A stretch of 32,000 nucleotides of DNA from an uncultured archaeon (GTDB lineage: Archaea > Iainarchaeota > Iainarchaeia > Iainarchaeales > CSSED10-239), in the NCBI GenBank assembly GCA_964463155.1, contig CAYXAY010000005.1, forward strand, positions 1 through 32,000, in the 5' to 3' direction. The translations under genes were made by a program, and so were the position numbers. This document shows positions 1 through 32,000 of this stretch, piece after piece. The notes under the pieces were generated by a model. It had not been told where the DNA came from. It made no database searches and worked only from the letters and a program-made list of their open reading frames with translations. Numbering within the stretch: position 1 is the first letter of the stretch; the number at the start of each line of letters is the position of its first letter.

Positions 1-3000
1 GTGTCCTGGTCCAAGTAATGGAATTATTGCTACTAAAGATTCTTTGGCTGCTGTGATTAGTGCACAGGTTCCAATGCAACCAATAAGAAATGTTTTTGCT
101 CTTTTTGAAGCTCTGTTGGTTCTTGCATTGATTTCTGATTTGCTTTCTTTTAGACCACATACTTCTGAACCAAAGAAGATTGTTGATTTGTCTTGAAGAC
201 CCGTGTTGTATTTCTTTAATGTTTCACAATATTCTTCTTTGTCTTTAGGATTATATTCATTTGTCCAGTCAAGATATACATAAAATATTCTTTCCTGAGT
301 TGTTGTGTCTTTTTCTAATTCCTCTATTGATTGCTGTGTTTTTGTGAATAACTCAACGGGGGTTATACCATAACTTAGCAAAGTTATGTTTGCATCTGCT
401 TTTCTGTTGCCACTGCTGTATTTTCCTGTGGCCTTGTAATTGCTTGTTGCGGTGACCACTAGCTTTTGATTGCGCCAGTTTGAGATTTCTGAAATGTCTC
501 CAAGAACACAAAGATTAAAGTCCGTGTCTTTGTCTTTCTCTAACTCTAAAGACATTTCTTTTTCATAGTTCTTTCCTTGATAATCAAAGCTTGTCTTTAC
601 TCCAGAAATGTCTAATGTTGTTACTTTTATTTGCTCTGTCACTGCTGACTTTGCGGTTATCTTTGTACATTTCTTTGTTGGCGTTAATGATAACTTGTCT
701 GTTTGTGGCCTTAGGCTTAATGTTCCAAAGTCTTTGTCAAGAGACAATATTAGCATGTAGCTTCTGTCTTTAGAGATACAGATGTCGGCTGGTTTGCCGT
801 TAATTATATCTTTAATGTTGTTTGAAGTTTCTGTTATAAAGTCATTAGAAAACTCAAATCTATTGTCTTTATCCACTCCAAACTCTTTATTGATAACTAT
901 ATTTATCTTCTCTGGTTGAGGAGATGAAGGCTCTGCAGGATATGCAAAGTAAAGCTTTGCTATTGCTCCTTTCTCTTCTGTTATTTCTCCAACAGAGATG
1001 TCTAGTTGACTAAATTTCTTTCGTTCATCAGTTCTTAACTGGAATCTGTCTTCTGAATTAAATATTCCTTTTGAGACTGGAAGACCAAAGTCTCTGTCTC
1101 CACTTATTACTGTTAGCCAAGTGTCTCCGGTATTTGTTTTTGAAAAGAATTTTTGATTTTTTGGAAGATAAATCATTAGGTTTTCTATTTGTTTTTTACA
1201 TTGTTCTGTTTTATTGCCATCAATTGTTACAAAGAAATAAGCTCTTTCAGGATCTATCTGTGTTGAGTTTCTTGTTGCGACAAAACCGTCAATTGTAATC
1301 TTGTATCTTCCACAGCCGTTTATCTTGTTGTCAAGATGTATGATATTACCCATCATCTGTAGACCACCGGTTGTTACTCCTACATTTTTTCTTACTGCGT
1401 AGTTTTTTATTGTAGGATATTTCTTGTCTTTGTCTTTGTCATTATCAAGCACTAATTTCATTGTCTTTTCAGAGACGGTGTCGTTTTGGACATAGATTGG
1501 AATGTTTCTGTAGTCTTTCATCTTTTCTAGTGTTAATAACTCAGAGATTGGACAACCTGCTGTCCTTGCAGTTGCAATCGAACAATTGGTTTGGCTTATC
1601 TGATTATCGACTTGCTTTGATGCGTTGATTGCTGCCGTATGAAGCTCTTGAATCTTTAATGCTATAAACTCTGTTGCGCTTTCGGCATCACAATAACCGT
1701 CTCTCTTACAGTCTTCAACAACTATTGGGTAGGTTATTGTTGTCTTTTCATCTTCTCCACAAACTTTTACTTCAACATTTTGTTCAACTCTTTTGTAATC
1801 CTCTTTTAAATCTGGATTTGTTTCTTCAACCTCTATTGAAAAAAGTATTGCTTCAGAAGTTACCATGCTTAATGGGGTGTTGTTTAATGGAAAGCCAATC
1901 AATCTTACGACGCTATCTGTTAATGCAGGGAAATATTTGCTTGGCTTTACTTTTAAATAGAATGATGCTGTTTGTCCTCGGGCTATATAGCCTGTTGGGA
2001 TGACAGGAACTAATGCAACTGATGTGCCTTTGCCAAATGCCTGTTCAAAGGAATTTGGGTCAATATTTGGATTGATGTCATAGGAGATATAACCTATTGG
2101 GTCAGCACACCAGTTTGTGATATTTATTAACTTTGTTTTTTCCTCTCCAACCTTTGTGTACATATAGATTTTCTTTTGGTCAATCTTCAGACAGCCTGCT
2201 GAAGAGAACTTAAAGCCAACACTAAACCTTGCTTCTACTGGGTCTTTTGAACCTTTTGACTCTGCGCTTACCTTGTAATAAAGTGTTGCAGAGGTTGCCT
2301 TGTCAACTTTTCCTTCATACTGGATATATATTTGTTTTGTTTGACCTGGCCTAATCTCTTCAAAACTCATTGGTTCCATCTTGTCTTGGATATTTGACGG
2401 AAGTTTTTCATCAAGTCTTGAAATTTGAACATTCCTTAATGGATATTTTCCGGTGTTTGTTATTGAAAACATTGTTCTGTTTGATGCAGGGATTTGGTCA
2501 ACCACTTGTGACAAGGAGATTACTGATGTTGGTGGTGTTACTCTTATTGTTTTTGAATAATCAACAAGATCAACATTTAACCTCGTGTTTTCCAAAGCGT
2601 AGTAAGGGTTTCTCCAAGCAATCTCAAAGGAATAGCCTTTTGTTGTTTTTCTTGCCTTTGTGTTTCTTAATGTTATTGTGTAATCGCTAACTTCTTCATT
2701 TGGTTCTATTATTAGTGATGGCAAATCTATCTGTAGATTTTCATCTTTCTTTATTGTTGTTCCTTTTGCTTTTAATAGCTCTGGGGTTATTGTTAATGCC
2801 TTTTGGCAATTGTTTTGTATTGACAATATCACTTCTTGCTCTGAACCTTCGCTTATACCTAAATAACCATAAACTACTTGTGGCTTAATGTCAAGGCATG
2901 TTTCTTTTACCTTTCCTCTATAAAAATTAATTTCTATTTCTTTTGCAACCTGCTTGTTGCCTATAAAACCATAAATTGTCATTATTGATTTTGCAGATGT

Positions 3001-6000
3001 GAACTTTATCTTTGGATCAATTACTGCAAATAATACTATCTCTGCTGGCATAGATGGTTCAAGGGATGCTGGAAGTTGTGTTTCTACAGTTAGTCCTGCA
3101 ACCTTATCAATGTCAGTTAAGACATAGCTTAAATCTTTTATTTGGATATTCCCTTTATTGATAATTGTTATTCTTTGACTTTCTTGGCTTATATTTTCTC
3201 CAAAGGTTATGTCTATGCTGTCAGGGGCATAGATTAGTCCCTTATCTGCAATTGTTAATTGCTTAGTGTAAGGAATATATCCTGGAGCGCTAACTTCTAA
3301 ATATGGCTTTGAGCTTGAAAAGTTTTGATTGATTATGTATACCCCGTTCTTTCCTGTTTTTGAACTGGCTATTAAGTCTCCAAACTCAGAGGTTATTTTT
3401 ACAAAGGCATTATTTATTGGTACCTTTGTTTCAGAGTCCTCTACACTTACTGTTATTGGAGAGTTGTAAGCTAATATCTCTTGTACATTAACAAGAAGTT
3501 TTCTTTTTTGCTTGACTTCAAAATTTAGTCTTTTTTCTATGACTTGTGAATTGAATGTGGTTTTAATGTCAAGATAGGTTACTCCTGTGTCCTTTGCCTT
3601 GAATAATAAATATTGTTTCCTGTTGTTTCCTGATTGTATTGACATGATTGAAGAAGTAAGTTTTGTGTCTGTTGAGTCAAGGGAACTGCGTGGCATAATT
3701 TCTGTTTCCTGATAATTGATTAACCCTAGTATTGGCCTGCTCTTGTCTGTCTCTGCGTTTATAGTTATTTCTCCATTTAACAAACTATAATAAGTAATTT
3801 CTAAAAGATACATATCATCCTTTACTGCAAAAAAGCTTTCCTTTGAATAATCAAAGCCTTCTGAGTCTAGAAACCTGTAATCAATACATAGGTTGTTTGA
3901 ACACTCTGCTGGTGTTTCTAAAACATTTAATCTTAATTGCTTGGTTTTTGCATAAAGGCCTTGTCTTGAAGAAACATTTCTTGAAACGTCAAGTATTGTA
4001 TCTTTTGGGTCTCTATAGATTGAACCAGAATAATCACACCAAGTTCTATAGCTTGCAGACATTGTTCCTATCTCGTTTGCTTTTACCTTTATCATTACTT
4101 GTTTTTTTGTTATGCTTGCAGATGACCAGTAAAGCTCTAACCATTTGTTTAATTGGTTTGGTTCTCCAACATTATCATAGTCTATTGATTGTTGGTTGTT
4201 ATTGTAGGTTGTTGAGTATTTGAATTTTGTTGTGTCTGCTTTAAAGCCTGTTATTCCATAACTCATGTTTTCAGAATCGTTTTCATAATCTTCTCCAATC
4301 CGAAAATGAGCGCCACAACTTGTTGCAGCGGTTGGAAATTGCAAATCAAAGACAAGATAATAATCTTTATCAACACTTAAAACTGTTGTTGGGCTGTTGT
4401 GTGTGTCTCTTAGTTCTACAAAGGAGATTACTGGATTTAAATCCGTTACTTCTGGCTTTAATGTTAAATTAAGATAATTTTCGTCTCCGATTATTGTTGA
4501 CATCACTGTTGTGTTTCCATTGTTGTCTGTGTATTCGATTATTAGGTTTTTGTAACCCTGTGTTTCAAATGTAAATGGCAAGTCTTCTAAAATACATTTA
4601 TCTTTAAGTATTGTTCCAAGTTTTGATTTTATTATTACACAACCTGTTGTTATTGGATTGCCGCGTGTGTCTTTTAATTTAAGAGTTATTGTTTTTGTTG
4701 CATCATTAACTATTAAAATTACTTTATTGTCCTTGAGAGGATCAATTGTTGTTTCTTGGCTTTCTGTTGTGTCGCCAACAATTCCTGTGACTTTGTAATC
4801 GTCTCTGCTCTTTGCATAGACTGATGTATGACCGGCAATATCAACAGTAAGAGGACCGGTTCCTATTGGAACATAAGTTCCATTTAGTTTTTTGTAAACC
4901 AAAACATTTGCTGTTGGTATTGGGTTGTTCACTGAATTTAAAACATATATTGATAATTTATAGATGTCTGCTGAACCAACCTTTGCTAAAGAAATCTCTA
5001 AGTTGTTTGAGGCATCTATGTTTGCAAGATACTGTGAGCAGGCATAGCCTTCTTTACAAGCAGTGACAACATAGTTTGTGTTTTGGTCAAGACCTGTAAA
5101 GGTTACTTGCCCATCCATTTTTGTTGTTGATGTTAGAAGTTCGTTTCCTGTTAAGTTGTAAAGAGTTACCTTTGAATCAAGCAATGGACCTACAAGATCT
5201 GCAACAACCATTACATTTAGGTTTGAACTTCCTGCAATTAATTTTACTGTAAAGCTTTCTTCGTTTTTTGATATCCTGTAGGTTTTGTGGTCCTTGTCAC
5301 TGTCATAGATTCTGTAGCCTTCTTTTGTTATAACAAAACGTATTACTTCTCCAACAGTTGTTTTAAATGTTACTTTTCCAAGTTTTGTTTTGGTATTGTT
5401 TATTATTTCTCCTGCTCTGTTGTATACTGTAACATTGCAATCATCAAGAAGATCTCCTAATTGGGTTGTTGCAAAAATTGTTAGTCTTGCTTCGCTTCCT
5501 TGAAGTAATGCTTTTTCTAAATCAAAATCCAAGGAGATGTTTTGTGTCTCAAGTAACTTTGTTAGTCTTATGGATTTGCTTACTGTTTCGTAGTTTTCAC
5601 TTTCAATTGTTAATGTTATATCTTTGTTTTGAGGAACTGATTCTATTGTAATTTCGCCAAGGTTGTTTGGGGTTGCAGTTATTTGTTGGGACCTCCCGTT
5701 TAGTCTGTAGTCTAATGTCGCGTTATAATCTGGTATTGATTTTTTGGTTTGGTTGTCTATAATTGTTAATTTTAATGTACCATAATTTATCAACTCATCA
5801 AACTTGATTGAAAGTGGTTTGCTACTATCAAAGGTTATTTGTTTGTTTAAATAGTGTGAATAACCTGTCTTTGTGGCATTGATTCTATAATCTGCACCAG
5901 GACGCAGGGCTATTCTTTTTTTGTCACCATCACTCATTATTCCTGTAAACTTTGTCTTGTCTTTTAGATCGCTTATAGAAACAGAAACATCAGTTAGTTT

Positions 6001-6360
6001 TGTTCCGGCATAATCTGTTAAAGAAAAGGTTACTGTTGTTTTTGTTGCAAAGTTGATTATAAAAAATATTAATATTGCAAGAATGATAATGGTCAGGCAA
6101 GTAACAAACGCAAAAGCCGGTATTCCTTTTTTCTCTAAGGTGTCATTAAGCTTGTTTAAGGCAATTCCTTTTTCTGACAACCAATCAGAAAAAGTAAAAT
6201 ATCTTTCTTCAAACCACTGGTAGGTTTTACCAAAGATGTTTTTCTCTTTTTGTTTTTCTATTTCTTTTTCTGAGTAATCGTCGTTGACTTCTGAATAATC
6301 TTCAATTTCCTCATCTGAGAAATCATCTTCTTTTGTTTTTTTTGTTTTTGCTTTTGCCAT
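1..6360 (-). CDS. Giant membrane-anchored surface (adhesin/S-layer-like) protein. N-terminal 2,120 codons only; the ORF continues past the left window edge.
   Basis: The minus-strand frame is open from ATG (6360-6358) to position 1. I spot-checked several 60-nt blocks for TTA/CTA/TCA in frame and found none. N-terminus reads MAKAKTKKTKEDDFSDEEIE. One TM helix, PAFAFVTCLTIIILAILIFFIINF, lies at about 6046-6120. Repeated ~80-90 aa beta-sandwich modules follow, resembling CarboxypepD_reg/PEGA (e.g. VTFSLTDYAGTKLTDVSVSISD...YRINATKTGY; LNVMVVADLVGPLLDSKVTLYNLTGNELL...YVVTACKEGY). Cys-containing regions lie further downstream. It is missing from the ORF track because it is edge-truncated. Confidence 0.85.
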   Translation of the reverse strand, partial: MAKAKTKKTKEDDFSDEEIEDYSEVNDDYSEKEIEKQKEKNIFGKTYQWFEERYFTFSDWLSEKGIALNKLNDTLEKKGIPAFAFVTCLTIIILAILIFFIINFATKTTVTFSLTDYAGTKLTDVSVSISDLKDKTKFTGIMSDGDKKRIALRPGADYRINATKTGYSHYLNKQITFDSSKPLSIKFDELINYGTLKLTIIDNQTKKSIPDYNATLDYRLNGRSQQITATPNNLGEITIESVPQNKDITLTIESENYETVSKSIRLTKLLETQNISLDFDLEKALLQGSEARLTIFATTQLGDLLDDCNVTVYNRAGEIINNTKTKLGKVTFKTTVGEVIRFVITKEGYRIYDSDKDHKTYRISKNEESFTVKLIAGSSNLNVMVVADLVGPLLDSKVTLYNLTGNELLTSTTKMDGQVTFTGLDQNTNYVVTACKEGYACSQYLANIDASNNLEISLAKVGSADIYKLSIYVLNSVNNPIPTANVLVYKKLNGTYVPIGTGPLTVDIAGHTSVYAKSRDDYKVTGIVGDTTESQETTIDPLKDNKVILIVNDATKTITLKLKDTRGNPITTGCVIIKSKLGTILKDKCILEDLPFTFETQGYKNLIIEYTDNNGNTTVMSTIIGDENYLNLTLKPEVTDLNPVISFVELRDTHNSPTTVLSVDKDYYLVFDLQFPTAATSCGAHFRIGEDYENDSENMSYGITGFKADTTKFKYSTTYNNNQQSIDYDNVGEPNQLNKWLELYWSSASITKKQVMIKVKANEIGTMSASYRTWCDYSGSIYRDPKDTILDVSRNVSSRQGLYAKTKQLRLNVLETPAECSNNLCIDYRFLDSEGFDYSKESFFAVKDDMYLLEITYYSLLNGEITINAETDKSRPILGLINYQETEIMPRSSLDSTDTKLTSSIMSIQSGNNRKQYLLFKAKDTGVTYLDIKTTFNSQVIEKRLNFEVKQKRKLLVNVQEILAYNSPITVSVEDSETKVPINNAFVKITSEFGDLIASSKTGKNGVYIINQNFSSSKPYLEVSAPGYIPYTKQLTIADKGLIYAPDSIDITFGENISQESQRITIINKGNIQIKDLSYVLTDIDKVAGLTVETQLPASLEPSMPAEIVLFAVIDPKIKFTSAKSIMTIYGFIGNKQVAKEIEINFYRGKVKETCLDIKPQVVYGYLGISEGSEQEVILSIQNNCQKALTITPELLKAKGTTIKKDENLQIDLPSLIIEPNEEVSDYTITLRNTKARKTTKGYSFEIAWRNPYYALENTRLNVDLVDYSKTIRVTPPTSVISLSQVVDQIPASNRTMFSITNTGKYPLRNVQISRLDEKLPSNIQDKMEPMSFEEIRPGQTKQIYIQYEGKVDKATSATLYYKVSAESKGSKDPVEARFSVGFKFSSAGCLKIDQKKIYMYTKVGEEKTKLINITNWCADPIGYISYDINPNIDPNSFEQAFGKGTSVALVPVIPTGYIARGQTASFYLKVKPSKYFPALTDSVVRLIGFPLNNTPLSMVTSEAILFSIEVEETNPDLKEDYKRVEQNVEVKVCGEDEKTTITYPIVVEDCKRDGYCDAESATEFIALKIQELHTAAINASKQVDNQISQTNCSIATARTAGCPISELLTLEKMKDYRNIPIYVQNDTVSEKTMKLVLDNDKDKDKKYPTIKNYAVRKNVGVTTGGLQMMGNIIHLDNKINGCGRYKITIDGFVATRNSTQIDPERAYFFVTIDGNKTEQCKKQIENLMIYLPKNQKFFSKTNTGDTWLTVISGDRDFGLPVSKGIFNSEDRFQLRTDERKKFSQLDISVGEITEEKGAIAKLYFAYPAEPSSPQPEKINIVINKEFGVDKDNRFEFSNDFITETSNNIKDIINGKPADICISKDRSYMLILSLDKDFGTLSLRPQTDKLSLTPTKKCTKITAKSAVTEQIKVTTLDISGVKTSFDYQGKNYEKEMSLELEKDKDTDFNLCVLGDISEISNWRNQKLVVTATSNYKATGKYSSGNRKADANITLLSYGITPVELFTKTQQSIEELEKDTTTQERIFYVYLDWTNEYNPKDKEEYCETLKKYNTGLQDKSTIFFGSEVCGLKESKSEINARTNRASKRAKTFLIGCIGTCALITAAKESLVAIIPLLGPGH

Positions 6361-6443
6361 TATTTATCTTCTCTTTATATTTTTTTAAAATATATTTTTG
6401 ACATATAAATAAAAGTATAATATATTTATATATGTTTATATTA

Positions 6444-7138
6444 GGGTTTGTAGAACCCCTCTAACTCCTTAATCGTAACATAAATAATACATCGGTCTTA
6501 CTACCTATATTTTATGATTTTTCAGGATAAATATATTACAACCAATATCTTTTAATAGTTTCTATAAGCAAGTTGAACGAGTTTTTGGTGAAGTTAGGTT
6601 ACCTTTTCATTTTCCTAAGTACTCTAACAAGCTATACAGCAATTTTGTTCATGTATATTTGTTGAGTTTAAAAGAACGACACAAGAGTTCTTATCGTCAT
6701 TTAACAGAATTGTTAAACGACATAACTGTTTTAAGATTGCTTGGAATCCAGAAGCAACCACACTTTACAACCCTGCAAAAATTTGTAAGTAAGATTAGTA
6801 AAGACATTTTACAAAAACTAGTAATGGCTTGTCATAAGCTTATCAACAGCAACAAGATGATTGTTGCAGTTGATTCTACGGGTTTTGTAAATGTTAATCC
6901 AACTTATTATTGTCTTAATAAGTGCGGCATTAGACCACCATACAAAAACTTTACACAAACAAGTATTATTGTAGATACAGATACAAAATTAGTACTATTT
7001 GTAACTGCAACAACGCAGGATAACCAGCAAAAGCAGGTTATCCTAAAAGTATTAACCTATAATTTAGAACAGTTAAGCAGAAACAAAAAAGCAATTTCTT
7101 TCACAATATTAATATTCTAAAAGGATTTCTACAGAACC
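6444..7138 (+). mobile_element. Non-autonomous (internally deleted) IS element of the IS4/IS5 DDE superfamily
   Basis: Imperfect terminal inverted repeats: GGGTTTGTAGAACC (6444-6457) versus GGATTTCTACAGAACC (7123-7138, reverse complement GGTTCTGTAGAAATCC). An identical 9-bp direct repeat TTTATATTA lies immediately outside both ends (6435-6443 and 7139-7147), consistent with a target-site duplication. The interior holds only a broken transposase. Confidence 0.6.
6569..7120 (+). pseudogene. DDE transposase remnant with no in-frame ATG, an N-terminal frame break and an internal deletion
   Basis: The frame reads QVERVFGEVRLPFHFPKYSNKLYSNFVHVYLLSLKERHKSSYRHLTELL...PHFTTLQKF...AVDSTGF...IIVDTDTKLVL, then jumps to a C-terminal-type tail VILKVLTYNLEQL. 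This is the typical IS4/IS5 N-terminal and first-Asp region, but most of the catalytic domain is absent. A short MIFQDKYITTNIF* ORF (6514-) sits upstream in another frame. Confidence 0.55.
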
Positions 7139-7211
7139 TTTATATTAAGAAAAAAGAATATAACTCCAAACTATTTACTAGAAAGAGTTATAAATAAGAA
7201 AAAAAGAAAAA

Positions 7212-7769
7212 TTAAAAAGAAACCTTAATGTTCTTTTTTTCTTCTGCACTTGTTTCTAAGAAAGCCTCATCCTTGAAACCAAACATCTTTGCAAACATGT
7301 TGTTTGGTACAGTTTGTATTTTGTTGTTGTAGTCCATTACTGTGTCATTGTAGTATTGTCTTGCATAAGCTATTTTGTTTTCAATACCTGATAATTCCTC
7401 TTGAAGTTGTAAGAAATTTTGGCTTGCTTTAAGGTCAGGATAATTCTCAACAACAATGTTTAGTAGCCCGCCAATTGCTTTAGACATTTGGTCGTTTGTC
7501 TTCATTGTTGCTTTGATGTCCTTTGCTTGCATTGCCTGATTTCTTAGTTCTGTTATCTTTGTTAATGTCCCTGCTTCGTGTTTTACATAGCCTTTAACAG
7601 TCTCAACAAGATTTGGAACAAGATCATATCTTTTCTTTAACTGAACATCTATCTGGCTCCATCCGTTTTTTACCTTGTTTCTTAAACGTATCAGGCTATT
7701 ATACATGAAAAGAGCCATTAACAGAATAATTCCAAAAATAACAAGAATTATTATTAGTGCTATTGCCAT
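7212..7769 (-). CDS. lemA: LemA family membrane protein
   Basis: N-terminal TM helix, then NSLIRLRNKVKNGWSQIDVQLKKRYDLVPNLVETVKGY...RQYYNDTVMDYNNKIQTVPNNMFA, a characteristic LemA sequence. Confidence 0.9.
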   Translation of the reverse strand: MAIALIIILVIFGIILLMALFMYNSLIRLRNKVKNGWSQIDVQLKKRYDLVPNLVETVKGYVKHEAGTLTKITELRNQAMQAKDIKATMKTNDQMSKAIGGLLNIVVENYPDLKASQNFLQLQEELSGIENKIAYARQYYNDTVMDYNNKIQTVPNNMFAKMFGFKDEAFLETSAEEKKNIKVSF

Positions 7770-7833
7770 TTCATCACCTTTTTTTTAAAATAACTAGATA
7801 ATATATAGATTGCTAATATTTATAAAGAAATTG

Positions 7834-8316
7834 TTAGTCAGAATTTGGAATGTATTTGTCTATGTTTTGGATAATCTTGGGGACCGCCTTGTTAATTCTG
7901 TTTATTGCGACACAGAGATATTCTTCTGCTTTCTTCTTTGATTTTGTTTTCTTGTAAATGTCGGGATAATCAAGAAACGAGGATTTTTTTCCAAAGGCAA
8001 TTTCATTAAAAATAACTGAATCTTTATTGTATTTTTCTTTAAGATAATCTTGATGAACCCTTGCCATAGAGACAATTAAATCTGATGATGCAAGAATCCT
8101 CTTTGTTACTTTCCTTTGCTTGTGTTTAGAATGATCAACATCTAATTTTTCTAGTTCTTCTTTTACTATTGAATGGATTGATTGCTTTTTTGCAGTAATT
8201 CCCGCAGACGCAACTTTTAGTTTTATGCCTTTTTCTTGAAGGTGTTTTTTTAGAAGAAGCTCAGCAGACATGCTTCTAAAGACATTTCCTGTGCATACAA
8301 AAAGTATTGTTTTCAT
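7834..8316 (-). CDS. Low-molecular-weight protein-tyrosine phosphatase / ArsC-type phosphatase
   Basis: MKTILFVCTGNVFRS carries the CX5R(S) P-loop at the canonical N-terminal position. The ATG at 8316 is preferred over the GTG at 8325 given in the ORF track. Confidence 0.8.
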   Translation of the reverse strand: MKTILFVCTGNVFRSMSAELLLKKHLQEKGIKLKVASAGITAKKQSIHSIVKEELEKLDVDHSKHKQRKVTKRILASSDLIVSMARVHQDYLKEKYNKDSVIFNEIAFGKKSSFLDYPDIYKKTKSKKKAEEYLCVAINRINKAVPKIIQNIDKYIPNSD

Positions 8317-8335
8317 TCTCTTCACAAAATTTATT

Positions 8336-8713
8336 TTAAATATAATATTTATCTAATGATTTTTTAATCAAAATAACATCGTGATTTGATTGTTGATTTT
8401 TTAAATAAATGTCTATAAATAAAACTTCATTTTTTAGTTTTGACAAATGCCAAATTACTCTTGCGGTGAAATCGCGATCATCTGATATTCTCATTCGTGA
8501 TTTTATTACTAAATATTCTGAATATTTTTCCCCAAGTTTTATTCGCTCATTTCTTTTTGGAGATTCTTTTAATAGTTCTTCTCTTCGTGTTAAAATGGTT
8601 TGTTTAATTATCTCAAAATCTTTTACTAAACATCTTGGGTGTTTCTTTAAAACCTTATCAAATTTCTGCTCAAAATCAGAAGTGTTTTTAGCAACACAAT
8701 CAATGGATTCCAT
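8336..8713 (-). CDS. RelE/ParE-superfamily-like small protein, putative toxin partner of the upstream DUF4065 gene
   Basis: 125 aa. C-terminal pattern GEKYSEYLVIKSRMRISDDRDFTARVIWHLSKLKNEVLFIDIYLKNQQSNHD resembles the RelE/ParE core (x-R-hydrophobic-x-Y/W ... short strand ... basic tail). Its start lies 10 nt after the stop of the DUF4065 gene. Confidence 0.45.
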   Translation of the reverse strand: MESIDCVAKNTSDFEQKFDKVLKKHPRCLVKDFEIIKQTILTRREELLKESPKRNERIKLGEKYSEYLVIKSRMRISDDRDFTARVIWHLSKLKNEVLFIDIYLKNQQSNHDVILIKKSLDKYYI

Positions 8714-8723
8714 TGCTAATAAC

Positions 8724-9212
8724 CTACTCTACTAGTTTTTCTAAGGACTCTGCTCTGTAAAATACTAAATCATAATCTATTATACCATTATCTTTAGAAA
8801 CTAAATAAGGATTATCTTTGTGAGATAAATTTGATATTTGAGTCGCAGAAAGAGCGCCTAATTTTTTTATAACTTTATCAATTGTAGATATTTCCTCTTT
8901 TGATAATGTACTTAATTTAGGGGCATCTAAAATTTTATACTTTGTGTTTTGTGATAACTGTTTGGTTTCTATTTTTTTTCCCTTTTCTAATTTATCAATT
9001 ATTATTGCAATGTGTACTGGGGCGGGGCCAAACTCGATCTTTCTATATTCTTCATTTGTAATTGATTTATTGTTTTTTTTATAGTGATTAAAATCCGAAA
9101 AATATAATAATTTATATAAAACGGTCTTTCCAAAATTTGTATTTTTATCACATTTAGAAATAATATAATGGGCCATTTCACTTAGCTTTTCAGAATTGTA
9201 ATTTAAGACCAT
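8724..9212 (-). CDS. DUF4065 (Panacea / SocA-like) domain protein, putative antitoxin
   Basis: MAHYIISKCDKNTNFGKTVLYKLLYFSDFNHYKKNNKSITNEEYRKIEFGPAPV matches the conserved DUF4065 core (KLxKLLYxxD...G.PIT...Y...GPV). The internal ATG at 9212 is preferred. The ORF-track extension to 9344 overlaps the upstream gene and is preceded by a TTTATATA box near 9250. Confidence 0.7.
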   Translation of the reverse strand: MVLNYNSEKLSEMAHYIISKCDKNTNFGKTVLYKLLYFSDFNHYKKNNKSITNEEYRKIEFGPAPVHIAIIIDKLEKGKKIETKQLSQNTKYKILDAPKLSTLSKEEISTIDKVIKKLGALSATQISNLSHKDNPYLVSKDNGIIDYDLVFYRAESLEKLVE

Positions 9213-9295
9213 ATTTATCACAGCTATACATATATTATTAATTCTAATATATAAAAAGCTTTCGGAGGTAGATGCCCAGTGCGAAAAAATCGAAA

Positions 9296-9652
9296 TCAGT
9301 GCTCCATTTCTAGAGTGTTTGGATAATTTGGGTCCGGAACACACCCAACTCCACTTGGAGCAAACTTTTCATTACAATAACAATAATTGACTTCATGTTG
9401 TGGGAGAAGCTCTGGACAGTTTTCTAATGATTGAATCGATATTGAACGTATTATATTATTTACAAAATCTAACATAGATAATTGATTACAATTTAAGAAT
9501 AGATTTAGGGCAGGATAATCAAAATGACGAGAAAAACAAATATAGTTGTCTACTATTTCTAATATATTTGAATCAATTATAAAAACCCTACTATTTCCAT
9601 AATTAAATCCTCTAAAAATTAAATTTATATTTCTTGGTGTTTTTTTAGACAT
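9296..9652 (-). CDS. Hypothetical protein, Cys-containing, no recognisable family
   Basis: Open frame of 118 aa from the ATG at 9652 (MSKKTPRNINLIFRGF...). The codon style matches its neighbours. I recognise no motif. Confidence 0.4.
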   Translation of the reverse strand: MSKKTPRNINLIFRGFNYGNSRVFIIDSNILEIVDNYICFSRHFDYPALNLFLNCNQLSMLDFVNNIIRSISIQSLENCPELLPQHEVNYCYCNEKFAPSGVGCVPDPNYPNTLEMEH

Positions 9653-9750
9653 AAATTCTCCCAACTATACTTATATAATATAATTAGATATTAAATACAA
9701 ATATTTAAAAAATCGGTAGATACACAACAATGTAAGTGTTTGCCATTATG

Positions 9751-9912
9751 TTATTTTAATAAAATTAAAACAGAAGAACATATTAATTTTTTATTTGTCC
9801 TTTGCGCACGGTGTTTTTTTGTATCACAGCCATGTTCTTTTAGGGCGGCTACGACAATTGGATCTATTGGCCTATTCCAATTTCTAAAGCCACTTCTGTT
9901 CTTGTAGCAGAC
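9751..9912 (-). pseudogene. Possible remnant of a second LMW phosphatase gene
   Basis: A start-less minus-strand frame reads ...SGFRNWNRPIDPIVVAALKEHGCDTKKHRAQRTNKKLI. It aligns by eye with SAGITAKKQSIHSIVKEELEKLDVDHSKHKQRKVTKRIL of the intact phosphatase at 7834-8316. It lies in a locally GC-richer patch of an otherwise AT-only spacer. Confidence 0.3.
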
Positions 9913-10009
9913 CTACTAATGATAGATGTCCGTAAAGACCCTAAAAAAGCAAAAACAAACAAAGAACAACAACAAAATTTTGAAGAATTAAAAAAATTGA
10001 TAAAATAAA

Positions 10010-10588
10010 TTACCGCCTAATACTTTTTTGCCTTTGTGGTTGACTTTTCTTTTTTTGTTTTGGTCTTGGTATATTTCTGACCTTTAATTTTGCTTTTTGA
10101 GAACGGATTACTCCATTTAATAAATTTAGTAATCTTTTATGTACTTTTTGTATATTTTCCGGTGGTTTTTTTAGCTTTTCTTGTTTTGTTGTAGTATCTG
10201 GGCAATCATCTAGACAACAAAATGTAATTTCATTTTCTTTTGGATTTTTACTTGTGGTTCCATGAAATGCGTTTTGGAAAAAATCCGTTTTGTATAGTTC
10301 TAGCTTTTTTTTAATGTCTGTTTTCCCCACACCAATTAAATTTAATACTATTTCCATTAAATCTGAATGTGTTGCAAAATTTACATCCCACTGTTTTGGA
10401 GCAACAAGGATATAATCTCTGTTCTGATAACTTGTACAAAAAAATTTGAATTCTTGATGATCTTTTGATTTTTTATGAACAATAAAAACACAGTTGCCTA
10501 ATTCTGTTTTATTGTAATATGTCTTTGTTTTTTCTTGTATAGACATATTTTTTTGATACTCTGGAAGCCCTAGATTGCTGTTTCCCAT
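10010..10588 (-). CDS. Hypothetical protein with a highly basic C-terminal tail
   Basis: 192 aa from the ATG at 10588 (MGNSNLGLPEYQ...). It ends in KVRNIPRPKQKKKSQPQRQKSIRR and starts 12 nt after the ppsA stop. No family recognised. Confidence 0.5.
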   Translation of the reverse strand: MGNSNLGLPEYQKNMSIQEKTKTYYNKTELGNCVFIVHKKSKDHQEFKFFCTSYQNRDYILVAPKQWDVNFATHSDLMEIVLNLIGVGKTDIKKKLELYKTDFFQNAFHGTTSKNPKENEITFCCLDDCPDTTTKQEKLKKPPENIQKVHKRLLNLLNGVIRSQKAKLKVRNIPRPKQKKKSQPQRQKSIRR

Positions 10589-10600
10589 ATTTTTCAAAAT

Positions 10601-13015
10601 TTATTTCTTTAAAGACTTTTCAAGTTTTGCTATTGCTATCTTGGTTTTGATTATTGAATCTGGGTTTAAGCTCATAGATTTTATTCCCTCTTTAACCAAG
10701 AACTCAGCCATCTCTGGATAATCAGAGGGGGCTTGTCCGCAGATACCAATATACTTGCCTTTCTGGTTTGCAACTTTTATGACATCACTTAAAAGTTTTT
10801 TAACTGCTGGGTTTCTCTCATCATAGATATTTCCCAGAAGTTCTGAGTCTCTATCAAGACCCAGAGTCAATTGTGTTAAATCATTGCTACCAATACTAAA
10901 ACCATCAAAGATTTCAAGGAAACCCTCTGCAAGAATAACATTTGAAGGAATCTCACACATACAGTTTACCTTTAAGCCATTCTTTCCTTTCTCTAAGCCG
11001 TTCTTTTTCATTTCAGCAAGAACTTTCTTTGCTTCATCAAGGGTTCTACAGAAAGGAACCATAATTTCAAGATTTGTTAAGCCAAACTCTTCTCTGACTT
11101 TTTTGATTGCCTGGCACTCAAGAGCAAAACCAGCAACATAATTTCCTTGGTAATATCTTGAGGCACCTCTCCAACCAATCATTGGGTTGCTTTCAACTGG
11201 TTCGTAGTCTTTTCCACCAATCAGGTTTGCATACTCATTTGATTTAAAATCTGAAAGTCTTAAGATTACTTTCTTTGGATAGAAGGCTGCTGAGATTCTT
11301 GCAATACCTTGTGCTAACTTATCAACAAAATATTGTTTCTTGTCTGTGTAACCAATTGTTAAAGCATCAATTTTTTCTTTGACTTCTGTATCTGTGATTT
11401 TGTTGTAATTGATTAAAGCAAGAGGATGAATCTGAATCCAAGAGTTAATAATAAATTCTTCTCTTGCAAGACCCACACCGTCGTTTGGCAAAAAGCTTAG
11501 ATCAAAGGCTTGCTCTGGGTTACCAACATTCATCATTAACTCGGTTTTTGTTTTTGGAATTTCTTTTAAATCGATTGTTTGTTTTGTAAATTGAATCTTT
11601 CCTGCATAAACAAAACCAGCATCTCCGCTTGAACAATCCATTGTCACTTCTTCTCCAGTTTTTAATTTCAAGGTGCCGTCAAGGGTTCCAACAATACAAG
11701 GAATTCCAAGCTCTCTAGCAATTATTGCGGCATGACATGTTTTCCCGCCTTTATTTGTTATTATTCCGGAAGCTATTTTCATTATTGGCTCCCAGTCAGG
11801 ATCTGTCATTTCTGTTACTAAGATTTCTCCTTTTTTAAATTGGTTAATTTCTTTTGCTGATTTTATAACTTTTACAATTCCTGTTGAGATTTGTTGACCA
11901 ACGCTTTTTCCAACAACGACGGGTTTAGCATTTGTGGTTAAAGAAAAAGTTGTGTAACTTGTCAAGTCTTTTCTTGACTGCACAGTTTCAGGTCTTGCTT
12001 GAACAATAAATAATTCGTTTGTCTTACCATCAAGAGCCCATTCCATATCCATTGGCTTGAACTTATTTGCTTTCTTTGAATAGTAATCTTCAATCTGCAC
12101 AGCCCACTCTGCAAGCTTTATTGCTTGCTCGTCTGTTATTGAAAACTTGTTTCTTTGTGTTAGTTCTACAGAAATGTTTTTGGTTGGCTTGTTTCCTTGG
12201 TTGTCATAAACCATTCTTATTGCTTTTTCTCCAACAACTTTTGAGATGATTGGTTTTTTACCTTGTTTTAATGTTGGCTTAAAAACAATAAATTCATCAG
12301 GGTTGACTGCTCCTTGAACAATATTTTCTCCAAGGCCGTAAGTTGAGTTAATTATTACTACCTCTTTAAAGCCAGTTTCTGTGTCAATAGAAAACATAAT
12401 TCCTGAAGATGCCATATCACTTCTTACCATTCTTTGAACAACAACTGAAAGAGCTATGTTGAAATGGTCAAACTTTTTATCAACTCTGTAAGAGATTGCT
12501 CTGTTTGTAAACAAACTTGCAAAACATTTTCTTACTGCCTCTAAAAGATTCTCTTTACCAGTGATATTAAGATAGCTTTCTTGCTGTCCTGCAAAAGAAG
12601 CATCTGGAAGATCTTCAGCTGTTGCACTTGATCTTACTGCAACATCTAAATCAGGAATTTTTTCTTTTTTACAAAGTTTATCGTAAGCATCAAATATTTC
12701 TTTTTCTAAGTCTTTTGGTATTGTTTCATGCCTTATTAGTTCTCTAATCTTGTGGCCCTTTTCTGCTAATTGGTCAAGATTGTGAGTATCTAGGTCTTTT
12801 AATATTTTTTTTATTTGGTCTTTTACTCCTGATTTATCAAGAATATATCTGTAGGCCTGTGCTGTGATTGCAAAACCGTAAGGAATCTTTACCCCTTTTT
12901 TCCCAAGATTTTGATACATTTCTCCCAAGGACGCGTTCTTTCCACCAACATAAGGGATATCCTCAATTCCAATCTCATCAAACCACATTATAAATTTTTT
13001 ATTTTTTGCATTCAT
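10601..13015 (-). CDS. ppsA: Phosphoenolpyruvate synthase (pyruvate, water dikinase)
   Basis: 804 aa. N-terminus FDEIGIEDIPYVGGKNASLGEM, phosphohistidine motif GGKTCHAAIIARELGIPCIVG, and C-terminal PEP-utilising TIM-barrel motifs (GSNDLTQLTLGLDRDS). Confidence 0.95.
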   Translation of the reverse strand: MNAKNKKFIMWFDEIGIEDIPYVGGKNASLGEMYQNLGKKGVKIPYGFAITAQAYRYILDKSGVKDQIKKILKDLDTHNLDQLAEKGHKIRELIRHETIPKDLEKEIFDAYDKLCKKEKIPDLDVAVRSSATAEDLPDASFAGQQESYLNITGKENLLEAVRKCFASLFTNRAISYRVDKKFDHFNIALSVVVQRMVRSDMASSGIMFSIDTETGFKEVVIINSTYGLGENIVQGAVNPDEFIVFKPTLKQGKKPIISKVVGEKAIRMVYDNQGNKPTKNISVELTQRNKFSITDEQAIKLAEWAVQIEDYYSKKANKFKPMDMEWALDGKTNELFIVQARPETVQSRKDLTSYTTFSLTTNAKPVVVGKSVGQQISTGIVKVIKSAKEINQFKKGEILVTEMTDPDWEPIMKIASGIITNKGGKTCHAAIIARELGIPCIVGTLDGTLKLKTGEEVTMDCSSGDAGFVYAGKIQFTKQTIDLKEIPKTKTELMMNVGNPEQAFDLSFLPNDGVGLAREEFIINSWIQIHPLALINYNKITDTEVKEKIDALTIGYTDKKQYFVDKLAQGIARISAAFYPKKVILRLSDFKSNEYANLIGGKDYEPVESNPMIGWRGASRYYQGNYVAGFALECQAIKKVREEFGLTNLEIMVPFCRTLDEAKKVLAEMKKNGLEKGKNGLKVNCMCEIPSNVILAEGFLEIFDGFSIGSNDLTQLTLGLDRDSELLGNIYDERNPAVKKLLSDVIKVANQKGKYIGICGQAPSDYPEMAEFLVKEGIKSMSLNPDSIIKTKIAIAKLEKSLKK

Positions 13016-13073
13016 AGTTAATCATATTTATTTTCTTAAATATATTTTAAATAAGAATAAAGGATTTATATAT

Positions 13074-13532
13074 TTATTCTTTCTCAAACTTATCCCACGG
13101 GAAAGCCACCCACTTGTCTACTTCTTTTGCATAGAAGTCTGGAGTGATCTTGTTGTGTTCTTTATTTAGAAAGATTGTTGCACTCTTTACTGACTTTACT
13201 TTGTATGTTTTTAAAAGCTCTTCTAAAAAGATAATTGTCTTTCCTGTGTCACAGATGTCATCAACTATCAGGATGTTTTTGCCTTTTAGAAGTTCTTTGT
13301 CTGGAGCATTTAAGAGTTTCATCTCTTTTTGCTGTTTGTTCTCATAAGAAGAAACAGCAACACTCAGTATGTTTTTAGTTTCTAGAAGCCTTGCAAGAAG
13401 TACTGCTGGGAAAAAACCACCAACAGAGACTCCAAGAATATAATCCACTTTAAAGTTACTGGTTTTTATTTGCTCAGAAATTCTTAAACACAATGTTTCA
13501 ATTTCTTCATAGCTAAAGTTTATTATTTCCAT
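13074..13532 (-). CDS. gpt: Purine phosphoribosyltransferase, xanthine-guanine PRT (Gpt)-like
   Basis: PRPP-binding motif ILIVDDICDTGKT. SSYENKQQKEMKLL and WVAFPWD parallel E. coli Gpt (SSY..Q.ELKVL, W.EQPWD). ATG at 13532; the ORF-track start at 13541 is a GTG. Confidence 0.75.
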   Translation of the reverse strand: MEIINFSYEEIETLCLRISEQIKTSNFKVDYILGVSVGGFFPAVLLARLLETKNILSVAVSSYENKQQKEMKLLNAPDKELLKGKNILIVDDICDTGKTIIFLEELLKTYKVKSVKSATIFLNKEHNKITPDFYAKEVDKWVAFPWDKFEKE

Positions 13533-13541
13533 AGTTTTCAC

Positions 13542-14351
13542 TTACAAAATTTCATCTTTTAATCTATCATATCTTGAAAAGTTTTTTGTTTTCTTCATGG
13601 ACTTGTAATGGATTGCTTTCTTTGGACAGAAGTTATAGCAACGCGTGCAAAACATACAGTTGTTTCCAAAAATTACTTTGCCTTTCTCTTTCTTGATTGT
13701 GATGTTTTGGGCTGGGCAAACATTTACACAAAGACCACAAAAATTACATTCCTTTTTATCCCAGAACCATTTGTTTTTTTTATTCATTCCAAACTTTGCT
13801 ATTTCAGAAATCAAATACATAAAAATATTTGCGGATTTAAATTTTGATTTTCCTGATGTTATTAACTCAAAATCTTGCTTAATCTTTTCTTTTGTTCCTG
13901 ATATTTTAAGATCAGCGTGTTCTTTTTTATCTATATCTTTATTAAATAAAAAACCATCATTACTTGGCATTATATACAATAAATTAGAAATTACTTGATA
14001 TTTCTTTTTTCTTAAGATTCTTTCTAATACATTAAAACTAGCTCCCGCACTTAAACCGGCGGTTGCAAAAAGAATAACTGGTTTATCTTTTACTTCTGGA
14101 AGTTTTTTTACAAAATCAATAACAATCTGTGGCGGGTAGAAATAATAAATTGGAAAACCAATCATTAGAAAATCATACTTGCCTTGACTTGTAACTGTTT
14201 CAATCTTTTCTATTTGGAAAAGATCAATAGAGATTCCTTTTTTCTTATAGTTGTCTTGAAACTCACAAGCAACAAACGCTGTGTTCCCTGTTCCAGAAAA
14301 ATAATAGATTGCTCCCTTGCCTGGATTAAGTTGTTTATTAGTAATAGTCAT
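13542..14351 (-). CDS. Flavodoxin-like plus 2x[4Fe-4S] ferredoxin domain protein (EFR1-family type)
   Basis: The N-terminus IYYFSGTGNTAFVA is flavodoxin-like. The C-terminus carries two cluster motifs, CNFCGLCVNVCP and CMFCTRCYNFCP. Confidence 0.75.
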   Translation of the reverse strand: MTITNKQLNPGKGAIYYFSGTGNTAFVACEFQDNYKKKGISIDLFQIEKIETVTSQGKYDFLMIGFPIYYFYPPQIVIDFVKKLPEVKDKPVILFATAGLSAGASFNVLERILRKKKYQVISNLLYIMPSNDGFLFNKDIDKKEHADLKISGTKEKIKQDFELITSGKSKFKSANIFMYLISEIAKFGMNKKNKWFWDKKECNFCGLCVNVCPAQNITIKKEKGKVIFGNNCMFCTRCYNFCPKKAIHYKSMKKTKNFSRYDRLKDEIL

Positions 14352-14374
14352 ACAAAAACAAAGAATAAAATAAT

Positions 14375-14842
14375 TTAAAAAGGTTTATTTGTATCCTTTT
14401 TGAAAACTTTATCATAAAATAAAACAAATAGTATTGCAATAAATAAACCAAAGATAAAACTTAATATACTGTATGGCGTGAAAAAATATAAAACAGTTAG
14501 ACAAATTACAGAAAACAATATAGGAATTATGTCTTTTGATTTAATAATTTCAAAATATCTTATTGGTTTATTCCTTTGCTTTGCTAATTTTATTTCTGCA
14601 AGAACTCCATTACTTACTTGACCAAATACCCCAATTTCATCTATTCTTTTTACTAAACTGTTGTTTGCACTTCTCACTAAATCTCTATCAACTGTATCAA
14701 GCATAAAATATTCAGAAATCACAAATGGAGTTAATGGCACAGCATTATTTTCAAGAACAAACTTAGAAATGTGCTGTCTAAAATAAAAATTTAGTTTAGA
14801 GTGCGCTATATATATTAATTTCATATCTGTGTTTGTGTCCAT
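14375..14842 (-). CDS. Hypothetical protein: small alpha/beta N-domain plus a C-terminal membrane anchor
   Basis: MKLIYIAHS...VPLTPFV...RIDEIGVFGQVSNGVLAEIKLAKQRNKPIRYF, followed by hydrophobic IIPILFSVICLTVLYFFTPYSILSFIFGLFIAILFVLF. Function not assignable. Confidence 0.55.
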   Translation of the reverse strand: MDTNTDMKLIYIAHSKLNFYFRQHISKFVLENNAVPLTPFVISEYFMLDTVDRDLVRSANNSLVKRIDEIGVFGQVSNGVLAEIKLAKQRNKPIRYFEIIKSKDIIPILFSVICLTVLYFFTPYSILSFIFGLFIAILFVLFYDKVFKKDTNKPF

Positions 14843-14951
14843 ACAAAAGATAGCCTAAAGTGGTTTTTAAAACATTGCACACGAGCAAAGTTTTTGGGAC
14901 TGAAACCAATTCTCCCAAAAGGGGTGCCATTGGACACCCACCCCCGAAACC

Positions 14952-14959
14952 TTTAAATA
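14952..14959 (+). promoter_or_regulatory. Archaeal TATA box for the wHTH/RelE-like/XPD transcription unit
   Basis: TTTAAATA is preceded by purine-rich GAAAC and lies about 24-31 nt upstream of the ATG at 14983. This implies a leaderless or near-leaderless mRNA. Confidence 0.5.
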
Positions 14960-14982
14960 TCGTTTTTGGTACTATTATTATT

Positions 14983-15294
14983 ATGACTACAAAATATGTT
15001 GTTAAAGAAAAGAAAAGAAAAAAACTAAAAGAACCAATGATTGATTACTATCCAACAGGTCGCGAAGTGTTTCTTGTTCAAGATATTCTTGAAAAATATC
15101 CAGAAGCAATAATGAAAGAAACAGAACTTGAAAAGAAAGTCAAAGATAAAGTCCGCAAGGTTCATTTAAAACAAATATTAAAATATTTAGAATATACTAA
15201 TCAAATCGTTTACTCAAAAAAAGGAATAACCTATATACACCCTGCATCAAAAAAATTAAAAGATGCAATCAAAAAAGGGATTGTGTATGGTTAA
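14983..15294 (+). CDS. Putative antitoxin-like wHTH protein
   Basis: 103 aa from the ATG at 14983 (MTTKYVVKEKKRKK...LKQILKYLEYTNQIVYSKKGITYI). Its stop overlaps the start of the RelE-like gene (ATGGTTAA, 8-nt overlap). Confidence 0.5.
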   Translation: MTTKYVVKEKKRKKLKEPMIDYYPTGREVFLVQDILEKYPEAIMKETELEKKVKDKVRKVHLKQILKYLEYTNQIVYSKKGITYIHPASKKLKDAIKKGIVYG

Positions 15295-15625
15295 AATACA
15301 ATTTTCAGAAGATGCAACTAAAATACTTGAAGAAATAAATAAAGATAATTCAAAACAAGGAAAAATGTTAAGTAAATCTATTCCCGAAAAATTAGAATTA
15401 CTTAAACAAAATCCCCATTTTGGAGAACCTATCAAATCAAAATTTATACCTAAATGGTATTTAAAAAAATATAATGTTAAATTTTTATTAAAAGTAAGAC
15501 TTTCAGAATATTGGAGATTACTTTACACAATCACAGATACTGGAGAAATAGAGATTATTATAATTATCGTTGATCTTATTGGTCATAACAAATATAACAA
15601 ACTTTTTGGATTTAAAAAGAAATAA
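15287..15625 (+). CDS. RelE/ParE-family toxin-like protein (archaeal RelE type)
   Basis: LLKQNPHFGEPIK...VRLSEYWRLLYTITDTGEIEIIIIIVDLIGHNKYNKLFG matches the RelE pattern (NP..G..L...R.G.YR.IY.I......I.I..IGHR..Y). Confidence 0.65.
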   Translation: MVKIQFSEDATKILEEINKDNSKQGKMLSKSIPEKLELLKQNPHFGEPIKSKFIPKWYLKKYNVKFLLKVRLSEYWRLLYTITDTGEIEIIIIIVDLIGHNKYNKLFGFKKK

Positions 15626-15628
15626 CAA

Positions 15629-17524
15629 ATGAAAGCACAACTTTATTTTAGACACGATTCTTTTAGAAAAGGACAAAAAGAAATGATTAAGGATATTTAT
15701 GAGTCTGTTGTTCTTGGAAAAAACATCTTAGTACATGCACCAACCGGGACTGGAAAAACAGATTCTGCACTTTCTGCAGCAATTACTTTGGCTATGGAAA
15801 AGAATCTAAAGGTTTTGTTTCTTACACCAAAGATTTCTCAACACAAGATTGCCTTAGAAGTTATTGAAGAACTTACTGACAAATATGATTTAAAGATAAA
15901 GGCAGTGGACTTTGTTGGAAAGAAAAACATGTGTATTGAACCAGTTATCTCAAGAACAGAGTCTAATTTCTATGAGATATGTAAAATAGCTTGTAAGAAA
16001 AAACAATGCCCATTTTTTGAAAATATTAGACCAAGTAACAAAGGACAAAGAGACCTTTTGGCTTATCTCTTGGAGAAGAAGCTAAAGGAAAATGATGTGT
16101 TAAGTCATCTTGAGATTAAAAGGATTGCTGAAGAACTTAAGAGTGCTACAGGAATCCCACAACCAGTCTGTGCATATGAACTAGCAAAGCTTTTTACTAA
16201 AAGCTGTAGAGTGATAATTGCAGACTATTATCATGTGTTTTCAAGCAAAGTCATGGAATCAACACTATCTGAGATTGGAGTTAACCTTGAGGAGTGTATA
16301 ATTGTTATTGATGAAGCGCACAATCTTGAAGATCGTCTCTTAAAGTTGATATCCAAATCTTTAAATACAAACATGCTTCATAGAGCGATTAAAGAAGCAA
16401 AAGAAGTAAAGAATAACAAACTTAAAAACATCTTAGAAAAACAACTAGACCATATTGAGAAGATTGCAGAAAAAAAACTAGAGAAAACCAAAGAAGATAC
16501 TGTCTCTAAAGAAGAAATATTAATAAAAGAAATTAAAGAAAATCCTCTTGAGATTATTGAAGAACTTGATGAGTCTGGTCTTAAGTATATTGAAGAACTT
16601 AAGGAAAGCAGTTCTGCATTTATCTCTGTTGGACTGTTTCTTGAAGAATGGATAAAAGATAAAGAGGCACACATTAGATTTATTAGAAAAGAAAAAAACG
16701 GAATTAGTGTTAAGTATAATGCTTTGGACGTTTCGCCACTGACTAAGAAAATATTTGAAAACTGTTATTCTTCTGTATTGATGTCTGCAACCTTAACGCC
16801 GCTTGCCATGTATCAAGATGTTTTGGGACTTGATAAAGGAAAAACAATTACTAAAGAATATCCTAATCCTTTTGACAAAGAAAAAAAACTAAATCTTTTG
16901 ATTACTGATTCCTCAACAAAGTTTACTCAAAGAAATGATGTTGAGTATAAAAAAATCGCAAGTCATGTTGAAAAATGCGTTAACGCCATCCCGGGAAATT
17001 GTGTGGTCTTCTTTCCAAGCTTTGAAGTCATGGGAGATGTTGTGCCGATGATGAAAAACATTAACAAACCAAGAATTGCCCAAGAAGAGAAGATGAATAG
17101 TCATGAATTTGAGGAAATGATTACTAGTTTTAAGAAACATTCCAAAAATATTAAAGGAAGCGTTCTAATGGCAGTTATGGGTGGGAAGGCATCTGAAGGT
17201 ATTGATCTTCCAGGTAATCTCTTGATTGGCGCAGTTATTGTTGGAATTCCTCTTGCAAAGATGGAAATAGAAACAAAAGCAAAAATTGACTATTATGAGA
17301 TTAAGTTTAGGAATGGTTGGAACTATGCTTACATTCAGCCAGCCATTCAAAAAGTTATACAAAGTGCAGGAAGAGTCATTAGAACAGATAAAGACAAGGG
17401 TGTTATTGTCTTTATTGACTCTCGTTTCCATTGGGAGAACTACAGAAAATGTTTCCCAAAGGATATGCAGTTTGTTGTAAGTAAAGAATCTAAAGCAGAA
17501 ATTGAAAATTTCTTTAACGCTTAA
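15629..17524 (+). CDS. xpd: XPD/Rad3-family 5'-3' DNA helicase with an Fe-S domain
   Basis: Walker A VHAPTGTGKT and DEAH box VIDEAHNL. Four Cys sit between motifs I and II (NMCIEP, CKIACKKKQCPFF, VCAYE), an acidic/lysine-rich Arch-like insert follows, and the C-terminus has GKASEGIDLPG and QSAGRVIR. Confidence 0.9.
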   Translation: MKAQLYFRHDSFRKGQKEMIKDIYESVVLGKNILVHAPTGTGKTDSALSAAITLAMEKNLKVLFLTPKISQHKIALEVIEELTDKYDLKIKAVDFVGKKNMCIEPVISRTESNFYEICKIACKKKQCPFFENIRPSNKGQRDLLAYLLEKKLKENDVLSHLEIKRIAEELKSATGIPQPVCAYELAKLFTKSCRVIIADYYHVFSSKVMESTLSEIGVNLEECIIVIDEAHNLEDRLLKLISKSLNTNMLHRAIKEAKEVKNNKLKNILEKQLDHIEKIAEKKLEKTKEDTVSKEEILIKEIKENPLEIIEELDESGLKYIEELKESSSAFISVGLFLEEWIKDKEAHIRFIRKEKNGISVKYNALDVSPLTKKIFENCYSSVLMSATLTPLAMYQDVLGLDKGKTITKEYPNPFDKEKKLNLLITDSSTKFTQRNDVEYKKIASHVEKCVNAIPGNCVVFFPSFEVMGDVVPMMKNINKPRIAQEEKMNSHEFEEMITSFKKHSKNIKGSVLMAVMGGKASEGIDLPGNLLIGAVIVGIPLAKMEIETKAKIDYYEIKFRNGWNYAYIQPAIQKVIQSAGRVIRTDKDKGVIVFIDSRFHWENYRKCFPKDMQFVVSKESKAEIENFFNA

Positions 17525-17533
17525 GGATTAACT

Positions 17534-17757
17534 TTATTTTTCATTTTTTAACCAGGGCATATATTCTTTATGATTTGCGAAACAACGATTAAATATCAAA
17601 AAATTTCCTTTAATTACATAAGTTAATCTTCACCAACTTTATGTTTTTGGGCAAGTTCTAGAATTCTAGCCCTTACAACCTTACTTTTAGTTGCATAATA
17701 CCCTTTGTTAACAAAATCAGAAAGCTATTTTGCTTGCTTACCTTTTAACCTAACCAT
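17534..17757 (-). pseudogene. Decayed TA-like module: RHH (CopG/Arc-type) gene with an in-frame TAG, plus a 27-codon RelE-like C-terminal stub
   Basis: 17757-17623 reads MVRLKGKQAK*LSDFVNKGYYATKSKVVRARILELAQKHKVGED*, a strand-helix-helix layout with TAG at 17727-17725. The stub at 17617-17534 reads VIKGNFLIFNRCFANHKEYMPWLKNEK*. Confidence 0.45.
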
Positions 17758-17775
17758 AAACTCTGTTTCTTTTTC

Positions 17776-17793
17776 AATCACAATTAATCACAA
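17776..17793. promoter_or_regulatory. Tandem 8-bp direct repeat AATCACAA-TT-AATCACAA, putative operator of the RHH pseudogene
   Basis: Two exact copies are spaced 10 bp apart, 19-36 nt upstream (minus sense) of the RHH ATG at 17757. Confidence 0.35.
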
Positions 17794-17826
17794 ATATCTT
17801 AGAAACAAAGAAAATATAACTAGATA

Positions 17827-18855
17827 TCATTTTGATATCTTTTTGATATCTGCTGATTTTTTGCTTTTCTTTTCTTCAATCAAGTCTCCAGGGAAATAAT
17901 TGATAAGGTGTTCTTTGTGGATGGGGGTTGTTTCAAACTCTTTTATCAACTCTTTAAACTGCTCCCTTACTGTTCTTGTAAAATCAATCATTTCTTCTGT
18001 TGATTTGACTTCAAAATCAATCTCAAAGTCCCAATAACCAATAACTTTTGTTATGTCAAAAACGCAAAGGTTATTTTGAAGGTAAGTTATTAACTCTTCT
18101 TCTTGCGATTCATTAATGTTACTAAACCTTATTAGGGACTTATAGGCCTGCCTTCCTGTTTTTTCAATGTTTAGGTGTGGTTTAAAACCCTCAATTATGT
18201 TTCTGTCCTGCATGCTTTTTATTCTGTAGATTATTGTGTTTGGAGAGGTGTCTATTATTCCTGCAACTTCCATTGCGCCGATTCTTGCATTTTTGGAAAT
18301 AACTGATAATATTTTTAAGTCTAAATTGTCTAGTTTCTCTGTTGTAGTACCATCAAAATCAATAAATGATTTTTTGTTTATTTCGCGATATTTCTTTGCA
18401 AAATAGTCTCTTCCAAAATAAATGTTTTCAAGAGTTGTTAGGACATCTATGTTTCCTATGTTGTCTGGAAAATTTATTCTTAGTTCTTTTAGAAAGGAAT
18501 AATATTGGATTATGTTTTTTGCAAGATAATCCACTATCAGATCCCAGTGGCCTGTACATTCTGCTAGATAAGATATATTTTCATTGGTTTTTAAATAAAT
18601 AATTAGTTTTTCTTGGATTTCAGGGGTTATGTGCGTTAGCCTTATCATTGTTCTGTAACTGGTATAACCTAGTTTTACAAAATTTACTACTGTGTAAAAT
18701 CCAAGGATTACTTTCTTTTTTTCAAGACTTATTAGCCTATAGCTTAGCACTTGCTGTGAGGTATTTAGTGTTTTTGCTATGTTTGAGACTGTCTGTCTTG
18801 AATCCTTCTCTAGCTCTACAAGGAACCGGAGGTCAAATCTGTCAAGTGAGCCCAT
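17827..18855 (-). CDS. Tandem-duplicated Lrp/AsnC-family transcriptional regulator (two HTH+RAM modules in one chain)
   Basis: Module 1: LDRFDLRFLVELEKDSRQTVSNIAKTLNTSQQVLSYRLISLEKKKVILGFYTVVNFVKLGY. Module 2: LDNLDLKILSVISKNARIGAMEVAGIIDTSPNTIIYRIKSMQDRNIIEGFKPHLNIEKTG. The ATG at 18855 is preferred; the track extension to 18939 adds only a hydrophobic junk N-terminus. Confidence 0.8.
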   Translation of the reverse strand: MGSLDRFDLRFLVELEKDSRQTVSNIAKTLNTSQQVLSYRLISLEKKKVILGFYTVVNFVKLGYTSYRTMIRLTHITPEIQEKLIIYLKTNENISYLAECTGHWDLIVDYLAKNIIQYYSFLKELRINFPDNIGNIDVLTTLENIYFGRDYFAKKYREINKKSFIDFDGTTTEKLDNLDLKILSVISKNARIGAMEVAGIIDTSPNTIIYRIKSMQDRNIIEGFKPHLNIEKTGRQAYKSLIRFSNINESQEEELITYLQNNLCVFDITKVIGYWDFEIDFEVKSTEEMIDFTRTVREQFKELIKEFETTPIHKEHLINYFPGDLIEEKKSKKSADIKKISK

Positions 18856-18895
18856 ATTTGTATTTATGAGAAAAAAGCATATAAATATTGCGATT

Positions 18896-18912
18896 TCACA
18901 AAAATTTTGTGA
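18896..18912. promoter_or_regulatory. Perfect 17-bp palindrome TCACAAAA-A-TTTTGTGA in the divergent promoter region, putative Lrp operator
   Basis: Read directly from the sequence. An extra half-site, TTCACAAAAT, lies at 18935-18944. TATA-like boxes flank it on both sides (CATATAAATA near 18878-18887, TATATAAA near 18919-18926). Confidence 0.55.
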
Positions 18913-18972
18913 GAAAGGTATATAAAGCTTCAAATTCACAAAATATTTAGTTCAGACTAGAAGTTTTCAAAT

Positions 18973-20502
18973 ATGAAGACAATCTTTGTCATTCCCCCAT
19001 ACTACCTGCTGGAACCGCCAGCAGACATTAGCAAACACTGCCAAAAACCAAACCGCGACTTGCAAACAAGAACTTTTCTTATGCCATATTTTCCTTTTTT
19101 TCTTAAATCTTTTTCTTTTTTGTGTCTTGATTTTGAGCTTTCTGTTTCTAAAAGGCCTTACACTTTATCTTCTTGTCTTGAGATAATACTTTCACAAAAA
19201 CCAGACAAAATTATCTTTGATCTAACAGTTGACAAATCCTTTGAAAATTATCATATTAATCTAGAAAACATTGTACAAAAAATTAGAGTGTTTTTACCAA
19301 AGATAAAGATTGAATTTCTTGAGAATATTAGAATTGAGAAAACAGAGAGATTTCAAGAAAAGAACCAAGTAAAGATTCAAGAGATTATAAAATACATAAA
19401 AAGAAATGAGCAGGAACTGTTTGTCGTCCAAGATTTAGTGCAAATCAAGGAAATTTACAAAATACTTAATCAAGAGAATTATGGTTTCTGGTTTTATAAC
19501 TTTAAACAAATACACATAAAAGAAATCATAAAGCTAAAGAAAAACTATTTTGATTTGAATTTTTTATTGTCTTGCAATTATCTGGATATCTCTGTTGAAG
19601 AAGTTAAAACTCTTGCAGGGCATGGACTTGAAAAACTTATTATACAATTAAATAGTGATTGTGAGTTTTTGAATTGCTTTCAAGAACATTTTGAAAAGAT
19701 TGAATCAATTTCAAATTGTTGTAAATTAAAGATCAATATTTATCCAAACCTCTCACAAATCAACAACCAATCGTTTGTTGAGTTTCTAAATCTTTTGGAT
19801 TCTAGAAATTTAGAATATCAGATAATGCAAACAACTGGAAAAATAGAAAACAAAAAGGAATTTATTAATTTTGGAGTTATTTCTTTGTTGTCTTCACTTG
19901 ACAAAGACAAGGGGATTATCAAAAGACTAAAAGAAATACCAATCATACCTGAGAAAAAGACAGTTGAGCATATTATTGATTTTATATTAAGGACCGAAAA
20001 CAAATATTTAGAGTTTTACATCGACATCGCTCATTTTCTGGATGGTTTTTTTACCAAAGAAGAAATAATTGATTATCTAAACAAACTGCATCCTAACACA
20101 AAAAAAGAAAACCTAGAAAAGATTGTCTATGAGTGTATTAATCTTTTGGAAAAAGAAATGTTTGTTGATTATCTTAATTCAAAAAAAGAAGTTTCAAAAA
20201 ACCAAGCAGAAGAACCGAAATCACATTATGTGAGTGTTTTTCCTAGACTTAATAATCTTTTTTTGATGTATTCTGGTTCTGAAAAAGGATATATATTTGG
20301 TAAAAACACAAAAAAACTTGAGGAAGTGCCAAGAGACATTTTCTTTTTCTTTGTGTTTTCTAAAGGCATCTTTGTGCTTAAAGAAGTGGCACACAAACTT
20401 CATCTTCTCTTTAAAGATACAAAAGAATTTAGTACAGAAAATTATCTAAAGAGCACAAAGAAAATCTATAACACACTTAAACACTATGGGCTTTGTAAGT
20501 AA
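18973..20502 (+). CDS. Hypothetical 509-aa protein (orphan)
   Basis: Long open frame with an ATG start and neighbour-like codon usage. There are weak, unverified resemblances: the N-terminus KTIFVIPPYYL is like the B12-binding/radical-SAM N-domain but no CxxxCxxC is present, and the C-terminal ~90 aa is PqqD/RRE-like. The true start could be the M at 19081. Confidence 0.6.
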   Translation: MKTIFVIPPYYLLEPPADISKHCQKPNRDLQTRTFLMPYFPFFLKSFSFLCLDFELSVSKRPYTLSSCLEIILSQKPDKIIFDLTVDKSFENYHINLENIVQKIRVFLPKIKIEFLENIRIEKTERFQEKNQVKIQEIIKYIKRNEQELFVVQDLVQIKEIYKILNQENYGFWFYNFKQIHIKEIIKLKKNYFDLNFLLSCNYLDISVEEVKTLAGHGLEKLIIQLNSDCEFLNCFQEHFEKIESISNCCKLKINIYPNLSQINNQSFVEFLNLLDSRNLEYQIMQTTGKIENKKEFINFGVISLLSSLDKDKGIIKRLKEIPIIPEKKTVEHIIDFILRTENKYLEFYIDIAHFLDGFFTKEEIIDYLNKLHPNTKKENLEKIVYECINLLEKEMFVDYLNSKKEVSKNQAEEPKSHYVSVFPRLNNLFLMYSGSEKGYIFGKNTKKLEEVPRDIFFFFVFSKGIFVLKEVAHKLHLLFKDTKEFSTENYLKSTKKIYNTLKHYGLCK

Positions 20503-20556
20503 TCCCAGATATAGCTTTTAATATGTTTCTATATTATATTTATTAGTGAATAATTT

Positions 20557-21690
20557 ATGGCAGAAGAATTTACGGTAACACCTTGGGAAATAGACGGAAA
20601 GATTGATTATCAAAAGTTGATTAAGCAGTTTGGAATTACAGAAATCAATAAACAAATGCTTGAAAAGCTTAGACTAAAAACCAAATCAAAAAAACTACAT
20701 CGTTTTTTTAGAAGAGGATTTATCTATTCACATAGAGACTTTGATAAAATTTTAGAAAACATAGACAAAGAGAATTTCTTTATCTATACTGGGAGAGGGC
20801 CTTCTGGAAAAATGCATATTGGACATCTTATTCCTTTTATTATCTCTAAATGGTTTCAAGACGAATTTGATTGTAATATTTATATTGCAATGGCAGATGA
20901 TGAAAAATTTGTGTTTAAGGACAAACTAAGCTTTGAAGAAATGGAAAAGAACAAAAAGGATAACTTCTTAGACATCTCTGCAGTCGGTCTTAACACCGAC
21001 AAAACTTTTTTCTTTTCTGATATCGAGTATATTCAAAAATTATATCCAGTAGCACTTAAATTTGCAAAGAAGACAACCTTTTCAACAGCTAAGGGCGTGT
21101 TTGGGTTTAATAATGATAGTAACCTTGGACAATTCTTTTATCCTGCAATTCAAGTTGCACCAACAACCTTTGAAAAAAAACATTGTTTGATTCCTGCAGG
21201 AATTGACCAAGACCCTTATTGGAGAATACAACGGGACAATGCTAAAAAGTTAGGGTATAAGAAAGTCGTAGCTGTTCATAACAAGCTTTTGCCACCTCTA
21301 CAAGGACTTGATGGGAAGATGTCAAGTTCTATTGAAGGAACTGCTATCTTTTTGGATGATGATAGTAAGACAATAACTAGTAAGATTAACAAATATACTT
21401 TCTCTGGTGGGCAACCAACCTTAGAAGAACAAAAGAAAAAAGGTGGAAACACCGAAGTGTGTGTTGTCTATTCTTGGTTAGAAATACTTTTCGAAGACGA
21501 TGACCAAAAATTAGAGCAACGAAAGAAAGATTGTAAGTCCGGAAAAATTCTTTGTGGAGAATGTAAGAAATATCTTGCTGAAAAGATATCAATGGCTTTA
21601 AAAAAACACCAAGACGCAAAAATCAAAAATGCCCCACTTATCCAAAAATACAAATATTCAGGAAAGCTTGCTAAAGAAATGTGGAAATAA
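20557..21690 (+). CDS. trpS: Tryptophan--tRNA ligase, archaeal/eukaryal type
   Basis: N-terminus VTPWEIDGKIDYQKLIKQFG, HIGH motif GKMHIGHLIPF and KMSKS-type motif GKMSSS. Confidence 0.9.
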   Translation: MAEEFTVTPWEIDGKIDYQKLIKQFGITEINKQMLEKLRLKTKSKKLHRFFRRGFIYSHRDFDKILENIDKENFFIYTGRGPSGKMHIGHLIPFIISKWFQDEFDCNIYIAMADDEKFVFKDKLSFEEMEKNKKDNFLDISAVGLNTDKTFFFSDIEYIQKLYPVALKFAKKTTFSTAKGVFGFNNDSNLGQFFYPAIQVAPTTFEKKHCLIPAGIDQDPYWRIQRDNAKKLGYKKVVAVHNKLLPPLQGLDGKMSSSIEGTAIFLDDDSKTITSKINKYTFSGGQPTLEEQKKKGGNTEVCVVYSWLEILFEDDDQKLEQRKKDCKSGKILCGECKKYLAEKISMALKKHQDAKIKNAPLIQKYKYSGKLAKEMWK

Positions 21691-21713
21691 TCCTTACAAG
21701 GAGATGACTAATT

Positions 21714-22310
21714 ATGAGAAAAACAAGAATAGCTATTGACTTAGATGATACTTTAGTTCCAACTGTAAACATTTTGATAAAAGAAATGCTAAAGGATAGA
21801 AAGTATCCTGCATTTAAAGGATATCATTCGATTAAAGACTTTACTTTTGAAGAAGAACTTATTTTGTACAAGTATATAAGAAAGACAATAAACAAACAAG
21901 ACATAACAAAATTTAAGCCAATGCTTGGCTCTGTTTCAATTATTAAAAAACTTGCAAAGGACTTTGATTTGTATCTTGTAACTGCAAGAACAAAAAGCAC
22001 AAAGAAGACAACAAGGGTTTGGATGGCACATCATTTTCCTGGGCTTTTCAAGAGAATCATTTTTGGGCAATATAGAAATGGAGGATACTTTAGAAAAACC
22101 AAAGGGCAAATCTGTAAAGAACAGGGAATTTCTTTAATCATTGATGATAGGTTTGATTATGCTTTGGATTGTCATAAGCATGGAGTAAAGGCAATAGTCA
22201 TAGACTATGATGATAGTTATGCTTGGTCCAAAGGAAAATTTCCAAAAGGTATGGAGAAAGCGAAAAACTGGAAAGAAGTTCTTGAAATTATCAAAAAGAC
22301 AAAGTTTTAA
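21714..22310 (+). CDS. HAD-superfamily 5'(3')-nucleotidase-like hydrolase
   Basis: HAD motif I IAIDLDDTLV, motif II LVTARTK, and the motif IV region IIDDRFDYA. Confidence 0.65.
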   Translation: MRKTRIAIDLDDTLVPTVNILIKEMLKDRKYPAFKGYHSIKDFTFEEELILYKYIRKTINKQDITKFKPMLGSVSIIKKLAKDFDLYLVTARTKSTKKTTRVWMAHHFPGLFKRIIFGQYRNGGYFRKTKGQICKEQGISLIIDDRFDYALDCHKHGVKAIVIDYDDSYAWSKGKFPKGMEKAKNWKEVLEIIKKTKF

Positions 22311-22900
22311 TTTAAAACTTTGTGTTTTAAATACACGAATTCGTATTCTGTTAATGGTATTTTATAACATTCATTAACTAACCATAAACCGCTATCTCTA
22401 ATCTTTTCTTTTGGAGAAAACTTCCCCAACCAATTATCGGTGGCTTTACAATATTTACAAGAAGAAATTGTAGAGATGATTTTAGATTCTAGACTTAATC
22501 TCTCATCTTTATCATTGACTTCAAAAACAACAAAACTAAAGTTCTCTTGAATACACTTGGTTACTTTCTTTTCTATTTCTTTTTGTTTATTTAAATCCAC
22601 TTGAGCAGAATACTTGTCTTTATTTTCTTTAGTTGTTAAGTCAAGCTCCCAAAATTCTAAAAAGGGATTATTTTCCTTGTTTAGCAAGGCCCTGCCAATA
22701 TTCTTTCTAAAAATCAAACGGTCCTTGTTTTCGTTTTCAAAGTGCTGTTTTAGTCTTGATGGCAGTTGGTCTTTACCGGTATGAGTTCCAATCCTTACAA
22801 TCCTGTCTTTACCATGAGCAACTTAGCCTTTCTCAAAAAGGATGTATGTTCAGTTCTTTGGAATGTCTTTTTTGTCAAAAGGAAAATTAAATTTTTTCAT
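22307..22900 (-). pseudogene. GIY-YIG-family nuclease-like gene with two in-frame stop codons
   Basis: From the ATG at 22900: MKKFNFPFDKKDIPKN*TYILFEKG*VAHGKDRIVRIGTHTGKDQLPSRLKQHFENENKDRLIFRKNIGRALLNK...GLWLVNECYK. The frame is continuous except for TGA (22852-22850) and TAA (22825-22823). The stops fall where the family has G (GIY) and E. Confidence 0.7.
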
Positions 22901-22904
22901 ACTA

Positions 22905-23036
22905 TTAAATAAATGTTTTCTCTGGAGAAAAGGTTTTTACAAATTTTAGATTGTATTTGAATAACGGACTAATGTAAAGACCCTTTGCCTTGCATTTATG
23001 TTCTTGCCTTTTACTAACACCGGAAATTAGGACCAT
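22905..23036 (-). pseudogene. Truncated DUF6884-like fragment (43 codons)
   Basis: MVLISGVSKRQEHKCKAKGLYISPLFKYNLKFVKTFSPEKTFI* resembles the N-terminus of DUF6884 proteins (ISCSK.K....A..LY.S.LF...). It stops where ILSAKYGL normally follows and ends 4 nt before the GIY-YIG-like ATG. Confidence 0.4.
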
Positions 23037-23101
23037 TTTTGCAATATTAATATATAGTATAAATCAATTTATAAACATTTTAGAGATTAATATATTTATA
23101 A

Positions 23102-23174
23102 AGCCTGGTAGTGTAGTGGCCAAGCATACAAGACTCTGGATCTTGTGACAGGAGTTCAAATCTCCTCCGGGCTA
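23102..23174 (+). tRNA. tRNA-Gln (anticodon CUG)
   Basis: Hand-folded cloverleaf. Acceptor AGCCUGG/CCGGGCU (A1-U72, one U-G pair), D stem GUGU/GCAU with a GG loop, anticodon stem CAAGA/UCUUG with loop CU-CUG-GA, T stem AGGAG/CUCCU with loop UUCAAAU, discriminator A. CCA is not encoded. A TTTATAAA box lies about 26-33 nt upstream. Confidence 0.85.
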
Positions 23175-23197
23175 TCATCTTTATGGGGGAAAATACT

Positions 23198-23437
23198 ATG
23201 GGAATATTTGATGCTTTTAAAAAGAAAGAAAAAACAGAAGAAGAAAAACAAAAAGAATTGGAATTGCAAAAACAAAAAACAAAAACAACACCACAAATAG
23301 ATTTGTCAACAGCAAAATACCCAAAAGAAACCTGTGCGGTTTGTAGCCAACCTGGTTGCGACAAGAAATGGGGGGGGCAATACTGGCATAAGAAATGCCT
23401 AAGGTCTGTTAAAGGCATGGCAAGAGATATGGTTTAA
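23198..23437 (+). CDS. Small Lys/Glu-rich protein with a C-terminal CxxC...HxxC zinc-ribbon-like motif
   Basis: MGIFDAFKKKEKTEEEKQKE...CAVCSQPGCDKKWGGQYWHKKC. The ATG at 23198 (or 23183) lies only 9-24 nt after the tRNA 3' end. Confidence 0.45.
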   Translation: MGIFDAFKKKEKTEEEKQKELELQKQKTKTTPQIDLSTAKYPKETCAVCSQPGCDKKWGGQYWHKKCLRSVKGMARDMV

Positions 23438-23441
23438 AATT

Positions 23442-23915
23442 ATGAAAATATTTATTCTATATAAAGACCCTACAAAAGCAGCAAAAATGCTTTGTGATAA
23501 ACGTATTGTTAAGATGATTGCCTAATCTGCCCAGATTCTTTCAACTGTTCCTCATCTTTTTGGTTCTAAACATAAACATCCGGTCTATAAAAAACACACA
23601 ATAAACATCCTTGTGTTGTTTGGGCAGGCGCCTCTAAACAAAACTATTTGTGGCAATTAACACATCTTCACACACTCTTAGAAGAATACACTTATAGATA
23701 TGGGAAAGAACATAACTACATAAATAAAAAAAATACTTGAAACAGTTCCAAAAGAAATATCTAGTCTTGGATTAACGACATTTGCTAAAGCCATACCTGA
23801 AGAATACAGACAACAGAATGCAGGAAAAGCATATAGAAAATTTTACAAAAAAGGAAAAGTATATTTTGCTAAATGGACAAACAGAAAAATTCCAAAATGG
23901 TTTCTAAAAAAATAG
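23442..23915 (+). pseudogene. Phage/virus-associated conserved protein family, inactivated by one nonsense codon and two frameshifts
   Basis: Three frame segments: MKIFILYKDPTKAAKMLCDKRIVKMIA*SAQILSTVPHLFGSKHKHPVYKKH; then (+2) THNKHPCVVWAGASKQNYLWQLTHLHTLLEEYTYRYGKEHNYINKK; then ILETVPKEISSLGLTTFAKAIPEEYRQQNAGKAYRKFYKKGKVYFAKWTNRKIPKWFLKK*. Both frameshifts fall in A-runs (near 23591 and near 23733). TAA at 23523-23525. Confidence 0.65.
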
Positions 23916-23928
23916 AAAAACTGTTGGC

Positions 23929-24429
23929 TTATAATCCAACATATTGTCTTATTCTTTGCTTAATCTTTGTTATGTTGTCAAGATAGATGTTTAGTTTCTT
24001 TTCTAATTGCGTCATTTGTGTTTCTGCGTCCTTTACTTGTCCAGCAACAAAGAAACTTTCTGAACCTAAGCTGTTGTAATTGATAAGTTCTTTTCTTATG
24101 TCTATGTATTCAGTTAGTGTGTAGTAGTATGCTGTGTAGTTTTCGTATAATCTGCTGAACAGAACCCTTGTTGTGTCGTCCTTGAAATATCTTCTGCCGT
24201 TAATTTCAAAATAGTTTTTTGTCTTTGCTCCAAGGCTGTTGTTATTAACAACATTGTTTGTGGCCTCAAGATGGCCATGCAACCAATTGATATCCTTTGA
24301 ACGATAATCGCATCTCTTCATCACTGCAGAATCAGATAGCTTTCTTGTTTCCTTTACAATTGTCTCATCAATCTCTATTTCTTCTCCACCACACATTTTC
24401 CTAAAAAACTTTTTTAGAACCGTAATCAT
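23929..24429 (-). CDS. Hypothetical protein with a predicted coiled-coil C-terminus
   Basis: 166-aa ATG-initiated ORF. No recognisable family. Confidence 0.45.
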   Translation of the reverse strand: MITVLKKFFRKMCGGEEIEIDETIVKETRKLSDSAVMKRCDYRSKDINWLHGHLEATNNVVNNNSLGAKTKNYFEINGRRYFKDDTTRVLFSRLYENYTAYYYTLTEYIDIRKELINYNSLGSESFFVAGQVKDAETQMTQLEKKLNIYLDNITKIKQRIRQYVGL

Positions 24430-24608
24430 ATTTTTTCACCAAATTCCCCTTCTTTAAAATTATTAAAAAGTATATATAATTAGGCAATAGTATTTAAATT
24501 ATTATCTGTAAATGGTAATTATTGGATTTTTGCTGGAAACACAGATAAAAACGGACATAAAAGACAATTTATATACTATAAATATAAAATGTTTAAAAAA
24601 AGCAATAG

Positions 24609-25298
24609 TTAAATGAACTTTAACCTAAAGAATAAAAAATAGGATAAAGACATTATAATCATATAAACTATTGATTTTATTAGATTCCATGCCACCAAAT
24701 AAATAAGATATGTAAATCTTAAAGTTTGGGAAACAAATGTTGTTTGAATGTGTGGTGACAAGAAAGTAAGGTATGCTACAATCGTTAAAGTTGATTCCAC
24801 CAAAAATATCAACGCAACTATTCTAAAAACCCTGTACCAGGAAACATTAAACTTTATATTGTGTTTTGCTGTTGCCATCCCCATAAATGCTATTGTTCCT
24901 ACATTTATACAGAATAGGGCTATTGAGAAAAACAAGAAAATTGGGTTGTTTTTTGCGGCAGATATTGCTGTTGGGGCAAGACTTGCATAGATTGTTAATT
25001 GAAATGCAAAATCTAGAATTACTATTATCAATAATATGATAAAAGGCATCCAAAGATAATGGTAATATCCGTTTTTTAGATACATCTCTGTTAGAAAATT
25101 CTTGTTTTGCGTTCTTTGCTGATAGCTTGTCCTATCGTGGAATTTGTTTGCTGGAATTCTTTCTATGATAAAGCCGTTTCTGTTTTGCTTTTTTGTAATT
25201 TCCTTTCTTTGATGAGGCGATGTTTTTTTTGAACGCTGGATATCTGTTTTTACAAATCTGTTGTTTGGGTATTTGTTTTTCCTTTTTTTATTTTGCAT
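24609..25298 (-). CDS. Hypothetical multi-pass membrane protein with a ~75-aa highly basic N-terminal tail
   Basis: MQNKKRKNKYPNNRF...KKQNRNG, followed by about five hydrophobic segments. ATG at 25298; the ORF-track start at 25301 is a TTG. Confidence 0.55.
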   Translation of the reverse strand: MQNKKRKNKYPNNRFVKTDIQRSKKTSPHQRKEITKKQNRNGFIIERIPANKFHDRTSYQQRTQNKNFLTEMYLKNGYYHYLWMPFIILLIIVILDFAFQLTIYASLAPTAISAAKNNPIFLFFSIALFCINVGTIAFMGMATAKHNIKFNVSWYRVFRIVALIFLVESTLTIVAYLTFLSPHIQTTFVSQTLRFTYLIYLVAWNLIKSIVYMIIMSLSYFLFFRLKFI

Positions 25299-25346
25299 CA
25301 AATATCACATTTATTTTATAGGGGGTTGTATTTATTAAGATATGGT

Positions 25347-27278
25347 TTAGGATATTCCTAAAAACTCCTTTAATTTTCTTTCAACTATCTCGTTTGCTTT
25401 ATTGCCATCAATCAAGCCATTGGTTTTAGCCATTAGTCTTCCAATCAACAGACCTTTTGCTCTTTCTCTTAATTCTAGTATTCTTGATTGGTTTTCTTGG
25501 ATTATTTCAGACATTATTTTGTCTAGGTCAAGAGTTTCCAAATCTTTGAATATCTTAAGCCTTTCTATTACTTCTTCTACGGTATTGTCAGAATTATTTA
25601 ATTCTATATAGATTTCTATTAACTTTGTTTTTGGTAGCTTGTTGAAATCTTTGTAGGAGAAAAACTCAAGAAGTTTTTTGCTTGTCACATTTTCCAAATC
25701 AAGTTTTCCTTCCCTTGAAAGATTGATAAGTTCTTCTAGAAGGAAAACAGCAACCTGTGTTGGATTACGTTCTGGGTTGTTAAGCATTATCTTTTCAAAG
25801 ATTGTAGCATAATTGTCAAGAACCATCTTTTCTGTTAATTGATTACTTATCTTGAAGTTTTCAAGATATAGCTTTTTTCTTTTTTCTACTGACAATGGCA
25901 TTTCCTTTTTTGTTTCTTCTAATAACTCTTTTGTAAAGACAATTGGCAAAAGATCAGTTTCAGGATACATTCTTGTTCCGCCAACAGATAATGGTCTTTG
26001 ATATTCTGTATTGCCGTCAGCATTGACAAGCCTTGTTTCTTTTGGTATCTCTTTTGAGAAAAGGTTTATTCTTTCCTCTAAGACCTCTTTAACATGTTCT
26101 ATTTCTTTTTTATCGCACATCACTAGGATATATGAGTCTTTTTCAGAGAGATTAAGATATGACTTAACTTTTTTTATTTCCTCTTCTGTTATTCCGTAGT
26201 TTGGGAGCTCGTCAGAATGAAACAAACCCTTTAGTGTTGTCTTTGCCTTTAGAATGCTTGCAAGTTCTGTTCCCACTCTCCTGTTTGGTTGAACCTCTCT
26301 ACCAAGAATATTGTTAAACCCTAAAAGTAAGAAGCCAAAGACGCATTTGTTTTGGTCAAGAGAAGTTTTTATTGCCTTTGACTCTGTGTCTTTGAAGATG
26401 TCTGTTAAGTCTTTTTCTTCAAGAACAATTTTTAAAATATTTCTTTTTTGTAGTTCTTCTTTAATTTCTAAAAGATTTAGTTGCCTTATTATTTCTCTTT
26501 TTATAATTTCCGGAATCAGATCTAAATCCTGACAACCCTTTATCTCTACTCTTGAACCTTTTGAGATTGAGACGTTTATGTCTTGGCGAATTGAGCCAAG
26601 ACCTCTTTTAACAAGGCCTGTTGTTCTGAAGAGTTGTCCAAGAAATAATGCGACCTTTTTTGTGTCTTCAGGAGTGTGCATGTCATGCCAAACAACCATC
26701 TCTATCAATGGTATTCCTAGACGATCAAGAGAATAGATTACTTCTGTTTCTTTTCTTTCAAGAACTCTTGCGGCGTCTTCCTCTAAAAGGATTTTGTCAA
26801 TCCTTACTTTCCCAAAATCAAAATTAAGATATCCATCAGTTGCTATCATGGTTGTTCTTTGAAAGCCAGAGACATTTGAACCATCAATCACTTGCTTTCT
26901 CATAATTATGGATTTATCAACTAATTTGCTGTTTGTTAGATTAGAAATTATTATTGCAATTTTTAGGGAGTCAGGATTTGTTCTGATTGGCGGTTGACAA
27001 TCCGCTTCCACTAAACAATTACAGACATTGTAGAAATAATAAACATAAGTTTTGTCTTTTTTGTGTTCAGAAACTGCCGCAAAATCTAATTCTCCTGATT
27101 CAGAATAAACAGGCCTTAATTTTCGTCTTATAATTCTGTCTGGCTTTGTTCCGTCTTTTATCATCTCTGATTTACATTTACAGAACAGTTTTCCTGTGTC
27201 CAATTGTTGATGAATCTCAAGGCCGCAAGAAAGACCAAGTGTTTTGTAATCAATTGAATCGATATTTATTTTATTCAT
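25347..27278 (-). CDS. gatE: Glutamyl-tRNA(Gln) amidotransferase subunit E
   Basis: 643 aa. GLSCGLEIHQQLDTGKLFCKC at the N-terminus, GatB/E catalytic core, AspRS-like insertion and a YqeY-like tail. Confidence 0.92.
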   Translation of the reverse strand: MNKINIDSIDYKTLGLSCGLEIHQQLDTGKLFCKCKSEMIKDGTKPDRIIRRKLRPVYSESGELDFAAVSEHKKDKTYVYYFYNVCNCLVEADCQPPIRTNPDSLKIAIIISNLTNSKLVDKSIIMRKQVIDGSNVSGFQRTTMIATDGYLNFDFGKVRIDKILLEEDAARVLERKETEVIYSLDRLGIPLIEMVVWHDMHTPEDTKKVALFLGQLFRTTGLVKRGLGSIRQDINVSISKGSRVEIKGCQDLDLIPEIIKREIIRQLNLLEIKEELQKRNILKIVLEEKDLTDIFKDTESKAIKTSLDQNKCVFGFLLLGFNNILGREVQPNRRVGTELASILKAKTTLKGLFHSDELPNYGITEEEIKKVKSYLNLSEKDSYILVMCDKKEIEHVKEVLEERINLFSKEIPKETRLVNADGNTEYQRPLSVGGTRMYPETDLLPIVFTKELLEETKKEMPLSVEKRKKLYLENFKISNQLTEKMVLDNYATIFEKIMLNNPERNPTQVAVFLLEELINLSREGKLDLENVTSKKLLEFFSYKDFNKLPKTKLIEIYIELNNSDNTVEEVIERLKIFKDLETLDLDKIMSEIIQENQSRILELRERAKGLLIGRLMAKTNGLIDGNKANEIVERKLKEFLGIS

Positions 27279-27282
27279 AATT

Positions 27283-28626
27283 TCACTTTTTTAAAACATC
27301 CCAATAGCCGATTTTATCTGAACCAATTCTTTTAATTTTTTTATCTGATTTTAATTTTCTTATTTTCCTAAATATTGTAATAGCACTTAATTTTAATTTT
27401 TTACTTAACTGTGTATAAGTGATTTTATTATTTTTTGTGATTTCAAAAATAATTTTGTCTTCTTCATTTACACCTTCATTTACACCTTCATTTACACCTT
27501 CATTTACACCTTCATTTACGGGGACATTTGGCCTATAAAAAATTACAGATAACCCGTTTGGTTCTAATCTGTATTCTACTTTAATTTTTTGTTCTTTACA
27601 GTATTCATTTATTCTTCTTATGCCCGAACCCCAATTTTCAATATAATCAAAATAATATAAAATTTGGGCAATACTAGGATTTCTTAAAATAGATTTTCCT
27701 TTACCCGATAAATAATCTTTTATAGAATATTCTTTTGGAAATTTCCCCGGGTTATAAATTTCAACTCTGTCTGGATAAATAGCAACCTCATTATTTTTTA
27801 TTATCGTATAATCTTTGTGGCAAAAAGAATTAATGATTGCTTCAAATAGCGCTCTTTCTGGAATCTCTAGTTTTTCATTACGTTCCGCTTTTGTAAGATC
27901 TGCTTGCCAATTAAGATGTTCAAAAAGATATTTTTTAGAAAAATCAATTAGCTCAAAAATATTTCCTTTCTTTAACTTAATATCAATAAAATCTTTTTTT
28001 TTTTTTGTCTTAAAAACAGCACACTGCAATTCAATATCTGATTTTTTTGAAAATAACATATTTCCTGCATTAGTTAAGTTGTTCTTATTTAAAAGATTTA
28101 ATTTATTCAAAACGTCTTTAACATTTGTAAATTTAAAATTAATTTTTTCATTTTGATTTGCCTTAGTAACAAATCTTCTTAATTGAACAGAATTTGTGTC
28201 TTTAATTAATCCGGTTGATAATTGTTTATCCCAAATTATATTATTTTGACTAACAATTCTTTCTTTTATATTTTCAAAATCTAATTGCTGATTTTGATCA
28301 CTTACTCTTATATAAGCTCTACCATATGCAAAATAAAGATTTGAATTCCCTTTAAAATCAACTAAAATACACTCTTTCTTATTCAATAAGATTTTTTTTA
28401 TATTTGGATGAATTTTTGGATCTATTGCTCTCGAGATTTCTGTTGCTATGTCTCTTAATGTGTCTTTACCTATATTTTGTCCAATTACTTCGCCATCATC
28501 TTTAATTCCAAAATAAATTCTGCCAGAATTATTTTTATTTAAAATTGCGCAAATAGAAATAATTGCATCTTTTAATTCAGATGTTGATTTTTTAAATTCA
28601 ACCTTTTCTGTTTCTTTTAATTGCAT
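27283..28626 (-). CDS. AlbA_2 (Schlafen-like) + HATPase_c_4 + C-terminal wHTH protein
   Basis: The N-terminus LKETEKVEFKKSTSELKDAIISICAILNKNNSGRIYFGIKDDGEVIG is the AlbA_2 signature. The middle, ERALFEAIINSFCHKDY...DRVEIYNPGKF...LRNPSIAQILYYFDYIENWGSGIRRI, is HATPase_c_4. A (VNEG)n linker follows, then a wHTH (ITYTQLSKKLKLSAITIFRKIRKL). Confidence 0.8.
   Translation of the reverse strand: MQLKETEKVEFKKSTSELKDAIISICAILNKNNSGRIYFGIKDDGEVIGQNIGKDTLRDIATEISRAIDPKIHPNIKKILLNKKECILVDFKGNSNLYFAYGRAYIRVSDQNQQLDFENIKERIVSQNNIIWDKQLSTGLIKDTNSVQLRRFVTKANQNEKINFKFTNVKDVLNKLNLLNKNNLTNAGNMLFSKKSDIELQCAVFKTKKKKDFIDIKLKKGNIFELIDFSKKYLFEHLNWQADLTKAERNEKLEIPERALFEAIINSFCHKDYTIIKNNEVAIYPDRVEIYNPGKFPKEYSIKDYLSGKGKSILRNPSIAQILYYFDYIENWGSGIRRINEYCKEQKIKVEYRLEPNGLSVIFYRPNVPVNEGVNEGVNEGVNEGVNEEDKIIFEITKNNKITYTQLSKKLKLSAITIFRKIRKLKSDKKIKRIGSDKIGYWDVLKK
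27463..27520. repeat. 12-bp in-frame tandem repeat TTCATTTACACC x4 plus a partial fifth copy, encoding (VNEG)n
   Basis: Four exact units at 27463-27510 and a diverged partial unit at 27511-27520. On the coding (minus) strand they read PVNEGVNEGVNEGVNEGVNEE. Confidence 0.9.
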
Positions 28627-28638
28627 AATGCTTTTTCT

Positions 28639-29991
28639 TTAAATATCAAAATTATCAAAACTTTCTGGAATTTCTTTTTTTGAAATTTCTCCGGCTATGG
28701 TTTTTTCCATGTATTTTATTATATCTTCTTTTGTTTTAAATCTTGAAAGAGCAATACTTAGTTTTAGATAAGCAACTTCTGGTAACATGTCGTGTTGGTC
28801 AAGATAACAGCCTCCTGCTTCTTGAATATATCTTAAATTTGCATAAACGTTTCCATTTACCCTGCCAAATAAACACAGAGTGGTTATAATTACAATTATT
28901 CCTTTGTCTGTTGCTTTCTTAATATATGGAACCCAGCTTTTCTTCTTGTCAAAGGATTTGTCGGTTCCACCCATTCCTGTTGGGCAATGTCCAAGTCCTG
29001 TACCTTCTATTACTAGCCCTTTATAGCCTTTTTTAATATACCACTCTATGATTTTTGGATCGCTATTTGGATAAGCTTTAACTATTGCAACATTGTCTGA
29101 AAAATCAATAAATAGTTTTGGCTCTATCCTTGGTCTTACAATCAATTGCCTTTTGTCTTTTAAGTATTCTATTTTTCCATTTTGATAAACCCTTGCTATT
29201 GGAAAATCATTGATTGCCCTAAAAGAATCTCTTCTTGAGGTGTGCATTTTTCTACATTTTGTTGCTCTTATTACATTACAGAAATCATCACTAATTGAGC
29301 CGTGCATCATTGTGTAAATTCCAGGCACTTCTTCTTTAATAAATTGAGCAGCACATATTAGATTCATAGCTCCATCAAAACTGGCCCTGTCTGGAGACCT
29401 CTGAGCGCCAACTAAGATTATTGGTTTGTTAATATTTTCAATCATAAAAGAAAGAATAGTTCCAGTCCAGGTTAATGTGTCTGTTCCGTGAGAGATTATT
29501 ATTCCTTTAATTTCGGGGGTAATCAACTGCTCATAAACCTTTTCTGCAATCTTTTGCCAATCTTTATAACCTAGATCTTCGCTTCCTTTCATAGCTACTG
29601 GTTGTATATTTTTAATATTAACAATTTCAAGAAGTTCAGGAACTGTTGAAATTATTTCTTCTGGAGTTCTTGACATACTTACTCCGCCTGTCTTATAATC
29701 AACATGTGTTCCTATTGTCCCTCCTGTTGAAACTAAAGAAATTGCAGGAAGTGCTTCATTTTGTTTAATTGTTAATTTGTGTTTTTTTCCTAAATTTTTC
29801 TTTTCATTCTCTATTTCTATTTTTGTGTCTTTATCAGTAGTTACTCCAATATTATAACCATTATCTAAAAGTTTAAGAGTTAGTTCTTGGATATTTTCTT
29901 TTTCTATAAACTTTACAAGATAACCTTTATAGATAATTTTATTTTTATTAATAGTAATTAATTTACCTCTATCTTTTTCAGACACAATCAT
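28639..29991 (-). CDS. gatD: Glutamyl-tRNA(Gln) amidotransferase subunit D (asparaginase-like)
   Basis: 450 aa. GatD-specific N-domain, then asparaginase motifs ISLVSTGGTIG and ISHGTDTL. Confidence 0.92.
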   Translation of the reverse strand: MIVSEKDRGKLITINKNKIIYKGYLVKFIEKENIQELTLKLLDNGYNIGVTTDKDTKIEIENEKKNLGKKHKLTIKQNEALPAISLVSTGGTIGTHVDYKTGGVSMSRTPEEIISTVPELLEIVNIKNIQPVAMKGSEDLGYKDWQKIAEKVYEQLITPEIKGIIISHGTDTLTWTGTILSFMIENINKPIILVGAQRSPDRASFDGAMNLICAAQFIKEEVPGIYTMMHGSISDDFCNVIRATKCRKMHTSRRDSFRAINDFPIARVYQNGKIEYLKDKRQLIVRPRIEPKLFIDFSDNVAIVKAYPNSDPKIIEWYIKKGYKGLVIEGTGLGHCPTGMGGTDKSFDKKKSWVPYIKKATDKGIIVIITTLCLFGRVNGNVYANLRYIQEAGGCYLDQHDMLPEVAYLKLSIALSRFKTKEDIIKYMEKTIAGEISKKEIPESFDNFDI

Positions 29992-30045
29992 AAATACTCA
30001 CTTTTCTAAAATATATATAAGAAAAAGAATATATAAAGTTAATGC

Positions 30046-30549
30046 CTAGTGCCCATATTTCCTAAACAATAATTTGTGAATCAAAAATCTCACTAAAAAG
30101 AAAAAAAACGAAGACGAATAGTTTGCTATCAAATAATTTATGGCAAATCTTTCAACCAGAAATATCATGGTAAGAATTGTTAAAACAATACAAACAAAAG
30201 ATACAAAGAAATATGAAAAAGCATACCAAAAATTAACTTTCGCTTGTTTGTAATCTCTTTCTTTAACTATGAATTTGTTGTTAAGAAGGTAATTGATATA
30301 TATCCCGGTGATTGTTCCAATGATTGCTGCAAAGATATAGTACATTTTTATTGGCGAATAGACCAATACAAAGAACAAGAAGAAATCAACTAGTGTTCCA
30401 ACTATTCCAAGACTTGCGTATTTTAGAAATACCTTGTTACTATAGAATATAGAATTGCTTACCATCTCATAATATATGGCATGAAGCGGGCCTGGCTTTT
30501 TCTTAGTCAATAATGTGTCCCTAAATGATATCTTCTTTTTTTTAAACAT
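30046..30549 (-). CDS. GtrA-like family membrane protein
   Basis: FLKYASLGIVGTLVDFFLFFVLVY...IGTITGIYINYLLNNKFIV is a typical GtrA core with four TM segments. The ATG at 30549 is preferred over the track's longer N-terminus. Confidence 0.7.
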   Translation of the reverse strand: MFKKKKISFRDTLLTKKKPGPLHAIYYEMVSNSIFYSNKVFLKYASLGIVGTLVDFFLFFVLVYSPIKMYYIFAAIIGTITGIYINYLLNNKFIVKERDYKQAKVNFWYAFSYFFVSFVCIVLTILTMIFLVERFAINYLIANYSSSFFFFLVRFLIHKLLFRKYGH

Positions 30550-30632
30550 CTTTTTTTCGCAATTTTTTGTTTTTAGTCTATAGTATATAATAAAATAAAG
30601 AATATAAATACTATCTATTATCTTATATATAT

Positions 30633-32000
30633 ATGACAACTGCTTATTTTGAGAGTTTTTTAGACAATGTTTCAAGTTACTTAAAGTCTAAGAATCTTGA
30701 TTATTATGATATTAGATTAGAAACCACTAACAGCAATAGAATTGCAATAGAAAACAAGATAATCAAGGAAATAAATATTAATGATATTACTGGTATTGGA
30801 ATTAGGATTTTAAAAAATGGAAAATTCGGATTTTGCTCAACAACAGAACTTTCAAATTACAAGAAGATTATTGATGATTGTATATTTGCAACAAGCCACA
30901 TTAAAACCAAAACCAAATTTGAGAACTGGGCAGAAAATAGCAAGATTGTAAAAACTAAATTTGTAGATTTTGAAGAAATGACTATAGACAAAAAAGTCAA
31001 AGAACTGCAAAGAATAAACTGCTTGGTAATTAATGGTAAAAAAGACTATAAGGTCATACAGTCAAATATTAATTATATTGAGAAGATCAAGAAAAAATAT
31101 TTTGTTAGCCCTGATTCTTTTATTGTTCAGGATGACTCGCATGTTATCTTTTATACTTCAATCACTGGAAAATCCGGAAATATAACTGAAAACTGTGTGG
31201 AAAGATTTGGAGAAGTGGGCGGTCTTGAAAAACTTGATTTTAGAAAACTTGAAAATCTCACAAAGAAAAACACAAACAATGTTTCAGAGATTTTAAAAGC
31301 AAAAGCTTGTCCTGCAAAAACTACAGACATAATCCTAACACCAAACCTTGTAGACCTTTTGGCACATGAAGCAATTGGCCATGCCTCTGAAGGAGACGCC
31401 ATTACCAACCATTCTTCTGTTTTAAAGATTGGGCAAGTCTTAACCGAAAACAAAGAAATCACAATTGTTGATAATCCAACGCTTAAAGAATTTGGGCACT
31501 ATCTTTATGATGATGAGGGGATAAAGGCAAGAGAAAAAACAATTGTTAAAAAAGGGGTAGTTAATGATTATCTTCTTGACATTGAGTCTGCAACAAAACT
31601 GAAAATGAAACCAACAGGAAACGCAAGAGCAGAAAGCTTTGCTTCTAGGCCGATTGTTAGAATGAGTAATACTTATTTCTTGGCTGGTAAAGAAAAACTA
31701 CCAGATGTTCTTTCTGATTTTTCTGGATATCTTCTTGATGGCTTTGCGGGAGGCCAAGTTGACCCTAGTGTTGGAACATTTATGTTTGGTATTAAGAAAG
31801 CTTACCAGTACAAGAATGGAAAAAAGATTGGAACATTTAAGCAAGCATCAATTTCAGGAAATATTCTTGACTATCTAAAAAATGTCTCAGCAGTAACAAA
31901 CAAGATTGGAGAGTTTGGATTTGGATTCTGTGGAAAAGAGGGGCAGACTGCTTTTGTTTCTGGCTCTGGTCCACATATTAAGATTGATAAGGCAATATTA
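30633..32000 (+). CDS. tldD: TldD/PmbA-family metalloprotease (TldD-type HExxxH), 3'-truncated by the window edge
   Basis: From the ATG at 30633: MTTAYFESFLDNVSSYLKSK...GIGIRILKNGKFGFCST...LLAHEAIGHASEGD...NARAESFASRPIVRMSNTY...GGQVDPSVGTFMFG. The frame is open to position 32000. It is absent from the ORF track because it is edge-truncated. Confidence 0.88.
   Translation, partial: MTTAYFESFLDNVSSYLKSKNLDYYDIRLETTNSNRIAIENKIIKEININDITGIGIRILKNGKFGFCSTTELSNYKKIIDDCIFATSHIKTKTKFENWAENSKIVKTKFVDFEEMTIDKKVKELQRINCLVINGKKDYKVIQSNINYIEKIKKKYFVSPDSFIVQDDSHVIFYTSITGKSGNITENCVERFGEVGGLEKLDFRKLENLTKKNTNNVSEILKAKACPAKTTDIILTPNLVDLLAHEAIGHASEGDAITNHSSVLKIGQVLTENKEITIVDNPTLKEFGHYLYDDEGIKAREKTIVKKGVVNDYLLDIESATKLKMKPTGNARAESFASRPIVRMSNTYFLAGKEKLPDVLSDFSGYLLDGFAGGQVDPSVGTFMFGIKKAYQYKNGKKIGTFKQASISGNILDYLKNVSAVTNKIGEFGFGFCGKEGQTAFVSGSGPHIKIDKAIL

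Follow-up and report, generated by a model that had tools for sequence, protein, structure and literature searches.

The first fifth of the window (the whole 32,000-nt stretch of DNA that was analysed) encodes, on the minus strand, the first 2,120 of about 3,000 residues of a giant archaeal surface protein that is probably a tool to grip and open the wall of another cell. The best explanation, to which a probability of about 0.5 was assigned, is that an anchored, rod-like stalk binds the other cell and a terminal enzyme cuts its peptidoglycan. Judged by the GatE protein encoded in the window, the nearest named relatives of which belong to Candidatus Iainarchaeum (57-61% identity), the source organism belongs to the DPANN archaea, near Iainarchaeum (Diapherotrites). 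About 120 clusters make up the coherent family to which the window protein was assigned. Its members have a constant 2,100-aa scaffold in common, and the heads that cut peptidoglycan are of two unrelated kinds; the label 'hypothetical protein' conceals this recognisable architecture.

Reading frame and domain architecture

Six-frame translation of positions 1 to 6360 revealed 2,120 codons and no stops in minus frame 1; the other five frames had 80-227 stops each and no open run above 141 codons. In shuffled versions of this stretch the longest open runs did not exceed 157 codons, and the probability of a stop-free minus frame, estimated from base composition, was about 1e-72. The GC content fell from 0.40 at codon position 1 to 0.27 at position 3. 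The open reading frame (1..6360, minus strand) is real, and its re-translation did not give the stop codon that the initial annotation had said would refute it. That annotation was also correct that the frame is incomplete and missing from the program-made six-frame track, the sole reason being that it runs past the window end. The gene runs off the source contig, which was recognised by a 100%-identical GatE and has a length of 33,263 nt, so that the window is nearly all of it; exact 50-nt searches with the left end of the window had no match in collections of genome and metagenome contigs. An in-frame TAA two codons upstream makes the ATG at 6360 the earliest possible start, and the orthologues start likewise.

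The protein begins with a charged, putatively cytoplasmic tail (aa 1-83; 6112..6360, minus strand; 15 K/R and 21 D/E) and one strongly hydrophobic signal-anchor helix (aa 84-102; 6055..6111, minus strand; Kyte-Doolittle mean 3.17), the layout proposed initially. Residues 47-83 of the tail form a conserved motif, ..Y..E.KYF.F.D.L.EKGI.L.KL.D.LEK.GIP, which recurs in the giant paralogues encoded downstream and in 87 of the 89 large members of the family; giant 2 matched the window protein over aa 47-102 at 43% identity (E 4e-10). The helix was kept in the full-length orthologues and seen in 86 of the 89 large relatives; orthologue P0001 is an N-truncated gene call. An N-in, C-out (type II) topology is predicted, with the distal third uncertain since aa ~2090-2200 of the orthologues carry weakly hydrophobic segments. 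The earlier view of a giant, N-terminally anchored and mostly extracellular protein is supported. N-glycosylation sequons were not enriched (24 observed compared to 21.7 ± 4).

The helix is followed by six tandem beta-sandwich repeats of ~90 aa of the CarboxypepD_reg/transthyretin-like type (aa 105-644; 4429..6048, minus strand), which account for only some 25% of the residues in view. A seventh CarboxypepD_reg domain (aa 966-1045; 3226..3465, minus strand) gave the best Pfam match (PF13620, 62.5 bits against a gathering threshold of 32.3; best stretch aa 969-1039), and 10 of 11 family members matched this model. A single-domain HMM of aa 966-1045 missed the other repeats, and profile-profile comparison was required; hhalign aligned them to this domain with probabilities of 96.7, 89.9, 96.1, 96.0, 72.1 and 72.6%. 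At least five consecutive repeats of ~85 aa had been claimed, and six were found, four at 90-97% and two at about 72%. The original description of these repeats as PEGA/CarboxypepD_reg-like was upheld for CarboxypepD_reg and not for PEGA (PF08308), which reached 20.0 bits against a threshold of 20.8 at aa 244-279, a score that on sequence comparison signals a related beta-sandwich only. The sub-threshold bMG3, SdrD_B and PEGA matches all fell in the repeat zone. A bacterial alpha-2-macroglobulin was rejected, as bMG3 scored 31.2 bits (threshold 34.9) and the thioester motif C[GLAS]EQ was absent from the 2,120 aa.

Between the sixth and seventh repeats lie two larger, adhesin-type beta-sandwich domains (aa 645-965; 3466..4428, minus strand). 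The AF2 model of this region was all beta (pLDDT 83), and its best Foldseek matches were PrgB, the AgI/II C-domains, CfaE/B, integrin alpha and SdrG/FnBPA (E 1e-10 to 1e-7), at a sequence identity of 6-12% and TM-scores of 0.2-0.34. In the first domain H685, R687, D727, K739, R772, R783 and D787 were invariant even in relatives with 22-25% identity, and because so many polar residues are invariant, this domain is a candidate ligand-binding site.

The beta-rich region that follows (aa 1046-1504; 1849..3225, minus strand) has paired invariant cysteines (1155/1185 and 1390/1418) and at least two related units of ~110 aa (~1056-1160 and 1290-1420; 75-85%), with weak matches at most to CARDB, NPCBM_assoc and DUF7507; the count and fold of its domains are predictions. 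It leads into the Cys-rich signature module of the family (aa 1505-2090, ~600 aa; 91..1848, minus strand), defined from an AF2 model (pLDDT 70.5) and the family profile and composed of two sub-domains, one alpha+beta and one mixed, followed by a beta-sandwich that is MG/CARDB-like and by terminal helices. This module had no Pfam match even at E≤10 and belongs to no named family; among the structural matches listed, the beta-sandwich alone gave any, and a viral fold search returned generic beta-sandwich matches only. The visible protein breaks off just as a conserved segment, rich in Cys and Gly and weakly hydrophobic, begins (aa 2091-2120; 1..90, minus strand); in the orthologues this segment, aa 2090-2200 in P0003, runs for ~100 aa before a variable helical region. 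Across 11 sequences 24 of 28 cysteines were invariant and paired, a pattern that an extracellular protein with disulfide bonds would show.

Outside CarboxypepD_reg, no Pfam or NCBIfam family was above threshold in the visible protein. The initial annotation could name no family for the remainder and suggested that the non-repeat two-thirds may contain undescribed domains; most of this remainder proved to be additional beta-sandwich domains and not novel folds. The alpha+beta part at ~aa 1525-1720 was the sole stretch without a match among the listed hits.

Orthologues and the wider family

Ten orthologues (49-63% identity; 2,828-3,133 aa) span the entire visible part. They show what follows in the distal part: a hydrophobic stretch rich in Gly, a helical region that evolves fast, and at the C-terminus a Cys/His domain that is either NlpC/P60 or NlpC/P60-like. 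Pairwise conservation dropped from ~0.65 to 0.25-0.30 in the helical region, as expected for a part that contacts a partner, and the catalytic-type Cys and His of the terminal domain were kept in all ten. NlpC/P60 itself (PF00877, threshold 23 bits) was recognised in P0009 (82.4 bits) and P0005 (28.4 bits), the terminal domains of which are built differently from those of close relatives. In the closest orthologues (P0001-4, 6-8 and 10) the invariant Cys and His were in register with the NlpC/P60 motifs (hhalign probability 59%, E 9e-5); this domain gave no Pfam match and no PDB sequence match. The C-terminal ~1,000 aa of the window copy fall past the contig end; by analogy with the orthologues, this copy is predicted to carry a hydrolase domain there. 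A search of PDB sequences with the full-length profile produced coiled-coil noise for the distal region of the orthologues and a weak fibronectin-binding-protein match for repeat 1.

An exhaustive profile search found 124 protein clusters with the Cys-rich module in the same place, nearly always in giants of like layout; a word-indexed search returned ~16 proteins, even when 15 sequences went into its profile. The family is rare and lineage-restricted. Five clusters end in canonical NlpC/P60: P0009, P0005, P0145 (88.1 bits), P0147 (42.8 bits) and P0189 (by jackhmmer); P0145 carries the divergent Cys/His domain as well. SLT was absent, as was GH23, from the visible 2,120 aa and the ten orthologues and was above threshold (44-53 bits against 21.3) in P0161, P0163 and P0193, on the same scaffold (~2,700-2,900 aa); one SLT member is named 'transglycosylase SLT domain-containing protein [Candidatus Diapherotrites archaeon]'. 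That either of two unrelated enzymes, both of which cleave peptidoglycan, can occupy this distal position argues that the target is the wall of another cell. There was no recognisable C-terminal enzyme in 58 of the 89 large members, so hydrolysis is not the universal function of the family.

Proposed function and alternatives

In the proposed mechanism, the visible frame would supply the membrane-proximal two-thirds of a type-II-anchored, rod-like DPANN surface protein, held in the archaeal membrane by its short cytoplasmic tail and one helix. Some 15 beta-sandwich domains, adhesin-type modules among them, and the disulfide-stabilised Cys-rich module would form a long stalk, which would carry the distal end past the envelope of the archaeon to another cell, where the Ig-like modules may bind. 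The distal third would comprise the Gly-rich hydrophobic segments, the fast-evolving helices and a terminal domain, which in this subfamily is papain-like with Cys and His and in more distant members an SLT lytic transglycosylase. The terminal enzyme would cut peptidoglycan locally, NlpC/P60 at the peptide stems and SLT at the glycan strands, and would be harmless to the producer because archaea are without murein. The archaeon could thereby attach tightly to a partner or prey cell or gain access to it; that cell is most likely a bacterium.

The initial annotation had proposed cell-cell attachment or an envelope scaffold. The adhesin-type Ig-like matches fit the former; the variable helices and C-terminal wall hydrolase of the orthologues speak for an attack on the wall and not for a scaffold with a passive role. 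That the giant and its two downstream sisters form a cell coat or S-layer-like scaffold, with no action on other cells, is distinctly unlikely. The N-terminal membrane anchor, the long run of beta-sandwiches, the three giants with one anchor motif and the absence of an enzyme from most family members would all fit such a coat. However, the family is rare and lineage-restricted, sequons were not enriched, and hydrolase heads and a fast-evolving distal region are hard to fit to a murein-free self-coat. An archaeal S-layer protein was rejected, as there was no S-layer Pfam or NCBIfam domain, no PGF motif (PGF-CTERM) in the visible 2,120 aa and no C-terminal transmembrane helix or anchor in the orthologues.

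Antibacterial effectors are known to include NlpC/P60-type amidases as well as lytic transglycosylases, and the protein might be a contact-dependent weapon of the polymorphic-toxin type, in which a conserved stalk with interchangeable lytic C-termini kills competing bacteria and does not serve host attachment. This reading was considered unlikely. One scaffold does carry varied heads (canonical NlpC/P60, divergent Cys/His, both, SLT or none), the terminal domain of P0005 and P0009 departs from that of close relatives, and an archaeon would need no self-immunity. On the other hand, the giant is followed at all loci by the conserved pilin-like gene and not by immunity-like or cassette genes, and the protein remains membrane-anchored, with no recognised toxin-delivery or pre-toxin domain. 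Sequence alone does not separate such a weapon from the binding and cutting stalk preferred here. It is improbable that the protein is an adhesin for mineral, polysaccharide, detritus or biofilm, the terminal enzyme of which scavenges peptidoglycan fragments as nutrients. The beta-sandwich arrays do resemble CBM, CARDB and MG domains, and other peptidoglycan-salvage enzymes have been reported in DPANN (PMC11537232), but no carbohydrate-binding family reached threshold, the best structural matches were cell-cell and cell-host adhesins, and a 3,000-aa tether would be a costly way for a small genome to present a scavenging enzyme.

Large DPANN murein-transglycosylase proteins were noted earlier in a few genomes, and those of fam00969, from Pacearchaeota and Woesearchaeota, reach about 3,000 aa and are predicted to be extracellular (PMC8204110); they were proposed to bind bacterial walls and break them down (PMC8204110, PMC10936187). 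Compared by description only, the window family is similar in its DPANN origin, its size of ~3,000 aa, its predicted extracellular location and its peptidoglycan-cleaving domain otherwise foreign to archaea, and P0161, P0163 and P0193 share the exact make-up. It differs in that the window lineage is near Iainarchaeum and its orthologue group bears NlpC/P60 or divergent Cys/His domains, not SLT. We read the window protein as a variant of this kind of large wall-degrading DPANN protein, already in the literature and uncharacterised there; we know of no earlier description of the shared 2,100-aa scaffold.

The SPEARE proteins of Nanohaloarchaeota (3,300-8,500 aa), with adhesion domains, a lytic or toxin element and a proposed role in host interaction (Hamm et al. 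2019, PMC6642349), are likewise giant, membrane-anchored, mostly extracytoplasmic DPANN proteins. In contrast to the window protein, they have serine protease, laminin-G and BC-toxin-like parts, usually a C-terminal anchor, and a cytoplasmic restriction-endonuclease domain. A SPEARE identity was rejected, since Pfam searches of the window protein and ten orthologues found no serine protease, laminin-G or type III restriction-enzyme domain, and no sequence relationship was detectable. The tandem Ig-like sandwiches at aa 645-965 and the rod-of-beads design resemble Gram-positive adhesins (PrgB, antigen I/II and the MSCRAMMs SdrG and FnBPA), from which the window protein differs in its archaeal origin, low identity and N-terminal helix anchor in place of a C-terminal wall anchor; with no LPXTG sorting signal in the visible 2,120 aa, an LPXTG adhesin was rejected. 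In tape-measure and conjugation-associated hydrolases, a long carrier of helical or extended form bears a wall-cutting domain at its end. The relatives of the window protein likewise have such a domain, of the NlpC/P60 (PF00877) or SLT (PF01464) families used in secretion, conjugation and phage entry, at the end of a long carrier. In their case the carrier is an archaeal surface stalk of 2,900 aa, and the domain is found in these relatives, not in the window itself.

It is an open question whether bacteria, and not other archaea, are what some DPANN live on, and the debate draws mainly on isolated reports of domains in their genomes that degrade murein. The family offers concrete parts for testing, the terminal domains on sacculi and aa 645-965 for cell binding. 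It is conceivable, if rather doubtful, that the preferred binding and cutting stalk belongs to an archaeon-to-bacterium contact apparatus with exchangeable wall-cutting heads, the Gly-rich segments and variable helices of which insert into the partner membrane once the wall is breached and with which the pilin-like protein and sister giants cooperate. If true, this would be the first defined molecular machine for DPANN exploitation of a bacterial host.

Gene neighbourhood

The suggestion that a diversity-generating retroelement (DGR) targets the C-terminus was rejected: no reverse transcriptase was present among the scanned neighbours, there was no TR/VR repeat pair of at least 40 nt in the window or orthologous loci L001, L003 and L004, and copies at least 90% identical differed at scattered positions with no single hot spot. 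For the window copy the search covered the sequence up to the contig end, which comes before its C-terminus and the DNA downstream.

A LemA-family gene (7212..7769, minus strand; 206.6 bits) lies upstream of the giant gene, as at every locus examined, in the conserved order PEP synthase - LMW-PTP - LemA - giant. At all loci the gene downstream encodes a conserved pilin-like protein of ~600 aa, and two further giants with the same N-terminal anchor motif complete a three-giant cluster. LemA, the giant, the pilin-like gene and the further giants could serve as a marker gene cluster for contact sites in enrichments. Directly 5' of the ATG lies an AT-rich, promoter-like region (6361..6430, minus strand), which may act as a promoter; a similar 50-nt element (13028-13077; direct repeat D2, 72% identity) precedes the PEP synthase gene.

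The giant gene and the anatomy of its product

Translation of the minus strand of positions 1-6360 gave 2,120 codons without a stop, compared with 80-227 stops in each of the remaining five frames, where the longest open runs were at most 141 codons. Shuffling of the same region produced open runs of 157 codons at most, and the probability of finding no stop in this frame was approximately 1e-72. The GC content of the ORF went from 0.40 at codon position 1 to 0.27 at position 3. An in-frame TAA was located two codons 5' of the ATG (6360), which was preceded by an AT-rich, promoter-like stretch; a 50-nt portion of this stretch was similar to the region 5' of the PEP synthase gene. The initial annotation, which had described a giant N-terminally anchored surface protein, was borne out: the gene is real and was recognised correctly. 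The only reason for its absence from the ORF list was that it runs past the window end. A GatE protein 100% identical to that of the window was encoded on a 33,263-nt contig at NCBI; the window is therefore approximately the whole contig and the giant gene was truncated by the assembly. Exact-match searches of genome and metagenome contig collections recovered no extension past the left end.

The visible 2,120 aa, numbered from the ATG, begin with a charged tail (aa 1-83; 15 K/R and 21 D/E), followed by the sole strong hydrophobic helix (aa 84-102) and six tandem units of approximately 90 aa (aa 105-644). By profile-profile comparison each unit was related to the CarboxypepD_reg domain at aa 966-1045 (62.5 bits, Pfam cut-off 32.3), with probabilities of 97, 90, 96, 96, 72 and 73%, in order. 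Matches to PEGA (20.0 bits, cut-off 20.8) and bMG3 (31.2 bits, cut-off 34.9) fell slightly under threshold. An AlphaFold2 model of aa 645-965, built from a 14-sequence alignment, consisted of two all-beta sandwich domains (pLDDT 83). Its top Foldseek matches were to Ig-like modules from adhesins and pilins of bacteria and to the legs of integrin alpha (E of 1e-10 to 1e-7); TM-scores were low because the two domains were superposed together. The first sandwich domain carried dense invariant polar residues, kept even at 22-25% identity, which suggests a candidate binding site.

In the following region (aa 1046-1504) the invariant cysteines occurred as pairs, two or more related units of approximately 110 aa were present, and the CARDB-like matches were weak only. 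It was succeeded by the Cys-rich signature module (aa 1505-2090; pLDDT 70.5), modelled as an alpha+beta sub-domain (approximately aa 1525-1720), a mixed part, a beta-sandwich and terminal helices. Structural matches within this model were to the sandwich alone (complement MG domains and CARDB), and Pfam gave no family for the module even at E≤10. Across 11 sequences, 24 of the 28 cysteines of the window protein were invariant, and they were arranged in pairs. Sequons were not enriched in the window protein.

Orthologues and the wider family

Ten orthologues (P0001-P0010; 2,828-3,133 aa) shared 49-63% identity with the window protein across the entire visible part; P0001 was an N-terminally shortened call, the full protein being 2,953 aa. 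Past the window's end they continued with a Cys/Gly-rich, weakly hydrophobic region of approximately 100 aa and then a gappy region of some 500-600 aa, in which pairwise identity fell from about 0.65 to 0.25-0.30 and the profile of which matched coiled-coil proteins only. The proteins closed with a conserved segment, itself containing a further Gly-rich hydrophobic stretch, and a terminal domain. In P0003 the Gly-rich, weakly hydrophobic segments lay at aa 2090-2200 and about 2825-2845 (e.g. VVGSAFGAVANAIMGGGTG). They resemble glycine-zipper membrane-active motifs, and they keep their position across the wide family, enzyme-free members included.

The terminal domain was NlpC/P60 by Pfam in P0009 (82 bits) and P0005 (28 bits); Pfam found no match for this domain in the other eight of the ten orthologues. 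These eight had a divergent domain (for example aa 2959-3133 of P0003) in which a Cys (C-A-x-F-V) and a His (H-V-V-L-Y-V-G-K) were invariant and a His/Gln was also kept; all three positions were in register with those of the canonical NlpC/P60 motifs. Comparison by hhalign with NlpC/P60 gave 59% probability (E of 9e-5), and a search of PDB sequences gave no match. On this evidence the divergent domain is best termed NlpC/P60-like, a likeness short of proven membership.

A word-indexed homologue search had pointed to a tiny family only. An exhaustive HMMER search with the aa 1505-2090 profile against 1.84 billion cluster representatives identified 124 clusters at E≤1e-3, 118 of them at E≤1e-10. 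Nearly all of these proteins were 2,400-3,400 aa in length, with the signature module at approximately 1,500-2,100. Among the 89 large members (≥2,300 aa), 86 had the N-terminal helix and 87 a G-[IVL]-P motif ahead of it. No enzyme was found in 58 members, the C-terminus of which comprised a coiled coil, a Gly-rich hydrophobic segment and a small domain. The window protein's own group had 13 members. Canonical NlpC/P60 was carried by five members and the divergent Cys/His domain by ten, with both present in P0145 (3,182 aa, from a Logan assembly), where the divergent domain (aa 2843-3009) preceded the canonical one (aa 3055-3182, 88 bits); from this tandem pair it follows that the two are not simple mutual replacements. 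Three more distant relatives (P0161, P0163 and P0193) ended in SLT lytic transglycosylase domains (44-53 bits, cut-off 21.3). At NCBI, P0161 is named 'transglycosylase SLT domain-containing protein [Candidatus Diapherotrites archaeon]' and another member, P0157, 'carboxypeptidase-like regulatory domain-containing protein'; the label for the majority is 'hypothetical'. The window protein belongs to a sizeable, unnamed and architecturally fixed family, with peptidoglycan hydrolases in some branches.

Proposed function and known systems

NlpC/P60 and SLT are unrelated enzyme families that share only peptidoglycan as a substrate, and the producer is an archaeon without murein. Both enzymes were found, among the relatives, at the distal end of one archaeal scaffold. 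Since there are two peptidoglycan enzymes, a murein-free producer, adhesin-type modules and a fast-evolving region beside the enzyme, the most economical reading is that a membrane-anchored projection would bind another cell, whose wall the terminal enzyme would then cut. The target would most likely be a bacterium, with a pseudomurein-bearing methanogen as a possible alternative. Attachment to a host, feeding and killing are outcomes all compatible with the sequence. An enzyme is absent from the majority of the family, so the scaffold must serve in addition some purpose that needs no enzyme, which is probably adhesion. We infer the topology and extended shape of the giant and the function of the window protein as a whole, the C-terminal end of which lies beyond the contig; the hydrolase end predicted for this copy was carried over from the orthologues.

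Castelle et al. (2021) described a DPANN family, fam00969, of large proteins with a murein transglycosylase domain. The family is enriched in the Pacearchaeota and the Woesearchaeota, and a role in the binding and degradation of the walls of bacteria was proposed for it (PMC8204110); later surveys repeated this proposal (PMC10936187; PMC11537232). The SLT-ending relatives agree with this description, and proteins of this general type are therefore already known, if uncharacterised. In contrast, the window's subfamily belongs to another lineage and has another enzyme head. The window protein is one variant of a protein type noted previously in the DPANN literature. The SPEARE proteins of Nanohaloarchaeota (PMC6642349) are analogues of the giant in their size and suggested role, yet it has none of their defining domains. 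The giant family brings the issue of whether DPANN archaea have bacterial partners into clearer focus and provides testable constructs.

Other protein classes were considered, and each lacked at least one defining feature. A motif scan of the 2,120 aa detected none of the motifs sought: PGF for S-layer proteins, LPXTG for LPXTG adhesins and a thioester motif for alpha-2-macroglobulin, for which bMG3 was also under its cut-off. The suggestion that a diversity-generating retroelement (DGR) targets the C-terminus found no support. No reverse transcriptase was present among the scanned neighbours, no TR/VR-type pair of ≥40 nt occurred in the window or in three orthologous loci (L001, L003 and L004), and near-identical copies differed at scattered sites; the DNA downstream of the window copy lies beyond the contig.

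Organism and gene neighbourhood

The window (GC approximately 31%) comes from an archaeon. Genes for GatD, GatE, an XPD-type helicase, PEP synthase, a class I aaRS and tRNA-Gln are among the neighbours of the giant gene. The nearest named relatives of GatE were from 'Candidatus ainarchaeum sp.' (57-61% identity), with Micrarchaeota and Diapherotrites at greater distance; the organism is therefore a DPANN archaeon near Iainarchaeum.

The gene order PEP synthase, LMW-PTP, LemA, giant was kept in four related loci, L001 to L004. Directly 3' of the giant in each was a conserved gene of approximately 600 aa (L001 10296-12092; L002 19406-21196; L003 18887-20614; L004 19401-21209), the product of which began M-x-x-K-G-F-T-L-F-T-A-L-I-S-L-L-L-V in all four. 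This N-terminus resembles a signal peptide of class III (type IV pilin-like); Pfam N_methyl scored only 13.2 bits (E of 0.067), and no family was found for the remainder. A second giant gene followed in all four loci and a third in L001 only (L001 12245-19312 and 19365-20244). These downstream giants, one or two per locus, measured 2,355 aa and >1,914 aa and were related to the window protein solely in the N-terminal motif and TM helix (aa 47-102; 43% identity, E of 4e-10), which looks like an anchoring or sorting module common to a cluster of giant surface proteins.

At E≤0.001 Pfam gave no family for 18973-20502 (+, 509 aa), 10010-10597 (-, 195 aa) and 24609-25301 (-, 230 aa). Two toxin-antitoxin-like pairs were present: at 14860-15625 (+) a ParE-family toxin (15263-15625) overlapped an upstream 144-aa ORF of no family, and at 8336-9344 (-) a SocA/Panacea antitoxin-domain protein (8724-9344) adjoined a 125-aa ORF, also of no family. 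The gatE and gatD genes are usually an adjacent pair; here gatE (25347-27278) and gatD (28639-29991) were split by a gene encoding a Schlafen AlbA_2/HATPase_c_4/winged-helix protein (27283-28626, -). The intergenic gap between LemA and the giant (6361-7211) was 850 nt in the window, compared with approximately 160-190 nt in L001, L003 and L004. It contained a 153-aa ORF (6659-7120, +) with a weak, sub-threshold DUF772 transposase match (E of 0.015) and an 'AVDSTGF' motif, so that a degenerate IS element may have inserted here, 5' of the giant gene.

Follow-up and report, generated by a model that had tools for sequence, protein, structure and literature searches.

In an uncultured archaeon, we found a gene between gatD and gatE whose 447-residue product, which we will call X, combines a Schlafen (AlbA_2) nuclease-like domain, a GHKL-type ATPase domain, and a winged helix-turn-helix (wHTH). 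X is probably an accessory RNase that is gated by ATP, is of a defense type, and rides in the housekeeping gatDE operon. The position of X between gatD and gatE most likely marks it as an optional passenger, rather than as a partner of GatDE. The features of the locus, within the window (the whole 32,000-nucleotide stretch of DNA that was analyzed), are as follows.

29992..30045, minus strand: 54-nt intergenic region upstream of gatD, with TATA-like boxes CTTTATATATTC and CTTATATATATTTTAG and an SD-like AAGTGAG.
28639..29991, minus strand: gatD, Glu-tRNA(Gln) amidotransferase subunit D, 450 amino acids (NCBIfam GatD equivalog, 416 bits, cutoff 310).
28627..28638, minus strand: gatD-X spacer, 12 nt, AGAAAAAGCATT.
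27283..28626, minus strand: X, a 447-amino-acid Schlafen(AlbA_2)-GHKL ATPase-wHTH protein (Pfam, AF2, and Foldseek).
28282..28614, minus strand: Schlafen/AlbA_2 nuclease-like domain of X, amino acids 5-115 (Pfam PF04326, SLFN_AlbA_2, 69.0 bits, cutoff 25.3, 6.7e-19).
28591-28614, minus strand: E5-x4-E10-x-K12 motif within the AlbA_2 domain (sequence E5-TEKV-E10-F-K12).
27532..27879, minus strand: GHKL-type ATPase domain of X, about amino acids 250-365 (Pfam PF13749, HATPase_c_4, amino acids 280-363, 70 bits, 1.7e-19).
27462..27519, minus strand: 4.8 perfect tandem copies of a 12-nt unit, coding for the disordered (VNEG)n linker of X (TRF).
27286..27468, minus strand: C-terminal wHTH of X, amino acids 387-447 (Pfam HTH_24, amino acids 391-432, 1.8e-06).
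27279..27282, minus strand: X-gatE spacer, 4 nt, AATT; the stop codon of X lies within an SD-like GTGA.
25347..27278, minus strand: gatE, Glu-tRNA(Gln) amidotransferase subunit E, 643 amino acids (NCBIfam GatE equivalog, 685 bits, cutoff 456).

The flanking genes encode GatD and GatE: both equivalog scores are above the cutoff and far beyond chance. The products also match the expected Pfam families (GatD_N, Asparaginase, and Asparaginase_C for gatD; GatB_N, GAD, and GatB_Yqey for gatE). The listing of open reading frames and the sequence itself agree with the original prediction that X is tightly embedded on the strand of gatD and gatE, with spacers of 12 nt and 4 nt. Ahead of each of the three starts is an SD-like GTGA/GGA motif. 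On inspecting the sequence, we found no oligo-T run at either junction of X, and no obvious promoter-sized gap between gatD and X or between X and gatE. Judging from the junctions, co-transcription of gatD, X, and gatE is likely, and the original statement that X must be co-expressed is plausible, with the caveats that archaeal TATA boxes can sit within an upstream open reading frame and that the GC content of the host genome is low (~31%). The 54-nt region upstream of gatD is presumably the promoter of the operon. Its motif block is kept in relatives with and without X alike.

The window is devoted to housekeeping and is not a defense island. It encodes GtrA, PmbA/TldD, GatD, GatE, tRNA-Gln, a TyrRS/TrpRS-like protein, an XPD helicase, and PEP synthase, and it contains no rRNA. 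PADLOC reported no complete defense system in the window and filed X under none; what it matched, Argonaute-associated SIR2-PNTD proteins and CARF/Csa3 HTH regions, it matched just partially. The neighbors of X are gatD and gatE, and there is no small open reading frame beside it that could be the cognate partner in a toxin-antitoxin module.

A profile search against Pfam upheld all three of the domains (AlbA_2, HATPase_c_4, and wHTH) that had been proposed from the sequence. The catalytic motif of the AlbA_2 domain is nearly invariant across 90 homologs: E5 is conserved in 99% of them, and E7, E10, and K12 in 100%. The GHKL domain has an N-box (E262-x3-N266) and an NPG/WGSGxxR lid, and E262, N266, G294, S334, G335, and R338 are invariant in the same 90 homologs. 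Judging by the motif alone, E262 and N266 would be equivalent to E314 and N318 of the ATP site of RzAgo (PMC13056530; bioRxiv 10.64898/2026.05.29.728809). The AF2 model of X, as a single chain, has a pLDDT of 88.8. Residues 369-386, in the linker, have pLDDT < 50, and the linker of the orthologs is (VNEG)n or (VNVP)n with a varying number of copies. Searching with this model, Foldseek matched PDB entry 3LMM, SLFN5/11/12/13, SAMD9, and GHKL kinases (PDK and HK853). The matches to the Schlafen C-lobe fold (SLFN12, 7LRE; SLFN11, 7ZEL; SLFN13, 5YD0; SLFN5, 7CUX; and SAMD9, 9O0D) have E values of 1e-5 to 4e-3 and a probability of 1.0; their TM-scores are low because just one domain aligns.

A look-up of the exact sequence of X found no record, and X belongs to the commonest architecture of prokaryotic Schlafen proteins, which has been called "Schlatpase-HTH" or pSlfn HisKinase-HTH. 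PF04326 lies N-terminal to PF13749 in one polypeptide, which defines the Schlatpase supra-domain. X also has the sequence and fold features of a pSlfn: a match to PF04326, a Schlafen C-lobe-like fold, and the catalytic motif, given as Ex4(E/D)xK (PMC13056530). Schlatpases account for 58.6% of 103,533 prokaryotic SLFN proteins and are mostly small, with a C-terminal HTH (bioRxiv 10.64898/2026.05.29.728809), and the HisKinase-HTH class accounts for 19.2% of pSlfn proteins (PMC13056530). Proteins with AlbA_2 and HATPase_c_4 had been described to us as poorly understood, but that view is outdated: the 2026 papers define the architecture of X, and they report tRNA cleavage and phage defense for related Schlafen fusions (PMC13056530; bioRxiv 10.64898/2026.05.29.728809).

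X resembles Schlatpase-HTH proteins (Perez Taboada et al. 2026, PMC13056530; bioRxiv 10.64898/2026.05.29.728809) in the order of its domains (PF04326, PF13749, HTH), its size (~450 amino acids), its retention of Ex4ExK and of the GHKL E-x3-N, the flexible linker before its C-terminal module, and its family's propensity for horizontal transfer. Unlike a typical Schlatpase-HTH, X lies inside an essential tRNA-amidotransferase operon, instead of near restriction-modification genes or in a defense island, and its host is a DPANN-like archaeon. Compared to the experimentally characterized defense nucleases SLFN-pAgo (RzAgo) and RorSlfn5 / Cash, X shares the Schlafen C-lobe-like nuclease domain and motif. 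RzAgo also has a GHKL domain, which drives an ATP-dependent tetramerization that licenses tRNA cleavage. But X has no Argonaute, Ig-like, or Csx15 sensor; the wHTH is its only candidate sensor. The best match to X over both AlbA_2 and GHKL is 3LMM (DIP2311 from Corynebacterium diphtheriae, a structural-genomics entry; E = 2.7e-21 with Foldseek and 0.004 with phmmer). At just 14-16% identity to X, 3LMM is a longer (583 amino acids) bacterial protein without an assigned function. X also shares the nuclease C-lobe fold and the Ex4ExK motif with mammalian SLFN11/12/13/5 and with the tRNase domain of SAMD9 (11-19% identity over some 150 aligned residues; E = 1e-5 to 1e-3 and a probability of 1.0 with Foldseek). 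Unlike mammalian SLFN11/12/13/5, X has a single AlbA_2 lobe, without the N-lobe or the SF1 helicase, and an unrelated GHKL ATPase.

The gatD-X-gatE arrangement is found in seven other contigs from an uncultured DPANN-like clade, or eight lineages in all, and these lineages reach down to about 60% identity of GatE. In the seven other loci, the gatD-X spacer is 7-16 nt, and X either overlaps gatE by up to 4 nt or precedes it by up to 11 nt. Nested among these lineages are close relatives without X (L006/L024, L015, and L023), in which gatD abuts gatE, 2-12 nt apart. Thus, of the original refuting condition, that the arrangement be unique to this genome while relatives have adjacent gatD and gatE, the uniqueness fails and the adjacency holds. 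X is dispensable for GatDE, because close relatives have adjacent gatD and gatE without it. X is also absent from L016-L022; every more distant relative that we sampled has gatD directly abutting gatE, and X was missing from all 80 of the metagenomic gatE loci.

Recombination has made the locus a mosaic. The window and L015 are 93-95% identical at the nucleotide level across gatD only, versus 61-83% upstream, and the gatE of the window alternates between clade-B-like and clade-A-like segments. The junctions with and without X differ just by the open reading frame and short spacers. At the junctions of L015, L023, and L006, which lack X, we saw no convincing direct repeats or remnants of X codons that would mark a deletion or an insertion. 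The boundaries of X show none of the hallmarks of a discrete mobile element (integrase or transposase, terminal repeats, or target-site duplication). Either X is ancestral to the clade and was lost several times, or it spread by recombination.

X is under purifying selection: it is intact in all eight lineages, with a dN/dS of 0.11-0.24 overall. The dN/dS of the core is 0.04-0.16 (0.04 for the GHKL domain), and the core is 81-92% identical among the seven orthologs from clades A and B and 68-72% identical to L002. The linker and the wHTH are the fast-evolving part of X. The wHTH has a dN/dS of 0.36 and a mean identity of 55%, and it occurs as two allelic types that are shuffled relative to the tree of the core. 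The composition of X is foreign-like. Its GC content is 0.249, and no gene in the window has a lower GC3 (0.145); in most lineages the GC3 of X is 0.11-0.15 versus 0.17-0.28 for the flanking genes.

Homologs of X at 45-49% identity are from a mix of taxa (DPANN, CPR, Omnitrophica, Elusimicrobia, and others) and are in unrelated contexts. Some are on plasmids and adjoin type I restriction-modification genes. The original placement of X in a Schlafen-related family that is frequent in mobile or defense contexts was correct. Family-alignment patterns found no viral relatives of X in IMG/VR, and GenBank phage records gave weak or partial matches only. Among seven independent contexts of homologs, two had a tRNA-related neighbor (GluRS in L095 and Trm5 in L097). 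If each gene has about a 13% chance of being tRNA-related, then the probability of two or more such contexts is ~0.23, so we rejected this association as evidence.

[quoted passage not shown] Once triggered, the Ex4ExK site would cut RNA, most likely tRNA. The linker and the wHTH may form a sensing or regulatory module, and the role of X is probably antiviral or conflict-related. X may have entered the translationally coupled gatDE operon in an ancestor of the DPANN-like clade. Transcripts that start at the gatD promoter would read through into X. Homologous recombination in the conserved flanks, gatD and gatE, would let X be retained, lost, or swapped, and X would thus behave as a presence/absence allele. 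We infer the RNase activity, the tRNA target, the defense role, and the co-transcription. Several observations count against this reading. The tRNA-related neighbors in two of the seven contexts of homologs, and the MJ1316 protein in the same slot of another archaeal lineage, leave some room for a functional tie to tRNA metabolism. X has been held at one locus, always tightly, down to ~60% identity of GatE, which is steadier than typical defense genes. Also, the window is a housekeeping region, and when two HisKinase-class pSlfn proteins were tried in Escherichia coli, neither protected against the phage panel that was used (PMC13056530). Proximity to known defense genes is typical of pSlfn proteins (69.6%) but not obligatory, and about 30% lie outside of defense islands.

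We consider it unlikely that the main function of X is transcriptional regulation through DNA binding, in which X would act on the gatDE operon or on other genes by way of its wHTH, with the ATPase as a ligand switch. X does have a C-terminal HTH_24/DeoR-like wHTH, it weakly matches AsnC and ChrS in their HTH regions, and its position within the operon would permit autoregulation. Also, over 90% of the C-terminal tails of Schlatpases are HTH domains, and NCBI's names for relatives of X include "transcriptional regulator" and "putative DNA binding domain-containing protein." But the nuclease and ATPase motifs are the most constrained parts of X and the wHTH is the least, and a pure regulator would have no need of the invariant Ex4ExK. 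The autoregulator that was originally proposed is weakened because the region upstream of gatD, including both TATA-like boxes, is identical in loci with and without X; comparing these loci, no X-specific operator is visible. It is rather improbable that X is purely selfish, with no benefit to the host, and persists because imprecise deletion or silencing between two essential genes with coupled translation would harm the expression of gatE. The extremely tight spacing, with the stop codon of X overlapping the SD-like GTGA of gatE, fits this idea, as do the patchy distribution, the evident recombination, the low GC3, and the family's tendency to be transferred horizontally. However, the catalytic residues have been under strong purifying selection across saturated synonymous divergence, and the dN/dS of the core (0.04-0.16) therefore indicates selection for the activity of X, not for its mere presence. 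Clean alleles without X exist, so loss is feasible, and X has no integrase, terminal repeats, or toxin-antitoxin partner. Among the original suggestions, the one that fits best is a passenger lodged where it will be expressed. If X is just a passenger, then this is a modest case study.

It also seems quite doubtful that X works together with GatDE or tRNA-Gln, as a tRNA-directed surveillance or regulatory nuclease. For example, X might remove mischarged Glu-tRNA(Gln) or damaged tRNA-Gln, with one transcript fixing its ratio to GatD and GatE. Tight embedding on the same strand in eight lineages (spacers of -4 to 16 nt) and purifying selection as strong as on GatD and GatE speak for a partner. 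X retains the Schlafen nuclease motif, and related proteins cleave tRNA. Also, a tRNA-Gln gene lies 2-5 kb downstream of the locus throughout the clade, homologs of X adjoin GluRS and Trm5, and in L041, L042, and L045 the gene between gatD and gatE encodes an MJ1316 protein. But L006/L024, L015, and L023 do without X, as do all 80 of the other gatE loci, and the linkage to tRNA-Gln is equally present in loci that lack X. The nearest homologs outside the clade are mostly in unrelated contexts, with the two tRNA-related ones at the level of chance, and a fast-evolving, recombining wHTH and a low GC3 suit an accessory gene better. Neither the distribution of X nor the contexts of its homologs lends support to the partnership with GatDE or tRNA-Gln that had been envisaged.

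The demonstration that prokaryotic Schlafen nucleases are antiviral effectors that cleave tRNA is recent. To our knowledge, activity has not been demonstrated for any member of the SLFN-GHKL-HTH class. At the X locus, in tiny DPANN-like genomes, a gene of this class has become part of an essential operon for tRNA charging, which would make its expression constitutive; as a natural example, the locus is clean. It illustrates how accessory genes can persist in streamlined genomes by nesting within housekeeping operons. Because the haplotypes with and without X are still recombining, they offer a natural comparison for what this class does. The locus also yields a specific and falsifiable hypothesis about tRNA-Gln; a tie between X and GatDE, if real, would give a prokaryotic Schlafen its first role outside of immunity.

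The gatD-gatE slot is permissive. Among 35 loci with gatD upstream of gatE, 12 have a gap of over 40 nt, and most of these gaps contain unrelated open reading frames. In other archaea, the slot holds unrelated genes. In L041, L042, and L045, which are from another archaeal lineage, the gene in the slot encodes an MJ1316 RNA cyclic-end-recognition protein. There is a slim chance that the junction is a recurrent home for accessory proteins that target RNA or sense RNA ends, and that X is coupled to the transamidation of tRNA-Gln in a non-immune role. X might then be a tRNA quality-control nuclease or a stress-triggered tRNA-Gln nuclease, with its dosage tied to GatDE. The genes cited for this idea are the Schlafen-type X here, the MJ1316 reader of cyclic-phosphate ends elsewhere, and the Schlatpase genes beside GluRS and Trm5 in other DPANN.

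The gene between gatD and gatE, which we will call X, is a dispensable, recombining passenger from a known and very common class of Schlafens. Its host is an uncultured DPANN-like archaeon. The flanking genes encode the two subunits of the archaeal Glu-tRNA(Gln) amidotransferase, and both products match their NCBIfam equivalogs (416 bits for GatD, with a cutoff of 310; 685 bits for GatE, with a cutoff of 456). The ORF table and the sequence agree on the predicted order of three genes on the same strand:

28639-29991, minus strand: gatD, 450 aa
27283-28626, minus strand: X, 447 aa
25347-27278, minus strand: gatE, 643 aa

The predicted spacers are present in the window sequence as well: 12 nt between gatD and X (AGAAAAAGCATT) and 4 nt between X and gatE (AATT). 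The 54-nt region upstream of gatD contains two TATA-like boxes and an SD-like motif, a GTGA/GGA-type motif precedes each start, and we found no oligo-T run at either internal junction. Given these signals, the three genes are most probably co-transcribed. In an archaeon of ~31% GC, the 3' end of gatD could contain a separate promoter for X. We also compared the block upstream of gatD (window 29992-30045, CTTTATATATTCTTTTTCTTATATATATTTTAG) between the window and eight loci from relatives with or without X (L001, L003, L006, L007, L008, L009, L015, and L023). The block is almost invariant in both kinds of lineage; protein identity for their coding sequences is just 57-95%. Judging from this comparison, the block is a putative promoter or leader element under strong constraint.

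Pfam profile searches recovered all three domains that had been predicted for X: SLFN_AlbA_2 (aa 5-115, 6.7e-19), HATPase_c_4 (aa 280-363, 1.7e-19), and a winged HTH (HTH_24, aa 391-432, 1.8e-6). The AlphaFold2 model, from an alignment of 90 sequences, has a pLDDT of 88.8, with disorder only in the linker (aa 369-386). Its best Foldseek match in PDB is 3LMM (DIP2311, E = 2.7e-21). The N-terminal domain matches the nuclease domains of SLFN12, SLFN11, SLFN13, SLFN5, and SAMD9 (E = 1e-5 to 4e-3, probability 1.0), and the middle domain matches the GHKL kinases PDK2/4, HK853, and ThkA. X contains the motif E5-x4-E10-x-K12 and a GHKL N-box, E262-x3-N266; in 90 homologs, conservation at every one of these positions is 99-100%. 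With this domain order and these motifs, X is an ordinary member of a known, abundant Schlafen class.

This architecture is exactly as described in two recent studies. Perez Taboada et al., 2026 (PMC13056530) cataloged 5,930 prokaryotic Schlafens with the catalytic Ex4(E/D)xK motif. Second in frequency, at 19.2%, are the "HisKinase-HTH" fusions, and the two HisKinase-type genes that were assayed in E. coli conferred no protection (PMC13056530). A 2026 preprint named the PF04326+PF13749 pair the "Schlatpase" supra-domain, and reported it in 58.6% of 103,533 prokaryotic SLFN proteins, mostly small proteins with a C-terminal HTH (bioRxiv 10.64898/2026.05.29.728809). [quoted passage not shown] No function has been demonstrated so far for the class that X belongs to (HisKinase-HTH or Schlatpase-HTH). 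The most likely mechanism for X would be ATP-gated oligomerization of a Schlafen RNase, with a presumed activity and substrate. The diversifying winged HTH would be the sensor of a putative trigger, and X would be expressed when transcription reads through a housekeeping operon, if the genes are indeed co-transcribed. What is unusual about X is its context, which provides a natural comparison of loci with and without it.

The four closest homologs of X (85, 79, 77, and 62% identity) are all in gatD-X-gatE; upstream, GtrA and two PmbA/TldD genes are conserved as well. Because L001-L004 came from searches with X itself, they are biased towards loci that contain it. A GatE-based scan of GTDB genomes yielded five related MAG lineages (L005-L009), and three of these (L005, L007, and L008) have gatD-X-gatE. 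In L006, gatD abuts gatE directly, with a 2-nt spacer, and in L009 the slot holds an unrelated 217-aa ORF without a Pfam match (5323-5976). None of the 80 metagenome loci returned by a GatE-profile scan contained a homolog of X. The original prediction, that X is wedged inside the gatD-gatE unit, is correct, and a clade conserves the arrangement, but close relatives have adjacent gatD and gatE: L006 and, among the metagenome loci, L024 (equivalent to L006), L015 (GatD 95% identical in amino acids), and L023, the last two with a 12-nt spacer. L016-L022, which are further away within the family-level group, all likewise have adjacent genes without X. If only the inner-clade lineages that were sampled through GatE are counted, which avoids the bias, X is present in three and absent from three. 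The relatives are from activated-sludge and other metagenomes.

The gatD-gatE junction tolerates insertions: the gap exceeds 40 nt in 12 of 35 loci with gatD followed by gatE. The inserted ORFs with Pfam matches include AsnC and Nudix, DUF5678 with a weak aspartyl-protease-like match, and MJ1316-domain proteins. The unrelated occupants of the slot in other archaeal loci include:

L060, 3682-4673: AsnC and Nudix
L084, 4560-5176: DUF5678 and a weak aspartyl-protease-like match
L069, 5548-5862, reverse strand: 104-aa ORF
L058, 4680-5988: three ORFs
L041, 5777-6004; L042, 2882-3118; L045, 1212-1448: MJ1316-type ORF, 75-78 aa

The ORFs from L041 and L045 match MJ1316 (PF04457), and the one from L042 was assigned by sequence resemblance. 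All three loci are from one distant archaeal lineage (GatE 36-38% identical), and gatD-MJ1316-gatE is a separate conserved arrangement. In L017, the spacer (3107-3230) is a tandem repeat of ~17-18 nt TTGCTGTTAGAAAAGAT-like units, not a gene.

All eight lineages have an intact X (442-455 aa). In pairwise comparisons its dN/dS is 0.11-0.24, much like that of GatD and GatE, and synonymous sites are almost saturated (pS about 0.5-0.6). The seven inner-clade orthologs share 81-92% identity in the Schlatpase core (aa 1-365) and are 68-72% identical to L002 there. The GHKL domain has a dN/dS of 0.04. For the linker and winged HTH, mean identity is 55% and dN/dS is 0.36-0.5. The winged HTH comes in two types: one with a (VNEG)n linker and ...TIFRKI... 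(the window, L004, L005, and L008) and one with a (VNVP)n linker and ...KTIKRE... (L001, L002, L003, and L007). These types are incongruent with the core tree; for instance, L005 and L007 share 92% identity in the core and just 62% in the winged HTH. In the window, the linker (27462-27519) is a perfect 12-nt tandem repeat of 4.8 copies that encodes (VNEG)n, and the copy number of (VNEG)n or (VNVP)n varies among L001-L008. Slippage within the repeat would alter the length of the linker while keeping the frame.

The flanking genes are mosaic too. In trees, the window joins L015 and L003 for GatD, and the L005-L008 clade for GatE; lineages without X are nested in both subclades. Sliding-window comparison with L015, which lacks X, gave 93-95% nucleotide identity across gatD only (window 28640-29990, L015 4636-5988), while identity was 61-83% upstream, 85-87% in the initial ~450 nt of gatE, and about 70% further on. 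These values point to recent recombination in which a tract limited to gatD was exchanged between a lineage with X and one without it. gatE consists of alternating clade-B-like and clade-A-like segments. The GC3 of X is the lowest in the window (0.145; others are about 0.20-0.36), and in seven of the eight lineages it is below that of the flanking genes. We found no repeats, scars, or mobility genes at the junctions with or without X. Together, the patchy presence, tree incongruence, identity mosaic, composition, and integrity under selection show that X is a long-resident accessory gene, and that homologous recombination via conserved flanks reshuffles the alleles with and without it as well as its C-terminal module. 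X was either gained once long ago and then lost several times, or spread by allelic exchange.

X might instead be tied to GatDE or tRNA-Gln. In two Nanoarchaeota MAGs, homologs of X adjoin GluRS (L095 518-3480, 49% identity; convergent with this class Ic, Glu/Gln-type synthetase, 2 nt apart) or Trm5 (L097 3298-5715, 47% identity; 94 nt downstream of this Trm5/TYW2 tRNA methyltransferase), and in L041, L042, and L045 the slot holds an MJ1316 "RNA cyclic group end recognition" protein. But a tRNA-related neighbor was present in just two of seven contexts of X homologs, which is not significant if the baseline in small archaeal genomes is assumed to be about 13% (P about 0.2), so we view the adjacency to GluRS and Trm5 as a lead, not as evidence. 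The homologs at 45-49% identity come from mixed taxa, and their contexts vary (Fic/Bro-N, DUF433/AAA_14, a glycosyltransferase operon, or genes without assignment); some are on bacterial plasmids and adjoin type I R-M genes. Also, gatD and gatE are normal and tightly coupled in relatives that lack X, loci with and without X have an identical gatD promoter block and both keep the nearby downstream tRNA-Gln gene, and the slot is permissive. The suggestion that X is a new tRNA-Gln surveillance system thus fares poorly, and we consider it improbable.

Throughout the family-level clade, with or without X, the opposite strand carries a tRNA-Gln gene 2-5 kb downstream of gatE:

Window, 23102-23174, plus strand: tRNA-Gln (anticodon CUG)
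L005, 9788-9860; L006, 11466-11541; L007, 10215-10287: tRNA-Gln (CUG)
L009, 10214-10288; L015, 13459-13533: tRNA-Gln (CUG)
L016, 9686-9760; L019, 9337-9411: tRNA-Gln (anticodon UUG)

The linkage of the amidotransferase genes to a gene for their tRNA substrate is conserved. In the window, a ~775-bp segment (22311-23085) ends 16 nt from the tRNA-Gln gene and is replaced by roughly 0-17 bp in L015, L005, L007, and L006. It looks like a small insertion beside the tRNA gene. Two further features of the window are an ORF of at least 2,121 codons on the minus strand (1 to about 6400), which runs off the left end and encodes a giant protein, and a SocA/Panacea gene, which is flanked by small ORFs (8336-8713 and 9296-9664) and may form a toxin-antitoxin module with them:

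22307-22717, minus strand: 136-aa ORF in the ~775-bp segment, without a Pfam match
8724-9344, minus strand: SocA/Panacea antitoxin domain protein (PF13274, 1.7e-22)
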